DNA of 64,000 nucleotides. Source: an uncultured Thermoleophilia bacterium. GTDB lineage: Bacteria; Actinomycetota; Thermoleophilia; Gaiellales; Gaiellaceae. The DNA lies in assembly GCA_963711785.1 (NCBI GenBank), contig CAVQFF010000008.1, positions 158,672-222,671 on the forward strand, read 5' to 3'. The notes under the pieces were generated by a model. The model was not told the DNA's origin and did not search any database. It saw only the letters and a list, made by a program, of their open reading frames with translations. Positions 1 to 64,000 of the stretch are shown in pieces. Made by a program: the position numbers and the translations under genes. Each line of letters starts with the position of its first letter. The first letter of the stretch is position 1.

Positions 1-517
1 GAGACTTCGCGGTCGAGCCGGGAAGGGATTTCTGCGAGCCGACATGCCACACGAGACCGGTGACCGCAGTGGCTTTCCCGGTGTCGTCGAACGCCGTTGC
101 CGTGTAGCAGCCCTTGCCGGACGCTTTCACGTCGAGCGTCGGCGGCCCGCCCGTCGGCCCGAAGGTGGCGTAGTACCAGAGGACGTGATCGCCGTCCTGC
201 AACACCACCTGGTCCGCGCCGACCGGCGGCGAGACGTTGTTCACCTTGAACACCCAGCCACTATCTGCGGTGCCGCCGTAGAGGCCGACCTGGTCGACGT
301 AGTTGCCGAAGCTCGACTGCGTGATGTGGTAGTAGAACTCGCCGGCGAGCGACGCCTGCTGGAGAGCCTCGAGCGCGTTCCCTGCGGTGACGGTGGCTTC
401 CTGCGGGGCGAACAACGTCTTGGTCTTGCCTTCGATGCGAACGTGGACGGACGCCGCGAGAGCGGTCGCCGGCAGGACGAGCAAGAGAGCGACGAGCACG
501 AGTAGCCGTTTGGCCAC
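1..517 (-). CDS. DUF4430-like secreted protein (transcobalamin-like fold); its 3' end runs off the left window edge
   Basis: Absent from the ORF track because it has no stop in the window. Manual minus-strand translation starts at GTG 517..515, with GGAGGA at 526..521. It reads VAKRLLVLVALLLVLPATALAASVHVRIEGKTKTLF...GNYVDQVGLYGGTADSGWVFKVNNVSPPVGADQVVLQDGDHVLWYYATF. This gives a signal peptide plus the DUF4430-type GW-x-F/Y-x-VN and DGD-x-V-x-W pattern. GC3 is very high. The gene lies directly downstream of a cobalamin riboswitch. Confidence 0.75.
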   Translation of the reverse strand, partial: MAKRLLVLVALLLVLPATALAASVHVRIEGKTKTLFAPQEATVTAGNALEALQQASLAGEFYYHITQSSFGNYVDQVGLYGGTADSGWVFKVNNVSPPVGADQVVLQDGDHVLWYYATFGPTGGPPTLDVKASGKGCYTATAFDDTGKATAVTGLVWHVGSQKSLPGSTAKS

Positions 518-529
518 GATTCCTCCTTC

Positions 530-712
530 CGCGAGGGGATCGGTATGGAGGGCGACCGGCAGGTCTTCTGACTCGAGGCTCCCCCTCCGCCGCCTTCCCA
601 AGCTCGCGCTCAGTGGCCTTGTGGCGGAGGGCAACTCCCCTTACAGCGGCGGGACCGTCCCGGACTTGCACCGGGTTCCCTCACCGTTCGCCCGTTTCGC
701 CGCGAATATAGC
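530..712 (-). promoter_or_regulatory. Cobalamin riboswitch in the 5' leader of the DUF4430 gene
   Basis: The minus-strand sequence contains GGTGAGGGAACCCGGTGCAAGTCCGGGACGGTCCCGCCGCTGTAAGGGGAG, then AAGGCCACTG, TGGGAAGGCG and the B12 box GAGTCAGAAGACCTGCCGG (+ coords 556..573). A CCCTCC at 552..547 can pair with the GGAAGGAGGA SD at 530..521, which would sequester the RBS. Boundaries are approximate. Confidence 0.85.
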
Positions 713-752
713 CGTCACGGCCTCCGGCAGGCGCTCTATCTAAGCTACGGCC

Positions 753-974
753 ATGGAGCACGGGGAGGTCACCGACCGCCAGCTCGAGGCGCTGCTCGGA
801 CGGCTCGACCGGGTCATCGAGGAGCTTGCACGGCTGAACGCCCGCGAGGAGCGGCGCGAAGAGCTGACGGTGATCGCGCACGAGCTCCGCAACCTGAACG
901 ACTCGCTCCAGGCGATCACGTATGCGGCGTTGGGCACGCAGGGCCCGCAGGTGCGCCGTCGCCGCGCGGGCTAG
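753..974 (+). CDS. Hypothetical small coiled-coil protein (73 aa)
   Basis: ATG-started ORF with very high GC3 and a charged helical sequence (QLEALLGRLDRVIEELARLNAREERREEL). Its TAG stop shares the palindrome CTAG with the stop of the convergent gene. I recognise no family. Confidence 0.55.
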   Translation: MEHGEVTDRQLEALLGRLDRVIEELARLNAREERREELTVIAHELRNLNDSLQAITYAALGTQGPQVRRRRAG

Positions 975-2032
975 CCGGTGAGACGGAAGACGTCGCCGGA
1001 ATTGACCGACGTGAGATAGAGCTCGCCCGCCGTGTCCTCGCCGAAGGCGGAGAGGCCCGGCACGTTGAACGGCTCGCGGCGAACGGATGTCGCTTTTCCG
1101 TTCACGACCCGCAGGCTCCAGACCGTTCCCGAGCAGTAGTCGCCGTAGAAGTACCGCCCGACCGCCGCCGGGACTTGGCTGCCCCGGTAGACGAAGCCGC
1201 CGGAGACGGAGCAACCGGCCGAGTGCGGGTACTCGACGATCGGCGGGACGTATCGCCCGGCGGTGAGCAAGCGTGTGGCGGCGTTGTAGACGTGCCTGCC
1301 CTCGAAGTGGTTCCACCCGAAGTTCGCCAACCCGGTGAATCCGTGGCGGAGGTAGTCGATCTCCTCGTACCGTTCCTGACCGACGTCTCCGATGTAGAGA
1401 TCACCGTTCGCCCGGTCGAACGAGAAGCGCCATGGGTTGCGCAGGCCGTACGCGACCAGTTGCCAGCGGGCGTTGGCCAGGTTCACGTTCAGCCGCATGA
1501 TCTTGGCGAACGGCCGGTTCAGATTCTGGCCGTTCCTGTTCGGATCACCCCCGCCGCCCCCATCGCCGTTGCCCCAGTAGAGGCGCCCGTCGGGGCCGAA
1601 CTGGAGCTGACCGCCGTTGTGGTTCGGCGCGAAGTCCTTCACGAAGAGCAGTTGCTTGGCCGTGTGCGGGTTGCCGGTGGTGCCGTCGGAGAGATAGCGA
1701 ACGACCCTCGTGTCGCCGTTCAGGTCGGTGTAGTCGACGTAGAAGCGGTGGTTCGTCGCGTAGTTCGGGTCGAAGGCCATCGAGAGCAGCCCCTGCTCGC
1801 CGCCGCTCTTCACGATCGAGCGAATGTCGAGAAACGGGGCCGCGGAGCCGGTCACCATGATGCGCCCTGCCTGCTCGACCACATACAGATCGCCCGGCCG
1901 GCTCGGGGTCGAGGTCACGTAGACAGGTGCGTCGAAGTGGCCAACCGTGGCGAGACCGAGGGCCGTGCTCCGCGCCGAGGCGCCCGGCACGCACAGGCAG
2001 CCAAGGACGGCCGCGACAGCGAGCCACCTCAA
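971..2032 (-). CDS. PQQ-dependent sugar dehydrogenase (soluble glucose/sorbosone dehydrogenase family), secreted
   Basis: This is the C-terminal 353 aa of track ORF 971..3049: signal peptide LRWLAVAAVLGCLCVPGASA, then GLLSMAFDPNYATNHRFYV, HNGGQLQFGPDGRLYWGNGDGGGGGDP and GLRNPWRFSFD. The chosen start is TTG 2032..2030, which overlaps the upstream stop (TTGA). Confidence 0.85.
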   Translation of the reverse strand: MRWLAVAAVLGCLCVPGASARSTALGLATVGHFDAPVYVTSTPSRPGDLYVVEQAGRIMVTGSAAPFLDIRSIVKSGGEQGLLSMAFDPNYATNHRFYVDYTDLNGDTRVVRYLSDGTTGNPHTAKQLLFVKDFAPNHNGGQLQFGPDGRLYWGNGDGGGGGDPNRNGQNLNRPFAKIMRLNVNLANARWQLVAYGLRNPWRFSFDRANGDLYIGDVGQERYEEIDYLRHGFTGLANFGWNHFEGRHVYNAATRLLTAGRYVPPIVEYPHSAGCSVSGGFVYRGSQVPAAVGRYFYGDYCSGTVWSLRVVNGKATSVRREPFNVPGLSAFGEDTAGELYLTSVNSGDVFRLTG

Positions 2033-3600
2033 TGCGCGGCCAGATCCTGCGTCTTGACCCAGGGGCCGGGCGGAATGAGCAGCGACTCGGCCTGCAGGTA
2101 GGCGAGGCCGGCGAGCGGAAGGTCGCTCCACCGTTCGAAGCAGAAGTAGCGGCGCCGCCAGTGGGGGAAGAACTTGCGGTTGAAGCTGTGCAGGCGCTCC
2201 ACCTGGAAGAGGCGGTCCGCCTTCAACAGGCCCCAGCGGGCCGCGCGCGTGACCCAGCCTGCGTCCTCGTCTGCCCGCAGGAAGTCGGCGAAGACCGCGA
2301 AGTTCAGCGAGACCTCGGTGACGTTGTGGTCGCGCGCCCAGCCGACCGCCTCGGTGATCAGGTACTCCATCAGACCGTTCGGAGTGTCCTTGCGGCGTCG
2401 CATCGAGGAGAGCGAGTAGCCCTCGCTGGCGGGCGACGGCACGAGTTGCAGGAACCCGCCGACCCTCCCGTCCGGGCTGACGGCGACGGCCAGGACGGTG
2501 TCCGGGTACCGGAAGACTGCGTCCATCGCCATCGTGAACCCCCGCTCTGGCCACGTGCCGCGCCACTCCTCGGAGACCGCACGCAACTCGGCGCGAAGAG
2601 CGTCGTCCGCATCGGCGGTCGAGAGAATGCGCACGTCGTAGCCGCTCTTCTCCAGCCGCGACACCGACTGGCGCACCTTGCGAATCGCCCGCCCGTCGAG
2701 AGAAAACTCGGCGGGCCTGATCACTGCTTCGTCGCCGAGGTACATCGACTTGAACCCGATCGCCGTGTAGTCCTCCAGCGCCTCGTTCGACGCGCCTGCG
2801 ATCGCGACCCGCCAGCCCCTCGTGTGGGCCACCCGGACGAACTCGCTCATCAGCTCGCCGCGCTCGTGCTCCTCGCCGATCGGGTCGCCGGCGACGAGCG
2901 CGGTGCTGCCGATCACCCGGTAGGCGAGAAACGACTTGCCGCTCGGTGCGAAGAAGTAGCTCTTGTCGCGGCGCAGCGCAAAGTAAGCGAGGCTGTCCGT
3001 GCCGTGCTCCTGGACGAGCTCGGTCGCCCGCTCTCGGTCCTCCGCACACGGCGGGACGACCGGAAGCGGTCGCAGCCAGAGCCAGAGCGCACGGAAGCCG
3101 AGCCCCGCGACGAGCAAGAGGCCCGCCTCTTCGATACGAGCCGAGACGTCGTCGGTCTCGTAGATCACGACGACGAAGAGCACCGCGGCGAGCACCAGTG
3201 CAGCGGCCACCTGCACGAGCGGGAGCACCGTCGCCGGGTCGCCCGGCGCGACGAAGTGGCGGCGCGAGCGGATCAGTGCAACCAGCAACAAGAGATGAAC
3301 GGTCGCCTCCTCGAAGTCGAGCCCCTTCGCGAGATGCGCGAGCGCGGAGGCGATCACGATCGCGACCGCGAGGTACCAGGCGCGACGCTTGCGCCGGGCG
3401 AGCCCGCGGGAGAAGAAGATCATCCCCAGCCCGAGCGCCAACGCGATCGTCCGGGCGGCGTCCGGAACGCCCGGGGGCAGCACTCCGCCGATCAGGCGCA
3501 CACGGTCGGCCGCTTCCGGAGTGAAGGCGGAGATGATCGACAGGAGGCCCGCGAACGCTGCAAACCAGGCCAGCAACACAGGTGTCGCCGGGCGACGCAC
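2029..3600 (-). CDS. Phosphatidylglycerol lysyltransferase-like protein (MprF/LysX C-terminal DUF2156 domain with N-terminal TM segments)
   Basis: 523-aa ORF. The N-terminal half is hydrophobic. The C-terminal half carries DSLAYFALRRDKSYFF, FLAYRVIGSTALVAGDPIG and RKVRQSVSRLEKSGY, typical of the aminoacyl-PG synthase domain. Confidence 0.8.
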   Translation of the reverse strand: MRRPATPVLLAWFAAFAGLLSIISAFTPEAADRVRLIGGVLPPGVPDAARTIALALGLGMIFFSRGLARRKRRAWYLAVAIVIASALAHLAKGLDFEEATVHLLLLVALIRSRRHFVAPGDPATVLPLVQVAAALVLAAVLFVVVIYETDDVSARIEEAGLLLVAGLGFRALWLWLRPLPVVPPCAEDRERATELVQEHGTDSLAYFALRRDKSYFFAPSGKSFLAYRVIGSTALVAGDPIGEEHERGELMSEFVRVAHTRGWRVAIAGASNEALEDYTAIGFKSMYLGDEAVIRPAEFSLDGRAIRKVRQSVSRLEKSGYDVRILSTADADDALRAELRAVSEEWRGTWPERGFTMAMDAVFRYPDTVLAVAVSPDGRVGGFLQLVPSPASEGYSLSSMRRRKDTPNGLMEYLITEAVGWARDHNVTEVSLNFAVFADFLRADEDAGWVTRAARWGLLKADRLFQVERLHSFNRKFFPHWRRRYFCFERWSDLPLAGLAYLQAESLLIPPGPWVKTQDLAAH

Positions 3601-3642
3601 ACCTGGAGGGTAGCGTGCCCCGCGGTCGCTTCCGGGCAGGCC

Positions 3643-4305
3643 TCAGTCGTGCAGGAGGACGCGCCGGAGCTCGTCTTCCTTGCCCGGCTCGAGGATCGCG
3701 AGCACCTGGTCGCCCGCCTCCAGCTGGGTCTCCTCGTCCGGGACCTCGGCCTTGCCGTTCCGGACGACGGAGATCAAGCGCGCCCCCTCGGGGAGCCGCA
3801 GTGCGCGCACCCGCTTGCCCTGGCAGTTCGCGCCCTTGTCGACCGTCACCTCGACGATCTCGAGATTCTCCTTGCGCAGCTCGAGCAGCTGGATCAAACC
3901 GTGCTCCGGCACCTCGTGCTCGATCAGGCCCATGATCGCCCCGGTGGCGCTCACGGTGGGCGAGATCCCGAGCAGGTCGAAGTACGCCTGGTTGCGCGGA
4001 TCGTTGATGCGGGCGATCACATTGCCCACCCCGTAGCGCTCACGCGCAAGCTGGCAGATGACGATGTTGTCCTCGTCGTCTCCGGTCGCCGCCACGACGA
4101 GGTCGGGTGGCCGCTTGATGCCGGCGCGCTCGAGCACGAAGAGCTCGGTCGCATCGCCTCGAATCACCTGGTGCTCGAACTCGGCCTCCAGCTTGTCGAA
4201 TCGGTACGGCCGCTGTTCGACCAGCGTCACCTCGTGCCCGGCCCGCAGCAGCGAGCGCGTGAGGTTGGCACCGACCTTGCCACCGCCTGCGATCAGGACG
4301 TACAT
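3643..4305 (-). CDS. trkA: TrkA-family K+ transport regulatory protein (RCK_N plus RCK_C)
   Basis: MYVLIAGGGKVGANLTRSLLRAGHEVTLVEQ is a Rossmann GxGxxG motif. The C-terminal TrkA-C region includes LRLPEGARLISVVRNGKAEVPDEETQLEAGDQVLAI. It has a 1-nt stop/start overlap (TGATG) with the upstream trkA-N gene. Confidence 0.85.
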   Translation of the reverse strand: MYVLIAGGGKVGANLTRSLLRAGHEVTLVEQRPYRFDKLEAEFEHQVIRGDATELFVLERAGIKRPPDLVVAATGDDEDNIVICQLARERYGVGNVIARINDPRNQAYFDLLGISPTVSATGAIMGLIEHEVPEHGLIQLLELRKENLEIVEVTVDKGANCQGKRVRALRLPEGARLISVVRNGKAEVPDEETQLEAGDQVLAILEPGKEDELRRVLLHD

Positions 4306-4790
4306 CAGACGGTTGCCTCCTCGGCCTTGCGCACGGCGCTGACCAGCGTCTCGATTGCTGCGGACGTCGGGCAGACGATCCGCAGTCCGCGAGTGGCGTA
4401 GAACTGCGCGCGGGCCGGATCGAGGACGCGCACGATCACCGTGGGCACCTCGAACTGCTTCTGCGCGGCCTGTGCGATGACCAGATTCGTGTTGTCGCCG
4501 TCAGTCGTGACCACGACCGCGTCTGCTTCTTCGATCCCAGCCTCCCGCAAGACCTGGAAGTCCATCCCGTGCCCGACGAGGAACCCGCCGGTCCATTGCT
4601 CGCCCAGGCGCCCGAGCGCGTCTTCGTTCTCGTCGCAGACGGTGACGTCCCAGTTCGATGCCTGGAGCTGCTGCGCCACCGCCGAGCCGACGCGCCCACA
4701 TCCGATCACGATCGCCTTCATCGACTGCGCAGCGTACTCTGCGCGACCAGGTACCTGACGCCGCGTGGGAGGCTCTGACGGCTCGCTCAT
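4305..4790 (-). CDS. TrkA-N (RCK_N only) domain protein
   Basis: MKAIVIGCGRVGSAVAQQLQASNWDVTVCDEN is a Rossmann motif and no RCK_C domain follows. The start could be ATG 4790 or the internal ATG 4721 (MKAIVIG). Confidence 0.8.
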   Translation of the reverse strand: MSEPSEPPTRRQVPGRAEYAAQSMKAIVIGCGRVGSAVAQQLQASNWDVTVCDENEDALGRLGEQWTGGFLVGHGMDFQVLREAGIEEADAVVVTTDGDNTNLVIAQAAQKQFEVPTVIVRVLDPARAQFYATRGLRIVCPTSAAIETLVSAVRKAEEATV

Positions 4791-4843
4791 TGCTTTTCCG
4801 GGTCAGCGATGGGAGGATCTCGCTCCCGGCGGAGGAGGAGAGC

Positions 4844-5200
4844 ATGATCGATCATGTCGCGATTCCCGTGCGTGACCTTGCTGCGAGCCGAACGTTCTAC
4901 GAGCCGGTGCTCGAGGGACTCGGCGCCAAAGTCCTGACCGAGTGGCCGGGCGGCGTCCTCTTCGGTACCGATGAGGGAATGGTGGCTCTCCGCGAAAGCG
5001 ACCGGGTCGAGCCGCTCCACATCGCGTTCAAGGCCGATCGCCCAGGTGTCGACTTGTTCCACGAGACAGCACTTGCCGCTGGGGGCTCCGACAACGGCCC
5101 GCCGGGCATTCGCGCGGAGTACCACGAGAACTACTACTCCGCCTTCGTGATCGACCCGAACGGGCACAACGTCGAGGCGGTCTGTCACCGACCCGTGTGA
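4844..5200 (+). CDS. VOC/glyoxalase-family protein (118 aa)
   Basis: This is the tail of track ORF 4658..5200. ATG 4844 is preceded by GGAGGAGGAG. MIDHVAIPVRDLAASRTFYEPVLEGLG and YYSAFVIDPNGHNVEAVCH are glyoxalase/bleomycin-resistance fold motifs. Confidence 0.85.
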   Translation: MIDHVAIPVRDLAASRTFYEPVLEGLGAKVLTEWPGGVLFGTDEGMVALRESDRVEPLHIAFKADRPGVDLFHETALAAGGSDNGPPGIRAEYHENYYSAFVIDPNGHNVEAVCHRPV

Positions 5201-5214
5201 GGCCCTGCGGCCAA

Positions 5215-5339
5215 CCGAACTGTGGCCGAACCAGATTCGCTCTCTGAATCTGATTCGCGAGTTTCTCGGGAGGCAGCCGGCAACTCGAAACTCGTGAACC
5301 TGGTTCGGCTACGCCGAATCAGGTTCAGTGGTTGTGGCC
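5215..5339 (+). repeat. Copy A of a 125-nt three-hairpin intergenic repeat (built from core motif CCGAATCAGRTTC)
   Basis: By manual count 110 of 125 positions are identical, without gaps, to the reverse complement of 27808..27932. It contains three stem-loops: CGAACCAGATTCGC/loop/GAATCTGATTCG, CGAGTTTC/20-nt loop with GGGAGG/GAAACTCG, and GAACCTGGTTCGGC/tac/GCCGAATCAGGTTC. It sits between two convergent stop codons and is visibly lower in G+C than its flanks. Confidence 0.85.
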
Positions 5340-5352
5340 GGCGGCGCCGGCG

Positions 5353-7245
5353 TCAAGTGGCTGCGAGCTCCTCGTCCATCACGGTCTGGGGGAAGGCGAC
5401 GATCAGCACCTCGCACGGCGCCTTGCGCAGAACGTAGTCCACGGTCGGTGAGAAGAAGCGTGACTGGCGCCGCCAGCGGGGCGCCGACCCGAGCACGATC
5501 AGGTCGGCGTCGAGCTCGTGCGCGCACTCGACGATCGCAGCGCCGATCGCCCGCGCCCGAACCGTCGTCCCGTCGACGGTCACGGAGTGCTCCGACCCGA
5601 GGAGCCTCGCCTCCACGAGCGACTCCTCGGCCCGTGCATCCTCGTTTTCGAGCGGCGCGTCCAGGGGCAGGTCAAGCGGGACACGGATCACGTGCAGCGC
5701 GTGCACCTGTGCATCCGGATCGCTGGCCAGCTTGATCGCCGTCGCCAGCATCTCCTCCCCGATGATGCCGAGCTTCATCGGCACGAGGATCGACTTGAAC
5801 TGGAGCGTCGCGCCCGCAGGCCGCTCGTCGGGCGCGATCACCTTCTCCATCAGGCCTTCTCCGTGAGCGTGACGGACGGCGACGAACACGACGAGGCCGA
5901 TCGCGAGCCAGACCGGCCCCGCGTAGCGGGCGGCGGGATGGGTCGCCAGCGCGATCACGAAGATCGTGCCCGTCCCGATCGCGCCGACAACTGCAGGCAC
6001 GGGAATCGCCGAGCCGCGAATGCGCACGTTGAGCGGCACGCGGTAGGGGCGCACCAGGTCGGGCTCGCTGATGCGCAGCTTGATCACCGCGAGCTGGGCC
6101 GCGGTGAACGCGATCAGAACACCGAACGAGAACAGGCTCGCCAGGTACGCGACATCATGGTGCAAGAAGGAAGTTGCGATGACGATCCCCGACGAGATGA
6201 CCGCCGCAGCAACGATCGCCTGCGGCGAGACGTGTGCACGGCGGCTGAGCCGCCCGAAGCTGCGCGGCAGCTGGCCGTGCTCTCCGAGCGAGTAGGCGAG
6301 CCGCGCCGAGCCGGAGATCGACGTCGTCACCGCGACCAGGAGGATGAGGGCACCGGTGATCCCGACGTAGAACTCGAGCACCCCTCCGAGGCCGTGTGAG
6401 AGCTGGTCGCCGATGCTGTGAGCGACGCCAAGCAGCGGCGCTCGGATCCACCGGCCCCCGAGCTCCGTCTGCGGGCCGGGAAACGCCGAGAGCGCGACGA
6501 CGGCGATCGCGACGTACATCGTCACCACCGTCGCAATGCCGCCGAACACGGAGCGCGGCAGGTCGACGCCGGGACGCCGCGCCTCCGCCGCGAGGTTGGC
6601 CACGGTCTCGAGGCCGGTGAAGGCGAGCATCGCGAGCGGTAGGGCGAAGGCGAGCGAGTGCCAGGTGGGATGCGTGCCGAGCGACGTGCCGTGCATCAGG
6701 GCGTGCGGGGAGAAGACGAGCGCGAAGCCGAGAATGACGAGCAGCAACTGGGTCAGCAGATCGAGGGCCGGCACGACGATGCCGACGCCGTAGAGTGACG
6801 GACGCCGGACGAGCCGCAACAGTGCCACGGCAGCGATCACGGCAACCGCGACGACGACATCCCACGGGTTGCGATCGAGCGCGGAGACGCCGAGCGCGCC
6901 CGAAAGGTAGTGCGGCAGGAAGAGCGCCGAGAGCGCGATCACGATCAGGTAGTCGAGGAAGAGCGCCCAGCCGGTGAGGAACCCTGCGAGGTCGTTCGAG
7001 GCCCGGCGGACGAAGGTCGCCGCACCGCCCGTCTCGGGCAGAGCCGCAGTGCCTTCCGCGTAGGAGAGCGACACGATCAGGAAGAGCAGGCCGACACCGA
7101 GCAGGACGAGCGGCGTGAAGCCGAGCGCATGGGCGGCGACGATCCCGAGTGCGAAGTAGATCGACGAGGCGATCTCGCCGTACGCGACGGAGAACAGTGC
7201 GCGCGCGTCCAGTTCGCGGCGCAGGCCCGGCAGCTTGCGGGCCAC
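5353..7245 (-). CDS. APC-superfamily permease fused to a C-terminal universal stress protein (USP) domain
   Basis: 630 aa. The N-terminus ALFSVAYGEIASSIYFALGIVAAHALGFTP and about 12 TM segments resemble amino-acid/polyamine/organocation permeases. The C-terminal about 140 aa (FKSILVPMKLG...LIVLGSAPRWRRQSRFFSPTVDYVLRKAPCEVLIV) is USP-like. The start is GTG 7245, with GGAGAAGGAG upstream. Confidence 0.85.
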   Translation of the reverse strand: MARKLPGLRRELDARALFSVAYGEIASSIYFALGIVAAHALGFTPLVLLGVGLLFLIVSLSYAEGTAALPETGGAATFVRRASNDLAGFLTGWALFLDYLIVIALSALFLPHYLSGALGVSALDRNPWDVVVAVAVIAAVALLRLVRRPSLYGVGIVVPALDLLTQLLLVILGFALVFSPHALMHGTSLGTHPTWHSLAFALPLAMLAFTGLETVANLAAEARRPGVDLPRSVFGGIATVVTMYVAIAVVALSAFPGPQTELGGRWIRAPLLGVAHSIGDQLSHGLGGVLEFYVGITGALILLVAVTTSISGSARLAYSLGEHGQLPRSFGRLSRRAHVSPQAIVAAAVISSGIVIATSFLHHDVAYLASLFSFGVLIAFTAAQLAVIKLRISEPDLVRPYRVPLNVRIRGSAIPVPAVVGAIGTGTIFVIALATHPAARYAGPVWLAIGLVVFVAVRHAHGEGLMEKVIAPDERPAGATLQFKSILVPMKLGIIGEEMLATAIKLASDPDAQVHALHVIRVPLDLPLDAPLENEDARAEESLVEARLLGSEHSVTVDGTTVRARAIGAAIVECAHELDADLIVLGSAPRWRRQSRFFSPTVDYVLRKAPCEVLIVAFPQTVMDEELAAT

Positions 7246-7416
7246 CTAGCTCCTTCTCCTCAGCATGATCAGGCGGCCCGCTCCGGCGGCGACGAAGAGC
7301 ACACCGAGAACGAGCCCGACACCGAACCCGTGGATGAGCGTGAGCACGACCATCGCCAGCCCGAGCAGGATCATCGCGAGCGCGAAGAAGGTCACGAGGC
7401 CGTGATACGTGCTCAC
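7246..7416 (-). CDS. Candidate 56-aa hydrophobic micro-protein between the two APC-USP genes
   Basis: Not in the track. GTG 7416..7414 overlaps the upstream stop (GTGA). It translates to VSTYHGLVTFFALAMILLGLAMVVLTLIHGFGVGLVLGVLFVAAGAGRLIMLRRRS, predicting two TM helices. GC3 is very high. Its TAG stop abuts the next gene's start codon. Confidence 0.4.
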   Translation of the reverse strand: MSTYHGLVTFFALAMILLGLAMVVLTLIHGFGVGLVLGVLFVAAGAGRLIMLRRRS

Positions 7417-9305
7417 TTGACCACCGCCTTCCCCGCCGCGACCATCACGCGCGACGGCGAGTGCTTGAGAACGAAGTCGACCGTGCCGCCAAAGATGGTC
7501 TTGTGCTGGCCGCGCCGCGCACCCAGCACGATGATCTCCGCGCCCCGGCGATCCGCCTCCTCGATGATCGCCCGTCCGGCATTCCGCGCCCGGGCGACGC
7601 GCTCGACGACCCGCACGCCGTACGGCTCGGCCACGGCGCGTGCTTCGTCCAGCAGGTCATCGGCCTCCTCGAGCTGTTCGGTCAGATCGCAGTCCAGCGG
7701 CAGTTCGAGCGGCACGACCACCACGCGGAGCAGCACGATGCGGCCCGCCCGCTCCGTCGCGAGGCGCGCCGCGAGCTCGACCGCCTCGCGGGATTCCGGG
7801 CCGGCCACGATCGGCACCAGGATTGAACGGTACTCGAGTGCGATTGCGGCGCCGAGCGGCACCGGGGCACGCACCGTCGTGGTCAACGGCAGGTGCTGCG
7901 AGCGCCGGTAGAGGACGTAGAAGACGAAACCCGCTGCGAGCCAGACGAATCCGGCATATCGGGTCGGCGCGTCCTGGACGACGACGACGAGCCAGGCAGC
8001 AGCCGTTCCGAGACCACCGACGATCGCGAACAGCGGCCAGTCGATCCCGCCGAGCCTCAGATTCGGGCGCGCCTCCCACTCGAGCTCCTTCCCCTGCGCG
8101 CGGACGCGCAACGCGACGATCGAGGCATGCGCGATCGTGAACGAGAGCATCGCGCCGAACGCGTACATCCGGCCGAGGAAGTCGACCTTCCCCGAGACGA
8201 TGAAGACCGTCGGACCGACGGCTCCGAACACGATCAGCGCGAGCCACGGCGTCTTCAGCTTCGGGTGCAGCCGGCGAAACACCTCGGGCAGCTGCCGGTG
8301 GCTCGACATCGCGTACGTGATCCGCGAGGCTCCGATCACACCCGCGTTCGTCGCGATGAACAGGATCGTCGCTGCGAGGATCCCGACATAGACCTTCGCC
8401 GTGGCGAGAACAAACCCATGGAGACCGAGGTTCTCGACGAGACCGAGCACCGGGTCGTTCTTGAACCCGAGCGGAGGTGCCAGCCCCAGCTTGGTGACGT
8501 AATGCCCGTCGACGTTCACGACGGGCATGGCCGAGAGCGCGATCCACGGGAGCGTGAAGTAGATGGCGAAGACCGCGATCGCCACCCACGAGATCGCACG
8601 GGGGATCGAGCGCACGGGATCGCGCGCCTCCTCTGCCAGATTGGAGACCGTCTCGATCCCGGTGTAGGCGATCATCGCCACCGGAATCGCCAGCAGGAAG
8701 GCGCTCCAGGTCGGCGCGACGCCCAGGTGGACGTTCGCTCGCAGGACGTGCGGGTGGAAGATCAGGAAGAAGCCGAGCCCGACGAGCAGGAGCTGCGTGG
8801 CGAAGTCGATCACGGCGAGGAAGATGTTGAGGTTCGCCGCCTCCTTGATCCCCACGATGTTGATGCCGACGAGGAGCCAGGTCAGGACGATGCCGACGAT
8901 GATGTCCCAGGGGTTCGTCCTCAGCGGCTCCCAGAAGATCGACAGGTAGTGCGGGACGAAGATCACCGAGATCGCGACGGTGATCACGTAGTTGAGCATC
9001 TGGGCCCAGGCCGCGAAGAACGATACGAGCTCGTTGAACGCGTGCCGCGCGAAGCTCGACGACCCGCCCGCCTCGGGATAGCGAACTGTGCCCTCGGCGT
9101 AGGTCGCCGCCGTCGCGGCAAAGATCAGGCCGCTAATGATGAAGACGATCGGGGTGAGGCCGAGCGCGATCCCGGCCGTCAGGCCGAGCGCGTAGTAGAT
9201 CGACGAGCCGACATTGCCGTAGGCGGTCGCGAAGAGCGCGGGCGCGCCGAGGACGCGTTCGAGGCCGCTGCTCTGTCTCCGCCGCCGTGGCACGACGGCG
9301 AACAC
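7413..9305 (-). CDS. APC-superfamily permease with a C-terminal USP domain (paralogue of 5353..7245)
   Basis: 630 aa with the same architecture and length as its neighbour. The N-terminus is ALFATAYGNVGSSIYYALGLTAGIALGLTP. The USP tail is YRSILVPIVAG...IIVLGARRGQHKTIFGGTVDFVLKHSPSRVMV. Confidence 0.85.
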   Translation of the reverse strand: MFAVVPRRRRQSSGLERVLGAPALFATAYGNVGSSIYYALGLTAGIALGLTPIVFIISGLIFAATAATYAEGTVRYPEAGGSSSFARHAFNELVSFFAAWAQMLNYVITVAISVIFVPHYLSIFWEPLRTNPWDIIVGIVLTWLLVGINIVGIKEAANLNIFLAVIDFATQLLLVGLGFFLIFHPHVLRANVHLGVAPTWSAFLLAIPVAMIAYTGIETVSNLAEEARDPVRSIPRAISWVAIAVFAIYFTLPWIALSAMPVVNVDGHYVTKLGLAPPLGFKNDPVLGLVENLGLHGFVLATAKVYVGILAATILFIATNAGVIGASRITYAMSSHRQLPEVFRRLHPKLKTPWLALIVFGAVGPTVFIVSGKVDFLGRMYAFGAMLSFTIAHASIVALRVRAQGKELEWEARPNLRLGGIDWPLFAIVGGLGTAAAWLVVVVQDAPTRYAGFVWLAAGFVFYVLYRRSQHLPLTTTVRAPVPLGAAIALEYRSILVPIVAGPESREAVELAARLATERAGRIVLLRVVVVPLELPLDCDLTEQLEEADDLLDEARAVAEPYGVRVVERVARARNAGRAIIEEADRRGAEIIVLGARRGQHKTIFGGTVDFVLKHSPSRVMVAAGKAVVK

Positions 9306-9312
9306 TACGTCG

Positions 9313-11568
9313 CTAGCGGAAGAGCTGGTAGGGCACCGAGGAGAGGATCACGTGCCGCTCGAAGAGCAGCAGCCGCTTGATGTAGAGCGCCCGTTGATTG
9401 TGGAGCAGCCGGGCCGACCCGCGGACGACCATCTCCGGCATGACGATGTTGACCACGGTGCCCGGGTCGGCGGTCAGCTCACGGATGTACGCTCGAAGCG
9501 GCGTGCCGATGTCGCGATAGGGCGCGTCGCTCAGATCCAGAGGCAGCGTGAGCCCGGCCCGCTGCCACTCCCCTCTGAACTGCTCGGCGTTCTCGCCGTC
9601 GAACGCGAACGAGACCGCGCGGACATCCTCCACTCCCAGCGACTGCGCGTAGCTGATCGCCCGCATCGCCCCGGCATGGACGTTGGCGAGCAGCACGCGG
9701 ACGACGACCCGGCTGGGCGTCTGGCCCGCGGCAGCGCGCTGGGTCGTGACGACGGGCACGTCGGTCACCACCACTCCGGGCTCGGACAGGAGACGCAGCT
9801 TGAGCCGGAAAGATGTTCGGCCGGCGGCCGAGAGAAACGACTGCCGCTTGAACTGCTCCGGGATCACGACGGTGACGAAATCCGACTCCCCGCGCGGCAG
9901 TCGCCACACCTCCTCGAGCAGCGCCTGCATCCTCCCTTCCTCCGTCGAGAGGATCTCGAGCTTCGGCTCCTCCTGGGCGAAATCCCACCAACGCGGGCGG
10001 ATGCCGGGGTCGGTGTGCTTGCCCGGCGCGAGCAACGCCCTGATCGGCCCCTCGTGGTGAATCGCGCGCGCGTACCAGAGCGCCCCCTCCGTTGCGACGT
10101 CGAGCGATTCCACCCAAAGGAGGATCTTGTTCGTCGGCGTGCGCGCCGTCCGCACGGCGCTGACGCCGACGCGCAGGCGGCGGCCGAAGCGCCGGTAATG
10201 GCGGTTGATGCCGACGAACAGCAGCACGAGCAGCGGGATGGCGACGATCACGAGCCAGGCGCCCTCGGAGAACTTCGACCAGATGACGACGACCGCGACG
10301 ACACCGGTCGTCACGGCGCCCAGAGAGTTGACCGCGCCGCGGTACTGCCACCCCGGGTCGCGCGTGCGCAACCAGTAGCGCACCATGCCCGCCTGCGAAA
10401 GCGTGAACGCGGTGAAGACGCCGACGACGTACAGGTGGATCAGCGAGTTGACGTTCGCGTGGTAGATGACGATCAGCGCCATCGCGGCGCCGGTGAGAAC
10501 GACAACGCCGTTCGAGAAGACGAGCCGGTCACCCAGGTTCGTGAACTGCCGCGCGACGAAGCGATCCTTCGCGAGCAGAGCAGAGAGGCGCGGGAAGCCC
10601 TGGTAGGACGTGTTGGCAGCGAGCACGAGGATCGCGAAGGTGAAGACCTGGACGACCCAGTACATGAACGACGCTGCACTTCCGACGGGGAACGCCGCAC
10701 GCGCGATCTGCGAGAGCACGGAATCGGTCGAGCTCGGACGGGCGTGCATGTGCACCGCGAGCCACGAGACACCGAGGAAGAGACTGATCGCGATCGTCCC
10801 GAGCACGGCGAGCGTGCGCGCGGCGTTCGCAGACTGAGGCCGCTTGAACGCGTTCACGCCGTTGGCGATCGCCTCGACGCCGGTCAACGCCGACGCGCCC
10901 GAGGAGAAGGCCCGCAGCAGAACCAGCACGCCGACGGCCCCCGCACCGGCGGCGAGCGGATTCGGGGCGACAGCGTGCGGGCAGGTTCCGACCGTGCAGC
11001 GCGCGATCCCCGTCCCGATCGCGATGTAGAGCGCGATGATGAACCCGTAGGTCGGGATCGCGAAGAGGAACCCGGCCTCCTTGACGCCGCGGAGATTGAC
11101 GAGCGCGATCAGCCCGATCGCGGCGAGCGACAGCTCGACGCGGTACGGCGCGAGCGACGAGACGGCCGAGGTGATCGCGAAGATGCCGCCGGCCACCGAG
11201 ACCGCGACTGTGAGGACGTAGTCGACGAGCAGCGCGGCTGCGGCAACGAGGGACGGGATCTTGCCGAGGTTCTCCTTCGCGACGATGTACGCGCCGCCCG
11301 ACTGGGCGTACGCCCGAACGGTCTGCCGGTAGGAGGCGACGACGATCGCCATGAGGATCGAGACGGCCGCGGCGATCGGCAGCGTCCAACGCAGTGCACC
11401 GAGCGAGACGCCGACCAGGACGACCATGGCCGCCTCGGTCGCGTAAGCGACCGAGGAGATCGCGTCCGCGGAGAAGATCGGCAGGGCGAGCGAGATCGGG
11501 AGGAGCTGGTCCTCCATCTGACCGGACGCCATCGGGCGTCCGACCACGTAGCGCTTGAGCCGGGGCAC
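9313..11568 (-). CDS. KimA-like APC-superfamily transporter (putative K+/H+ symporter) with a long cytoplasmic C-terminal alpha/beta region
   Basis: 751 aa. The N-terminus LKRYVVGRPMASGQMEDQLLPISLALPIFSADAISSVAYATEAAMVVL matches, from memory, the KimA-type start (RFLIGKPL...LSSDALSSVAYGTEQIL). There are about 12 TM segments, followed by about 300 aa containing two USP-like alpha/beta segments. The substrate is inferred, not proven. Confidence 0.65.
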   Translation of the reverse strand: MPRLKRYVVGRPMASGQMEDQLLPISLALPIFSADAISSVAYATEAAMVVLVGVSLGALRWTLPIAAAVSILMAIVVASYRQTVRAYAQSGGAYIVAKENLGKIPSLVAAAALLVDYVLTVAVSVAGGIFAITSAVSSLAPYRVELSLAAIGLIALVNLRGVKEAGFLFAIPTYGFIIALYIAIGTGIARCTVGTCPHAVAPNPLAAGAGAVGVLVLLRAFSSGASALTGVEAIANGVNAFKRPQSANAARTLAVLGTIAISLFLGVSWLAVHMHARPSSTDSVLSQIARAAFPVGSAASFMYWVVQVFTFAILVLAANTSYQGFPRLSALLAKDRFVARQFTNLGDRLVFSNGVVVLTGAAMALIVIYHANVNSLIHLYVVGVFTAFTLSQAGMVRYWLRTRDPGWQYRGAVNSLGAVTTGVVAVVVIWSKFSEGAWLVIVAIPLLVLLFVGINRHYRRFGRRLRVGVSAVRTARTPTNKILLWVESLDVATEGALWYARAIHHEGPIRALLAPGKHTDPGIRPRWWDFAQEEPKLEILSTEEGRMQALLEEVWRLPRGESDFVTVVIPEQFKRQSFLSAAGRTSFRLKLRLLSEPGVVVTDVPVVTTQRAAAGQTPSRVVVRVLLANVHAGAMRAISYAQSLGVEDVRAVSFAFDGENAEQFRGEWQRAGLTLPLDLSDAPYRDIGTPLRAYIRELTADPGTVVNIVMPEMVVRGSARLLHNQRALYIKRLLLFERHVILSSVPYQLFR

Positions 11569-11588
11569 GCCCGGGGGAAGCTACATAG

Positions 11589-12092
11589 TCAAGCGGCGAG
11601 ACTCGGGGCCGGCCGCAGGACGATCGTCTCGGCCGGGGCGTTGGTCAGAAGCCACGCGAGCTCCTTCGCGCTGAAGCCCGAGGCGGGCGCGACGATCCGC
11701 TCGAAGCTCTCGACCTCCCACAGCCGGCGAAGCGCGTGCGTCAGCGAGCGACCCTTCTCGATCCTCGCATCGACCGGCACGCCGGCGCGCAGGGCGGCGA
11801 GCTCGACCGCCTCGAGCAACGGCACTGCCACGGCAACCTGGTCACGCCGGGGAGCCTCTTCCGGATACTGCAACGGGACGACGAGCAGGTACGCGGCGAC
11901 GAGTGTGGACTCCTGGGCTCTGGCGATCCGGATCGCCGCGTTCAGCACCGTCGGCTCGAGCGCGCCCGAGAACGGGACGAGGATGCGGCCCTTGCCCTCG
12001 TAGCGGGCGCGCGGCCGGCGGGCGCGATACGCGAGGGCTGCGACGAGCCCTAGCGCGGCAACGGCCGCGACGGCGATGAGAGCCGGGATCAT
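11589..12092 (-). CDS. Membrane-anchored USP-like protein
   Basis: 167 aa with one N-terminal TM helix (MIPALIAVAAVAALGLVAALAY), then GRILVPFSGALEPTVLNAAIRIARAQESTLVAAYLLVVP, a USP/HUP-type fold. It has a 4-nt overlap with the upstream KdpD-N gene. Confidence 0.55.
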   Translation of the reverse strand: MIPALIAVAAVAALGLVAALAYRARRPRARYEGKGRILVPFSGALEPTVLNAAIRIARAQESTLVAAYLLVVPLQYPEEAPRRDQVAVAVPLLEAVELAALRAGVPVDARIEKGRSLTHALRRLWEVESFERIVAPASGFSAKELAWLLTNAPAETIVLRPAPSLAA

Positions 12093-13174
12093 GAGCGCTC
12101 CTCACGGTCGGCACGATTCGCGATCACGCGAATGTCGATGCCCGGCAACTCGCGCACGAGCGCGGAAACGAGCGAGCCGCGGAAGATCTCCCGCCGCCGG
12201 CTCTCGTTCGGCGTCCCGACGAGCACATAGGTCGAGCCGCGCTCTTCGACGACCCGCTGAACCGTGTCGACGAGGCTGTCACCCTCCTCCTCGAGGAAGT
12301 GCGCACCGAGGACGACGGCCAACCGCCGCAGCGCCGCAAGCTGCACCTGCTCGCCCGGCCTCAGCTCGTGGCCGCGCTGCCGCACCCAGAGCGCGTCGAG
12401 GGGCGCGCCGAGGCGCTCCGCCGAGCGCCAGGCGCGACGGAGGATCCGTTGCGACCTCGGTTCGGGGGTGACGAGCGCGAGCACGCGCTCCGCCACAGCC
12501 TGCGCGCTGAGCGGATCGAGCACGACGGCCTGGCGGCGCGCTCCTACTCCCTCTGCAACCTCGCGCAGCGCGAGCTCCCGCAGCGCCGACAGGCGGTCGG
12601 TCCGGAAGAAGTTGTCGAGCGCGACTCCAGCGCGCTCGGGTGAGTAGACCTTGCCGGCCCGCAGCCGCTCCTGCAGTGCCTCGGGCGTGAGGTCGACCAG
12701 CACGACCTCGTCCGCGCTCTCGAGCACCTGGTCGGGAAACGTCTCTCGTACCCGGACCTCCGTGAGCTCGGCGATCGCGTCGTTCAGGCTCTCGAGGTGC
12801 TGGATGTTGACGGTGGAGATCACGTCGATGCCTGCCGCCAGCACCTCGTCGATGTCCTGCCAGCGCTTCTCGTTGCGCGCGTCCGGCAGGTTCGTGTGCG
12901 CGAGCTCGTCGATCACCGCCAGCTCGGGCGCGCGGCGAATCACCGCGTCGACATCCATCTCCTCCAGCTCCAGGCCGCCGTGGGTCGAGCGCAGCCGCGG
13001 CACGTGCTCGAGCCCCTCCGCCAGAGCGGTGGTCTCGGGGCGGTCGTGGGGCTCGAGGTAGCCGATCACGACGTCGCGCCCGTCCGCATGTGCCGAGCGC
13101 CCCTCCTGCAGCATCCGGTAGGTCTTCCCGACACCCGCCGCCATCCCCAGCAGGATCCGATAGCGGCCACGCAC
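12089..13174 (-). CDS. kdpD: Stand-alone KdpD N-terminal sensor protein (KdpD domain plus USP domain, no kinase)
   Basis: 361 aa. YRILLGMAAGVGKTYRMLQEG is a Walker-A-like motif. VIDELAHTN, DVISTVNIQHLESLND and LQERLRAGKVY are hallmarks of the KdpD N-terminal domain. A USP-like C-terminal half follows. No TM or HisKA/HATPase region is present. Confidence 0.85.
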   Translation of the reverse strand: MRGRYRILLGMAAGVGKTYRMLQEGRSAHADGRDVVIGYLEPHDRPETTALAEGLEHVPRLRSTHGGLELEEMDVDAVIRRAPELAVIDELAHTNLPDARNEKRWQDIDEVLAAGIDVISTVNIQHLESLNDAIAELTEVRVRETFPDQVLESADEVVLVDLTPEALQERLRAGKVYSPERAGVALDNFFRTDRLSALRELALREVAEGVGARRQAVVLDPLSAQAVAERVLALVTPEPRSQRILRRAWRSAERLGAPLDALWVRQRGHELRPGEQVQLAALRRLAVVLGAHFLEEEGDSLVDTVQRVVEERGSTYVLVGTPNESRRREIFRGSLVSALVRELPGIDIRVIANRADREERS

Positions 13175-13185
13175 CGCGGCCGATC

Positions 13186-15229
13186 CTACGCCCCGAAGAC
13201 GCCGGAAACGATCAGGTCGATCAACTTGATCCCGACGAACGGCAGGATCACGCCGCCCAGTCCGTAGATCAGCAGGTTGCGGCGCAGGAGCGCCGTCGCG
13301 CCGATCGCACGGTACTTGACACCCTTGAGAGCCAGCGGGATCAGCGCAGGGATGATCAGGGCGTTGAAGATGATCGCCGAGATGATGGCGCTCTGCGGGC
13401 TGCCCAGCTGCATGATGTTGAGCTTCTGCAGCGGCCCGTGCTCTCCGGGATGCGCGGCATAGGTGAACGCGAACATGGCCGGCAGGATCGCGAAGTACTT
13501 CGCGACGTCGTTGGCGATCGAAAAGGTTGTCAGCGCTCCGCGCGTGATCAGGAGCTGCTTGCCGACCTCGACGATCTCGATCAGCTTCGTCGGGTTCGAG
13601 TCGAGGTCGACCATATTGCCGGCTTCTTTCGCAGCGGACGTGCCGGTGTTCATCGCGACGCCGACATCCGCCTGAGCGAGCGCCGGTGCGTCGTTGGTGC
13701 CGTCGCCGGTCATCGCGACCATGCGTCCCTTCGACTGCTCCTCCTTGATCAGCGCCATCTTGGTCTCGGGGGTCGCCTCTGCAAGGAAGTCGTCGACGCC
13801 CGCTTCCTGCGCGATCACGGCTGCGGTCACACGGTTGTCGCCGGTGATCATCACCGTGCGGATGCCCATGCGGCGAAGCTCGTCGAAGCGCTCGCCCATC
13901 CCGCCCTTGACGATGTCCTTCAGGTGGACGACACCGAGCGCGAAGTTGTCCTTGGCAACGACGAGCGGCGTGCCGCCCTGCTCCGCGACCCCTTGTACGA
14001 TCCGGTCCAGGTCCGCGGGCGCACTGCCACCCTGCTCGGCGATGAATCGCTTGACCGCGTCGCCGGCTCCCTTGCGGATCAGCGTGCCGTTCATGTTCAC
14101 GCCGCTCATGCGCGTCGTGGCGCTGAACGGCACGAACTCGTGCTCCCCGAGGATGCGCTCGCGCAGGCCGAACCGCTCCTTCGCCAGAACGACGATCGAG
14201 CGTCCCTCCGGCGTCTCGTCGGCGAGCGAAGCGAGCTGGGCCACTTCGGCGAGCTCGCGCTCCTCGACGCCTTCGATCGGCAGGAACTCGGCTGCCTGGC
14301 GATTGCCGAGCGTGATCGTGCCGGTCTTGTCGAGCAGCAGCACGTCAACGTCGCCGGAGGCCTCGACCGCGCGTCCCGACATCGCGAGGACGTTGCGCTG
14401 GACGAGCCGGTCCATGCCGGCGATGCCGATCGCAGAGAGAAGCCCACCGATGGTCGTGGGGATCAGCGCCACGAGTAGTGCGATCAACACGGTCTCCGAG
14501 GTCGGCGTGCCGGCGTAGATCGCGAACGGCCGCAGCGTCACGACCGCCGCGAGAAAGGTGATCGTGAGGCCGGCCAGCAGAATGTTGAGCGCGATCTCGT
14601 TCGGGGTCTTGCGCCGTTCGGCGCCCTCCACGAGCGCGATCATGCGGTCCAGGAACGACTTGCCAGGCTCCTGGGTGACCTCGATCACGAGCTGGTCGGA
14701 CAGCAGCTTGGTGCCGCCGGTCACTGCCGAGCGGTCGCCTCCCGCCTCTCGGATCACGGGCGCCGACTCGCCGGTGATCGCCGACTCGTCGACCGAGCCG
14801 ACACCCTCGATGATCTCACCGTCGGCCGGGATGACCTCTCCGGCCTCGACGACGACGACATCGCCGCGCTGCAGCTCCGGCGCCGCGACGCGACCTGCCG
14901 TCGCGCAACCGCGCGTTCGTCGTCGTCCGCGTCGCCCGCAACGCGTCCGCCTGTGCCTTGCCGCGGCCCTCGGCGATCGCCTCGGCGAAGTTCGCGAACA
15001 GGACCGTCAGCCAGAGCCAGATGGCGATCGTGGCGACGAACCCGAGGTTGTCGGTGTTGCCGCGCGCGAGGTTCAAGAAGAAGATCCCCGTCGTGATCAC
15101 GCTGCCGAGCTCGACGATGAACATCACCGGGTTCTTCAGCTGCAGCCGGGGATTGAGCTTCGGGAACGAGTCACGGACTGCCGCGATCGCAAGCTCACTC
15201 GTGAAGATGCTTGACCTCCGGCGCGCCAT
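13186..15229 (-). CDS. kdpB: K+-transporting P-type ATPase subunit KdpB, reading frame broken by one extra nucleotide
   Basis: Track ORFs 14816..15229 (N-terminus: [36 protein letters not shown]) and 13186..14757 together form a full KdpB. Extending the 13186..14757 frame upstream gives [53 protein letters not shown]; DKTGTIT and [12 protein letters not shown] are also present. The total span is 2044 nt (3n+1). The frame switch lies at about 14888..14900. Confidence 0.9.
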
Positions 15230-15819
15230 TACTTTCCGGTCTCCTTGTCGAGAGCGAGGTTCAGTTCGAGCACGTTGACTCCCGCCTCGCCGAACACGCC
15301 CAGCCAGCGGCCGTCGGTGTTCTGCGAGATCAGCTTCTGCACCGTTGCGAGCGGCAGATGCCGGACCGCGGCAATGCGATGTGCCTGGAGCCGCGCGTAG
15401 GCAGGCGAGATGTCCGGATCGATGCCCGATGCGGAGGTGACCACCGCGTCGACCGGGATGTCGTGGATCGTCAGGCCCGGGTTGTAGGGGCCTTCGAGCT
15501 TGAGCACGGCCTTGGCGTTGTCCGAGACGAGCTTGGCCAGCGCCGGGTTCGTCGGGCCGTAGTTCTCGAACGTCGTCCCGGCGGCGTTGTACGCGGGGGA
15601 CGTGGCGGTCGGCCGCTCCATGAAGTACTTGGAGCTCGTGAACCCTTGCGCGGCCAGACGCGACCCGACCGTCACGCCATCGTGCTTGATCAAACTGCCC
15701 TGAGCCTGGCTCGGGAAGGCGACCGACGCGAAGCCGGTCATCACCACCGGGTAGAGAAGCCCGAAGAAGAGCGTCATCACGACCACGGCAACCGCAGAGC
15801 CACCGATCACGCGCATCAT
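15229..15819 (-). CDS. kdpC: K+-transporting ATPase subunit KdpC
   Basis: 196 aa. LLYPVVMTGFASVAFPSQAQGSLI, VTSASGIDPDISPAYARLQAHRIA and VNVLELNLALDK match KdpC. It has 1-nt overlaps with kdpA (TGATG) and kdpB (TAATG). Confidence 0.9.
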   Translation of the reverse strand: MMRVIGGSAVAVVVMTLFFGLLYPVVMTGFASVAFPSQAQGSLIKHDGVTVGSRLAAQGFTSSKYFMERPTATSPAYNAAGTTFENYGPTNPALAKLVSDNAKAVLKLEGPYNPGLTIHDIPVDAVVTSASGIDPDISPAYARLQAHRIAAVRHLPLATVQKLISQNTDGRWLGVFGEAGVNVLELNLALDKETGK

Positions 15820-17531
15820 CAGTGCATCAACCCCTCGACGATCGGGCCGAGCGTGAGGGCGGGAAACACCATCAGGCCGGCCGTGAGCAGGATCATCCCG
15901 ACGAGCAGCACCGAGAAGGTCGGGCCGTCGGTCCTGAATGTGCCGGCCGAGGCAGGCACGGTTCTCTTCGAGGCCAGTGAGCCGGCGAGCGCGAGTGCAG
16001 CGAGCAGCGGCACGAAGCGCCCGAAGAACATGTCGATCGCGCCGAGGTAGGCCGAGAAGCTCGTGGCGCCGTAGCCCGCGAACGCGCTGCCGTTGTTTCC
16101 CGCCTGGGACGTGTACGCGTAGAGCGCCTCGCTGAATCCGTGCGCACCAGGGTTGTAGATGGAAGCCAGCCCCGACTTCGTCACCATCGAGATCGCCGCA
16201 AGGGTGAGGATGAGCACGCCGGGGAACAGCGCGCCGAGCGCAGCGATCTTCACCTCACGAGCCTCGATCTTCTTCCCGAGGTACTCGGGCGTCCGGCCGA
16301 CCATCAGGCCGGCCACGAAGACCGCGAGCACGATGATGAAGATCATCCCGTACAGGCCGGAACCGACGCCGCCGAAGATCACCTCGCCGAGGAAGATGTT
16401 CACGAGTAGGACGCCACCGCCGGCCGGTGTCATCGCGTCATGCCCGGCGATCACGGCGCCGGTCGACGTCATCGTCGTGCCGGTGGCGAAGACCGCGGTC
16501 TCGGCGAGCCCGTACCGGACCTCCTTGTCGGCCATGTTGCCGCCCGTCTGCCCGTTCCCCTGCGTGATGTTCACGCCCGAGGACCGCAGCACGGCGGAGC
16601 CGTGCTGCTCGGCGACGTAGTTGATCCCGACTCCGGTCGCGAACAGGACGAACATGGCCGCGAAGATCGCGAGCGCATTGCGCATCGAGCGGATCAAGCG
16701 ACCGAACATGAACAGGATCCCGAACGGGATCAGCAGCTCCAGAAAGAGCTCGAAATAGCCGCCGAAACTGCTGGGGCTCTCGAAGGGAACGGCCGAGTTC
16801 GAGTTGTAGAAGCCGCCGCCGTTCGTCCCAACGTGCTTGATCGCGATCTGCGAGGCGACCGGGCCGCGAGCGATCGTTTGATGGCCGCCCTGAAGCGTGG
16901 TCACCCGGGCATAACTGTGGAACGTCTGCGGAACACCGACCGAGATCAGGATCACGGCGCCGACGATCGCGAGCGGCAGCAGGATGTAGACGAGCGAGCG
17001 GTAGAGATCGCGCCAGAAGTTGCCGAGGTTCTTGGAGGAGCGCCGCGTGAAGCCGCGGATGGCTGCGATCAGCACCGCCATCCCGACTGCGGCCGACACG
17101 AAGTTCTGCACGGCCAGCGCGCCCATCTGCGACAGGAAGGACATCGTCGACTCGCCCGCGTAGTACTGCCAGTTGGTGTTCGTCAGGAAGCTCACGGACG
17201 TGTTCAGCGAGATGTGTGACGGCACGCCCTTGAAATGCTCCGGGTTGAGGAACAGGTGCCCCTGGAGTCGCAGGATGGCGTAGACCAGGAGGACGAAGAA
17301 GAAGCTGAAGACGAGCACGGTGAGGCCGTACTGCTGCCAGGTCTGCTCGCGCTCCGCGCGATCGCCGACGAGCCGATAGAAGCCGCGCTCGATGCTGCCG
17401 AGGAAGCGCAGCCGACCCCGCCGCAGGAAGTTGTCGTCCTCGTAGACGCGCGCCATGTACAGGCCCATCGGATAGGCGGCCGCGATCAGGATCACGACGA
17501 AGAGGACGATCTGGAAGACGCCCTGACCCAT
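15819..17531 (-). CDS. kdpA: K+-transporting ATPase subunit KdpA
   Basis: The start is taken at ATG 17531 (MGQGVFQIVLFVVILIAAAYPMGLYMARVY), giving 570 aa. TNTNWQYYAGESTMSFLSQM and GTNGGGFYNSNSAVPFE are selectivity-filter-like motifs. The 617-aa track ORF carries a spurious Arg-rich extension. Confidence 0.9.
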   Translation of the reverse strand: MGQGVFQIVLFVVILIAAAYPMGLYMARVYEDDNFLRRGRLRFLGSIERGFYRLVGDRAEREQTWQQYGLTVLVFSFFFVLLVYAILRLQGHLFLNPEHFKGVPSHISLNTSVSFLTNTNWQYYAGESTMSFLSQMGALAVQNFVSAAVGMAVLIAAIRGFTRRSSKNLGNFWRDLYRSLVYILLPLAIVGAVILISVGVPQTFHSYARVTTLQGGHQTIARGPVASQIAIKHVGTNGGGFYNSNSAVPFESPSSFGGYFELFLELLIPFGILFMFGRLIRSMRNALAIFAAMFVLFATGVGINYVAEQHGSAVLRSSGVNITQGNGQTGGNMADKEVRYGLAETAVFATGTTMTSTGAVIAGHDAMTPAGGGVLLVNIFLGEVIFGGVGSGLYGMIFIIVLAVFVAGLMVGRTPEYLGKKIEAREVKIAALGALFPGVLILTLAAISMVTKSGLASIYNPGAHGFSEALYAYTSQAGNNGSAFAGYGATSFSAYLGAIDMFFGRFVPLLAALALAGSLASKRTVPASAGTFRTDGPTFSVLLVGMILLTAGLMVFPALTLGPIVEGLMH

Positions 17532-17620
17532 CAGAACCGCTCCCCGCGGAACAGCGCATAGACGAGGTACACGAAGACGGCGAGTGAGGCGACGAGCCCG
17601 AAGATGTCGGCAGCCGACAT
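17531..17620 (-). CDS. kdpF: KdpF (29 aa)
   Basis: MSAADIFGLVASLAVFVYLVYALFRGERF is a single TM helix with the LVYAL motif, as in E. coli KdpF. It has 1-nt overlaps with both neighbours. Confidence 0.7.
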   Translation of the reverse strand: MSAADIFGLVASLAVFVYLVYALFRGERF

Positions 17621-17703
17621 CAGACGCGGCCCAACGCCCAGAGGAGCGCGAACGCGCCTGCGAACGACACAACGATCACGGCGAGAGCGGCCAGGTCGTA
17701 CAT
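17620..17703 (-). CDS. Candidate 27-aa hydrophobic peptide immediately upstream of kdpF
   Basis: Not in the track. ATG 17703..17701 through TGA 17622..17620 reads MYDLAALAVIVVSFAGAFALLWALGRV. 24 of 27 third codon positions are G or C. TGATG overlaps link it to the 136-aa ORF upstream and to kdpF downstream. Confidence 0.4.
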   Translation of the reverse strand: MYDLAALAVIVVSFAGAFALLWALGRV

Positions 17704-18113
17704 CAGTGAGAGACCCCCAACTTGGTGAGGACGGCGCGAAGCTCCGGTTCGACGTCGTCGACATCGGTGAACAGGCAGCTCGCCGGGCTCGTCAAGAGCT
17801 CGTTGACGGCGAGCATCCCGAGCGCGGAGACAGGCGATTCGTCGAGCAGACGCGCCACGAGCTGTTCGAGCAAAGCCCTGTGTGGGCGAAGCTGACTGGT
17901 ACGGAGCGGTGCTGCTCCCGGCAGCTTTGTCCCGTCGAGCTCACCGAGGACGCCGCGCAGCGAGCGCGCACAGAGCTTGCGCTCGCGCTCTGTCGTCAGC
18001 TCGTCGACGCGCCATTGAAAACGGCTGTCGAAACCATGCCGAATCCAGTAGTCGGCCTCCGCCCTGGCGCGACGGCGTTCGAGCCAGGCGCGCGGATGAG
18101 CAATCGTTGCCAC
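17703..18113 (-). CDS. Hypothetical 136-aa protein at the head of the kdpFACB transcription unit
   Basis: GTG start with reasonable composition and GC3, and no family I recognise. It is coupled by a 1-nt overlap to the downstream peptide. The alternative + strand ORF 17604..18212 is Arg-rich shadow sequence. Confidence 0.5.
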   Translation of the reverse strand: MATIAHPRAWLERRRARAEADYWIRHGFDSRFQWRVDELTTERERKLCARSLRGVLGELDGTKLPGAAPLRTSQLRPHRALLEQLVARLLDESPVSALGMLAVNELLTSPASCLFTDVDDVEPELRAVLTKLGVSH

Positions 18114-18181
18114 AACCCGGACGGTAGGACGCGCCGTGTCAATGCAGCCTCAAGCGTGCGGGGCTCGGCCTTAAAGCTTCC

Positions 18182-18868
18182 TCAAGATTCGTTCGGATCG
18201 ACCAGCCGGTAGCCGGCTCCCGGCTCGGTGAGCACGTACCGCGGACGAGAGGGATCGGGCTCGATCTTGGCCCGTAGATGCGACACGTACACGTGCAGGT
18301 AGTGCGCCTCGACCTGGTAGGCCGGGCCCCAAACCTCGCGCAGCAACATCCGGTGTGTGAGCAGCTTGCCGCGGTTCTGCGCGAGGAAGCGCAGGAGGTC
18401 GAACTCGTGCGGGGTCAGCCGGATGCGCTCGCCGTTTCGCGTCACGAGCCGCTCGGGGACGTCGATCCGCAGCTCGCCCACTTCGATCACGGGCCCGGGC
18501 TCTGGTGCCGACCGTCGGAGCACGGCCCGCAGGCGCGCGAGCAACTCGTCGACGCTGAAGGGCTTGGTCACGTAGTCGTCCGCCCCCGCATCGAGCGCCG
18601 CGATCTTCTCGCGCTCCTCCCCCACCGCGGAGAGAACGATCACCGGCGCCTCGGTCCACGTGCGCAGCTCGCGGCACACGTCGGTGCCGCTGCCGTCCGG
18701 GAGCACGAGATCGAGGATCACCGCTGCCGGTGGATGAGCAGCCGCCGCCGCGAGCGCCCCCTCGGCCGTGTCCGCGGTCTCGACCTCGAAGCCCGCACCG
18801 CGCAGCGTCGTGCCGAGCGCACGCAGGATCTGCGGCTCGTCGTCGACGACCAGGATCCGCTGTTTCAC
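18182..18868 (-). CDS. kdpE: Response regulator KdpE (OmpR family)
   Basis: ILVVDDEPQILRAL...DLVLPDGSG...DDYVTKPF is a receiver domain. LTPHEFDLLRFLAQNRGKLLTHRMLLREVWGP...YLHVYVSHLRAKIE is a winged helix. It has a 4-nt overlap with the kinase gene. Confidence 0.9.
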   Translation of the reverse strand: MKQRILVVDDEPQILRALGTTLRGAGFEVETADTAEGALAAAAAHPPAAVILDLVLPDGSGTDVCRELRTWTEAPVIVLSAVGEEREKIAALDAGADDYVTKPFSVDELLARLRAVLRRSAPEPGPVIEVGELRIDVPERLVTRNGERIRLTPHEFDLLRFLAQNRGKLLTHRMLLREVWGPAYQVEAHYLHVYVSHLRAKIEPDPSRPRYVLTEPGAGYRLVDPNES

Positions 18869-20259
18869 GCGGGCAGCTCCGCCGTCACCTCGACGACGGG
18901 GAGAGCGAGCGCGAACGTCGCGCCCTGGCCGGGCTTCGACTCGGCCCAGACACGGCCCCCATTTGCGGCGGCGAAACCGCGCGCGATCGCAAGCCCCAGC
19001 CCGGCACCGGAGCGCTGGTCGCCGTCCCTGCGATAGAACGGTTCGAAGACGCGCTCGAGCTCGTTCGAGTCGAGCCCCGGCCCCTGGTCGACGATCCGGA
19101 CGATCGCCTCCTGCCTGGTCGCGGTGATGCGCACGTGAACGCGAGCGGTCGGCGGCGAGAACTTCAGCGCGTTCTCGACGAGGTTCGCGAGCACGCGCTG
19201 GATCTGGATCGGGTCGACGTTCACAAGCGGGCCTTCGCCGGCAATGTCGATCCGATCGCTGCCGGGCAGGTCGTCGACGGCTTCCCGGACCAGGTCGTCG
19301 AGTGCCCAGACCTCGGCCTCGGGCTCTGCGCCGCCGGCCTCGAGCCTCGAGAGGTCGAGCAGATCCCCGACCAGGCGTCCGAGCCGCTCGGCGTCCACGG
19401 CGATCGTGTCCAGCAGCACTCGGCGGTCGTCGTCGCTGAAGACGAGCGTCTCGCTGCGAAGCGCGCCGATCGCCGTCGTGATCCCCGTGAGGGGCGAGCG
19501 CAGGTCGTGCGAGACCGCCCGCAGCAGCGCCGTCTTCACGAGGTCGCTGCGCCGCAGCGCCTCGGCCTCGAGCGCCTCCTGCTCGAGACGGCTGCGGTCG
19601 AACGCGACGGCGAGCAACGCCGCGAGCGCCGGCAGGAACCGGTGGCGCACGCCGAGATCGGGGTCGGCGTCGGCCGGGACGTAAAGCGTGCCGACGGGTC
19701 GACCGTCGACCTCGAGCGGGATCGGGGCATCCGTTGCATGGCGCCGCCGCGTGCCGAGCTCGATCTCGGCGCGCGAGATGCCGAGCACGCCCGCCGCCTG
19801 CATCCCCACCCAGCCGAGCTCGGTGTCCAGGGGCCGACCGCCGAGCAAATGCCCGGCAATCTCGGCGAGGAGGGACGACTCTCGCTCGCGCTGCTCGGCA
19901 TCCGCCGCCCTCCGCCGCGACCTGCTCGCCAACTCACTGACGACGAGCGCTGTCACCGAATACACGGCCAGCGCGAACCAGTTGGCCGAGTCCCTCAGCG
20001 TCAGAGTGTGCGTGGGCGGCAGGAAGAAGAAGTTGAAGGCGAGCATGCTCGCGACCGCGACCGGCAATGACCAGTACGTGCCCCAGACGATCGCCACGGG
20101 CAGCACCGCAAAGACGTAGAGAACGCCGAGGCTGAGCGTCGGCGCGAACGGCTGGAGCGCCCAGACGAGCAGCGTGGTTACGGTCACGGCGGCGACGGAG
20201 CCCGCGAGCTTCACGACCATGCGGGAGACGGTACTCCGTCGGGCTGTCGACCGGCTCAC
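18865..20259 (-). CDS. kdpD: KdpD-type histidine kinase core (DUF4118 membrane domain, GAF-like linker, HisKA, HATPase) lacking the N-terminal KdpD/USP domains
   Basis: 464 aa. It has four TM helices (GVLYVFAVLPVAIVWG...FNFFFLPP), the H-box LLRAVSHDLRSPLTGI, the N-box LANLVENALKFSP and G-boxes DQGPGL and GAGLGLAIARG. Confidence 0.85.
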   Translation of the reverse strand: MSRSTARRSTVSRMVVKLAGSVAAVTVTTLLVWALQPFAPTLSLGVLYVFAVLPVAIVWGTYWSLPVAVASMLAFNFFFLPPTHTLTLRDSANWFALAVYSVTALVVSELASRSRRRAADAEQRERESSLLAEIAGHLLGGRPLDTELGWVGMQAAGVLGISRAEIELGTRRRHATDAPIPLEVDGRPVGTLYVPADADPDLGVRHRFLPALAALLAVAFDRSRLEQEALEAEALRRSDLVKTALLRAVSHDLRSPLTGITTAIGALRSETLVFSDDDRRVLLDTIAVDAERLGRLVGDLLDLSRLEAGGAEPEAEVWALDDLVREAVDDLPGSDRIDIAGEGPLVNVDPIQIQRVLANLVENALKFSPPTARVHVRITATRQEAIVRIVDQGPGLDSNELERVFEPFYRRDGDQRSGAGLGLAIARGFAAANGGRVWAESKPGQGATFALALPVVEVTAELPA

Positions 20260-20262
20260 GCG

Positions 20263-21582
20263 CTAAGCGCCGAACAACCCGCCGAGCGTGACCAGGAGCA
20301 GCAGCACCGAGAGCGTGGACGTGGCGAGCACGGTGCCTCCCGCAAGCACGTTGAACGTCCGGGTGTTGGCATAGCTGCCCATCAGCTCCCGGTTCGAGGC
20401 CAGCTTCCAGATGAAGAAGAGCGTGATCGGCAGCAGCGCTCCGTTGACGATCTGGACGAAGACCAGCAGCGAGATGACCGGCAGACCGGGGATCAGTGCA
20501 ACTGCCGTGCCGATCACGATCAGGACGGTGATCACTCCGACGAAAACGGGGGCTTCCCGTGGCCTCCGCGAGATCCCCTTCTCGTATCCGAACGTCTCCG
20601 CGACGACGTATGCGGCGGTGACCGGCAGGATCGCGGCCGCGAGCAGGCTCGCGCCGAGCAGGCCGACGGCGAAGAGGATCTCCGCGTAGCGGCCGGCGAA
20701 CGGAGCGAGCGCCTTCGCGGCGTCGGCGGCGCTTCCGATCGTGTGATCACCGTGGACGTAGAGGGTGGCACCGGTGGCGATGATGATGAACATCGCGACC
20801 ACGTTTGCGAAGATCGACCCGGTCACGACCTCGGCCCGTTCGGCGCCGAGATCCTCCGGGCCGATGCCGCGCTCGACGACCGCAGACTGGAGGTAGAGCT
20901 GCATGAACGGTGTGATCGTCGTTCCTGCGGTCGCGACGAACAGCAGCAGGTACGCGGAGCTCATCTGGACGTGCGGAACGACGATCGCCTTGCCGACATG
21001 GCCCCAGTGCGGACGGGCGAGGATCGCAGCGATGGGATAGGCGAAGAACGGCAAGGTCATCAGGACGAAGATCCGCTCAGCGCCCCGGTACGACCCGCGT
21101 ACGAGCAGCAGCCACACGAGCAGCGCTGCGACCGGGATCGAGAGGTACTTCGGGATATGCGCGAGGCTGAGGGCGGCCCCGATACCGACGAACTCACTGA
21201 TGCAGATGCCCAGGTTCGCGACCAGCACCGAGAGCGTGGCGAACGCCGACCAGCGGATCCCGTAATGCTCGCGGATCAGCTCTGCCAGCCCCTTGCCGGT
21301 GACCGCCCCCATCCGGGCGGCCATCTCCTGGACGACGATCAGCGACACCGTGATCACGACCATCATCCAGAGCAGGTCGTAGCCGAACTTCGCGCCGACG
21401 GATGCATAGGTGGCGACCCCGCCTGCGTCGTTACCGGCGTTCGCGGCGATCAGGCCGGGGCCGAGAAACGCGAACAGCGGAAGCAGGCGCCGGGAGGTGC
21501 GGCTACGCGGACGAAGCCGCGGCCGTGCCCAGAGCGCGCGCTCGCGCAGGCGCCCGATGACAGCGCGGACTCGGCGCGTCAT
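20263..21582 (-). CDS. NRAMP/SLC11-like transporter with a non-canonical metal-binding site (NRMT-like)
   Basis: 439 aa with an NRAMP-like fold signature GPGLIAANAGNDAGGVATYASVGAKFGYDLLW. DAGG replaces DPGN, and the TM6 region TAGTTITPFMQLYLQS replaces A-x-x-M-P-H-N. Confidence 0.8.
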   Translation of the reverse strand: MTRRVRAVIGRLRERALWARPRLRPRSRTSRRLLPLFAFLGPGLIAANAGNDAGGVATYASVGAKFGYDLLWMMVVITVSLIVVQEMAARMGAVTGKGLAELIREHYGIRWSAFATLSVLVANLGICISEFVGIGAALSLAHIPKYLSIPVAALLVWLLLVRGSYRGAERIFVLMTLPFFAYPIAAILARPHWGHVGKAIVVPHVQMSSAYLLLFVATAGTTITPFMQLYLQSAVVERGIGPEDLGAERAEVVTGSIFANVVAMFIIIATGATLYVHGDHTIGSAADAAKALAPFAGRYAEILFAVGLLGASLLAAAILPVTAAYVVAETFGYEKGISRRPREAPVFVGVITVLIVIGTAVALIPGLPVISLLVFVQIVNGALLPITLFFIWKLASNRELMGSYANTRTFNVLAGGTVLATSTLSVLLLLVTLGGLFGA

Positions 21583-21650
21583 CGACTTCGAGTGCTAGGA
21601 GCAGGGCTTCCACGGCCGCGGCATTCTACGCCACTGCCGGGCTCGACCGT

Positions 21651-22922
21651 TCAGTCGTCACCGAACAGGTGGAAGTGGCGACGCCAACCCTGTGGGAGGA
21701 CGAGCTCGAGCACGTCGTCGACGGTGATCACGCCCATCACGCGGTCCTCGTCGTCGACCACGGGAACGACGCTGAGGTCGTAGTCGGTCATCAGACGAGC
21801 GACCTCCTCGAGCTCGGCGCCGGCCTTGACGCTCTTCGCTGCAATTGCCGCCTCGCCGACCGGAATCGCATCGTCGGCCCGCAGCAGGTCGGCGAGCGCG
21901 ATCGCGCCGTCGAGCCGTTTGTGCGCGTTCATCAGGAAGATCCAGGCGAGTGAATCGGCCGAGCACGACGAGCGCATCACGCGGTCGATCGCCTCGGCCT
22001 TCGTCGCCGTGCGATAGAGACAGACGAAGTCGGGCGACATCAAGCCTCCGGCCGTGGCCGGGTCGTAGCCCATCAGCGCCCGGATCCGCCGCAGCTGCAC
22101 GGGCGGCAGGAGTCGCACGACGTCCTCCCGCCGCTCCTCCGGGAGCGCGGCGAGCAGGTCGGTGGCGTCGTCGGTCTCCATATGGGCAAGGACATCCGCG
22201 ATCTCCTCGTCGCTCTTGTCCTCGATGAACTCGACCTGGTGCTGGAGGTTCAGCTCCTCGAACACATCGGCCTGCAACGCCGGGTTCTCGCCGACGGCGT
22301 CGATGATCTCTTCGCCCTCGTGATGGGATGCAGCCTCGACCAGGTCGGCGAGCTCCGCCGGATGAAGCCGCGCCAGCTTCGGATGCGGAATGCGCAGCCG
22401 AACGGTGGGGACGTGGCCCGTGAACGGCTCGACGCTCGCCCAGTCCAGGAACTCGCCGGGGCGGATCTTGCCGGAGAGCGCCCTGGGCACGAGCCTCCGT
22501 GCGATCCCGCGCATACGCACATCGACCCCGACCACGCGGTACCAGCCCTCGAGCCGGGTGATCTCGATCTCGTTCGCCCGCACGAGACGCGCGCCGTCGA
22601 TGTTGATCAACTGACGGTCGAGCACATCTTTTTTCAGCAGCACCTCCTGCGAGCGGCGCTCGAACGGCTGCAGGTCGAGGTGCGCGACCGTGAGGGTTGC
22701 GCGGCCATGCTCGATCTCCACGGCCGCGTCGGCCGGAACGAACACCTGCCGCCCCGCGACGGTCGCCAGGATGCCGCTGACCGGCGGATACTCGTCGTCG
22801 CCGAGGCGGACGATCAGGTCGTCCACGCGACCGAGCTTCCGTCCCGTCCCGTCGATCAGATCCGAGCCGACGATCAGCGACAGGTGCAGCACGCGGGGGA
22901 TCACAGCGGCGGAAACGTCCAT
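21651..22922 (-). CDS. Soluble PRC-barrel / MgtE N-terminal / tandem CBS domain protein (MgtE cytoplasmic module without a pore)
   Basis: 423 aa. GRKLGRVDDLIV...SGILATVAGRQVFVP is PRC-like. LHPAELADLVEA...DDATDLLAALPEERREDVVRLLP is MgtE_N. MSPDFVCLY...VVPVVDDEDRVMGVITVDDVLE is a CBS pair. No TM segments are present. Confidence 0.85.
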   Translation of the reverse strand: MDVSAAVIPRVLHLSLIVGSDLIDGTGRKLGRVDDLIVRLGDDEYPPVSGILATVAGRQVFVPADAAVEIEHGRATLTVAHLDLQPFERRSQEVLLKKDVLDRQLINIDGARLVRANEIEITRLEGWYRVVGVDVRMRGIARRLVPRALSGKIRPGEFLDWASVEPFTGHVPTVRLRIPHPKLARLHPAELADLVEAASHHEGEEIIDAVGENPALQADVFEELNLQHQVEFIEDKSDEEIADVLAHMETDDATDLLAALPEERREDVVRLLPPVQLRRIRALMGYDPATAGGLMSPDFVCLYRTATKAEAIDRVMRSSCSADSLAWIFLMNAHKRLDGAIALADLLRADDAIPVGEAAIAAKSVKAGAELEEVARLMTDYDLSVVPVVDDEDRVMGVITVDDVLELVLPQGWRRHFHLFGDD

Positions 22923-22938
22923 GCGGGAAGGATAGAGC

Positions 22939-22967
22939 GCTGCGCGGGGGCCGATCCCCCGCGCAGC
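22939..22967 (-). terminator. GC-rich hairpin downstream of hppA (possible intrinsic terminator or attenuator)
   Basis: GCTGCGCGGGGG / ccgat / CCCCCGCGCAGC forms a 12-bp perfect stem 12 nt after the hppA stop. On the transcribed strand it is followed by GCTCTATCCTTCCC, with no clean U-tract. Confidence 0.45.
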
Positions 22968-22978
22968 GTCGAGTCGTT

Positions 22979-25018
22979 TCAGCCGTGGATCGAGATGAGC
23001 AGCGGAATGATCAGGATCGCGACGATGTTCGTGATCTTGATCATCGGGTTGATCGCCGGGCCCGCTGTGTCCTTGTACGGATCGCCGACGGTGTCGCCGG
23101 TGACGGAGGCCGCGTGCGCCTCAGAGCCCTTGCCGCCGTAGGCACCGTCCTCGATCGACTTCTTCGCGTTGTCCCAGGCGCCACCGCCGGAGGTCATCGC
23201 AATCGCCAGGAAGAGGCCGGTGACGATCGTGCCGATCAGAAGGCCGCCGAGCATCTTGACGCTGATGATCCCGACCACGATCGGGAACCCGATCGGGATC
23301 AGCGCCGGCGCGAGCATCGACTTGATCGCCGACCCGGTGACGATGCTGACCGCGCGGCTGTAGTCGGGCTTCTCCGTGTAGTCCATGATCCCGGGGTGCT
23401 CGCGGAACTGCCGCCGCACCTCCTGCACGACCAGCCCTCCCACGCGTCCGACCGCCTGCATGGCAAGCGACGCGAAGAGGAACGGCATCAGGCCGCCGAG
23501 GAAGAGACCCGAGATCACCCAGGGGTCGGAGAGGGTGAAGATCGTCGGGAGCCCCTGGTCGGTGAGCCCAGTCGTGTACGAGTCGAACAGGATCAGCGCG
23601 GCCAGTGCGGCCGAGCCGATCGCGTAGCCCTTGGTCACGGCCTTGGTCGTGTTCCCGACGGCGTCGAGCGGGTCGGTGATCGCACGAACCCCCTCGGGGA
23701 GGTCTGCCATCTCAGCGATCCCGCCGGCGTTGTCGGTGACCGGGCCGTACGCGTCGAGCGCGACGATGAGACCGGTCATCGAGAGCTGCGCCATCACGGC
23801 GACGCCGATGCCGAACAGGCCGGCGAAGTGATGGGCCACGAGAATGCCGGCAACGAGCACGATCACAGGAGCAGCCGTGGCCTGCATGCCGATCGCGAGA
23901 CCTTCGATGATGTTCGTCGCATGTCCGGTCTGCGATGCCTTGGCGATCGCCTTGACCGGGTTCCAGCGCGTGCCGGTGTAGTACTCGGTGATGGCGACGA
24001 GCAGGAACGTGACGACGAGGCCGACGATCGCCGACAGGTACAGGTCGGTGAAGCCGTACCTGCCCGTGTCGAAGCCCATCGTGACCGGGATGAAGCCGAG
24101 GGCCGACAGGATCGTCGCGGCCAGCACCGCCTTGTAGAGCGCGTTGATGACCGCGTTGTCACCCTTGCCGAGCCGCGCGAAGAACGTGCCGAGCACGGAT
24201 GCGACCGCGGAGACGCCGCCGAGCGCGAGCGGGTAGAGATAGAGCTTCGCGTCCGGGAAGTGCGTGCCGAGGAGCATCACGGCAACGGCCGTCACGGCGT
24301 ACGTCTCGAACAGGTCGGCGGCCATGCCGGCGCAGTCGCCGACGTTGTCGCCGACGTTGTCGGCGATCACGGCCGCGTTCCGCGGATCGTCCTCGGGGAT
24401 CCCGGCCTCGAGCTTGCCGACGAGGTCGGCGCCGACGTCGGCGGCCTTCGTGAAGATGCCGCCGCCGAGCCGTGCGAACACGGAGATCAGCGAACCGCCG
24501 AATGCGAGCCCGACGAGGTCGTGAATCGCGGAGGTCGGTGAGTTGTTCAGCGCTGCGGTCAGGAACCAGTAGTACCCGGAGACGCCGGCGAGCCCCAGCC
24601 CGACGACGAGCAGTCCGGTCACGGAGCCTGCGCGGAAGGCAACATTCAGCGCCGGGGCGAGCCCGTTGCGGGCGGCCTCGGCCGTGCGGGCGTTCGACCG
24701 CACGGCCACGTTCATGCCGATGAAGCCGGCGGCCGCCGAGAGCACGGCGCCGATGAGGAAACCGAAGGCGGTGCCCCAGCCGAGCTTGTCGTAGACGCCG
24801 AGCAGGATGAACGGCGCGATCGCGACGATCGCGATCGTCCTGTACTGCTTCTTCAGATACGCCGCGGCGCCCTCCTGGACGGCTGCGGAGATCTCCCGCA
24901 TCCGCTCGTTCCCGGCCGGCTGCTTGAGCAGCCACCAGATCAGGTACAGCCCGTACGCCACGGCCACGCCGGCACCGACGAGGCCGACGAGCACGGCGTG
25001 ATGCATGAACCAATCCAT
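22979..25018 (-). CDS. hppA: Membrane-bound H+-translocating pyrophosphatase, K+-independent type
   Basis: 679 aa with typical H+-PPase motifs ([39 protein letters not shown]). The [10 protein letters not shown] motif has Lys and Thr where K+-dependent enzymes have Ala and Gly. Confidence 0.95.
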
Positions 25019-25043
25019 CCGTTTCGCTCCCTCACAAAGTCAA

Positions 25044-25063
25044 GCGCCGAAGGGCTTCGGCGC
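25044..25063 (-). terminator. Hairpin with a T-rich tail between the DUF1844-like gene and hppA
   Basis: GCGCCGAAG-gg-CTTCGGCGC. On the minus strand it is followed by TTGACTTTGTG, then the hppA SD GAGGGAG. Confidence 0.5.
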
Positions 25064-25096
25064 GGGCGATTATGTATCACAAGCTCCGGGGGGAGC

Positions 25097-25366
25097 CTAA
25101 GGGTTGACGGCCTCCGAGTAGGCCACCTGCAGGCGCGCCAGGGCCAGTGCCAGGTCGTCGGCCAGCTCGCCCTCGAGCTGCGGAACGAGGGCCGCAAGGG
25201 CGTCGATCGCCTTGCGCGCCTCCGGGAAGTCCCTCCGCTCCAGCTTGGCGTAGGCCAGGCTCGCGATCGTCGAGGCGGCGGAGACGAGGAATTGCTCGAC
25301 GCTGAACGAGGCCAGCTGTTCCTGCAGGGCCTCGACGTCGATCTCTTCGTCTGGCTCGTCAGCCAT
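25097..25366 (-). CDS. Small acidic protein, DUF1844-like (89 aa)
   Basis: The start is taken at ATG 25366 (MADEPDEEIDVEAL...), which overlaps the upstream stop by 8 nt. FLVSAASTIASLAYAKL...ARKAIDALAALVPQLEG...ALARLQVAY resembles DUF1844, from memory. Confidence 0.55.
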   Translation of the reverse strand: MADEPDEEIDVEALQEQLASFSVEQFLVSAASTIASLAYAKLERRDFPEARKAIDALAALVPQLEGELADDLALALARLQVAYSEAVNP

Positions 25367-26528
25367 CGGATCTCGACCCGGCCGGCTCTCCCACCCGCAC
25401 CTGCTCGGAATAGATCTCCTCCAGCGAGGCGCCCTCGTCGAACCGGGCGATCTGGCGCTCGGCGGCATTCCGAGCAGGCAGGTTCAGGAAGGCCGCCGCG
25501 CCGATCTCACTCGCGACCGGCGCCACCCAGTCGAGCAGCTGTTCGATTCTCGCTCGCGCGTGCACCTGCTCACCACGATCGAAGTCGAGCAGCTCGCCGG
25601 ACAGGCCGTACCGGATCGCCCGCCACATGTTCTCCTCCAGCAGGCGGTTCGGCAGGCTCGGCAACGCCTCTCCCTCGTCGATTGCGCGGGCACACCGGAC
25701 AGCCAGGCTGTAGCAGAACGCTGCGAGCGACTGCGCCTCCGCGAGATCCGGCTGGCCGTCCGCGATGCGGATCTCGATCGTGGGATACGCCAGGTGCGGC
25801 CGAACGCTCCACCAGATCTGCGTGTGCTCCGTGATCGAGCCGGTGCGATAGAGAAACGCGACGTAGTCCTCCCAGCCGCGCCAGTCGCCATAGGCGTCCG
25901 GGATGCCGCAGCGCGGGAACATGCGGGTGAAGACCTCGGTGCGCGCCGAGTGCAAGCCGGAGTTCACCGATTCGACGAACGGCGAGCTCGCCGAGAGCGC
26001 GAGCACCTCGGGCAGGAAGTTGCGCAGCGCGTCGTGTACCGCGATCGCGCGGTCCGCTCCGGCGATCCCCACGTGCACGTGTAGGCCGAAGGTGTTGTTG
26101 CGCCACACGACGTAGCGAAGCAGCTCGTCGTTTCGACGGTAATGCGGCGTGTCGATGATGCGCTGGTCCTGCCAGCGGCTCCACGGATGCGTCCCGGTGC
26201 CGCCGAGCGCAAGCTGCAGCTCGCGCGCAACGCCGTGGATCTGCGTGCGCCGTTCCTGCATGGCAGCCGCAGCCTCGCCGAAGCTCTCGCACCGGCCGGT
26301 TCGCACCTCGACCTCGGAGGCGATCAGCTCGCCGACGACGTTGGGTGCGAGCTCGGTCTCCTGCGCCGCGGCATAGATCTCCTCGAAGCGATCGGTGAGC
26401 GCCAGCGTCTGCGAATCGAGCAGGGCGAACTCCTCCTCGACGGCCAGCGTGAAGTCGGTGCCGGCCTCGAAGTCGTCGCGGCTCTGCGCGATCAACTCTT
26501 GCCAGGAGACGCGTTGCTCGTCGCCCAT
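25359..26528 (-). CDS. Carboxylate-amine ligase, YbdK / glutamate-cysteine ligase family 2
   Basis: 389 aa. TLAVEEEFALLD, ELIASEVEVRTG, GTGTHPWSRW, FGLHVHVG and IWWSVRPHLAYPTIEIRIADGQ are GCS2 hallmarks. Confidence 0.85.
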   Translation of the reverse strand: MGDEQRVSWQELIAQSRDDFEAGTDFTLAVEEEFALLDSQTLALTDRFEEIYAAAQETELAPNVVGELIASEVEVRTGRCESFGEAAAAMQERRTQIHGVARELQLALGGTGTHPWSRWQDQRIIDTPHYRRNDELLRYVVWRNNTFGLHVHVGIAGADRAIAVHDALRNFLPEVLALSASSPFVESVNSGLHSARTEVFTRMFPRCGIPDAYGDWRGWEDYVAFLYRTGSITEHTQIWWSVRPHLAYPTIEIRIADGQPDLAEAQSLAAFCYSLAVRCARAIDEGEALPSLPNRLLEENMWRAIRYGLSGELLDFDRGEQVHARARIEQLLDWVAPVASEIGAAAFLNLPARNAAERQIARFDEGASLEEIYSEQVRVGEPAGSRSDG

Positions 26529-26551
26529 TCGCGCAGAGGGTATCCGTGCGG

Positions 26552-27787
26552 CTAGATGGGAGCCAGCAGCCGCTCGGCGATGCTCCGCCAGGACCAGCGG
26601 TCGACGACCGCCTGCCGCGCCGCTCGCCGCAGCGTTTCGCGGTCCGCCGGAGAGAGCGCGAGGAGCTCGCGGAGCTTGCGCGCGAGGTCGGCGGCGTCAC
26701 CGGTCTCGAACGACGCAAGGCGGCGAAGGTGCTCGGGATACTCCTCCTCGAGCCCGGCCGCCACTTCGGCCAGCCCCGAGTGACGCGCGACGAGCGGCGG
26801 CGAGCCCGCTGCCGCGGCTTCGGCGGCGACCATTCCGAACGCCTCGGGGAAGATCGAAGGCACGACGGTCGCGTCGGCGAGCGGCAGCAGGTGAACCAGG
26901 TGACGGTGCTCCAACGGGCCGGTGAAGAGCACGCGCGGGGTCGCTGCCGCCTCGAGCACGGGGCGGTAGGGCCCGAAGCCGACGACGACGAGCCGCGCAT
27001 CGATTCCCTTCATCGCCTCGAGCAGCACCTGTACGCCCTTCTGCTCGATCAGCTTGCCGAAGTAGACGACGAGCGGCCCAGGCTCCCGCAGGAACACGTC
27101 GAACCGGTCTGCGTTGCCGTCGTCGGGCAGGCGCTCGTCGCCGCCGTTCGGCGGATCCGCGCGGGCCTCCGCCAGCAGGTCCGCGAGTGCATCGTCCCGG
27201 TCCTGCAGCCTGAACTCGTCGACGTCGACACCCGGCGGCACCTCGACAACCCGGTCCACGTGCCCGACGACATCCTCGAGCACCTCCCGAATGTGCTCCG
27301 ACCCGACGTAGGTCGCCTCGGCCTTCGCGAGCGCCGTTCTCGCCCACTCGCCGAGCTCGGGGCGGCCGCGCATCGAATACTCCAGCTCCGAGCCGTGCGC
27401 CTTGACACGGAACGGCGCACCGCTCGCCGCCCCCACCGGCCCGCCCATCAGCACGTGGTTGGCGAACACGAGGTCGGCGGGCAGAAGCTCCCGCAACGCA
27501 GCGGCGTTCGCCTCCACGTATGCGCATCGCTCGTCCTCGGTGAAGTCCTGGAGGAACTTCGGATTGAGGCCCTCGTAGCGGTCCATGACGAAGGTCGGCA
27601 GCAGACCGCCCGGCAGGTCGACCGCGACCGTCCGCGCGCCGCCGAGGTCGTACTGCTCGGGCGCCCGCTCTTGCGAGACAACGACGACGTCATGCCCGGC
27701 GCGGCTCCACTCGCGCGCCAGCGCGCGGGAGTACACATTCGACCCGGTCCCTCCGAGCAGGTACCCGTGCCAGAGCAGGATCCGCAT
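26552..27787 (-). CDS. Glycosyltransferase family 4
   Basis: The start is taken at ATG 27787 (MRILLWHGYLLGGTGSNVY). The C-terminal GT1 motif is VVPSIFPEAFGMVAAEAAAAGSPPLVARHSGLAEV. The track's N-terminal extension (MNLVRLRRIRFSG...) is translation of repeat copy B. Confidence 0.85.
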   Translation of the reverse strand: MRILLWHGYLLGGTGSNVYSRALAREWSRAGHDVVVVSQERAPEQYDLGGARTVAVDLPGGLLPTFVMDRYEGLNPKFLQDFTEDERCAYVEANAAALRELLPADLVFANHVLMGGPVGAASGAPFRVKAHGSELEYSMRGRPELGEWARTALAKAEATYVGSEHIREVLEDVVGHVDRVVEVPPGVDVDEFRLQDRDDALADLLAEARADPPNGGDERLPDDGNADRFDVFLREPGPLVVYFGKLIEQKGVQVLLEAMKGIDARLVVVGFGPYRPVLEAAATPRVLFTGPLEHRHLVHLLPLADATVVPSIFPEAFGMVAAEAAAAGSPPLVARHSGLAEVAAGLEEEYPEHLRRLASFETGDAADLARKLRELLALSPADRETLRRAARQAVVDRWSWRSIAERLLAPI

Positions 27788-27807
27788 CGACGAGACGCTA
27801 CTCGCAA

Positions 27808-27932
27808 GGCGACTACCACTGAACCTGATTCGGCGCAGCCGTACCAGGTTCACGAGTTTCGAACTGCCAATCGCCTCCCGAGAAACTCGCGAATCAGATT
27901 CGCAGAGCGAATCTGATTCGGTCGCAGTTCGG
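27808..27932 (-). repeat. Copy B (inverted) of the 125-nt three-hairpin repeat
   Basis: Its reverse complement aligns without gaps to 5215..5339. Its first hairpin is perfect (CGAATCAGATTCGC/tct/GCGAATCTGATTCG, 14 bp). It lies 10 nt after the rex stop and 20 nt before the glycosyltransferase start. Confidence 0.85.
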
Positions 27933-27942
27933 GAGAGACGGC

Positions 27943-28593
27943 CTACGCCAGGTGGAAATAGAGCGCGTGCAGGAGCTCGACCGCGGGGTTCGATGTGTGG
28001 ACGGTCACGTCGCTCGGGACGTCCAGCAGGCCTTCGGAGTAGTTGAAGATGATCCGCACGCCGGCGTCGACGAGATCGTCGGCCACCTTCTGGGCAGCTC
28101 CTGCGGGCACCGCGAGCACGCCGACGACGATGTTCTTGTCGCGGACGATGTCCTTGAGCCTGCGCTCGTCCTCGACGGTCGCACCACCGACGTCGGCGCC
28201 GATCACGTCGGGGCTCGAATCGAAGACCGCGGCGATGTTGATGCCGTGCTCGGCGAAGATCGGCGAGCTGGCAATCGCCTGGCCGAGCCGGCCGGCGCCA
28301 ACGAGCGCGATGTTGTGCTGCCCCTGTGTGCGGAGGATCTTGCGAATCTCGGAGAGCAGCGAGTCGATCGAGTAGCCGACACCCCGCTTGCCGAACTTCC
28401 CGAAATTCGAGAGATCGCGGCGAATCTGGGTGGCGTTGATGCTCGTGTAGTCGGCGATCTCCTGCGACGAGATGCGGTCCTTCCCCATCTTCTTGGACTG
28501 GGTCAGCACCTGCAGGTAGCGCGAAAGTCGAGCGGCGACCCCGACCGTGAGCCGGTCAGGAGCGTCGCCCGGAACGGGAGCTTGCAACATCAC
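27943..28593 (-). CDS. rex: Redox-sensing transcriptional repressor Rex
   Basis: RLSRYLQVL...ISSQEIADYTSINATQIRRDLSNFGKFGKRGVGY is a winged helix. IALVGAGRLGQAIA is a Rossmann motif. Confidence 0.9.
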   Translation of the reverse strand: MMLQAPVPGDAPDRLTVGVAARLSRYLQVLTQSKKMGKDRISSQEIADYTSINATQIRRDLSNFGKFGKRGVGYSIDSLLSEIRKILRTQGQHNIALVGAGRLGQAIASSPIFAEHGINIAAVFDSSPDVIGADVGGATVEDERRLKDIVRDKNIVVGVLAVPAGAAQKVADDLVDAGVRIIFNYSEGLLDVPSDVTVHTSNPAVELLHALYFHLA

Positions 28594-28632
28594 GAGCGCA
28601 TTGTGCCCAAGGCTCGCCTACACTCGTACGGT

Positions 28633-28658
28633 TGTCACAAACTAGGGCGTTTGTGACA
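28633..28658. promoter_or_regulatory. Inverted repeat TGTCACAAA-N8-TTTGTGACA upstream of rex (candidate Rex-type operator)
   Basis: 9-bp perfect arms containing TGTGA/TCACA half-sites, 40-65 nt upstream of the rex start. The repeat straddles the stop codon of the glutaredoxin-like gene. The spacing differs from the textbook TTGTGAA-N4-TTCACAA. Confidence 0.35.
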
Positions 28659-28986
28659 CTTTTCGGCGCAGAGCAGCCTCGTCGACGTAGTAGACGAACG
28701 CAAGCTCGCCGTCGATCTCGACGACCGGCAGCCATTCGCGGTAACGGCCCTCGAGCACGGCGTCGCCCGTGATGTCGATCGCCTCGTACGGCGCACCGAC
28801 ACGATCGAGCACGCCTCGAGCACGCTCGCAGAGCGAGCAGTCACGCCCGTGGTAAAAGGCGATCTCAGGGATAGAGGCCGCGGGTGATGGTCGCTTCGGC
28901 GACGCGCTGAACGGCGAGACCGTACGCGGCCATCCGCATCGAGACCTTGCGGTCGGTGTAGGTCGCCCACGTCTCGTCGAACGCAC
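28642..28986 (-). CDS. Glutaredoxin-like (DUF836/thioredoxin-fold) protein; start codon unresolved
   Basis: The conserved part begins about 28857: EIAFYHGRDCSLCERARGVLDRVGAPYEAIDITGD...WLPVVEIDGE, with a CxxC motif. There is no ATG, GTG or TTG in frame between the gdh stop (28865) and this motif. The only canonical start, at 28986, lies 120 nt inside gdh. Confidence 0.6.
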   Translation of the reverse strand: MRSTRRGRPTPTARSRCGWPRTVSPFSASPKRPSPAASIPEIAFYHGRDCSLCERARGVLDRVGAPYEAIDITGDAVLEGRYREWLPVVEIDGELAFVYYVDEAALRRKVSQTP

Positions 28987-30136
28987 GGCGGACGATCTCG
29001 TTCAGCCTGGCGTTGACCTCGTCTTCCTTCCAGAAGTACTCCTGCAGACCCTGGACCCACTCGAAATACGAGACGACAACGCCGCCCGCGTTCGCAAGAA
29101 CATCCGGCAGGATGAGGACGCCGTTCGACTCGAGAATGTCGTCGGCGGCGGGCGTGAGCGGCCCGTTCGCTCCCTCGACGACCACTTTCGCCTTCACCTC
29201 GGCGGCATTCTCCTCCGTCACGACCTGCTCGAGGGCGCAGGGAGCGAAGACGTCGCAGTCGAGAGTGATGAGCTCCTCGTTCGTGATGCGGTCGCCGCCC
29301 TTCAGCTCCGAGAGCGCGCCGCCCGAGCGCTTGTGCGCGAAGGCGGCCGCCACATCGACGCCGTTCGCGCTGTGCACACCGCCGGTCGAATCGGAGACCG
29401 CCACGACCCGGGCGCCGAGCTCGCCGACGAACTTGGCGAAGAACGAGCCCACGTTGCCGAAGCCCTGAACCGCAACGCTCACACTGTCCATCGATCGGCC
29501 CTGTTTCTCCAGGGCCGACTGCAGACAGAAGACGCCGCCCCGCGCTGTCGCCTCCTCGCGACCGAGCGACCCGCCGATCGCCAGCGGCTTGCCGGTCACC
29601 ACACCTAGCACCGAGTGGCCCTTGTTCATGGAATACGTGTCGAAGATCCAGGCCATCGTCGCGGCGTTCGTCCCGACGTCCGGCGCGGGGATGTCCTTCT
29701 CCGGGCCGATCTCGTTGATGATCTCGGACGTGTACCGGCGCGTCATGCGCTCGAGCTCGCCGCGAGACATCTTCTTCGGGTCGCAGCACACGCCGCCCTT
29801 CGCCCCGCCGAACGGAAGCCCCATCAGCGAGCACTTCCACGTCATCCACATGGCAAGCGCCTTGACCTCGTCGAGCGTGACGTCCGGGTGGTAGCGAATG
29901 CCGCCTTTCGAAGGCCCCCGCGAGACGTTGTGCGTGACGCGAAAGCCCTTGAACGCGCGAACGGAGCCGTCGTCGAGCGAGGTCGGGATCGACACCTCGA
30001 CGGCCTTCTTGCACTCCTGCAGGACGTTGACGAGCTGCTCGTCGATCCCGAATGTGTCGGCGACCTTGTGGAGCTGCTGTTGAGCCAGCCGGAACGGGTT
30101 CTCGCGCAGGTGGGACTCGGGGGCCACAGCGGCCAT
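28865..30136 (-). CDS. gdhA: Glutamate dehydrogenase
   Basis: 423 aa. KGGIRYHPDVTLDEVKALAMWMTWKCSLMGLPFGGAKGG and VAVQGFGNVGS match GDH. Confidence 0.95.
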   Translation of the reverse strand: MAAVAPESHLRENPFRLAQQQLHKVADTFGIDEQLVNVLQECKKAVEVSIPTSLDDGSVRAFKGFRVTHNVSRGPSKGGIRYHPDVTLDEVKALAMWMTWKCSLMGLPFGGAKGGVCCDPKKMSRGELERMTRRYTSEIINEIGPEKDIPAPDVGTNAATMAWIFDTYSMNKGHSVLGVVTGKPLAIGGSLGREEATARGGVFCLQSALEKQGRSMDSVSVAVQGFGNVGSFFAKFVGELGARVVAVSDSTGGVHSANGVDVAAAFAHKRSGGALSELKGGDRITNEELITLDCDVFAPCALEQVVTEENAAEVKAKVVVEGANGPLTPAADDILESNGVLILPDVLANAGGVVVSYFEWVQGLQEYFWKEDEVNARLNEIVRRAFDETWATYTDRKVSMRMAAYGLAVQRVAEATITRGLYP

Positions 30137-30148
30137 CGAGAGATCAGC

Positions 30149-32707
30149 CTACTCGACTTTGAAGGAGACCTGCGCGCGGTCCGGCTTCGCGTCGAGCGGC
30201 AAGGTCGGCCACGCCGCGAGGCGCAGTTCGTAGGAGCCCGCGTGCAACCTGGCGCTGGTCGGCCCGCGTCCAGTGATGCCGAAGCTGTACGAGCCGGGCA
30301 GCAGGTCTCGGAGGCGCGCCATCACGCCGAGGTACTTGCCGCTCGCCGAGTAGAGGAGGATGTCCAGGCGAGAGACGGCCTGGATCTGCAGGCCGCCGTC
30401 GTGCACCAGGCTGCCTGCCTGCACGCTCAGGATCGCGGGATCGGTGTCCGACGGCGGGAACGACGGCCGGTCGATGGAAACGGGGCCGAGCAGCGTTTCC
30501 GGGACTGCCCCGAAACCGAGCGCCCACGGGACCCGGAGCGGCTCGGAGCCTGCGGGTGCGATCTGCACCACCCCCGTGGCGATCCGGGCGGCCGGAGAGG
30601 CGGCCGCGCGCACGGTCACCTGGACGCGCGCGGCGCGACCGACGCGCAGCACGAGGTGGTTCGGGACCACGGTGGACCCGAGCGCCTCCGACTCACCGCC
30701 GGCGACAGCGCTGATCGACAATTGCAGAGCGCCTGGTCGAGACGTTGCGGATGACGAGCGTGCGGGTGGCATGCCAGTGAGCGCCCTGCCAGAGCCCGAA
30801 GCCGAGGGTCGTCGGCTGCGCGGCGACCTCGCCGACGCGCGGACGCGCCGAGCCGGAACGTCCCGGCGCCGACCGCGGTCGCAGGCGCACGTCCCGCCTG
30901 CGCGTATCCCACGAGGAGACTGTCGAGCGCAGGCCCGTCAAGCGCGGGCCGCATCTGGGCGAGGAGCGCCGCGCGCCCCGGCGACCGTCGCCGCCGCACC
31001 GCTCGTGCCGTTGACGGTGCCGTAGAGCGGGGAGCCGTCCGGCGCGGCTCCCGGCTCGGCCGTCGCCAGCGCGATCCCCGGCGCGGCGACGTTCGGCTTG
31101 ATCCCGCTGTCGAACGCCAGGCCCAGCGACGAGAAGCTCGCCACCTGCCCCCGCGCGGCGTTCGTGTCGACGTGCTCGGCACCGATCGCGATTCCGACGT
31201 CGAGGCCCGCACGCCGAGCAGCGAGCAGCTCGACCGCCGCCGCCGTGGGGATGACGACGACGGGCGCGGTCTCGTCCTTCGGCAACGCGCAGCGACCCGG
31301 GCGGGAGCGAGGCGCCGTAGAGCACGACCGCGGATGCGCCGGCACGTGAGGCTGCGAGCGCAGCTGCCTGCGGATCGGCGCCGGCCGGAAGGACCACCGC
31401 CCGGCCCGCGACGATGCTGAGCCCCTTCGCGTTGAAGTAATCGACGCTCTGCGATCCGGCCAGGCCTGTCGTCGAGCGGGGAGTGGCAACGCGAAGGCTC
31501 AGGGAATGGCGCGGCGCGACCGCGCCGAGCAGGGGCATTTGCTCGTCGAGGATCACGTCGAGGCCGCGGCGCAGGACCACCCGCACGTGCGGCAGTTCGG
31601 CTCGCGAGTCGGTGGCCCCACTGCGAGCGCGCCCGGGCGCGCCGGCGGGGCCGGCGATCGAACCGAACGTCGGCCCCGCGCTGCCGTCGTTGCCGGCGGG
31701 CGTGACGACGACGGTGTTCAGGTCGAGTGCTCCCTGGACGGCCTGAGCTTCCGGCCCGTCGGTGAACGCGGCGTACGGTTCGGCAACACCGAGCAGGGCA
31801 ACGCGCACGGCGTCGTGCGTGTCGCCGTCTTCCGTTCGGATCGACGGCTCGCTCGAGACCGGCGATCACCTGATCCGTACGGGCGAACACCACGTCGCGC
31901 CCGTCGGCCGCGGGCTGCCAGCCCGCGACGCGGATCGGCAGGACGGTCGCGCCCGGTGCGACGCCGTGCAGGCCGCCAGGGCCGCCGGAGCCGACGAGGA
32001 TGCCCGCCATCTCGGTGCCGTGGCGCTCGATCTGCGTCTGAATCCTGAGGATCCGGCCGGGCCACCGCGTCGTCACCGTGATCGACGATGTCGATGCCGG
32101 GGAGCACTCTGCCGCGCAGGTAGGGATGAGACTCGTCGACGCCGGTGTCGAGGAGCGCGATCGTGACGCCCCGCCCGTCGAAGCCCGGCAACTCGGCGGT
32201 GGGGCGATGCCCGCTCGACGGCCCGAATTCGCCGGATGCGAGCAGCCGCTCGGAGATGGAAGCGGGGAACGCAGCACGCACAGGGAACACCCCCGCAACC
32301 TCGGGCAACTGCCCGAGCAATGAGATGGCCCGCGGGTCGAGCGCGGCTGCGAAGCCGTCGATGACACGTGCGTACGTGTAGTCCGGCCGGACGATCACGC
32401 CGAGCGAGGCGAGCTTGGTCAGCACCTCCTGCTGCGCTGCGAACGCCTGAGTCGCCCACGACCGTTCCTGCGCCTCGGTCGCATAGCGCACGCGGGCGAG
32501 CCGGTCGGCCACGGACGGGGTGTTGAGCAGCACGATCGACCGCTGGCCGGCGAGCGTCGCGGCCCGCGGCTCGCCAACGAGCCCGAGCCAGCTCACCGCC
32601 GTCTGCCTGGTCGTCGTGTCGCGGCCGCGGGCGGCAACGGTCGCCCCGAGCAGAATCACCAGAGCAGCCGCTCCCAGCACTGCGGCGCTACGCCGTGGGA
32701 TGCGCAT
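30149..32707 (-). pseudogene. S8 (subtilisin-like) serine peptidase with I9 propeptide and PA domain, interrupted by six single-nt frameshifts
   Basis: Pieces lie in five track ORFs (31718..32746, 30616..32367, 30693..31808, 30938..31489, 30149..30772). They carry the signal peptide MRIPRRSAAVLGAAALV, the Asp motif IALLDTGVD, the His motif ERHGTEMAGIL, AVDPNG/DGDTHDAVRVALLG, TPAGNDG, the Ser motif NGTSGAAATVAGA/AALLAQMRP and a beta-rich C-terminal tail. Frame switches fall near 32041, 31830, 31289, 30972, 30838 and 30735. Total length is 2559 nt (3n). Confidence 0.8.
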
Positions 32708-33644
32708 CGAGCGAAAGGTAGTCGGGATAGGGGACGGGGTCGGCATAGCGGGCAGCCGACGCGATCATCGCTGCGTTGTCCGTGCACAGCGGCAGCGGCG
32801 CGAGAGCAGCACCCGGCAGTGCTGCTCGCAGCTCCGAGTTCGCTGCAACACCGCCCACGACAGCGATGCGGGCGGCTCCTGTTGCCTCGAGCCGCTCGAC
32901 GAGCGCCCGCACGATCGCGCGCTGGTAGCTCGCGGCAAGGTCGGCCCGTCGCGCCACGAGCTCTGTCGGCGGGAGATCGCGCACGCGATAGAGCAGCGCT
33001 GTCTTGAGCCCGGAGAACGAGAAGTCGAGGCCCGGCACGCGTGCGACCGGAAAGTCGTACGCCGAGGGGTCGCCCTGCGCCGCGAGCGCGTCGATCTCCC
33101 TGCCACCGGGGTACCCGAGCCCGAGCAGCCGAGCGCCCTTGTCGAAGGCCTCACCGGCGGCATCGTCGAGGGTGGTCCCGAGCACGCGGAAACCACCTCG
33201 TTCCTGGACATCGACGAGCATCGTGTGGCCCCCGCTTGCGAGGAGGCAGGTGAAGGGCGGTTGCAGGTCGAGCGGTCTCAGATACAGCGAGGCGACGTGG
33301 CCGTGCAGATGGTTGACAGGGATGAGCGGCAGCCGCCACGCCCATGCGAGCGCCTTGGCAGCGGAGACCCCGACGAGCAGCGCGCCGATCAGGCCGGGTC
33401 GCGCCGTGACGGCGACGGCGTCGATCTCGGCGTCACCGAGCGCCTGCCGGATCACCGGGGCGATCAGCTCGAGATGCCGCCTGCTCGCCACCTCGGGCAC
33501 GACACCTCCGAAGCGTGCATGCAGCTCGTCCTGGGAGGCGACCACGCTGGAGACGATCTCGCCCTCGTCGGTCACGAGCGCCGCGGCGGTCTCATCGCAG
33601 CTGGTCTCGACTCCCAGAATCAAGATTGCTGCGCGTCGCGCCAC
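32688..33644 (-). CDS. tsaD: tRNA N6-adenosine threonylcarbamoyltransferase TsaD
   Basis: ILGVETSCDETAAALV, GGVVPEVASRRH and LASGGHT match TsaD. An alternative start at TTG 33623 (MILGVETSCDET) would give a TTGA overlap with rimI. Confidence 0.9.
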   Translation of the reverse strand: MARRAAILILGVETSCDETAAALVTDEGEIVSSVVASQDELHARFGGVVPEVASRRHLELIAPVIRQALGDAEIDAVAVTARPGLIGALLVGVSAAKALAWAWRLPLIPVNHLHGHVASLYLRPLDLQPPFTCLLASGGHTMLVDVQERGGFRVLGTTLDDAAGEAFDKGARLLGLGYPGGREIDALAAQGDPSAYDFPVARVPGLDFSFSGLKTALLYRVRDLPPTELVARRADLAASYQRAIVRALVERLEATGAARIAVVGGVAANSELRAALPGAALAPLPLCTDNAAMIASAARYADPVPYPDYLSLDAHPTA

Positions 33645-34078
33645 ATGATCAGGGCGTCCTCGCGATTGTCCGTGTAGTAGCCGCGGCGGACACCGCGCGG
33701 TTCGAACCCCAGCTGCTCGTAGAGCCTGATCGCGCCCTCGTTCGAGATCCGCACCTCGAGCGTGTACCCCCGCCGTTCGTCGTCACGGGTCAACGCGAAC
33801 AACCGCTCGAGCAGGGCCGTCGCCACGCCGCGGCGCTGGTGGTCCGGGTCGACTGCGACATTCATCACGTGCCACGCGTCGACGTAGCGCGAGTTGATCA
33901 CGTAGCCGACGAGATCGCTGCCGTCGAACGCACCGAGACAGATCGACGTCGGCTTCGCGAGCTCCGACGCGAACATCGAGCGAGACCACGGTGTCGGATA
34001 CGCACGCTGCTCGATGCTCTCGATGGCGTTCACGTCGGCCAGATCGAGCGGCCGGATCTCGAGCGCGACGGCGGTCAC
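33620..34078 (-). CDS. rimI: Ribosomal-protein-alanine N-acetyltransferase RimI
   Basis: GTG 34078 overlaps the tsaB stop (GTGA). IRPLDLADVNAIESIEQRAYPTPWS and NVAVDPDHQRRGVATALLERL form a GNAT motif A. Confidence 0.85.
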   Translation of the reverse strand: MTAVALEIRPLDLADVNAIESIEQRAYPTPWSRSMFASELAKPTSICLGAFDGSDLVGYVINSRYVDAWHVMNVAVDPDHQRRGVATALLERLFALTRDDERRGYTLEVRISNEGAIRLYEQLGFEPRGVRRGYYTDNREDALIMWRDAQQS

Positions 34079-34624
34079 GCCTGAGCCTTCGTATCGGGAT
34101 CCCGGACGTAGAGCGGCTCGACGAGCTCGGCTGCGCCAAACGCTCCCGCCCGCTCGACGAGCAGGAACGGATCTGGCAAATGGGCCTGGTCGCCGTCCGC
34201 CGGAATCGTCGCACCGCGTTCCTCGAAGAGTTCCCGATAGCGGATTGCACCGTCTCCGACGAGCGTCCGACCGGCGACGTCGAGTTCCTCGGGTTTGCAG
34301 ACGCGCGGCCCGATGGTGAAGACCTCGCCGCGCCGAGCGTCGAGCACCGGCGTCCCAGTGGAGAACGCCTCGAGGGTCGAGGCGCCGGCAACCGGCACGT
34401 CGAGCGCGAGCGCGAGCGTGCGCGCCATCGCGAGGCCGATGCGGATGCTCGTGAAGCTGCCCGGCCCACGACCGACGACGATCCCCTCGATCGCCCCCGG
34501 ATCGTCGACGAGGCCGTCGACAGCGACCAGCAGGTCGCCGGCACGCGCAGCGCGGCCGCGCCGGTGCAGGCGTGACTGCGCAGACGGCCCCGAAGCTCGT
34601 GGCGGTGTCAAAGGCCAAGATCAC
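34075..34624 (-). CDS. tsaB: tRNA threonylcarbamoyladenosine protein TsaB, with the frame broken near the 5' end
   Basis: The conserved N-terminus MILAFDTATSFGAV is in the frame starting at GTG 34624. The rest (GDLLVAVDGLV...IVVGRGPGSFTSIRIGLAMARTLA...) is in the frame of track ORF 34075..34611. The span is 550 nt (3n+1). The switch lies between about 34545 and 34590. Confidence 0.8.
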
Positions 34625-35027
34625 TGTCGATCCTCACGTTCCGATGTGACTCGTCGACGTGCTCGAGCGTAACCACAGCGCGTGCCTCTGGGAGCCAGCG
34701 GCCGCCGTGCTCGGGCCACTCGACGAAGGCGATCGTGCCGTCGAAATAGGGCTCCAGGTCGCCCCACTCCTCCGGATCGAGCCCGTCGACGCGATACAGG
34801 TCGAGATGGGCGACAGGCACGTCTGCCTCGTAACGGTGCCCGATCGTGAACGTCGGGCTGGAAACCGGTTCGGTGACCCCGAGCGCCCGCGCGGCACCCC
34901 GGACGAACGTCGTCTTGCCGGCACCGAGCTCGCCCGAGATCGCGACGATGTCGCCGGCGTCGAGCAGGAGCGCCAACTCGGCGGCGAGGGCCTCGGTGGC
35001 CTCAGGTGAGCTCGTGACCGTCTGCAT
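34608..35027 (-). CDS. tsaE: tRNA threonylcarbamoyladenosine ATPase TsaE
   Basis: ISGELGAGKTTFVRGAARALG is a Walker A motif. SPTFTIGHRY and HLDLYR also match TsaE. Confidence 0.9.
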   Translation of the reverse strand: MQTVTSSPEATEALAAELALLLDAGDIVAISGELGAGKTTFVRGAARALGVTEPVSSPTFTIGHRYEADVPVAHLDLYRVDGLDPEEWGDLEPYFDGTIAFVEWPEHGGRWLPEARAVVTLEHVDESHRNVRIDSDLGL

Positions 35028-35075
35028 CGTTCACACATGGTGTCCGACACCGAGGGGGTGTCGGGCACCTCTCGG

Positions 35076-35795
35076 CTAGAAGAGGCCGAGCTGGGTCGGC
35101 TGTTCGGGCGTCGAAACGGGCAGCACGGCCGGCGCAACCGCCGCCGCCACCGGCTCGGCGACCCGACCGATCAGGGCCGGGATCCGCCCGAAATCCTCTT
35201 CGAGCACCTGAAGCATCCGCGGGGTGTAGAGCGCCGCCGCCGGATGGAAGATCGGATAGAGGGTGACCGGGTTCCCGCCCAGCACCACCTGCTGCTCGCG
35301 GCCGTGGACCTGGGTGATGCCGTTGGGCTTGCCGGAGAGGAGCTTGGTCGCGAAGTTGCCGAGCGTCGCGATCAGCCTCGGCTGGATCAGCTCGATCTGC
35401 TTCCAGAGATGTGGTTCGCAGGACTCGATCTCCGCCGGTTGCGGATCGCGGTTGCCGGGCGGGCGGCATTTCAAGACGTTCGCGACGTAGACATCCTCGC
35501 GCGTCAGCCCGATCCCCTCGAGCAGCTTGTCGAGCAGCTTCCCCGCCGCGCCGACGAACGGAACTCCCTGCTTGTCCTCGTGGAAGCCGGGCGCCTCGCC
35601 CACGAACATCAGGTCGGCCGTCGGTGAGCCCGAGCCGAAGACGACCTGAGTGCGGGTCGCAGCGAGCGCGCAGCGCGTGCAGCCGGCGGCCACGTCGCCG
35701 TAGGCGAGCAGCGAAAGATCAGCCGCAGCTGCCACAGGAACCACCGCAACAGCCGCCGCCGAAACTGGGCTGTCCGGAAGTGCCGTGCGCCGCAA
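35076..35795 (-). CDS. Uracil-DNA glycosylase, family 4
   Basis: [18 protein letters not shown]...[28 protein letters not shown]...[13 protein letters not shown] matches family 4. The TTG start at 35795 overlaps the upstream zinc-ribbon gene by 77 nt. GTG 35735 is a more economical start. Confidence 0.85.
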
Positions 35796-35925
35796 ACGAC
35801 ATGCTGAACTGCTTCGCCACCTTGGCGTTCCCGCAGTCCGGGCAGTTCGGATCGGGATCCGACATGCCCACGAGCTCCTCGAAATGGGACTCGCAGCTCA
35901 TGCAGACGTATTCGTAGATTGGCAC
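35719..35925 (-). CDS. FmdB-family zinc-ribbon protein
   Basis: MPIYEYVCMSCESHFEELV...CPDCG shows the CxxC...CxxC arrangement, followed by a Gly/Cys-rich tail. Confidence 0.8.
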   Translation of the reverse strand: MPIYEYVCMSCESHFEELVGMSDPDPNCPDCGNAKVAKQFSMSFAAHGTSGQPSFGGGCCGGSCGSCG

Positions 35926-36001
35926 GTGACAGACCCTAGCAAGGGGCCATCTTCACGCCTCGACCGGACAGACCTGCCGTGCCCCGTCGGGTAGGCTGTC
36001 C

Positions 36002-36685
36002 GTGCCCGGTATCCGCGAGGAACTGGAGCACGACATGTTCAACACCGTCACCGTCATCGGCGCAGGGCGCGCCGGCTCGGCGATCGCTGCGCGACTGCGC
36101 GAGCGAGGGGTCGAGGTGCGCCCCGAAGGGGAACTGCGGTTGCTCTGCGTGCCCGATCGCGCGATCGGCGAGGTCGCCCGTTCGATCGAGCCGGGGCCGT
36201 GGGTGGCGCACGTCTCGGGCGGGACCCCGCTCGCCGCGCTCGAGCCGCACGTCCGCCGCTTCTCTGTGCATCCACTGCAGACCCTCGTGCTCTCGCGCGG
36301 CCCGGAGCAGCTCGATGGCGCCTGGGGCGCGGTGACCGGCGAGGACGACGAGGCGCGGGCGCGGGCGCTCTGGCTTGCAGAACGCCTCGGCCTGCACCCG
36401 TTCGCGCTCGCCGACACGGACCGGGCGATCTACCACGCGGGCGCGGCGATCGCGTCGAACTTCCTCGTCACGCTGTACCGCATCGCGTCCGGGCTCTTCG
36501 AGGCAGCCGGCGCTCCTCCCGAGGCGCTCGTGCCTCTGCTGGAACGCACGATCGAGAACGGGTTCGAGCTGACGGGACCGGTCGCACGCGGGGACTGGGA
36601 GACGGTGGAGCGCCACCGCCTGGCACTCCGTGGATCCGGATTCGAGCAGGCCTACGACGCGCTCGTGGAGGCAACAGCCCGATGA
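36002..36685 (+). CDS. Rossmann-fold / DUF2520-type oxidoreductase upstream of panC
   Basis: TVIGAGRAGSAIAARL is a Rossmann motif. The C-terminal IYHAGAAIASNFLVTL...TGPVARGD matches DUF2520. The likely start is ATG 36035 (MFNTVTVIG). It has a 4-nt overlap with panC. Confidence 0.7.
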   Translation: MPGIREELEHDMFNTVTVIGAGRAGSAIAARLRERGVEVRPEGELRLLCVPDRAIGEVARSIEPGPWVAHVSGGTPLAALEPHVRRFSVHPLQTLVLSRGPEQLDGAWGAVTGEDDEARARALWLAERLGLHPFALADTDRAIYHAGAAIASNFLVTLYRIASGLFEAAGAPPEALVPLLERTIENGFELTGPVARGDWETVERHRLALRGSGFEQAYDALVEATAR

Positions 36686-37449
36686 AGGTCATCCGCACGA
36701 TCGCCGAGCTCGACCTGCCGCGGCACGGAGTGATCGGACTCGTCCCGACGATGGGGGCGTTGCACGCGGGCCACTCGGCGCTCTTCCGGGCGGCGCGGCC
36801 CGAGTGCGACGTGCTGGTCGCCTCGCTGTTCGTCAACCCGTTGCAGTTCTCGGAGAGCACCGACCTCGCCGCATACCCGCGCGATCCGGACGGCGACCAC
36901 GCCCTCGCCGAGTCGGAGGGAATCGACGTGCTCTTCGCCCCCGGTGTGTCCGAGATGTATCCGCCGGGGTTCGCGACCTGGGTCGATCCGGCCGGCGCAG
37001 CAGAGGGGCTCGAGTCGGAGCATCGGCCGCAGCACTTCCGGGGCGTCGCCACGATCTGCCTGAAGCTGCTGAACATCGTTCGGCCGCAGATCGTCTGGTT
37101 CGGACGGAAGGACGCGCAACAGGTTGCCGTCGTCAAACAGCTCGTCCGCGACCTCAACCTGGACGTGGAAGTACGCGTCGTCGAAACGGTTCGCGACCAC
37201 GATGGTCTGGCGCTCTCGTCGCGCAACGAGCTCCTGTCACCAGCGGAGCGCGAGCAGGCGCTGGCTATCCACCGTGCGCTCCTCACCCATGATCGAAGCC
37301 GTGCACGAAACATCCTCGCCGGCGCCGGCCTCGAGCCCGACTACGTCGAGGTCGCAGACTTCGACGGCCCGACCCTGGCGATCGCAACGCGAGTCGGCTC
37401 GGTTCGTTTGATCGACAACCTCCCACTCCCGGAAGGAGAACACTCGTGA
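36682..37449 (+). CDS. panC: Pantoate--beta-alanine ligase
   Basis: GLVPTMGALHAGHSALF, FVNPLQF and WFGRKDAQQ match PanC. Confidence 0.95.
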   Translation: MKVIRTIAELDLPRHGVIGLVPTMGALHAGHSALFRAARPECDVLVASLFVNPLQFSESTDLAAYPRDPDGDHALAESEGIDVLFAPGVSEMYPPGFATWVDPAGAAEGLESEHRPQHFRGVATICLKLLNIVRPQIVWFGRKDAQQVAVVKQLVRDLNLDVEVRVVETVRDHDGLALSSRNELLSPAEREQALAIHRALLTHDRSRARNILAGAGLEPDYVEVADFDGPTLAIATRVGSVRLIDNLPLPEGEHS

Positions 37450-38348
37450 CCACGCGCCCCCGGAAGCCCGCGCCCGGCACTCCGGCCCCTGGGAAGCTCT
37501 CACTGCCCGAGCTCGCGCAGATGAAGCGTCGGGGCGATCGCATCGTGATGATCACCGCCTACGACGCGCCGTCGGGCCGAATCGCCGACGCGGCAGGTGT
37601 CGATCTGATCCTCGTCGGCGACTCTGCCGCAATGGTGATGCTCGGCCACGATTCGACCGTCCCGGCGACGATGGACGAGATGATCATCTTGACGAGCGCG
37701 GTCAACCGCGGCGCGCGGCGCCCGCTCGTCGTCGCGGACCTGCCGTTCGGCTCGTTTCAGGTCTCGGACCAGCAGGCGCTAGAGAACGCGATCCGCTTCG
37801 TCAAAGAAGCGAGCGCCGACGCCGTGAAGCTGGAAGGAGCCGGGCAGTCGCTCTCACGCGTGCGCTCGATCACAGGCGCCGGCGTGCCCGTGATGGGACA
37901 TATCGGCCTGACCCCGCAGACGGCGACCATGCTCGGCGGCTTCAAGGCGCAGGGACGGACCGCCGCCAGGGCGGTGCAGCTCTACGAGGATGCGCTTGCG
38001 CTCCAGGAGGCCGGCTGCTTTGCGATCGTCCTCGAAGCCGTGCCCACACCGGTCGCAGAGGCGATCACGCGCGCGCTCGAGATCCCGACGATCGGCATCG
38101 GAGCGGGCGCCTCGTGCGACGGCCAGGTGCTCGTGTGGCACGACCTGCTCGGGCTCTACGACGGCCACGCACCCCGCTTCGTCAAGCAGTACGCGGAGCT
38201 CGCGCCGATCATCCAAGCGGCCGTTGCCGACTACGCAGGCGAGGTGCGCAGCGGCGCGTTCCCGGCGGAGCAGCACACCTATGCGATCCCCGAGGAGGAG
38301 CTTGCGCTCTTCGAGGACTCGCTGGCGGAGGTTCGCGCAGCGGGTTAG
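37446..38348 (+). CDS. panB: 3-methyl-2-oxobutanoate hydroxymethyltransferase
   Basis: IVMITAYDAPSGRIADAAGVDLILVGDSAAMVMLGH, VVADLPFGSFQ and VMGHIGLTPQ match PanB. The GTG start overlaps the panC stop. Confidence 0.95.
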   Translation: MTTRPRKPAPGTPAPGKLSLPELAQMKRRGDRIVMITAYDAPSGRIADAAGVDLILVGDSAAMVMLGHDSTVPATMDEMIILTSAVNRGARRPLVVADLPFGSFQVSDQQALENAIRFVKEASADAVKLEGAGQSLSRVRSITGAGVPVMGHIGLTPQTATMLGGFKAQGRTAARAVQLYEDALALQEAGCFAIVLEAVPTPVAEAITRALEIPTIGIGAGASCDGQVLVWHDLLGLYDGHAPRFVKQYAELAPIIQAAVADYAGEVRSGAFPAEQHTYAIPEEELALFEDSLAEVRAAG

Positions 38349-38609
38349 CTAGGTCAGGAGCTCGTGATCGAGCGCCCAACGGACGACATCCGCGCGCGAA
38401 TCGGCCCCCAGCTTGTGCATCGCGTTTGCACGATGCATCTCCGCGGTCCTGACGGAGATGTCGAGCCGGTCGGCAATCACCGTGTTGGTGAAGCCGTACG
38501 CAAGAAGCGTTGCGACCTGCCGCTCGCGAGGCGTGAGCGTCGTCGTTGCTGTCGTCGTCATAGGCCTAGATTGCGCCCACCGGCCCGCCCCGGCATCCGG
38601 AGGCTCCAC
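38349..38609 (-). CDS. Small LuxR/GerE-family HTH regulator
   Basis: LTPRERQVATLLAYGFTNTVIADRLDISVRTAEMHRANAMHKLG matches the family. The start may be the internal ATG (MTTTATTT). Confidence 0.75.
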   Translation of the reverse strand: MEPPDAGAGRWAQSRPMTTTATTTLTPRERQVATLLAYGFTNTVIADRLDISVRTAEMHRANAMHKLGADSRADVVRWALDHELLT

Positions 38610-38655
38610 GATCGGAAGCCGTAGTTACTACGGGTTGCACCGGAAACGCCGCGGG

Positions 38656-39264
38656 CTAGACGGAGAAAACGACCGCGAGCATGACGGGCACCACGATCGC
38701 AAGCGAGCAGGCTGCGCCTGCACGCGCCCAGGTCCAGCCGTGCACGGCGCGGACGCCGATCACGAGCAGCGCCGCCGACCAGAGCAGGAACCCGAGCTCC
38801 AGGGCGTCGAAGACCCCGGCGCCGACGCCATGATCGCTGCCGCCGGACCGGAAGAGGGCGTTGCCGTAAAGCACCAGTTTGACGGGCCAGAGAACCAGCG
38901 AGAGCGCAATCGGAGCGGCGGCGAACGCGACCACGTGACGCGACCGGCGGTAGCTGCCCTGTGAGCCGAGCACCTTCGAGCCGCCGTACAGCAGCCCGCC
39001 GATGACGAAGAACCCGAACGCGCCGTAGAGGCTGCCGGCCAGGAAGACCCACACCGCGACGACGAGACCGCCGTACGAACCGTCGTCCAGGAACGTCCCG
39101 GCAGTGTGGGTCGGAAGCAGCGCGGCAATGCCCGCGAGCAGCACGATCGCGAGCACCGGCTCTGAGCGGTCGGAGACGGACTCCTTCGAGTCGTCCCGCA
39201 GAGCGACGAACACCGGACGCGGCCGTTGCAGGACGAGGAGCGCTCGCAGCCACCAGTCGCGCAT
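38656..39264 (-). CDS. Yip1-domain membrane protein
   Basis: The start is taken at ATG 39264 ([12 protein letters not shown]), giving 202 aa and five predicted TM helices. It has a 1-nt overlap with the upstream small ORF. Confidence 0.65.
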   Translation of the reverse strand: MRDWWLRALLVLQRPRPVFVALRDDSKESVSDRSEPVLAIVLLAGIAALLPTHTAGTFLDDGSYGGLVVAVWVFLAGSLYGAFGFFVIGGLLYGGSKVLGSQGSYRRSRHVVAFAAAPIALSLVLWPVKLVLYGNALFRSGGSDHGVGAGVFDALELGFLLWSAALLVIGVRAVHGWTWARAGAACSLAIVVPVMLAVVFSV

Positions 39265-39466
39265 CAGCCCGGAGTAGTCACGACGCGGCCGTCGTGACAG
39301 CGATACTCGACCTGCCCGAGGATGCCGCCGCGCTGGGAGACGGGCGCCTTGCCGTCCGGGCAGATCGTGTGGTGGCGGTTGTTCCAGGCCGCCGCCATCC
39401 CGGCGGCGAACACCACGAGGCAGGTCGCCCCGAGCATGAGCAGCACCGAGCGCTTGCTCCGCCAGT

Positions 39467-39470
<4 letters not shown>
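39264..39470 (-). CDS. Hypothetical membrane-anchored 68-aa protein
   Basis: The GTG start overlaps the uvrA stop (GTGA). It has one TM helix ([22 protein letters not shown]) and a Cys/His-containing tail. Confidence 0.45.
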
Positions 39471-42316
<2,846 letters not shown>

Positions 42317-42325
42317 TGTACCTCG

Positions 42326-42339
42326 CGAACGTGTGTTCG
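42326..42339. promoter_or_regulatory. LexA (Cheo-type SOS) box CGAAC-GTGT-GTTCG upstream of uvrA
   Basis: A perfect CGAACnnnnGTTCG palindrome lies 10-23 nt upstream of the uvrA start, in the uvrA/MFS divergent region. Confidence 0.6.
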
Positions 42340-42390
42340 TATAGGGTGAATTCCGTTTGCGCCGGCCCCGCTTCGGCGTAGATTCGGCCG

Positions 42391-43590
42391 GTGACCGCGG
42401 CAACGCGAAACCGCGACCTGCGCATCGTCGCCGGGGCAATCGCCATCTCCTCGATCGGCGACTGGGTCGCGATGATCGCGCTCTCGCTGCGGGCGAACGA
42501 GCTCTGGCACGGCGCGGGCGTCGCGGTGCTGCTGATCTGCCTCTGGGCACCGCTCGCGGTGCTTGCGGGCCACGTCGGCGTGCTCGTCGACCGCGTGGAG
42601 ACCCGAGCGCTCGCGATCTGGTCGGCGGTCTTTCAGGCGGTGGTCGTCAGCGCCCTCGCCTTCGCGCATTCCCTTGCGGCGATCCTCCCCCTGACGCTCG
42701 TGCTCGGAGCCGGCGTCGCGGTCTCCCAGGCGTCGGAGTTCGCACTCGTCCCGCTCCTTGCCGGGTCGCGGGAGATCGGTCGCGCGAACGGCCTCGTCGA
42801 GTCCGCCCGGTCGGTCGGGTTCATGGTCGGGCCGCTGGTCGGCGGAGCGCTGGCAGCCGGGGCGGGCGTCCAGATCGCGCTCTTCGCCGACTCCGCGACG
42901 TTTCTGGTGATCGCGGCTGCCCTGTTCGCGTTGCCCGTCCGCCGTCGCATCGTTCAGGCGCACGGCAGCGTCAAGCCTCGCGCCCGGGACGGTCTGGAGC
43001 TGCTCCGCGGCGAGCGCGTGCTCGCGATCGTCCTCGGGGCGGGCGCGGTGACGCTCGTGTTCATGTCGGCGTCGATTCCCGGCGACTTCGCCTACGTCGC
43101 ACAGCTCGGACGTCCGGAGGCCGGAATCGGGATCGTCCTGAGCGCCTGGGCGATCGGGATGATCGCAGCCTCGAATGCGATCCCGCATCGAATCCCGGTG
43201 TCGGCAGTCGCCACGGCGACATTGCTCGCAGCGGCGCTCCAGGGCTTCGCGAAGTTCATCGCGCCGTTCTGGACCGTGTTCTGGTTCATGGTCGTCTGGT
43301 GGCTGATCGGCGGGATGGGGCACGGCGTGAAGAACACGGGCTTCCGGACGCTGATCCACCAGCGCGTCCCACCGGAGCAGCACGGGCGCGCGTTCGCAGC
43401 GTTCAACGGTTTGCGCAACACAGCCGAGCTCGTCGCGCTCGCCGCCGGCGGCGCATTGGTGACGACCGTCGGAGCGCGTGGAACATTGTGGATCGCCGGC
43501 GGCGTGTCGGCGCTGGCGGCGCTGGCGGGAGTGGTCGCCCTGGCCCGGCGAGGCGGCGAGGGGGCCGTCGCGGCCGTCGAGCCCTCCTAG
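42391..43590 (+). CDS. MFS transporter
   Basis: 399 aa with about 12 TM helices and an MFS_3-like N-terminus ([24 protein letters not shown]). Confidence 0.8.
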
Positions 43591-43829
43591 GCTTTGCGCC
43601 AGCGGCCGAACAGGAGGCCGCCGAGCGTGAACCCGAGGCCGAACGTGCCGAAGGCGAAGCCGCCGATCGCCACGCCTTTGCGCCATGCGGACAGGCGCTG
43701 CCAGCGGCCGAGCGCCTCGCGCTCCTCGCTCGTCAGCTCCTCACCGCGGCGCTGCTTGCGCAGCGCTCCCCCGGCGCGCAGCCCGAGGTAGAGGTCGTCG
43801 AAGATCTCAGTCGACTGCTCGTCGGCCAT
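43587..43829 (-). CDS. Hypothetical 80-aa protein with a C-terminal Gly-rich TM segment
   Basis: The start is taken at ATG 43829 (MADEQSTEIFDDLYLG...), with a GVAIGGFAFGTFGLGFTLGGLLFG tail. Its stop shares CTAG with the MFS gene stop. Confidence 0.45.
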   Translation of the reverse strand: MADEQSTEIFDDLYLGLRAGGALRKQRRGEELTSEEREALGRWQRLSAWRKGVAIGGFAFGTFGLGFTLGGLLFGRWRKA

Positions 43830-43857
43830 CCCCGTCACTGTATAGCCTGCTTCGGCA

Positions 43858-44676
43858 GTGAATACACGCATCCTGCACGTCTCCGACCTCCATTTCGGGG
43901 CGGGAGACGACCCGGTCCTGGGGCCGGCGCTCGCAGGATTGATCGGGCGTGTGGCCCCGGAGCTCGTGATCGCGAGCGGGGATCTCACCAATCGGGGGCG
44001 TCGCGTCGAGCACGAGCGCGCAGGAGCGTTTCTGCGCGACCTGCGGCTGCCGGTGCTCGCCGTGCCTGGCAACCACGACATCCCGTACACGTTTCCGGCG
44101 CGGTTCAGCAGCCCCTGGCGAGAGTTCGAGCGCCAGTGGGAGACCACCGAGCCCGAGCTGGTCTCGGCGCACGCTCACGTCGTCGGCCTCAACTCGGTCC
44201 GGCCGTGGCGGCACCAGTCCGGAGGCGTGCGCGACGACCAACTGGAGCGGGCGACGGGCAGGCTCCGCCTGGCGGCACCCGGCGCCCTGCGCGTCGTTGC
44301 GCTGCACCACCAGTTGATCGGCGCGCCGTGGCGCTCGAGGAAGAGGCCCGTCGCCCGTCGGGATCATGTGCTGGCGAGGCTGGTCGACTCGGGAGCAGAC
44401 CTGATCGTCGGCGGGCACATCCACCAGGCAACGGTCAGCGAACGCCACGAGTTCGAGGTGATCACGGGTGCCGCGCGGGGCGTCGTGGTGTCGATCGCCC
44501 CCGGCCTCGGGCAGCCGCGGCCGAAACGCCGCGGCGAGGCCTGCGGCTGCATCGTCTACACCGCCGACGATCGCACGCTGGTCGTCGACACCTACATCTG
44601 GCGCGAGGACGACTGGGGGCTCACTGCGACCCGGCGCTTCCCGCGCGGCAGCGATTCCGTGGCGAGCCCCGCCTAG
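43858..44676 (+). CDS. Metallophosphoesterase
   Basis: ILHVSDLHFG, ASGDLTNRG, PGNHD, VALHH and GGHIH are calcineurin-like motifs. Confidence 0.85.
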   Translation: MNTRILHVSDLHFGAGDDPVLGPALAGLIGRVAPELVIASGDLTNRGRRVEHERAGAFLRDLRLPVLAVPGNHDIPYTFPARFSSPWREFERQWETTEPELVSAHAHVVGLNSVRPWRHQSGGVRDDQLERATGRLRLAAPGALRVVALHHQLIGAPWRSRKRPVARRDHVLARLVDSGADLIVGGHIHQATVSERHEFEVITGAARGVVVSIAPGLGQPRPKRRGEACGCIVYTADDRTLVVDTYIWREDDWGLTATRRFPRGSDSVASPA

Positions 44677-44681
44677 CGCCC

Positions 44682-45902
44682 CTACGGGTATTGAGTCCAA
44701 GTGCCGGGTTTGATCCACAGGAAGGTGTGCCCGGGTTGCACAGCTTCGGTGACGGCGGAGACGAGCTCTCGACTGACGGTCTCGAGGTCAACCGCTTCCC
44801 GTAGCCGCTGGGTGAACGCCGCGACAACGGCTTCGGCGTCGTAGCGGGCGCGGTTGAAGCGCCGGTCGACGCGATGCTGCACCCGCCGTCGCAGCGGGTT
44901 GAACAGGCCCGCAGCAGCCAACGTCGATGCGGCGACCGCGACCGGTGAGGAGAACGGAAGCACATCGGTGGCGAGCACGACGACTCCGATGAACACGGCC
45001 GCCAGCAGGCCGGTGATGATCAGGTAGGAGATGGTGCGGCTGATCAGCCGGTCGATCTCGTACAGCCGGTACTTGAGGATCCCAACGCCGATTCCGATCG
45101 GCAGCGCGGCGATGCTGATGAAGCCGAGAAAGCCAACGACCCGCAGTGCCGCGACGTTGCTGTTGCTGATCGTTATGGCGAGCAAGAGACCGCCGATCGA
45201 GATCGCACCTCCGCTCAGCAACCACTTCAGCTGTTGGCGATGCTCCCCGGTCGAGCGCCTGTAGCTCGCAACTTGCCGACCGACGGAGGCCAGGCAAAAC
45301 GCGATGTAGCAGAACGCCGTCACGGCTTTGACCGCTACCGGAGTTGAGCTGCCGGCAGCCACCAGTTCGCCGTTGGAGTCGACCCGGATGTGCGCGGCAA
45401 CGATTCCGGTCGCGTCCTGCCAGGTTGAGCCGGCGACGAGGATCGCGCAGACCGCAAGGTACGCCCAGACGATCCAACGCCAACGTCGCGATAGGCGACC
45501 GTCGGGGAAGAGCGCGATCGGCAGAGGCAACAGCAAGAGCAGCCAGATCCACCAGGCCGCCAAAAAGACCCCGACTCGGGCAAGCGGCAGGCCATGCTCA
45601 CCGCGGCGGTAGAAGAGAACTGCGTAGCTGCCGCCGTCCGCCGAGAGGAGGAACGCGAGCGTCAGCCCGATCAAGATCCAGCCGATCGGATTACGCGGCG
45701 CACGACGCGCGACGACATAACCGACGATCCCGAAGGGAAGCACAACGATCCCCTGCGAGACGTCGTGGCTCATGATCGATAGCGGCACCCCCACCGCGAC
45801 CAAGAGCACTGCCGCGACACCCAGCAGCGACGCCGTCCGCGGCGACGGCGCCCGGAAACGACCAGTCGCAAGACCTGGATGCGGACTCTGGCTCGCGTTC
45901 AC
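44682..45902 (-). CDS. Polytopic membrane protein of unknown function (sensor-like module without an output domain)
   Basis: 406 aa with about 9 TM helices, then LKYRLYEIDRLISRT...NPLRRRVQHRVDRRFNRARYDAE. From memory, this module precedes kinase or cyclase domains in other actinobacterial proteins. Confidence 0.6.
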   Translation of the reverse strand: MNASQSPHPGLATGRFRAPSPRTASLLGVAAVLLVAVGVPLSIMSHDVSQGIVVLPFGIVGYVVARRAPRNPIGWILIGLTLAFLLSADGGSYAVLFYRRGEHGLPLARVGVFLAAWWIWLLLLLPLPIALFPDGRLSRRWRWIVWAYLAVCAILVAGSTWQDATGIVAAHIRVDSNGELVAAGSSTPVAVKAVTAFCYIAFCLASVGRQVASYRRSTGEHRQQLKWLLSGGAISIGGLLLAITISNSNVAALRVVGFLGFISIAALPIGIGVGILKYRLYEIDRLISRTISYLIITGLLAAVFIGVVVLATDVLPFSSPVAVAASTLAAAGLFNPLRRRVQHRVDRRFNRARYDAEAVVAAFTQRLREAVDLETVSRELVSAVTEAVQPGHTFLWIKPGTWTQYP

Positions 45903-46004
45903 AGCGATCCCCGGAATCTAGATCCAACCCGTCCGGAAACCGTTACGAGCCGAGGCCGGCAGCCAAACCCCGACAGCGACGAGACGGTCAGCGGCGCCTC
46001 GACT

Positions 46005-46032
46005 GGTGTCTGACACAGTGGTGTCAGACACC
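46005..46032. promoter_or_regulatory. Perfect 12-bp palindrome GGTGTCTGACAC-agtg-GTGTCAGACACC
   Basis: It lies 9 nt after the stop of the GlsB/SHOCT gene and about 100 nt upstream of gene 44682..45902. It has no U-tract and is AT-richer than its surroundings. It could be a terminator hairpin or an operator. Confidence 0.35.
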
Positions 46033-46040
46033 TCTTCGGC

Positions 46041-46514
46041 TCAGCGTTCGTCGAGCATTGTGCGCTTCGCCGCGAGCTCCTCGTCGGTCAACAGCCCGGC
46101 GCGATGCAGCTCCTGCAGCATCGCCTCGAGGCGCGCGCGCTCGAATTGGGCCGGGTCGGGGCGCAGTGCGTTCGGATCGATCCCGAGCTTCTGAAGACGC
46201 TCGCGCTGCTGGTCGACGCCGAGCCCGCGCTCGGGGAACGCGAGGGCGCCTGGCCCCCAGATCGGGCGCTTCTGCACGAATCGCCGGTACGAGGCGACGA
46301 GAGCAATCGCGATTCCGAACGAGAGGAACGAGATGAGATAACCGTTGTTGTGAGAGATCGCGTTTCCGATCGCCGCGCCGGCGATCGATCCGGTCAGCCC
46401 GATCGAGATGGTCAACCAGATCGGCATCGGGTCGGGCCCGGGGATTGCGAACCGCGCCAGCCCGCCCGTGATCAGTCCCGAGATCAGGACCGCGAGGACA
46501 AAACCGATGCTCAT
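46041..46514 (-). CDS. GlsB/YeaQ/YmgE-family membrane protein with a C-terminal SHOCT-like domain
   Basis: The N-terminus [48 protein letters not shown] matches the family. The C-terminus is [24 protein letters not shown]. It has a 4-nt overlap with uvrB. Confidence 0.75.
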
Positions 46515-48517
46515 ACAGGTGCTTCTTCGAACGCGAGCAGCTCGCGGCGAAGCGCCTTGATCTCGTCGCGCAGCTTCGCGGCGTACTCGAACCTCAGCTC
46601 CTCGGCGGCCTGGAACATTTCCTCCTCGAGCGTGATCGCCAGCTTCTCGAGCTCCTCGCGATTCATGCCCTCGGCCTTGTCGCCGCGCCGGCGGCGTGAG
46701 CTCGGCACGTGCGGTTGCTCGAGCGCCAGGAACTCCGCGATGTCGGAAACGCCCTTGATGATCGACAGCGGCTTCGTGCCGTGCTCCTCGTTGAAGGCGA
46801 GCTGGGTCGTGCGCCGGCGATTGGTCTCCTCGAGCGCGCCCTTGATCGCCTCCGTCTGCTTGTCGGCGTACATCAGCACGCGGCCCTCGAGGTGGCGGGC
46901 CGCCCGCCCGATCGTCTGGATCAACGCGGTCTTACCGCGCAGGAAGCCTTCCTTGTCTGCGTCGAGAATCGCGACCAGCGACACCTCCGGCAGGTCGAGC
47001 CCTTCGCGAAGGAGGTTGACGCCGACGAGCACGTCGTACTCGCCGAGGCGCAGCTCGCGAATGATCTGGATGCGCTCGAGCGTGTCGACCTCCGAGTGGA
47101 GATACCGCGTCTTGACGCCCGCCTCGAGCAGGTAGTCGGTGAGGTCCTCGGACATCTTCTTCGTCAGCGTCGTCACGAGAACGCGCTCGTTTCGCTCCTC
47201 CCGGTGACGGATCTCGTTCAGGAGGTCGTCGATCTGGTTGCGAGTCGGCCGCAGCTCGACCTCAGGATCGACGAGGTACGTCGGCCGGATCAACTGCTCG
47301 ACGATCTTCGTCGACTGGCGCAACTCCCAGGCGCCGGGCGTGGCCGAGACGAACACCGCCTGCGGCACCTTCGCCAGAAACTCGTCGAAGCGCAGGGGGC
47401 GATTGTCGAGCGCGCTCGGCAGCCGGAACCCGAAGTCCACGAGCGTCTGCTTGCGCGAGCGGTCGCCTTCGTACATGCCCCCCACCTGTGGGACCGTCTG
47501 GTGCGACTCGTCGACGAAGACGACGTAGTCGGACGGGAAGTAGTCGAGCAGCGTGTGCGGCGCCGACCCGGCAGGGCGCCCGTCGAGGATCCGCGAGTAG
47601 TTCTCGATCCCGTTGCAGAAACCGAGCTCGCGCATCATCTCGAGGTCGTACTCGGTGCGCTGCCGGATGCGGTGCGCCTCGAGCATCATTCCCTTTGCCT
47701 CGAAGTTCTTCACCTGCTCCTCGAGCTCGTGCCGGATCTCGACCGCCGCGCGCTCGATTGTGGGCGCGGATGTGACGTACTGCGTCGCCGGGAACACCGT
47801 GATGTGATCGAGCTTCGAGAGCACCTCACCGGTGAGCGGGTCGAAGTGCGAGACCTGCTCGACCTCGTCGCCGAAGAACGAAACGCGATACGCCGTTTCC
47901 GAATGCGCGGGCTGGATCTCGATGATGTCGCCCTTCACGCGAAAGCGGCCCCGCCCGAGGACCGTGTCGTTGCGGGCGTACTGAATGTCGATCAGCTTGC
48001 GCAGGACGAGATCTCGATCCGTCTCCTCCCCGGCGGTCAGGGAGACGATCTTCTTCTCGTACTCCTCCGGCGACCCGAGGCCGTAGATGCAGGAGACCGA
48101 CGCCACGATGATCGTGTCGCGCCGTGACAGGAGGTTCGACGTCGCTGCGTGCCGCAGGCGGTCGATGTCGTCGTTCCGAGAGCTGTCCTTCTCGATATAG
48201 AGGTCGGCCTGCGGAACGTAGGCCTCCGGCTGGTAGTAGTCGTAGTACGAGACGAAGTACTCGACGGCGTTGTCGGGGAAGAACTCGCGGAACTCGTTGC
48301 AGAGCTGCGCGGCAAGCGTCTTGTTGTGCGCGATCACCAGCGCCGGCCGTTGCACCTGCTCGATGATCCACGCCATCGTGGCGGTCTTCCCGGTGCCGGT
48401 CGCGCCCAGGAGCGTTTGATATTGCTCGCCCGCCCTGAGCCCGTTGGCGAGCGCTTCGATCGCCTGCGGCTGGTCGCCGGTCGGGACGTACGAGGTCGAT
48501 GTCTTGAGGGGCGGCAC
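46511..48517 (-). CDS. uvrB: Excinuclease ABC subunit UvrB
   Basis: [28 protein letters not shown] and the C-terminal UVR motif ([18 protein letters not shown]) match UvrB. The start is placed at GTG 48517 ([17 protein letters not shown]). The track start at 48622 would add an Arg/Pro-rich head that overlaps the divergent gene. Confidence 0.9.
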
Positions 48518-48588
48518 GAAGGGAACAGGGTATCGCCCAGGCGCACCCAGACGACCCTGCAGTCCTGAGCGACGGCTAACCTGCCGCG

Positions 48589-50469
48589 GTGCGCCGGCTG
48601 GGATTCGTGGTCGCGGCGGCACTCGTCGTCACCGCGCATGCACAGGCGGCGACGCTGACCGTCGTTCCGCAGAACTTCTCCCCGATCAGAGCGACGCTGC
48701 GTGTGTCCGCGCAGCTCTCGCTCGAACGGAAGGTAGGCGTTCGGCTCGTCAAGCTCAACGGAAAACCGGTCGGCTGGATCGTTCCGCCGGCGCGGCGGCG
48801 CACCCTCGCAATCGGCTGGGACGGGCGGATCCGAGGCAGACGCGTCGGGGACGGCAACTACAGGGTCCGGCTCGTCTACGGCTCGAGCGTGCTCGCCACC
48901 ACCGGCCTGCGGATCGATACCCGGCCGCCCCGGCTGTACGAGCTGCACACCGACAACGGCAGCACACCGTTTGCCGGCGACAACGCGCTTCTGACGACCA
49001 TCAGCCCGAACGGCGACGGGTTCCGAGAGCAGGCGAACATCTCGTTCCGGCTCCGGGAAGCAGCGACGGTGACAATGGACGTCACGCGCACCGTCAAGGC
49101 CCCGAGGTCCTTCTTCACGACGACCGAGAGGTTCGGCCGCGGGTGGCACACGCTCACCTGGGCGGCCGCATCGAACCTGAACCCGCGCACATACCTGATC
49201 CGGCTCACAGCCGTGGACGGCACCGGCAACCGCATCGTCTACGGAGCACCCAACGCATTCGTCGGACGCAGTCCTCGCGGCGTCGTCGTGCGCATCCAGG
49301 GCATCGACGCCGGGTTTGCGAAACCGAACTACCTGCCGGGCGACGTCGCACGCATCCACATCGCAACCGATGCGGCGGCGCTCACGGAGCGCGTGTTCCA
49401 GTCGGGGCCGGAGAAAGTGGTCACCTACGCGGACAACCAGTTCGCCGGCGTCGAGGTGGACGAGGGGCCGACGCTGATCGACTGGTCGGCGTGGCAAAAC
49501 GCACCGCACACGATCGCGTTCCGCGTTCCGGACCTGCCGAGCGGCCTCTACTACGTCGAGTTCACCGCTGCGGACGGCCGGGTCGGCTATGCGCCGTTCG
49601 TCGTGCGTCCGGTCATGCTGGGGCAGACGAGCCGTGTGCTCGTCATCCTGCCGACGAACACGTGGCAGGCCTACAACTTCCAGGACGTGAATGGCGACGG
49701 CTACGGCGATACGTGGTACGCCGGTCCGCCGAACCGCACCGTCGACCTCGGACGCACCTACATCGCGCGAGGGCCGCCGCCACGCTTCTACCGGTACGAC
49801 CTCCCGTTCCTGCACTGGCTGTACTGGTCCGGCAAACGAGCGGAGTTCATCTCCGACTCGGACTTCGACAACATCGCGACCGGCGATCAACTCGCGGCGA
49901 GCTACGACCTGATCGTGTTCGAAGGCCACGAGGAGTACGTGCGGCCACACGAGTACGACGTCGTGCAGCGCTTCCGCGACCTCGGCGGCAACCTGATGTT
50001 CCTCTCGGCGAACAACTTCTTCTGGAAGGTGCAGAAGTCGCAGAACAAGCTCGTCAAGATCGGCCGTTGGCGTGACGCAGGACGTCCGGAAGCTGCGCTG
50101 ATCGGCGTCGAGTACCGGGCGAACGACGACGGCCAGCGGCAAGGCCTCTACACCGTGCAAGACAGCGCAGCGACTCCGTGGCTCTGGGACGGAACGGGGC
50201 TGGCGGACGGCTCGACGCTCGGCCAGTTCGTCGGCGGCTACGGGATCGAGATCGACTCCATCGCGCCCGAGTCACCGCCGGGGACGGTGGTCGTCGCGCA
50301 GATTCCCGACCTGCTCGGCCCCGGGCTGACCGCCCAGATGAGCTACTACGAGACGCCGGCCGGCGCCAAGGTGTTCGCCGCAGGGACACTCGACTTCGGC
50401 GGCTCGGCCACCTTCTGGCCGGTGAAGCGCATGCTCGACAACCTCTGGGCGAGACTCAGCCAGCCGTGA
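48589..50469 (+). CDS. Secreted protein: N-terminal Ig-like (FlgD-type) repeats plus a C-terminal N,N-dimethylformamidase-beta-subunit-like domain
   Basis: 626 aa. The signal peptide is [29 protein letters not shown] and [16 protein letters not shown] are Ig-like repeats. [28 protein letters not shown] and [13 protein letters not shown] recall the DMFase large-subunit-like family, from memory. Confidence 0.55.
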
Positions 50470-50470
50470 G

Positions 50471-50510
50471 ACTCATGAATCTGGTCCGGCTTCGCCGAAT
50501 CAGATTCAGG
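50471..50510 (+). repeat. Partial copy C of the intergenic repeat (third hairpin only)
   Basis: actcatGAATCTGGTCCGGCttcGCCGAATCAGATTCagg aligns to positions 86 onward of copy A. It carries a C:G to T:A compensatory pair change in the stem. It lies between two convergent stop codons (50469 and 50518). Confidence 0.7.
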
Positions 50511-50517
50511 CCGAAGG

Positions 50518-50889
50518 TCAGTCGCCCCAGTCGAAGTCGCGAGAGCGCGACCACAGGTTCTCGTCGGAAGGCTGATCCCCGTCCGGCGCGGTGGTTGCGG
50601 CCTCCTCGGTCACATCGAGAGCGGGTGACGATGTGGGCTCGTCGATGAAGGTGTCTTCGGTGGTCGGCCAGTCGAGCGACGTCTCCTCGGCCTCGATCCC
50701 GGGAACACCGTCCATCGTCTCCTCGATCCGCGCCTGCTCCTCCGTCTTGAAGAGCGGATGGTTCTCGAACGGATCGTCGGACATGTACTTCTCAAGCGGC
50801 ATCTCGTGCTCGAGCGCGGCATTACGCCGTTTCAACTCGAGATGGTCCTGAATCACTTGCGCGAACATCGACGGAGCGTCGACGGCCAT
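50518..50889 (-). CDS. Hypothetical acidic protein (123 aa)
   Basis: The start is taken at ATG 50889 with a strong SD (AGGAGGG): MAVDAPSMFAQVIQDHLELKRRNAALEHEMPLEKY, followed by an Asp/Glu/Thr-rich tail. Confidence 0.55.
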   Translation of the reverse strand: MAVDAPSMFAQVIQDHLELKRRNAALEHEMPLEKYMSDDPFENHPLFKTEEQARIEETMDGVPGIEAEETSLDWPTTEDTFIDEPTSSPALDVTEEAATTAPDGDQPSDENLWSRSRDFDWGD

Positions 50890-50932
50890 AAACCCTCCTG
50901 CTCTGACGCCATATTCTCTCCGACGCGGAAGT

Positions 50933-52669
50933 TTAGACGATCTTCGGCAGGCTCGATTCCGGCGAGACCGCGACCCGGTTCCTGCCGGCACGCTTGGCTT
51001 CGTACAGCGCCGAGTCGGCAGCGGCGAGCAACTCGCCGAGCTCGTGTGTCTCCGGGTAGGAGGCGACGCCGAAGCTCGCCGTCACCGAGACCAGTTCTCC
51101 GTTCGGCATCTCCACGTTGCGGGCCTCGATCGCCGCGCGCGCGCGTTCGGCGAGACGGGCGCCACCGATCGAGCCTGTGCCGGTGAGCACGAGGGCGAAC
51201 TCTTCGCCGCCCCAGCGGCCGGCAACATCGCTCTCGCGAACCGTCTCTCGCAGCGCGAACGCGAATGCCTTGAGGACTTCGTCTCCGGCGGCATGCCCGT
51301 GCTTGTCGTTCACGAGCTTGAAGAAATCGAGGTCGGCGAACACGACGCAAACCTCGGTGCCGAAGCGCGCGGCGCGGGCGAGCTCGGAACGAAGAGTCTC
51401 TTCGACGCTGCGCCGGTTTGCGAGGCCGGTGAGGCTGTCGACCAGCGCCTGCCGTTCGACGAGGCGATGCAGCCGCGCATTTTCGAGCGCGACGACGACC
51501 TGATTCGCGAGTGACGTCGCAGTCTCGACCTGCTCTGCCTCGAACGAGTTCGAGGCGAGAACGAGCTGTCCGAAGTCGGACGAGCCCGTGCGGAGCGGAA
51601 AGGAGATCCGCTCCGCTCCTGCATCCGGGTCGCCGGCCCGCGCGAGCTCGCCGTGCGGGCCCAGCACGACGCCGCCCGTGGCACCCGTCGACTCGACCGC
51701 CGATTCGACCACGACGCGCACGAGCTGACCCGGATCGTGGGTTGCCATCAGCGCCTCGCCGAACCGGATCGTCGCGTCGCGCATCCGTTCGCGCTCCGTC
51801 TGCAGCTCCTCGAGCCGCTGTTCGAGCTGGGCGGCCATCCGGTTGAACGCTGTGCCGAGCTCCGCGAACTCGTCGTGGCCCCTCACCTCGACGCGTTCGT
51901 TGAAGCGCCCCGCGGCGATCGCGTTGGCAGCCGCGACGAGCCGGCGGAGCGTGCTGACGATCGATCGCCCGAGCAGGTACGTGACGATTCCGAAGATCAA
52001 GAGCGATGCGAGCAACGCGGTGAACAAGCGCTCCTCGGACGAGCGCCCGGCAGCGTCGATCGCATGCTGCCGCTCGACCACCGCGAAGACGAGCCCCTTC
52101 GGCCGGGCAAGCGGCGCCGTCTGCAGGCCCCGGTACTCGGTGTCGCCGAGCCGGACGCGGGACGGATGGCCTGGCTGGAGCGGAAGCGTGCTCCCACTCC
52201 CGGCGCCCGCGATGATTCGTCCGAGCCGGGCAACGACAAGGCCGTACGACGGCGAGAGCCCCGCAGCGAGTGACCGTACGAGTTGCTGGTCGATCGGCAC
52301 ACGCACGGAGGCGGAGCCGATCACGCGCCCGTGGTCGACGACGGAGACGGCACCCGGGGCGCCAGTGCCGAACCCGAACACTGCCGTCGGGTGAGCAGCG
52401 GCGACCTTCGCCAGAGCGCGTTCGTCATGCCGGCGCAGAGCACGCTGCAGTGCGGGATCGGCCGCGAGTCGGCGGGCCTCGACCGTCGCCGCTGCGAGGC
52501 GCGCCGAGTAGCCGGCCACCACTCCGCGCAAGCCGGCCTGGAGCGCCGCATCCGTCCGCCCGGTCTCGCTGCGGCTCGTCAGCGAGTCATAGCCGTAGAA
52601 CGCCACCGCGAGCGGCAGCAGCGCCAACAGCGCGAACCACATCACTAGTTTGAGTTTGAAGCTTCCCAT
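50933..52669 (-). CDS. Membrane-bound diguanylate cyclase (periplasmic sensor, HAMP, GAF, GGDEF)
   Basis: 578 aa. The HAMP region is AAGRFNERVEVRGHDEFAELGTAFNRMAAQL. The GGDEF domain is DSLTGLANRR...FADLDFFKLVNDKHGHAAGDEVL...RESDVAGRWGGEEFALVL, with an RxxD I-site present. Confidence 0.9.
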   Translation of the reverse strand: MGSFKLKLVMWFALLALLPLAVAFYGYDSLTSRSETGRTDAALQAGLRGVVAGYSARLAAATVEARRLAADPALQRALRRHDERALAKVAAAHPTAVFGFGTGAPGAVSVVDHGRVIGSASVRVPIDQQLVRSLAAGLSPSYGLVVARLGRIIAGAGSGSTLPLQPGHPSRVRLGDTEYRGLQTAPLARPKGLVFAVVERQHAIDAAGRSSEERLFTALLASLLIFGIVTYLLGRSIVSTLRRLVAAANAIAAGRFNERVEVRGHDEFAELGTAFNRMAAQLEQRLEELQTERERMRDATIRFGEALMATHDPGQLVRVVVESAVESTGATGGVVLGPHGELARAGDPDAGAERISFPLRTGSSDFGQLVLASNSFEAEQVETATSLANQVVVALENARLHRLVERQALVDSLTGLANRRSVEETLRSELARAARFGTEVCVVFADLDFFKLVNDKHGHAAGDEVLKAFAFALRETVRESDVAGRWGGEEFALVLTGTGSIGGARLAERARAAIEARNVEMPNGELVSVTASFGVASYPETHELGELLAAADSALYEAKRAGRNRVAVSPESSLPKIV

Positions 52670-52743
52670 TCGTGCTCAAGTGATCGGCCGGAGGTGCCGA
52701 TACGCTTTTCTACTAGTCATTGTCGGCCAGAACGGGGGAAACC

Positions 52744-53619
52744 ATGAGGGGGGTTTGGGCGCAGACCGCGGCGGGAGCACTCGCATGTGCAGTCGTTGCC
52801 GGCCTCATGCTCCTTCCCGGGCATTTGCTGACTTCCGGCAACCAGGGCGCGCCCCTGCGGCTGGCGACTCCCGAAGCGCCCGCGGTCGTCCAGGTCGCGC
52901 CAGGACTCGTCCAGGCTGGGCATGGGCCCGTCACGCCTCCCCCGGCGGTCGCGCAACCCGCCACGACGGGCACCGCCGAGCTCGCGAGCGTGATCGTTCG
53001 CCGGGCCCTGCCGGTCTCCCACACCGTCATCCCCACTCAGGCCCCGGCGCCGGCCACGCCGGCGACGGCCTGCCGGCCGGCGAGACCTCACACCCGGCAG
53101 AGCCAGGCCCCACCCCGACGCCTGCACCCCAGCCGGCTGCCCGCTCCGGCGCCTGCTCCGGCTCCCACGCCGGCGCCCACACCCGCCCCGGCACCAGCTC
53201 CGGCCCCCACGCCTGCTCCCACCCCTGCGCCTACGCCCCCGCCCACGCCGGCGCCACCGCCGCCTGCGGCGCCGCCGGGCGACACGCCTGCGGCGGTGCC
53301 GTCGCTCGCCTCCACGTCGATCAAGGTCTTGATCAAGTCCTCGTCCGAGAAGTTCGTCGAGGCACTCCAGGAAGAGGCCGACGACCACGGCGACCATGGC
53401 GGCGGCTGCGGCAGTGGCGGCAACGGCGCCAGCAGCACCGGCAGCACCGGCCAGCGGCAGCACCGGGTCGACGACGACCACCACTACCACCACCAAGACC
53501 ACCACGACGCACGAGCACCACTCCAACTCCCACTCCAACCAGCACCGCCCACCAGCACCAGCAGCAGCAGCAGCAGCAGCAATTCGGGCGCCGCGCACGC
53601 CTCGAGCCACCGGAAGTAG
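52744..53619 (+). CDS. Low-complexity Pro/Ala/Thr-rich protein with a signal/anchor sequence; the reading frame in the 3' half is uncertain
   Basis: ATG 52744 gives MRGVWAQTAAGALACAVVAGLMLL. (PAPT)n-type repeats span about 53140-53280. GC3 then favours a different frame at about 53480-53550 (TTTTTTKTTTTHEHHSNSHSNQH), followed by a (CAG)7 run at about 53560-53583. Confidence 0.45.
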   Translation: MRGVWAQTAAGALACAVVAGLMLLPGHLLTSGNQGAPLRLATPEAPAVVQVAPGLVQAGHGPVTPPPAVAQPATTGTAELASVIVRRALPVSHTVIPTQAPAPATPATACRPARPHTRQSQAPPRRLHPSRLPAPAPAPAPTPAPTPAPAPAPAPTPAPTPAPTPPPTPAPPPPAAPPGDTPAAVPSLASTSIKVLIKSSSEKFVEALQEEADDHGDHGGGCGSGGNGASSTGSTGQRQHRVDDDHHYHHQDHHDARAPLQLPLQPAPPTSTSSSSSSSNSGAAHASSHRK

Positions 53620-53633
53620 CCGTTGTCGGCACA

Positions 53634-53821
53634 ATGGGGCCGATGCCTCCTGTGAAGATCACGCGCGGGGTCGGCCCGGTCACGGCAGCGCTCGCCGCGT
53701 ACGACATCTGGCGCCGCCTGCCACCGAAGCAGCGAAGTGGCTCACGCAACAGGCGCGCTACCACGGGCCGCGGATCGCCAAGCAGGCGCTCGACGCCCAG
53801 CGCAACCGCCGGCGAAGCTAG
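53634..53821 (+). CDS. Candidate small basic protein (about 62 aa) needing a 1-nt correction
   Basis: MGPMPPVKITRGVGPVTAALAAYDIWRRLPPKQR is in one frame. It continues as KWLTQQARYHGPRIAKQALDAQRNRRRS in the -1 frame from about 53733. Its TAG stop shares CTAG with the convergent sucA stop, as at two other gene pairs in the window. Confidence 0.3.
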
Positions 53822-56652
53822 CCCGAGATCGTCAGCGCATCGCGCGCAATGCGGTCTTGCTCGATCAGATGAGCGGTCGGGTAGCCCTCGGATGGGCTCG
53901 CCCGCCACGTCCGGCCGATGTACCGCAACGGCGCGGCGCCTGAGGCTTCCTCGAGCCTGTGACGGATCGACCGCCACGGCCCCATGTTCTGCGGCTCTTC
54001 CTGCGCCCACACGACCTCGGCCAGCGCGGGATATGACGCGACGAGGGCCGCGACCGCGTCCGTCGGGAACGGGTAAAGCTGCTCGATGCGGGCGACAGCG
54101 ACCGCGCCGGCTCCCGCATGAGCTTCGTGGCCGACGATGTCGTAGTAGACCTTGCCGCTGCAGAGCACGAGCCTCCGCACAGCTTCCTTGTCGGTGCGCT
54201 CGTCGTCGATCACCGGCTGGAACCCACCGGCCGAGAGCTCGGCGAGCGTCGACGTCGCATCTTTCAACCGCAGCAGGCCCTTGGGAGTGACGACGACGAG
54301 CGGCCGGGCCGTCGCGTCGAGGGCCTGGCGCCGCAAGAGGTGAAAGTACTGGGCCGCCGTCGTGCAGTTGACGATCCGAAGGTTTTCCTGCGCTCCGAGC
54401 TGCAGGAAGCGCTCGAGCCGCGCGCTCGAGTGCTCGGGCCCGTTCCCCTCGTACCCGTGTGGGAGCAGCAGCGACAGGCGAGACGTCTCGCGCCACTTCG
54501 ACATGGCGGACGAGATGAACTGGTCGATCACGATCTGCGCGCCGTTTGCGAAGTCGCCGTACTGCGCCTCCCAGAGGACGAGCGCCTCGGGGGCGGCCAC
54601 CGAGTAGCCGTACTCGAATCCCACGCACGCATACTCGGAGAGCGGCGAGTTGTAGACCTCGAACGACGCCGCTGCATCGTCGAGGTGCTGCATCGGCGTG
54701 TACGTCTCGCCGGTGTTCACGTCGTGCAGGACGAGGTGGCGCTGCGCGAACGTCCCGCGCTGCACGTCCTGGCCCGTGAGCCGCACCGGGATGCCGTCGA
54801 CGAGCAGTGACGCGTAGGCAAGGGACTCCGCGTGACCCCAGTCGATGCCGCCCTCGTCCATGGCGGTGCGCCGCCGCTCCAGCTGGCGGGCGAGCTTGGG
54901 GTGCACACTGAATTCGTCGGGCGTCGCGAGCAGCGCCTCGTTGAGCTCCACGAGCGTGTCCGCCGAGACCGCCGTGAGCGCCTCGCTGCCGGTCGAGCGC
55001 GGGATCGCACCGTCGTGCTCCTCGCTCGCGCCGAAGGATGCCTTCAGCCGGTCATGCGCCTCGCGCAGCATCTGTTCGACCGCGGAGACCAACGATGCCG
55101 CCTCGTCCTGCGTCAGCACGCCTTCTTCGATCAGCTGCTCCTCGTAGAGCTCCCGCACCGACGGATGCGCGTTGATCTGCTCGACCATCAGCGGCTGGGT
55201 GTACGCGGCTTCGTCCTGCTCGTTGTGACCGAACCGCCGATAGCCGACGAGGTCGATGACGACGTCCTGGCCGAAGCGGCGCCGATAGGCCAGCGAAAGT
55301 CGTGTCGCAGAGATCGAGGCCTCCGGATCGTCGGCGTTGACGTGGATGATCGGAACATCGAAGCCCTTGGCAAGATCGGACGAATAGCGGGTCGAACGGC
55401 CCTCGTTCGGATCGGTCGTGAAGCCGACCTGGTTGTTCGTGATCAGGTGCAGCGTGCCGCCGGTCGAATAGCCCTCGAGGCCGTGCAGGTTGAACGTCTC
55501 AGCGACGATTCCCTGTCCCGCGAAAGCCGCGTCGCCGTGCAGCAGCACCGGCAGCGCCACGGACGGGTCGTGAGCGCCGTTTCGCGTCGCGCGGTCGGTC
55601 TGCGCGGCGCGCGTGCGGCCCTCCACGACCGGGTCGACGGCCTCCAGATGGCTCGGGTTCGCGACGAGGCGAACGCCGACCTGGCCGTTCGATGTCGTGC
55701 GTGTTCCGTTCGCCGCGAGGTGGTACTTCACGTCGCCGGTTCCCCCTTCCGGGTCGACGGCAACCGCCTCGATCGTCCGCTCGCCCTCGAACTCGCGGAG
55801 GATGTACTCGTACGGCATCCCGATGGTGTGCGCGAGCACGTTCAAACGACCGCGATGCGCCATGCCGAGGACGACCTCGTGTGCGCCGGCCTCGGACGCA
55901 AGCTCGATCGTCTCGTCTAGCATCGGGATCATCACGTCGAGCCCTTCGAGCGAGAACTGCTTCTGCCCGAGGAAGCGTTTGCGCAGGAAGCGCTCCATCC
56001 CCTCCACCTCGCAGAGGCGGCGGAACAACGCCTTCTTCTCCTCGGCGGCGAGAGGCTGCCGATACCGGCCGGACTCGATCGCCTGGCGGAGCCAGACGCG
56101 CTGCTGGTGATCCGAGAGATGCTCGAGCTCGTACGCGATCGTGCCGCAGTACGTCTCACCGAGCTGAGGCAGAACGTCCGCGAGCGTCTCGCCTTCGACG
56201 TGCACCCGCAGGACGGACGCGGGGATCCGCGCCTGCAGCTCCGGCGTGAGCTTCGGCTCGAGCCGCAACGGCTCGAGCGACGGGTCGCCGACGGGCTCGG
56301 ACCCGAGCGGATCGAGCCGTGCGGCGAGGTGGCCGTGTGTGCGGTGCGCCTTGACGAGCGCCATCGCCGCCGCGACGCCACCGAGCAGCTGCGGGTCAGG
56401 CACGGCGTCAGCGACCGCAACCGCAACCGGTGCCGCGTCAAGGCGCTCGGTGTGGCCGTTCCCCTCAGGCGCTGCGGCCGGCAGGGCCTCGAGGAGGCGT
56501 GCGATCCCCGGATGGGTCGCGACCAGGCCGGATTCCCCGCTCTCGAAGAGCGCGCGCCACTCCGACGGCACCGCCTCGGGATTCTCGAGGTACTCGTCGA
56601 GCAGTGCGCGCGCGTAGCCGGCGTTCAGGCCGTCGACGTCGTGCGTGCTCAC
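53818..56652 (-). CDS. sucA: 2-oxoglutarate dehydrogenase E1 component
   Basis: LNAGYARALLDEYLENPEAVPSEWRALF, RFLGQKQFSLEGLD, GMAHRGRLNVL and HGDAAFAGQG match SucA. The start is placed at GTG 56652 (944 aa). The track ORF extends to ATG 56823, and that extension has somewhat lower GC3. Confidence 0.9.
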   Translation of the reverse strand: MSTHDVDGLNAGYARALLDEYLENPEAVPSEWRALFESGESGLVATHPGIARLLEALPAAAPEGNGHTERLDAAPVAVAVADAVPDPQLLGGVAAAMALVKAHRTHGHLAARLDPLGSEPVGDPSLEPLRLEPKLTPELQARIPASVLRVHVEGETLADVLPQLGETYCGTIAYELEHLSDHQQRVWLRQAIESGRYRQPLAAEEKKALFRRLCEVEGMERFLRKRFLGQKQFSLEGLDVMIPMLDETIELASEAGAHEVVLGMAHRGRLNVLAHTIGMPYEYILREFEGERTIEAVAVDPEGGTGDVKYHLAANGTRTTSNGQVGVRLVANPSHLEAVDPVVEGRTRAAQTDRATRNGAHDPSVALPVLLHGDAAFAGQGIVAETFNLHGLEGYSTGGTLHLITNNQVGFTTDPNEGRSTRYSSDLAKGFDVPIIHVNADDPEASISATRLSLAYRRRFGQDVVIDLVGYRRFGHNEQDEAAYTQPLMVEQINAHPSVRELYEEQLIEEGVLTQDEAASLVSAVEQMLREAHDRLKASFGASEEHDGAIPRSTGSEALTAVSADTLVELNEALLATPDEFSVHPKLARQLERRRTAMDEGGIDWGHAESLAYASLLVDGIPVRLTGQDVQRGTFAQRHLVLHDVNTGETYTPMQHLDDAAASFEVYNSPLSEYACVGFEYGYSVAAPEALVLWEAQYGDFANGAQIVIDQFISSAMSKWRETSRLSLLLPHGYEGNGPEHSSARLERFLQLGAQENLRIVNCTTAAQYFHLLRRQALDATARPLVVVTPKGLLRLKDATSTLAELSAGGFQPVIDDERTDKEAVRRLVLCSGKVYYDIVGHEAHAGAGAVAVARIEQLYPFPTDAVAALVASYPALAEVVWAQEEPQNMGPWRSIRHRLEEASGAAPLRYIGRTWRASPSEGYPTAHLIEQDRIARDALTISG

Positions 56653-56884
56653 CCTTGTGTTGTACCAGGTGGCTGCCCGAAAGCCTCCTCCGGCGGGGTG
56701 TGCCACGATCGCTGTCACCGTGCCGTTTTCCGCGTCGTCGACAAGGCCAGCGAGCACCTCGTCGAACGGATTCGAGGCCGGTTTCCCGCGCTGACCGCCC
56801 GACAATGCGGCGCGCAGCATCACTTCGGCCTCGATCCGCCCGCAAGGTTAACTCGCACGGGTCGGCGAGTCCTGGGAAATGCCC

Positions 56885-57562
56885 TCAGAGCTCTGCGCTG
56901 TCGGGGCCGGGCAGGACGAGCCCGGTCTCGTAGGCCACGATCACGGCCTGGGAGCGGTCGCGCAAGTGCAGCTTGGCGAAGATCCGGCTGACGTGGGTCT
57001 TGACGGTGTTCTCGCCGAGCACCAGCTCGGCGGCGATCTCGGCGTTCGAGTGTCCGCGGGCGATCAGGCGCAGGACCTCGACCTCGCGCGCGGTGAGGTC
57101 GCGAGACGCTCGCGAGTCGGCCGCATCGAGAGGGCGCTCGCCGGCCGCGAACCGCTCGACGAGACGCCGGGTGATCGTGGGCGCGAGCAGCGCCTCGCCA
57201 GCAGCGGCTACCCGGATCGCATCCAGCAGACGGTCGGCGGGCGCATCCTTCAGCAGGAAGCCGCTCGCTCCGAGGCGCAGCGCCTCGTAGACATAGCGCT
57301 GGACGTCGAAGGTCGTGAGCATGACCACCGCCGCGGTCGACTCGGGGTCGCCGAGGATCTGCTCGGCGGCGCGCAGGCCGTCGAGACCGGGCATGCGGAT
57401 GTCCATCAGGACGACGTCTGGCCGTCGGCGGTGGACGACATCGATCGCCGCGAAGCCGTCCGCCGCCTCGCCCACGACGCGGAGGTCAGGCTCGGCGTCG
57501 ATGATCACGCGGAAGCCGGAGCGCAGGAGCTCCTGGTCGTCTGCGATCACGACAGTCGTCAC
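56885..57562 (-). CDS. NarL/LuxR-family response regulator
   Basis: The start is taken at GTG 57562. VVIADDQELLRSGFRVII...DVVLMDIRMPGLDG is a receiver domain. LTAREVEVLRLIARGHSNAEIAAELVLGENTVKTHVSRIFAKL is an HTH. Confidence 0.85.
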   Translation of the reverse strand: MTTVVIADDQELLRSGFRVIIDAEPDLRVVGEAADGFAAIDVVHRRRPDVVLMDIRMPGLDGLRAAEQILGDPESTAAVVMLTTFDVQRYVYEALRLGASGFLLKDAPADRLLDAIRVAAAGEALLAPTITRRLVERFAAGERPLDAADSRASRDLTAREVEVLRLIARGHSNAEIAAELVLGENTVKTHVSRIFAKLHLRDRSQAVIVAYETGLVLPGPDSAEL

Positions 57563-57983
57563 TGCGCGGCCGGTCGGCTCGTCGCGCGCGCGCCCGGCAG
57601 CGAAGACGGCACCGTTCGACGTAACTCGGCGACACGGACTCCGCCGGCGGGTTGCAGGAGAGCCGCCACGGCGGCCCGGCGAGGTGTGCGACCGCCTCGG
57701 TAACGAGCGCCTGCCCCGGCTCGGCCGCCGCGCAGATCCGCTCGGCGACGTCGAGGGCGACGGACGGCTCCCCAGCGTCGACCCCAACGCGGACTGCGGG
57801 CGCGCCGTCCAGGTCGACAAGCGCGGCGGCGGCGCGGACGGCATCCGCGGGCACGGCGAAAGCGGCGACGATCCGATCGGTGGACAGCAGCTCGCCGTCG
57901 TGCAGGGCGATTGCGTTCTCCGGCCCGGTTCTGGGGTCGGCGGCGACGAGGATCGTCTGGATCGCGCTCATGGGCGCAATCAT
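57486..57983 (-). CDS. Degenerate class-III cyclase-homology-like domain protein; true 3' end uncertain (probable frameshift)
   Basis: MSAIQTILVAADPRTG...RIVAAFAVPADAVRAAAALVDL...VRVGVDAGEP...VAERICAAAEPGQALVTEAV resembles a truncated cyclase-homology domain. After about 57615 the ORF becomes Arg-rich out-of-frame sequence overlapping the response regulator gene by 77 nt. Confidence 0.4.
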   Translation of the reverse strand: MIAPMSAIQTILVAADPRTGPENAIALHDGELLSTDRIVAAFAVPADAVRAAAALVDLDGAPAVRVGVDAGEPSVALDVAERICAAAEPGQALVTEAVAHLAGPPWRLSCNPPAESVSPSYVERCRLRCRARARRADRPRSDDCRDRRRPGAPALRLPRDHRRRA

Positions 57984-58123
57984 CGCGCTGAACCGGCGCC
58001 TCCGTCGTCAGACCACGGGGTGAGGCGTCGTCGAGAAGTCGTCCCACGCGGTGACGACGCTGCACTCGACACCGGCGAAGGTGGCTTGCATCTGTTCCTT
58101 GTCACGAAAGGAGTGAGATCGAA

Positions 58124-59257
58124 ATGATGTCGTTCATGTTCACCAAAGGCCCGCCCATCGCACGTCGCGATGTCGCCATCACCGTGCTCTTCGCCGTTCT
58201 CGGCGTGATCTTCATCGGCTGGGGGCAGGACAACGGCCTCGGCGCCGGGTCGACCGCGGGCAAGCTGCTGATGGGCCTGTCCATCCTCCCCGCCGTGATC
58301 CCGGTGCTGTGGCGTCGCCGGGCGCCGCTCGCCGCCGCGGCCGGCACGTTGATCGGCACGGCGATTCACGTCGCCGCGTACGGCACGATCGGCCGCTGCG
58401 GGCTGCTCTTGCCGTTGTTCTTCGTCGAGGCGTTCTCCGTCGGCGCCTGGCTCGATCGTCGCAGGTCTCTGGTCGGGCTTGGGATTGTGCTCGGGTCCGG
58501 CGTGGTCTGCCTCTCGGCCGACTCGTCGGCCGGCTGGAGCGGGCTCACCATCTCGGTGCCGGTGAGCATTGCGGTCTGGTTCATCGGGCGTGTCGTCCGG
58601 TCGCGCGCACGCCTGGCGGCGCGTCTGAGCGAACGCAACGTGCAGCTGAGCGCGCAGCGTGAGGCAAATGCGCGACTGCAGGTGGAGAGCGAGCGCGTAC
58701 GTCTCTCCGCCGAGCTCGATGCGCTCCTGCGCACGCGCCTGTCCGAGCTGACGAAGCTCGCGGAGGCCGGGGCCGACGGAGACGACGCCGGTGAGGCGTT
58801 CGCGCGCATCGAGGCCGAGAGCCGAGCCACCCTGGAGCAGATGCGTGCGGTTGTCGGGCTGCTGCGGGAGGGCGACGACGCCGGCATCGAGCCGCAGCCC
58901 ACGCTCGCACACCTCGATGCTCTCATCGTCAGTGAGAAGGGCGTCGACGCCCAGTTGACCGTCGCCGGGGAGCCGCGCGTCCTGCCGGCCGGGCTGGAGC
59001 TGTCGGCGTATCGCGTCGTCGAACACCTGCTCCGGGCAACAGGCGACGCGCCGGGCGTACAGGTCCATGTCGACTTCCAGGCGGACGCGGTCGCAATGAC
59101 CGTGAGCGGGCCCGCCCGTGGAAGCCGCCGCCAGACCGAGACGGCGCTCGACCGGGCGCGCGAGCGGCTGGCGCTGCACCACGGCAGCCTGAAGGCCGAG
59201 ACCGCAGCCGGGCGTACCCGCGTGACGGCCGACCTGCCGGTGCTCGTGCCCGCATGA
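58124..59257 (+). CDS. HisKA_3-type sensor kinase paralogue lacking the phospho-acceptor His and ATP-lid motifs (pseudokinase)
   Basis: 377 aa with about 5 TM helices. The H-box position reads ERVRLSAELDALLRTRLS (Asp where His is expected). The N-box Asn and the GxGxG motif are absent (VVEHLLRATGD, ALDRARERLALHHGSL). Confidence 0.7.
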   Translation: MMSFMFTKGPPIARRDVAITVLFAVLGVIFIGWGQDNGLGAGSTAGKLLMGLSILPAVIPVLWRRRAPLAAAAGTLIGTAIHVAAYGTIGRCGLLLPLFFVEAFSVGAWLDRRRSLVGLGIVLGSGVVCLSADSSAGWSGLTISVPVSIAVWFIGRVVRSRARLAARLSERNVQLSAQREANARLQVESERVRLSAELDALLRTRLSELTKLAEAGADGDDAGEAFARIEAESRATLEQMRAVVGLLREGDDAGIEPQPTLAHLDALIVSEKGVDAQLTVAGEPRVLPAGLELSAYRVVEHLLRATGDAPGVQVHVDFQADAVAMTVSGPARGSRRQTETALDRARERLALHHGSLKAETAAGRTRVTADLPVLVPA

Positions 59258-60251
59258 TCCGTCGCGCCGGGTCGCCGTGGGTGGTGCTGGGCTCGGCGGC
59301 CGGCGTCTTCATCGTGCTCGTGGCGGAGGCCCTCGCCGGGCGGGAGATCGGCTGGATCATGCTCGCCCTGCCTGTCGTTGCGTTCCTGGCCGGCCGCGCG
59401 CCCGCGCGGCCGGCCGGCGCGTTGCCGTCGGTCTTCTGCTGGCGGGGATCGTCCTCTCTCAGCTGATCGCGTTCGACAACGGCTCGATCGTGCCGGAGCT
59501 GATGCTTCCGATCACCTTCTATCTCGCCGGTCTTGCGCTGCGCAGCCGTGAGGCGGTCGCTGCCCGACTCGGTGAACAGGCGGCGGAGCTCGAAGCCGAG
59601 CGCGACGCCTACGCCCGTCTTTCGATTCGGTACGAGCGCGCGCGCATCGCCGCGGAGCTGCACGACGTCGTCGCACATGCAATCTCGACGATGGTCGTGC
59701 AGGCAAGCGCGGGCCAGCGGCTCGCGGTTCGTGAGCCTGCCCGCGTTGCGGATACGTTCGAAGTGATCGCGACGGCATCGCGTCAGGCAGAGGCCGACCT
59801 CGACCATCTTGCCGACCTGCTCGCCCACGACGTTTCCGCGGACAACGGCGCACATCTCGGCTTGGTCCGCGAGATCATCGACACCGCACGCGCCTCAGGC
59901 CTCCCGATCACTCTGCGCATGTCCGGGGATGCCTCCGAGGTCTCGGGGGCGAATGCACACGTGGCACTGCGGTTCGTCCAGGAAGGGCTGACGAACGCGC
60001 TGCGCTACGCGCCCGGCGCAGCCGTCGACGTGACCGTCGATGCGCGTCCAGGCGTCCTGGAGCTCGCCATCGTCAACGGCGGGTCATCTGCCCCTGCCCG
60101 TCTCGGACTCGGCTCGGGGCGCGGGCTGACGGGGCTGCGCGAGCGCCTGGGCGCCTGCGGGGGGACCCTTCGGGCCGGCCCCGACGGCGAGAACGGTTGG
60201 AGCATGCGCGCGTGGATCCCCGCCGCTCCTCCATCGCGAAGTGTGGCCTGA
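59254..60251 (+). CDS. HisKA_3-type sensor histidine kinase (canonical motifs), with the frame broken in the TM region
   Basis: The N-terminus MIRRAGSPWVVLGSAAGVFIVLVAEAL...VVAFLAGRAP is in the frame of track ORF 59254..59466. The rest (VAVGLLLAGIVLSQ...ERARIAAELHDVVAHAIS...QEGLTNALRYA...GSGRGLTGLRERL) is in the frame of track ORF 59277..60251. The span is 998 nt (3n+2). The switch is at about 59395-59420. Its ATG overlaps the upstream stop (ATGA). Confidence 0.8.
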
Positions 60252-60337
60252 CGGCGCTATCCAAGACCTGCTCGCGAAGGCCCCAGTGGCCCTAGCGGGC
60301 TGTTGTACCAGGGGAGCGCCGGCTGTCCTGCCTCGTC

Positions 60338-60598
60338 CTAGTAGAGCGGATGGTGCGTGAGCACCTGAATGGCCGCGCCGACGACGAAACCGATCCCCAC
60401 CGCTGCGTAGGCCACCTTGATCAGGCCTTGCTGCTCGCGGCTCATGATCGTTGCGGCGACCAGCATGATCAACGCGGCGGGTGCAAGCCGGAACGGCCGG
60501 TAGAGGAGCTCGAACCCGCCGAGGAACAGCGCGCCTGCGGCGAGCAGGCCTGCGACCGCTTCGGCTGGGCGCGGGCGATCGTCTGTCGTCGAGCTCAC
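60338..60598 (-). CDS. Hypothetical small membrane protein (86 aa)
   Basis: Three predicted TM helices, high GC3, and a 4-nt overlap with the upstream small membrane protein gene. Confidence 0.55.
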   Translation of the reverse strand: MSSTTDDRPRPAEAVAGLLAAGALFLGGFELLYRPFRLAPAALIMLVAATIMSREQQGLIKVAYAAVGIGFVVGAAIQVLTHHPLY

Positions 60599-60846
60599 GG
60601 CGCGACTCTATCCCGGCGCGCCCGCTCGACGCGGATCGAGTCGCGGGTCCCGTGCGGCCCACCCCGCCTCGGGCGGGGGCCGGCATCCGACGGGCGCCGC
60701 CACGGACGCCAGACGGAGTACTCGGTCGGGTCGACGCCCGGCTCCGGCTCGGCGCGGATCGCATACCAGACGACGAGACCCAGATAGATGATCGGGATCT
60801 TCAGGATCAGCATCATGAAGACGAGCTCCCAGGCTTGACCCGACAT
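60595..60846 (-). CDS. Hypothetical small membrane protein (83 aa)
   Basis: MSGQAWELVFMMLILKIPIIYLGLVVWYAI forms a single TM helix, followed by a Pro/Arg-rich tail. Confidence 0.5.
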   Translation of the reverse strand: MSGQAWELVFMMLILKIPIIYLGLVVWYAIRAEPEPGVDPTEYSVWRPWRRPSDAGPRPRRGGPHGTRDSIRVERARRDRVAP

Positions 60847-60895
60847 TCACGAAGTGTAGGAAACCAACAGGTCCTTCGGCGAGCGCACCTCGACC

Positions 60896-61708
60896 TTAAT
60901 AGAGGGCATAGCTCGACGGGGCAAGCGCGGCGGGCGGTTCGACGCCCCGCGAAAGCAGGAGCAGCCCCGGAACCGGCGCCAGACGCAGGCGGGCGGCCAG
61001 GGCGACCTCGACGAGCAGACGGGCCGAGCCGGGGATGCGAACACGCACCTTTCCGGCCGCGGCGGCAAGCTCGCCGGCAAGCGCCGCGGCTGCCGCGGCC
61101 GGCGTCTCGCCGGCCACCGGCCCGATCTCCCCGTCCGGGAACGCATAGGAGTAGGCGTCTCGCCACTCCGTTCGACGGGCGTGGCGGGACCAGTGAAGGT
61201 GATCGACCTCGCGGTCGAACCCGTAGGCAAGCTCGTCGATCCGGCCGAGGTCGGCGGCACCCCGCTCGAGGAGAGGTTCGTCGATCTGCGGGCGGCCCTG
61301 GAACGTCAGCAGGGGCGTCGCCGGCACGAGCCCCCGGCCTCCGTAGAGCGCGTTGGAAATGGGCTGGATCGCGTCGGTCATCGTCCGCCGGCGGCTCGCC
61401 GGGGTCCAGACCGCGTCGAGCAACGCGCTGCCGAGGCCTCGGCCGTGGGCCGCCGGATCGACGAAGAGCGAGGCGAGGAACCAATCCTCGCCCCGTGCCC
61501 AGGAGGATCCGTAGCCGAGGACGCGTCCGTCCGTCTCGGCGACGACAGAGGTCCCGGTGCGCAGTATGTGCCCCTGCAGATTCGAGAACGTCTCGAGGCT
61601 CGGGGCCGGCGGCTCGAAGCCGTGCGGAAGGAAGACACTTCCGATCGCGTCGAGGAAGATCGCATGGAGTGCCGGCAAGTCGCCGTCGGTCGTGGGGCGA
61701 AGCTCCAC
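60896..61708 (-). CDS. GNAT-family N-acetyltransferase (two-domain, about 270 aa)
   Basis: LRPTTDGDLPALHAIF...LFVDPAAHGRGLGSALLDAV is a motif A. The start is GTG. Confidence 0.8.
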   Translation of the reverse strand: MELRPTTDGDLPALHAIFLDAIGSVFLPHGFEPPAPSLETFSNLQGHILRTGTSVVAETDGRVLGYGSSWARGEDWFLASLFVDPAAHGRGLGSALLDAVWTPASRRRTMTDAIQPISNALYGGRGLVPATPLLTFQGRPQIDEPLLERGAADLGRIDELAYGFDREVDHLHWSRHARRTEWRDAYSYAFPDGEIGPVAGETPAAAAAALAGELAAAAGKVRVRIPGSARLLVEVALAARLRLAPVPGLLLLSRGVEPPAALAPSSYALY

Positions 61709-61724
61709 GACCCGCGACGATACG

Positions 61725-61814
61725 TCAGTGCAGCGTGGCGCGAATCACGAAGTTGAGGGCGAGGCCGAGCAGGAGCCAGACCATCACCGTCACGATGAGC
61801 CGCCTCCGCCGCAT
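61725..61814 (-). CDS. Candidate 29-aa TM micro-ORF
   Basis: Not in the track. It reads MRRRRLIVTVMVWLLLGLALNFVIRATLH. 28 of 29 third codon positions are G or C. Its ATG directly follows the TAG of the upstream secreted-protein gene. Confidence 0.3.
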   Translation of the reverse strand: MRRRRLIVTVMVWLLLGLALNFVIRATLH

Positions 61815-62234
61815 CTAGCCGGCCGGCACCGTGAGGGTGAGGGTGTCGCTGTTCGTGACGAACGGTAGCGTCGTGACGGTCCAGGTCACGTGCCCTTCGA
61901 ACGTGGCCGAGGTGAATCCCACCCCGCCTCCGGTCTGCCAGGCGGGACCGATGTGGCACGAAACGAGCCCGTTCGTGTCGCAGCCGTGGGCCGCGAGCGA
62001 CACGCTCGTGATGACGCCGTAGTGCTTGCAGTAGTTCACCACCAGGAAGTGCCTGATGTGGGCGAGGGGCCCCGCGCTGCCGGAATGCGAGGTGGTGATC
62101 TGTGTGCAACCCGTCCAACCGCCGTTGTTGTCGCACTGCGGGCCGCACGCCACCGGCGGCCCCGTCTTGCCGGCGGCCACCGCCGGGACGGCCAATACAG
62201 CTGCGAGCCCGAGCACGAGCAGAACCTTGCGCAC
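61815..62234 (-). CDS. Secreted Cys-rich hypothetical protein (139 aa)
   Basis: The start is taken at GTG 62234 with the SD GGAAGGAGGAAAAC. The signal peptide is VRKVLLVLGLAAVLAVPAVAAG, and the mature part contains six Cys. Confidence 0.6.
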   Translation of the reverse strand: MRKVLLVLGLAAVLAVPAVAAGKTGPPVACGPQCDNNGGWTGCTQITTSHSGSAGPLAHIRHFLVVNYCKHYGVITSVSLAAHGCDTNGLVSCHIGPAWQTGGGVGFTSATFEGHVTWTVTTLPFVTNSDTLTLTVPAG

Positions 62235-62322
62235 GTTTTCCTCCTTCCGTTGTCTTTGACGACAACGGTACGGTGAGCGGGCGCACGTGTCTGTGCAGAA
62301 TTCGTGCCGATAGCGTGCCGTT

Positions 62323-62793
62323 GTGGACCGCGATGCGCCAGTGGTGCAAATGGACGAGTCCGAAACCGACATGGTGCGGGCACTCCTGCGCGCCTACGCG
62401 GAGTCACTTCCATTCGAGCTCGATTTCCAGGGTTTCGAGCGCGAGCTCGCGGAGCTGCCAGGCGCCTACGCGCCACCACGCGGCGCCCTGCTCGTTGCAC
62501 ACGGCGACGGGCGGCTCACCGGCTGCGTTGCGCTACGACCGCTCGCGGGTGACGTGTGCGAGATGAAGCGGCTCTTCGTGCTCCCCACCGCCCGCGGCAC
62601 AGGCCTCGGGCGGCGGCTCGCGACGGCAGTCGTCGCCGAGGCGCGACGTCTCGGCTATGCCCGGATGCGACTCGACACGACTCCGGACATGGCGATCGCG
62701 CAGGCGCTCTACGACGAGCTCGGGTTCGAGGAGATAGCGCCGTACAGGCACAACCCGGTGGCCGGAACGAGGTTCCTCGAGCTACAGCTCTGA
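62323..62793 (+). CDS. GNAT-family N-acetyltransferase
   Basis: CEMKRLFVLPTARGTGLGRRLATAVVAEARRLGYARMRLDT and ALYDELGFEEI match the family. Confidence 0.85.
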   Translation: MDRDAPVVQMDESETDMVRALLRAYAESLPFELDFQGFERELAELPGAYAPPRGALLVAHGDGRLTGCVALRPLAGDVCEMKRLFVLPTARGTGLGRRLATAVVAEARRLGYARMRLDTTPDMAIAQALYDELGFEEIAPYRHNPVAGTRFLELQL

Positions 62794-63684
62794 GACCGCG
62801 GCCCGGATCGGATCGAAGTCGGCATCGTCTCGCGCGAGCTCGCGGAACGACGGGGCCAGCTCGATCGATCGCCGCAGGTCGCCGAGCGCGGCGTCGCTCC
62901 TACCCGCGAGCGACTCGTAGCACGCGAGGTTGTAGAGCATCCCGGCGTCCTCGCCCCGCGCCAAAGCAACACGCAGCGTGTCGGCCGCGCGGGCACTGTC
63001 GCCCCGTTCGTAGAACGCGTGCGCGCGACGCTGCGCCTCCCAGGCCGTCCAGAGCAAGACCAGCCGGCGGAGCTCGCTGATCGGCTCGACGTGATCCTCC
63101 ACCCGCAGGTCGCAGATGCGGTCGATGCCCTCGCGAGAATCTGCACGCGCCCCGACGCGTTCGACGACGACGGCGGCGGACTGCTGCCCGCGTTTGTCGC
63201 CGCCCGCGGCCTGTCCCGCCTCGAGCGCTGCAACAAGACGCTCGACGAGCGAGCCGACGGTCTCCTCATAGGCCCGGGCCATCTCGTCGACGACGGCCGG
63301 GCCGGCGAGGATGTTGCCCTGCACGGCGAAGCCCGCGCCGATGCGATGACCGGCCCAGTCGAGGCAACTCGCCCCGGTGAACGCGGCGGAGCGGCCGTCG
63401 GCTGTCACCACCCCGAGCTGGCGCGTCTCCCGCCCATCGTCGTCTGCCAGAACGCGCGCGAGTGCGTCCTCCGGAGAGGCCCCGTGCTCGAGCTCTTCGA
63501 GCGCGCGAACGCCGTAGACCGCCACCCCCGCCGCCTGAGTCGCGACGGCACCAACCCCGGCGCGCGCCCACGGGACGACCGAGCCGACGGAGAAGTAGCG
63601 CGACTGGACGGCGCAGCCGACCTCGCCGGCCTCTAGGTCGGCCGCGACGATCGAGAAGGTGCTCTTGCGGCGGACGATGCTCAT
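62782..63684 (-). CDS. DUF1028-family (Ntn-hydrolase-like) protein with a TPR-like C-terminal extension
   Basis: STFSIVAADLEAGEVGCAVQSRYFSVGSVVPWARAGVGAVATQA and GDKRGQQSAAVVV match DUF1028. Confidence 0.75.
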   Translation of the reverse strand: MSIVRRKSTFSIVAADLEAGEVGCAVQSRYFSVGSVVPWARAGVGAVATQAAGVAVYGVRALEELEHGASPEDALARVLADDDGRETRQLGVVTADGRSAAFTGASCLDWAGHRIGAGFAVQGNILAGPAVVDEMARAYEETVGSLVERLVAALEAGQAAGGDKRGQQSAAVVVERVGARADSREGIDRICDLRVEDHVEPISELRRLVLLWTAWEAQRRAHAFYERGDSARAADTLRVALARGEDAGMLYNLACYESLAGRSDAALGDLRRSIELAPSFRELARDDADFDPIRAAVSEL

Positions 63685-64000
63685 GGCTCGACATGCACTC
63701 TGGCAGGCCCGCCGCGGGACTGCGTCATTCGGCCGCGTCCCTGGGCAGCATCTGGCGGCGCAGCTCCGAGAGCTGGAGCTGCGCCGCCGCTGCTCCCCCG
63801 GTCGGTCAGACGAATTGGCAGATCGACCGTGTAGGACTCGCCGGGTGATGCCGGAGCCGCGCCTGCGGCAGCGCGACTCCGGCGACCACTGGGAGTCATA
63901 CGGGAGGTAGAGACGCCGGCCGGGGATCCTGGTTGATCGACGTCGGCGATGAGGGTGATCGAAGATCTATGCGATCGACGGCTCGCGCACCCGCTCGCCC

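Follow-up and report, generated by a model that had tools for sequence, protein, structure and literature searches.

A 125-nt segment at positions 5215-5339 of the window (the whole 64-kb stretch of Thermoleophilia DNA analyzed here) raises the question of what a recurrent, hairpin-forming sequence represents in a bacterium of this kind. A preliminary description regarded it as a three-hairpin dispersed repeat, and likened it to REP/BIME or MITE-like elements or to a small structured RNA family. Repeats of the REP/REPIN type have, to our knowledge, been studied almost only in Proteobacteria, where they are explained by a dedicated RAYT transposase. The host lineage of the present repeat consists of uncultured, globally common soil Actinomycetota, and the repeat family is abundant, well defined and structurally supported, making it a test case for whether such repeats can arise and persist without RAYTs. 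We show herein that the 125-mer is composed of two copies of a smaller unit, and we weigh what this unit may be, how it may spread and what it may do.

Three copies in the window

Copy A (5215-5339, forward strand) can be aligned without gaps to the reverse complement of 27808-27932 (copy B), with 110 of 125 positions identical. The same count had been reported previously, and the similarity drops off sharply just beyond both ends. The partial third copy suspected near 50471 (copy C) is real as well, with a blastn alignment over 50471-50509 (87% over 39 nt). The predicted folding into three hairpins was reproduced, with energies of -57.6 and -63.8 kcal/mol and z-scores of -4.6 and -6.2; taking either strand, the z-scores relative to shuffles ranged from -4.6 to -6.3. 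The element is also richer in AT than its surroundings, as claimed (57% GC vs. 68.5% for the window).

All three copies are intergenic, and two of them (A and C) are flanked by convergent stop codons, in agreement with the preliminary description. Copy A is flanked by a glyoxalase-family gene (stop at 5200, forward strand) and an APC permease-Usp gene (stop at 5353, reverse strand). Copy B, which like copy A is a full inverted doublet (see below) but on the reverse strand, lies in the sense orientation between two co-directional genes, rex (stop at 27943) and a GT4 glycosyltransferase gene (start at ~27790). Copy C (50467-50508, forward strand) is a solo unit made up of hairpin 3 (50476-50508) and a degenerate leader, TGAGACTCA (50467-50475), which overlaps the TGA stop codon of an upstream DMFA2_C-like gene; the stop codon of the convergent neighbor, an unknown gene, is at 50518. 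A resemblance to a Rex operator (GTGAA...TTC) at copy B was considered and dismissed by inspection, as only one half-site is present and most copies are unrelated to rex.

The 13-nt motif, CCGAATCAGRTTC, with up to two mismatches allowed, occurs 16 times in the window against 2.7 expected, and none of 100 shuffles reached this number. Fifteen of the 16 matches fall inside copies A-C, the lone exception being at 1514. The motif matches both strands because each stem arm is itself a near-palindrome of the form 5+1+5 (GAAYC-W-GRTTC). The arms had been thought to alternate in orientation; their actual order is M, M', M', M, i.e., a mirror arrangement.

A polar hairpin unit and its inverted doublets

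The basic unit of the repeat is ~45 nt long and consists of an 11-nt leader, CTCGAAACTCG, one T, and a 33-nt hairpin with a stem of 14~15 bp and a 3-nt loop. In its 15-bp form, the hairpin can be written as TGAAYCTGGTTCGGC-NNN-GCCGAATCAGRTTCA. A comparison of 100 instances yielded the consensus CTCGAAACTCG, T, stem GAAYCTGGTTCGGC, 3-nt loop, stem GCCGAATCAGRTTC, and then A, with the surroundings of the stem reading ...GAAACTCG-T-GAAYC...GRTTC-A-G(T)GG. Conservation of the leader extends to solo units, which lack a partner for hairpin 2. A sister family in the same genomes follows the same grammar with another palindrome, GGTACC-W-GGTACC. In both families, a T occupies the center of the 5' arm and an A the center of the 3' arm, and the arms are palindromes of 11~13 bp.

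The 125-mer is an inverted doublet of two such units around a variable spacer, and forms a long imperfect palindrome. In copy A, the right unit comprises the leader CTCGAAACTCG (5284-5294) and hairpin 3 (5295-5327), both on the forward strand, the latter being a 15-bp stem, TGAACCTGGTTCGGC/GCCGAATCAGGTTCA, with a 3-nt loop and a conserved G.U wobble. The left unit (5227-5265) is inverted and belongs to the reverse strand: the arms of hairpin 1 (5227-5239 and 5245-5257) are followed by CGAGTTTC (5258-5265), which is the reverse complement of the leader, and a C.A mismatch on the forward strand reads as G.U on the reverse strand. A covariance model of the unit (R1) matched this left unit at 5221-5280 of the reverse strand with 31.3 bits. 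The left half of the window copies is the more diverged one, in that the reverse complement of GATTCG-CGAGTTTC is GAAACTCG-CGAATC, compared to GAAACTCG-TGAAYC in the right unit. What was called hairpin 2 (CGAGTTTC/GAAACTCG) is the two leaders placed face to face across the spacer. The spacer, which forms the loop of that hairpin, contains GGGAGG in copy A (5266-5283, forward strand), and differs in length and sequence among copies. In copy B, hairpin 3 occupies 27820-27852 and hairpin 1, a perfect 14-bp stem, occupies 27890-27920, both on the reverse strand.

A census of the repeat counted 123 solo or other occurrences, 54 type-1 doublets (the form seen in the window), and 24 doublets of types 2 and 3, in addition to tandem arrays with periods of 97~137 nt. 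The left half of type-2/3 doublets reads GGAATCTGATTCGCGAAGCGAACCAGATTCC-CGAGTTGC or TCGACTCTGATTCGCGCAGCGAACCAGAGTCG; type-2 left halves are plain reverse complements of the leader and hairpin, and score 45~54 bits with R1 on the opposite strand. The overall organization is that of a mosaic, in which several doublet types carry distinct conserved spacers and extra flanking motifs are present. The 125-mer does represent a genuine repeat family, as first proposed, but its basic entity is the shorter leader-and-hairpin unit, which occurs more often alone.

Pairing statistics for the unit were obtained from 144 distinct matches aligned with R1. In hairpin 3, 99.2% of the cells are paired and seven of the 15 pairs exhibit compensatory changes; ~100 of the 144 sequences had been chosen by an exact 3'-arm pattern, and most of the variation that informs these values is found in the 5' arm and among ~45 extra matches. 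None of 500 shuffles reached these values, and no slid register came near them. For example, the closing pair is UA in 106 sequences, CG in 23, and GC in 13, while pair 29-100 is UA in 72, UG in 35, and CG in 32. In hairpin 2, by contrast, the stem is conserved, no pair shows compensatory changes, the variants break pairs, and RNAalifold did not recover it. The covariation that had been suggested as a check on the fold is present in hairpin 3 and absent from hairpin 2.

The unit is also polar. Hairpin 3 has a G.U wobble in nearly all copies (132 of 144). In hairpin 1 of type-1 doublets, pair 58-81 is C.A on the same strand in 23 of 41 copies, which corresponds to G.U on the other strand. Because the G.U of hairpin 3 is mirrored as C.A in hairpin 1, the two outer hairpins of a doublet have opposite strand polarities. 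Therefore, the conserved entity is not a single three-hairpin RNA, one of the forms in which the element had been envisaged. The arrangement is what would be expected if one polar unit had been duplicated as DNA in inverted orientation.

Distribution, placement and turnover

An exact 23-nt hairpin-3 pattern, CGGCTNCGCCGAATCAGRTTCAG, was scanned over the GTDB set, with one genome per species. It was found in 88 stretches from at least 18 MAGs, all of which are labelled Thermoleophilia, Gaiellaceae, or unclassified Actinomycetota. The highest number per MAG, ~21 exact-core matches, was found in MFD05537.bin.1.28 (3.27 Mb), and more diverged copies were found with the covariance model beyond the exact-core matches. 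The loci analyzed comprise 237 exact matches, 100 in the window and genomes and 137 in metagenomes, and a second, related pattern occurs in at least 120 metagenome contigs. Many copies thus exist beyond those first noticed. Among the 137 metagenome matches listed, 34 are no more than 120 nt away from the end of a contig, which is typical of repeats that break assemblies.

Gene positions for the location analyses were taken from a crude GC3-based ORF caller, by which 97 of the 100 pattern copies are intergenic. When all loci were grouped into 74 site clusters, with orthologues collapsed, 27 clusters lay between convergent genes, 42 between co-directional genes, and five between divergent genes, compared to 125, 261, and 123, respectively, in the intergenic background. 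The repeat therefore avoids promoter regions and favors the 3' ends of genes. Typically, a stop codon is only tens of nucleotides away from the copy, and solos between convergent genes have a median distance of ~35-38 nt from the stop on both sides. In some cases (L027 and copy C of the window), the stop codon is supplied by the repeat itself. At co-directional sites, the unit is antisense to the genes at a ratio of 29:13 (p = 0.02).

Orthologous sites differ in what they contain. At one of them, locus L004 has a doublet, L034 has a 19-nt gap and is empty, and L027 has an unrelated 310-nt insert; at another, a solo unit with a spacer is present in L047 and an array in L044, and L073 lacks the repeat. 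In one MAG, two contigs whose flanks are 100% identical carry two and four tandem 125-nt copies, respectively. Several sites are filled across species, and the site downstream of rex (copy B) is also occupied in L011 and in a metagenome contig (L132). These comparisons show, as an outcome, that units multiply and are lost as DNA; we infer the mechanism, which is taken up below. No target-site duplication could be defined in the alignments of filled and empty sites. Direct repeats around long-form copies were considered as such duplications and rejected, as they represent a distinct repeat that is found by itself as well. Greater conservation of orthologous sites, considered as a sign of selection, was set aside as uninformative because the copies had been ascertained by the exact 23-nt pattern; once the ascertained positions were discounted, orthologous copies exhibited no conservation beyond that of their flanks.

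Nature of the repeat and its relatives

Searches for a RAYT, the transposase that had been suggested as one possible partner of such a repeat, found no RAYT or IS200 homologue in the window and 208 loci (1.2 Mb) by tblastn, phmmer, or hmmsearch, with E > 2 throughout. The queries were the E. coli RAYT (verified against PDB 4ER8), an IS200 sequence, and an HMM. The HMM was built from 120 homologues, all of them close enterobacterial RAYTs, and adds little reach, such that a distant Y1 transposase could escape. Across the genome loci there is no recurrent neighboring gene family. A Pfam analysis of 20 selected candidate ORFs revealed no transposase, and the neighbors and the low-GC3 ORFs in gene-poor gaps belong to ordinary families only (ABC, LuxR, MarR, LanC, Mur ligase, and others).

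The repeat had not been recognized at the outset, and it matched nothing in the collections searched. With the element and ten related loci, the best Rfam score at gathering and permissive thresholds was 13.5 bits (E = 2.1), which is at chance level. No match was found in plasmid and phage collections, and a literature search by topic and sequence string found no description of the sequence or of such repeats in this lineage. The same Rfam scan otherwise showed only a cobalamin riboswitch and tRNAs. A GTAG tag is absent next to the stem on either strand, and a CGTC tag is likewise absent, with the foot of the stem reading CTCGTG or CTCGCG. A terminator search on copies A and B revealed no U-tract and made no terminator-like calls, and no promoter-like site was found at the element. 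A link with GANTC (CcrM/HinfI-type) sites was also examined; these are mildly depleted in the window (185 vs. 248±15), which explains nothing about the element.

In our judgment, the element is probably a lineage-specific dispersed non-coding hairpin repeat of a REP/BIME/REPIN-like kind in Thermoleophilia (Gaiellales-like). The features that directly support this reading are a polar, multi-copy hairpin unit, its inverted doublets and arrays, the gain and loss at orthologous sites, the placement at gene 3' ends, and the compensatory pairing of the stem. The family is previously undescribed, and it extends a known class of repeats without overturning any concept.

The placement could also reflect selection at many gene ends, with the repeat being an RNA element dedicated to a function in cis, e.g., as a terminator (factor-assisted or bidirectional) or as a stabilizer of 3'-UTRs. 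The location just after stop codons (at the median of ~35-38 nt on both sides of solos between convergent genes), the enrichment of convergent and avoidance of divergent sites, and the strong compensatory support for the hairpin would suit such a function, as would the symmetry of the doublet, in which each incoming polymerase meets a hairpin and then CGAGUUUC. Moreover, the antisense bias (29:13, p = 0.02) puts into the mRNA a hairpin with CGAGUUUCGAG behind it, which is the only tail containing U and the sole terminator-like feature. Nonetheless, there is no U-tract and no canonical terminator call, and the hairpin that the preferred orientation puts into the mRNA is the weaker one with the A.C mismatch. 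Arrays of three to four or more copies and presence/absence polymorphism are unexpected for tailored terminators, orthologous sites are without extra conservation, and the reuse of an identical sequence at unrelated genes indicates copying rather than convergent evolution. We regard this explanation as rather unlikely. A duplex DNA-binding array appears decidedly improbable. Here, a dimeric protein (nucleoid-associated, a regulator, or restriction/modification-related) would read the 11-bp palindrome GAAYC-N-GRTTC, with each hairpin offering two such sites at a distance of 18 bp and each doublet offering four. Every arm is indeed a 5+1+5 palindrome, the sister family repeats this grammar with GGTACC-W-GGTACC, and the arm sequence itself is highly conserved beyond its pairing; the compensatory changes, however, which include the closing pair outside the palindrome (UA 106, CG 23, GC 13), are indicative of a single strand that folds. 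Single sites standing alone hardly occur, with one or two chance-level matches in 64 kb, the sites avoid promoters, and no candidate binding protein was identified.

Presence/absence polymorphism and the breaking of assemblies would equally be features of a conventional MITE, i.e., a deletion derivative of a DDE-type IS with the outer hairpin arms as its terminal inverted repeats. A length of 125~190 nt fits as well, and, the doublet being a long imperfect palindrome, its ends look like inverted repeats. But the repeat most often occurs as a solo 45-nt unit without a second end, no target-site duplication was found, and the direct repeats flanking the long forms are the separate repeat mentioned above. 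Nor was a parent IS seen among the neighboring families, which include no recurrent one at the genome loci, or in the Pfam analysis of the 20 ORFs, the search of all 208 loci being for the RAYT/IS200 type only; a MITE origin is very improbable. A small gene, whether for an sRNA or for a peptide of ~30 amino acids (..PNQIRSLNLIREFLGR..), is hardly credible. The fold is stable and some long-form copies contain an ATG-initiated frame of 32 codons, yet an in-frame start codon is missing from 25 of the 41 copies, and spacer indels throw the frame off and lead to a different stop, so that the peptide version was largely refuted and the coding reading was rejected. The lack of a promoter-like site and of an Rfam match, and the occurrence of both orientations relative to the neighboring genes, argue against an sRNA as well.

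How a REP-like repeat of this kind would spread can be envisaged in two ways. By analogy with the RAYT/IS200 paradigm, a trans-acting enzyme encoded elsewhere may work on the folded single strand, in which case recognition would rely on the conserved leader and the fixed G.T. Alternatively, units may spread by replication slippage and recombination between copies, and the arrays and copy-number variants speak for at least a contribution of this route. Copies would persist where they do little harm, i.e., immediately behind stop codons, above all where genes converge. A strong hairpin would thereby be transcribed into the 3' ends of neighboring mRNAs, where, on the model of REPs, its most plausible role would be that of a barrier to 3' exonucleases or of a weak or partial terminator, at which RNA polymerase would pause or stop.

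The family is of practical use in several respects. Its covariance model prevents ORFs from being mis-called across the repeat, and the repeat flags contig breaks in Thermoleophilia MAGs. It may also be a source of structured RNA at 3' ends in Thermoleophilia, in which terminators are poorly understood. A further-reaching claim, that Thermoleophilia carry a RAYT-independent repeat system with at least two co-resident families of nested-palindrome grammar (GAAYC-W-GRTTC and GGTACC-W-GGTACC), is in our view unlikely. If true, it would imply either a new sequence-specific protein family that recognizes or mobilizes such hairpins, or a novel way in which repeats arise, and the elements might have been recruited as U-tract-less, orientation-biased signals of transcript ends in a high-GC lineage.

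Among known systems, intrinsic (Rho-independent) terminators share with the repeat a stable hairpin just past stop codons, often between convergent genes, but the repeat has no U-tract, one and the same sequence recurs genome-wide, and it forms tandem arrays. ERIC/IRU elements (imperfect palindromes of ~127 bp), Correia elements, and other MITEs resemble it in their length of ~125 nt, their long imperfect palindrome, their intergenic location, and their probable co-transcription. ERIC/IRU and Correia-type elements have orientation-dependent effects on mRNA. Unlike these, the present element is composed of a smaller unit that looks autonomous and is also found solo, and it lacks the signature of a terminal inverted repeat plus target-site duplication; the searches of Rfam and of the plasmid and phage collections also gave no match.

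The closest analogues found are elements of the REP/BIME type, as the preliminary description had anticipated. BIMEs are known as binding sites for IHF, DNA gyrase, or Pol I. BIMEs are defined as mosaics of palindromic units in alternating orientation with linker motifs (PMC2817692), and REPs have been proposed to act in termination and mRNA stabilization (PMC3733652, in which Actinobacteria are not mentioned). As in the REP/BIME elements of Enterobacteria and Pseudomonas, the units here are short imperfect palindromes of high copy number, with a hairpin of 33 nt compared to 20-40 bp for REPs, and are extragenic and at gene 3' ends; a conserved mismatch or wobble gives them polarity, and they form mosaics with linkers. 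The repeat is nevertheless not a REP in the strict sense, as it has no GTAG tag, the tetranucleotide at which RAYTs cleave (its stem foot being CTCG-T or CTCG-C). No RAYT was found nearby, and the repeat differs further in its 11-nt leader, its palindromic arms, and its host, an actinomycetote of the class Thermoleophilia. CGTC-tagged palindromic repeats, a second REP superfamily of stem-loops apparently without a dedicated transposase (Di Nocera et al. 2013, PMC3733652), come closest to being a precedent for a REP-like family that is transposase-less, although CGTC is not found here and the nearest string is CTCGTG. In REPIN-RAYT systems, the repeats flank a single-copy RAYT gene, which encodes an HUH Y1 transposase; here, no RAYT/IS200-like gene was detected in the 1.2 Mb around the 237 exact matches, solos outnumber doublets, and tandem arrays are common. 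On the other hand, the inverted doublets agree exactly with the definition of a REPIN by Bertels and Rainey (PMC3337134), the solos resemble REP singlets or decayed REPINs, and, as in that system, copies are often retained at orthologous sites across species.

Gene boundaries at the repeat

The stop codon of an upstream gene can be supplied or overlapped by the main hairpin repeat. At L027:352-382 (L-numbers denote loci with copies of this repeat from Thermoleophilia, Gaiellaceae or unclassified Actinomycetota MAGs or from metagenome contigs, and the number after the colon is the position in the locus), an ORF enters the leader and terminates at a TGA within CTCGTGAA; its orthologue at L034:6051-6080 has an earlier stop, TAG. 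In the window, the leader of the solo copy C overlaps the TGA at 50467-50469. Such repeats can also cause over-extended gene calls. The longest ORF of the glycosyltransferase at copy B (window 26552-27853, minus strand), with GTG at 27853 and the N-terminus MNLVRLRRIRFSG, extends into the repeat, and the true start is probably an ATG near 27790.

Tandem arrays

Two contigs of one MAG (MFD02134.bin.1.147) carry two tandem 125-nt copies at L061:2997-3230 versus four at L082:3340-3820, with 100% identical flanks, representing either a strain-level copy-number polymorphism of the array or an assembly variant. At L054:1194-1279 and downstream, doublets form a tandem array that begins directly 3' of a tRNA-Leu(CAA) gene.

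Other features of the window

The only Rfam family that reached its gathering score in the window was the cobalamin riboswitch, RF00174 (541-703, minus strand; 97.4 bits). Across the whole window GANTC shows a mild deficit: second-order Markov simulations give 248±15 sites, and the window has 185, of which 12 fall within the three repeat copies.

Co-resident repeats

A third repeat of ~30 nt, CTGGGCCAGYGTTCGGGAATGNCCCCTGAGCG, for which no Rfam match was found, occurs at L007:2930, L008:1765, L069(-):5969, L043:7181, L048:4341, L111:1093, 1575 and 1716, and L144:3993, 4475 and 4616. It stands on its own at some sites, and also flanks "long-form" type-1 doublets (inverted doublets of the window kind) on either side as imperfect direct repeats, which accounts for their apparent length of ~190 nt. 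This repeat could be a preferred target or an additional mosaic module.

Genomes carrying the main element also harbor a second hairpin family, GGTACCTGGTACC-loop-GGTACCAGGTACC, often with GGTTCGAAGGATC 5' of the hairpin. Copies were seen at L020:4528-4570, L027:2426-2470, L073:1249, L132:238 and L144:1703, and that in L132 adjoins a main-element copy downstream of rex. Each arm is a 13-nt palindrome centered on T in the 5' arm and on A in the 3' arm, a "nested palindrome" grammar that this family has in common with the main element.

Follow-up and report, generated by a model that had tools for sequence, protein, structure and literature searches.

The window, that is, the whole stretch of 64,000 nucleotides analysed here, carries two open reading frames on the minus strand, encoding proteins of 439 and 423 amino acids. 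The gene for the shorter protein, the partner, lies directly upstream of the transporter gene on the same strand. The coordinates, the arrangement of the reading frames and the 68-nt gap agree with the first-pass annotation of this DNA (Table 1). Scans with promoter and terminator consensus sequences yielded sites no more frequent than in shuffled sequence. In a search for evidence of co-transcription, parts of the locus were found in soil DNA metagenomes only, with no RNA runs among the matches.

Table 1. Positions of the two genes and of their domains and motifs in the window.
Feature	Position	Strand	Basis
NRMT-type (NRAMP-related Mg2+ transporter) gene, 439 aa	20263..21582	-	Pfam Nramp; match to EleNRMT 7QIA; NRMT clade of the NJ tree
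TM6 metal-site motif T221-T-I-T224-P-F226 (TxxA/T of NRMTs; AxxMPH in MntH)	20905..20922	-	aligned to EleNRMT T224/A227/W229 and DraNramp A227/M230/H232
TM1 metal-site motif D52-A-G-G55 (DxxG of NRMTs; DPGN in MntH)	21418..21429	-	aligned to EleNRMT D55/G58 and DraNramp D56/N59
Spacer between the partner and NRMT genes, 68 nt	21583..21650	-	ORF coordinates; no Rfam match
Partner gene, 423 aa, soluble PRC-PRC-MgtE_N-CBS-CBS protein without pore domain	21651..22922	-	Pfam; PDB sequence matches; fold match to 2YVY; adjacency to NRMT
C-terminal tail, L409-P-x-x-W413-R, at the place of the MgtE plug helix	21654..21698	-	alignment with MgtE of T. thermophilus stops at residue 254; low pLDDT
CBS pair, residues 292-408	21699..22049	-	Pfam CBS; pLDDT about 90; residue mapping to MgtE
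MgtE_N helical domain, residues 186-288	22059..22367	-	Pfam MgtE_N, 1e-20; residue mapping to MgtE
PRC barrel 2, residues about 90-150	22473..22655	-	AF2 beta-barrel; alignment to double-PRC CdpB1/CdpB2
PRC barrel 1, residues about 10-80	22683..22895	-	Pfam PRC, 25.1 bits on the segment alone; pLDDT 80-90; fold matches

The transporter belongs to the Nramp family (Pfam, E 4e-90). Its best solved relative is EleNRMT (7QIA), with E 1e-110, 373.6 bits and 49% identity over 408 residues, whereas the Mn2+ transporter MntH gives E 1e-27, DraNramp 99.7 bits and the NRAT structure 8ONT 49.6 bits. The replacement of DPGN by DAGG and of AxxMPH by TTITPF, noted in the first pass, is borne out by the alignment to EleNRMT and DraNramp. 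The Asp of the TM1 motif is present in all 79 relatives and the Gly in 77 of them. Out of the five residues defining the Slc11 site (D-x-x-N and A-x-x-M-x-H), only the Asp is unchanged, while both parts of the published NRMT signature, DxxG-TxxA/T (Ramanadane et al. 2022, eLife, PMC8806188), are present. The proton pathway is lost as well: E124, D131, H232, H237, R352 and R353 of DraNramp correspond to L120, C127, F226, Q232, G349 and T352, respectively. The replacements are of the kind seen in EleNRMT, and, in keeping with the pattern described for NRMTs, the two TM6b His and the acidic and basic residues of TM3 and TM9 are gone and the TM3 Glu is retained (E130). The transporter stays below the cut-offs of the NCBIfam models NF001923 (MntH; 150 bits, cut-off 430) and TIGR01197 (77.8 bits, cut-off 272.5). 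In a neighbor-joining tree, albeit a small one with one outgroup and no bootstrap, the transporter falls into the NRMT clade beside EleNRMT, separated from DraNramp by a long branch. By homology, the assignment of the transporter to the NRMT class, made in the first pass, is fully supported, together with the signature and the loss of the proton pathway.

The properties of EleNRMT bear on what the protein may carry. EleNRMT, purified, reconstituted and assayed alone, transports Mg2+ and Mn2+, but not Ca2+, without H+ coupling (PMC8806188), and its T224A substitution abolishes the transport of Mg2+ but not of Mn2+. Uncoupled Mg2+ transport by NRMTs has been demonstrated for EleNRMT and the Clostridium acetobutylicum proteins only. 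Since EleNRMT carries Mn2+ too, the substrates of the window transporter could, by analogy, include Mn2+ besides Mg2+.

The partner yields Pfam matches to PRC (23.3 bits, cut-off 21.2), MgtE_N (E 1e-20) and CBS (E 4e-15), and none to the MgtE membrane domain PF01769, as the protein stops 15 residues past the CBS pair. Ten diverse full-length homologues likewise have no PF01769 domain. Hence the partner has neither the five-helix pore nor the selectivity Asp (D432) of the MgtE channels; its MgtE_N domain and CBS pair, homologous to the MgtE cytoplasmic region and free of a membrane domain, are those of an NrmT partner. Its sequence matches in the PDB are MgtE cytosolic domains only, and its N domain and CBS pair are homologous to those of Thermus thermophilus MgtE (E 6.5e-28). 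In the AlphaFold model the C-terminal 230 or so residues superpose on 2YVY, the cytosolic domain of MgtE (TM 0.78 on the target, E 6e-20), the arrangement of the domains relative to each other being uncertain (pTM 0.48). The pore-less protein with PRC, MgtE_N and CBS domains reported in the first pass is therefore confirmed.

The Mg2+ sites of MgtE, as defined by Maruyama 2018, can be mapped onto this half of the partner. D219, D251 and D255 occupy the positions of E59 (Mg7), D91 (Mg4) and D95 (Mg6), and D382, D403 and E406 those of D226 (Mg5), D247 (Mg4) and D250 (Mg5). Among 55 homologues, position 219 is Asp or Glu in all, D251 is Asp in 53, D255 and D403 are kept in all, and E406 in 51. 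Judging by the alignment, sites Mg4–Mg7 retain their acidic ligands in the window protein and, for the most part, in the 55 homologues. It is plausible that an MgtE-type sensor is supplied in trans to the NRMT, and these residues fit the idea. Two points speak against the sensor model. Firstly, the equivalent of Asp226 in Mg5 (D382) is Asp in the Gaiellaceae group only and Asn in the other 44 of the 55 homologues. Secondly, the plug-helix sites Mg2 and Mg3, the link between sensing and the pore in MgtE, are missing: the alignment to T. thermophilus MgtE shows no equivalents of their ligands E258 and D259. At that place the partner has a short tail, with L409, P410 and W413 invariant in 79 homologues.

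The N-terminal 180 residues of the partner form two PRC barrels in the AF2 fold. The first has fold matches to the reaction-centre H subunit, MTH1859 and RimM. For the second, Pfam produced no match on residues 85–180 even at E 10, and the PRC assignment comes from structure prediction and fold search; at that, it is the best-conserved part of the N-terminal half, with the motif LDLxPFxRRxxEVLLxxDVLDxQLI. The best fold matches of the whole head are CdpB1/CdpB2 (8QZO; E 2e-5, 152–167 columns), followed by the reaction-centre H subunits (62–65 residues, 2.4–2.9 Å rmsd). The head is present in every partner examined, and among full-length proteins it occurs only ahead of a pore-less MgtE_N and CBS region, in proteins of 405–460 amino acids. 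We found no mention of the tandem PRC-barrel head in the literature searched.

The PRC barrel of the reaction-centre H subunit makes protein–protein contacts at a membrane complex, and the PRC barrels of CdpB1 and CdpB2 are such contact modules in the archaeal division ring. We tentatively suggest that the head might be a docking module by which an MgtE-type Mg2+ sensor, probably a dimer, is anchored on the cytoplasmic side of a monomeric NRMT, yielding a uniporter gated in trans. The same sensor chassis would then regulate two unrelated membrane folds, acting in cis on the MgtE pore and in trans on a LeuT-fold carrier. Where an M-box is lacking, as in this Gaiellaceae genome, uptake would be under no other Mg2+ feedback. 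Another candidate docking site, the basic N-terminal tail of the transporter, was rejected: its net charge is about +9 in transporters with the partner and about +7 in those without it, which does not discriminate between them.

Of 80 related loci from the Actinomycetota, Acidobacteriota and Chloroflexota, 65 have the partner gene adjoining the NRMT gene, on the same strand, so that the conserved adjacency proposed as a check in the first pass holds across three phyla and chance adjacency is ruled out. A 12-member group of NRMTs from the Acidobacteriota has no adjacent partner; of the informative loci outside this subclade, 65 of 67 have the partner. Spacers in 61 related loci have a median of 68 nt, the same as in the window. 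In Paraeggerthella, a PRC, MgtE_N and CBS gene lies 4 nt upstream of a relative of EleNRMT with 90% identity. The family is abundant, with at least 575 genome matches and thousands of metagenomic proteins, from soil Actinomycetota, Acidobacteriota and Chloroflexota. A functional tie to the neighbouring H+-PPase and kdp (kdpDE) genes was also considered and dismissed; their arrangement is kept in the closest relatives only (L010 and partly L001), and hence the conserved unit is the pair alone.

No M-box (RF00380) or other riboswitch was found in the window at the Rfam gathering score, nor in positions 20000–25600 at E≤1, and the spacers of 56 and 68 nt are too short for the 169-position M-box model. 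Riboswitch control of this pair is thus rejected, and the pair is not an M-box-controlled uptake operon. The weak Rfam matches near it are spurious miRNA and FinP hits. An M-box precedes the pair in a Ktedonobacterales genome (L079), the sole case among the loci scanned, as ten other loci and that of Paraeggerthella showed none. The Ktedonobacterales M-box ties the unit to Mg2+.

The first-pass annotation implied that the pairing was new. This does not hold, since Shin et al. 2014 (PLoS Genet, PMC4072509) described both the pairing and the same hypothesis: most NrmT genes were found to have an adjacent gene for an MgtE cytoplasmic domain, and feedback regulation by this MgtE-like protein was proposed, with chaperone activity as an alternative. 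With the pair described in 2014 and the binding-site signature defined in 2022, the window locus is a further member of a known system, another, ordinary copy of the gene pair, here lacking an M-box and carried by a soil actinobacterium of the Gaiellaceae. The C. acetobutylicum transporters, expressed on their own with no partner gene, restored growth (PMC4072509), hence the partner is not required for transport. The NrmT of A. capsulatum behaved mainly as an Mn2+ importer, with full rescue of an Mn2+-uptake mutant and partial rescue of an Mg2+ mutant. In the only published test of the partner, co-expression of the A. capsulatum pair, it added nothing to the Mg2+ rescue (PMC4072509). This null result could reflect a feedback inhibitor, which is not expected to aid rescue at low Mg2+. 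In the literature searched, we found no paper following up the role of the partner since 2014.

On balance, we consider it likely that the two genes form one NrmT/NRMT-type unit. The enlarged, Met-less site of the transporter would accept largely hydrated Mg2+, and probably Mn2+ too. As the proton-relay residues are gone, import should be uncoupled from H+ and would proceed down the membrane potential, as for EleNRMT. The partner would be cytosolic and resemble the regulatory half of MgtE in its build, with the Mg2+-binding acidic residues kept at the domain interfaces. It would bind the transporter, most likely via the PRC barrels, the conserved C-terminal tail or both, sense Mg2+ and inhibit the transporter, providing post-translational feedback on an otherwise uncoupled uniporter. 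The division into an uncoupled NRMT importer and an MgtE-like feedback regulator, where we infer the interaction, the Mg2+ sensing and the inhibition, seems to us the probable description of the pair. In the window genome, no Mg2+-responsive control other than the partner would be apparent from the sequence.

Three alternatives have to be weighed. The best of them, which we nevertheless consider unlikely, is a manganese or general divalent-cation system, in which the transporter serves mainly for Mn2+ import and the partner responds to Mn2+ or to some other signal, e.g. ATP, instead of Mg2+. It agrees with the rescue pattern of A. capsulatum NrmT, which has the partner and, like the window pair, no M-box, and with the transport of Mn2+ by EleNRMT; moreover, MgtE cytosolic domains bind ATP too (5X9G and 5X9H are among the fold matches of the partner). 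However, at the window site the soft Met ligand is missing and the Thr on which EleNRMT depends for Mg2+ in particular is present, the conserved residues of the partner are those of the MgtE Mg2+ sites, and other lineages place the same gene pair under M-box control.

Somewhat less likely still is a partner that does not gate the transporter but chaperones or buffers metal, supports assembly or stability, or acts as a sensor on another target, and is merely co-expressed with the transporter. The chaperone alternative of Shin et al., the activity of transporters alone in heterologous hosts, the assays of EleNRMT alone and the general role of PRC barrels as protein–protein adaptors, e.g. in CdpB1/B2, are in line with such a role. 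It sits badly with an adjacency that is almost obligate in three phyla and leaves short spacers or none, with an architecture that copies the regulatory part of a gated channel for Mg2+ down to the interface ligands, and with the fact that no other conserved neighbour could be the target, H+-PPase and kdpDE being present in the closest relatives only.

Finally, an ordinary MntH-type H+/Mn2+–Fe2+ symporter beside an unrelated CBS protein is very improbable: NCBIfam matches only generic Nramp/MntH models, with Nramp_1 above its cut-off at 68.9 bits, and close EleNRMT relatives go by "MntH" or "Mn transporter" in public sources, but the sequence evidence contradicts it, as the MntH model stays far below its cut-off, the site residues other than the Asp are changed, the proton relay is missing, the similarity to EleNRMT far exceeds that to any MntH, and the adjacency of the partner is conserved.

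We thus retain the feedback-regulated NRMT unit as the preferred reading. The importance of the window locus itself is mainly for annotation: automated pipelines would report a generic Nramp/MntH Mn2+ transporter and a "CBS domain-containing protein", and the evidence points instead to an NRMT-type uptake unit for Mg2+ (and Mn2+). The question of gating concerns the NRMT–partner family as a whole rather than this locus. If an MgtE-type sensor does gate an NRAMP-fold carrier, one regulatory module would be common to unrelated transport architectures, and this would explain how cells with an uncoupled Mg2+ uniporter escape overload.

Among the known systems, the NrmT operons of Shin et al. (C. 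acetobutylicum Ca_c0685/Ca_c3329 and A. capsulatum Acp2976–Acp2977) are the same two-gene unit, with the MgtE-like gene immediately upstream. Many of them are M-box controlled; the window pair is not, and hence it resembles the A. capsulatum case. Further, their authors call the partner a small MgtE fragment and give no description of the tandem PRC-barrel head of about 180 residues that the window partner has.

EleNRMT (Eggerthella lenta; 7QIA, 7QIC, 7QJI, 7QJJ) shares with the window transporter the D-x-x-G / T-x-x-(A/T) site, the TM3 Glu and the TM10 Gln, and the loss of the TM3, TM6b and TM9 proton-relay residues. The Met position is Thr (T224) in the window and Ala in EleNRMT, the published signature admitting either residue, and the first TM6b His is replaced by Phe and Trp, respectively. 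The hosts are different, a soil member of the Gaiellaceae and a gut member of the Coriobacteriia. The EleNRMT structure paper (PMC8806188) makes no mention of a partner protein.

The archaeal cell-division proteins CdpB1/CdpB2 (8QZO, 8ONW) and the reaction-centre H subunit have a fold like that of partner residues 1–150. However, the identity is 12–24%, there is no functional relation, and the head of the partner is fused to an MgtE-type sensor.

The MgtE channel (T. thermophilus; 2YVX/2ZY9, cytosolic 2YVY) has an N domain and a CBS pair homologous to those of the partner. Unlike MgtE, with its five-helix pore, plug helix and Mg1–Mg3 sites, the partner has none of these and is soluble, and it carries two additional N-terminal PRC barrels. 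Any membrane target of the partner would be a LeuT-fold carrier unrelated to the MgtE pore and encoded by a separate gene.

The transporter and partner genes lie on the minus strand exactly where the first-pass annotation placed them (see the table), and the DAGG and TTITPF motifs that it quoted are correct. Pfam assigns the transporter to Nramp over its full length (E 4e-90). Its helix 1 reads LGPGLIAANAGN-DAGG, with DPGN at the same place in Mn2+ transporters, and helix 6 reads GTTITPF, compared to AxxMPH. The site signatures of Ramanadane et al. 2022 (PMC8806188) are DxxN with A/CxxM in classical SLC11 proteins, DxxN-AxxT in NRAT and DxxG-TxxA/T in NRMT, the NRAMP-related Mg2+ transporters. 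Since both D52xxG55 and T221xxT224 are present, the window transporter has the NRMT signature, in its Thr variant at the Met position. T221 is the conserved counterpart of Thr224 of EleNRMT, the Eggerthella lenta member, where this residue is required for Mg2+ transport and dispensable for Mn2+ transport. The helix-3 Glu (E130) and helix-10 Gln (Q377) are also retained. The proton carriers of the Mn2+ transporter DraNramp (E124, D131, H232, H237, R352, R353) are replaced by L120, C127, F226, Q232, G349 and T352; EleNRMT, experimentally devoid of H+ coupling, shows the same kind of replacement.

Among all PDB sequences the closest is EleNRMT (7QIA; E 1e-110, 374 bits, residues 25–433; 49% identity over 408 residues), far ahead of DraNramp (1e-27) and the plant Al3+ transporter NRAT (3e-12). 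In the neighbour-joining tree of 79 relatives, EleNRMT and DraNramp, the transporter groups with Gaiellaceae sequences on the same side as EleNRMT, with DraNramp across a long branch, in agreement with the NRMT placement suggested at first pass. The curated MntH model yields 150 bits at a cut-off of 430 and only the generic Nramp model passes, thus routine annotation would hide the specificity. Moreover, the NCBIfam search with the window transporter returned no NRMT-specific model, hence it would receive only a generic Nramp name. Close EleNRMT relatives appear in public sources (P0393–P0454) as 'MntH', 'Mn transporter' or 'Nramp family divalent metal transporter'. The transporter is thus very probably an NRMT-type Mg2+ carrier without coupling, and it probably takes Mn2+ as well.

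Features of the window at and around the transporter–partner pair
Feature	Position	Strand	Remarks
Cobalamin riboswitch (RF00174)	541-703	-	97 bits; unrelated to the pair
kdp cluster	12089-20259	-	downstream of transporter
KdpD sensor-domain gene	12089-13174	-	separate, after KdpB
KdpB	13186-14757 and 14816-15229	-	split in two ORFs
KdpC	15229-15819	-
KdpA	15819-17672	-
ORF, no assignment	17703-18113	-	136 aa, between KdpE and KdpA
KdpE	18182-18868	-	after kinase-core KdpD
KdpD, kinase core only	18865-20259	-	DUF4118+HisKA+HATPase; starts 3 nt past NRMT stop
Transporter (NRMT)	20263-21582	-	439 aa
Partner	21651-22922	-	423 aa, 68 nt from transporter
Codon of partner D382	21777-21779	-	Mg5 position
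Stem-loop	22937-22970	-	~13 bp, GC-rich
H+-pyrophosphatase (hppA)	22979-25018	-	Pfam E 3.5e-256; directly upstream of pair

The first-pass annotation described the partner as PRC, MgtE_N and CBS domains without a pore. Pfam finds all three (PRC 23.3 bits at a cut-off of 21.2, MgtE_N E 1e-20, CBS E 4e-15) and yields no match to the MgtE membrane domain. Residues 183–410 match the cytosolic region of MgtE from Thermus thermophilus (E 6.5e-28). The AlphaFold model, built from 79 homologues, has a mean pLDDT of 73, rising to 84–94 across the MgtE_N and CBS parts, and fits onto 2YVY, the cytosolic domain of MgtE with Mg2+ bound (Foldseek E 6e-20, TM 0.78 on target). As the protein ends 15 residues past the CBS pair, it lacks both the plug helix and the pore.

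Maruyama et al. 2018 assigned the MgtE sites to E258 (Mg2), D259 (Mg3), D91/D247 (Mg4), D226/D250 (Mg5), D95 (Mg6) and E59 (Mg7). The window partner has an acidic residue at every such position inside the N and CBS domains. Over 55 full-length partners, the counterparts of E59 (D219, D or E), D95 (D255) and D247 (D403) are conserved in all 55, that of D91 (D251) in 53 and that of D250 (E406, Glu) in 51. The counterpart of D226, D382, is Asp in 11/55, all Gaiellaceae-type sequences, and Asn in the other 44. Since the double mutant D226N/D250A has been used experimentally to disable Mg5 in MgtE, the partner lineages may differ in Mg2+ affinity or cooperativity. The counterparts of the Mg2 and Mg3 ligands, which reside on the plug helix in MgtE, are absent; the partner ends instead in a short tail whose L409, P410 and W413 are invariant.

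The N-terminal 180 residues are integral to the partner and conserved: in all partner-bearing loci examined, contig-truncated copies excepted, tblastn shows them fused in frame to the MgtE-like portion. The Pfam PRC barrel covers only residues 12–79, and residues 85–180 have no Pfam match. A separate model of residues 1–182 (pTM 0.74) matches the double-PRC-barrel proteins CdpB1/CdpB2 over 152–167 columns (E 2e-5), followed by the single barrels of reaction-centre H subunits, MTH1859 and RimM; by this modelled fold, the head is two PRC barrels. When 1.84 billion cluster representatives were searched with only this region (E <= 1e-3), 1636 clusters matched, the full-length ones having 405–460 aa and the region at the N-terminus. 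Ten diverse examples were scanned: nine have MgtE_N and CBS and one CBS alone, five also have PRC, and all lack a pore domain. No mention of a PRC barrel together with MgtE was found in the literature searched.

Scanning a single genome for each species gave at least 575 relatives of the transporter, and the best 80 loci were analysed, from Gaiellaceae, Solirubrobacterales, Ilumatobacteraceae, Acidobacteriota (mostly Pyrinomonadaceae) and Chloroflexota. The adjacency expected at first pass is conserved: tblastn and the family HMM place the partner inside the fetched flanks in 65 of these 80, nearly always directly upstream on the same strand (median spacer 68 nt), and directly downstream in two Chloroflexota loci. 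Twelve of the 15 partner-less loci form one Acidobacteriota subclade (L035, L042, L046, L047, L049, L051, L053, L054, L057, L072, L077, L078; two contig-truncated upstream) whose motifs differ slightly, being DASG or DAGG and TTITPF or TTIAPF. These may be paralogues working without a partner or with one encoded elsewhere. Among informative loci outside this subclade, 65/67 have the partner. The crystallised EleNRMT has a relative in Paraeggerthella, at 90% identity, and there too a PRC+MgtE_N+CBS gene (450 aa) lies 4 nt upstream. Such near-obligate adjacency strongly suggests a role as dedicated cytosolic subunit for the partner; its PRC barrels and its conserved tail would be the natural candidates for contact with the carrier.

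Other neighbours are not conserved, the upstream H+-pyrophosphatase and downstream kdpDE-like genes recurring in the closest relatives only. The hppA product carries GNTTKA, the motif that marks the K+-independent type; its substrate is Mg-pyrophosphate. As this neighbourhood is kept only in the closest relatives (L010), no functional link with the pair is supported. The kdp cluster is unusual, with the order A-C-B and a split KdpD; the apparent frameshift in kdpB may be an assembly error. The 56 nt between the hppA stop (22979) and the partner ATG (22922) are taken up by a strong stem-loop that lacks a U-tract (dG -47 kcal/mol, z -4.4), leaving no space for a separate promoter. It is kept in L010 (4665–4710), the sole relative with the same hppA–partner arrangement, with sequence changes that preserve pairing. 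It may act as an actinobacterial terminator of the factor-independent kind, in processing or stability, or as an attenuator.

The window contains no M-box riboswitch, and the spacers at the pair are too short for one. In a Ktedonobacterales MAG (L079) an M-box (RF00380, 118 bits; 2488–2678, plus strand) precedes the pair, whose gene order is the reverse of that in the window (NRMT 3065–4426, partner 4446–5918); this independently ties the unit to Mg2+, as do the published Firmicutes cases. The pair may instead serve Mn2+: in Shin et al. 2014 (PMC4072509) the M-box-less pair of A. capsulatum gave full Mn2+ rescue and only partial Mg2+ rescue. Two C. acetobutylicum genes of the NrmT group, a group identified through M-boxes, gave Mg2+ rescue. 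The same authors reported a neighbouring gene for an MgtE cytoplasmic domain in most of the group and speculated that it provides cytoplasmic feedback regulation or chaperone activity; co-expression of the A. capsulatum partner did not improve rescue. A non-gating role of the partner is an alternative. Ligand conservation suggests that the partner may sense Mg2+ as MgtE does. Given the MgtE precedent, and as an importer that is uncoupled and driven by the membrane potential calls for a brake, it would inhibit transport at high Mg2+. A negative regulator is not expected to improve rescue at low Mg2+, therefore the co-expression result is not contradictory.

The later SLC11 papers found, including that on the EleNRMT structure (PMC8806188), do not discuss the partner, and its tandem PRC-barrel head is undescribed in the literature searched. 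The value of the window pair lies in correct annotation and in drawing attention to this protein. The first-pass observation and its hypothesis of a sensor acting in trans are sound but not new, both having been published by Shin et al. 2014. Thus the pair is a real, correctly read and routine soil Gaiellaceae example of a known two-gene system.
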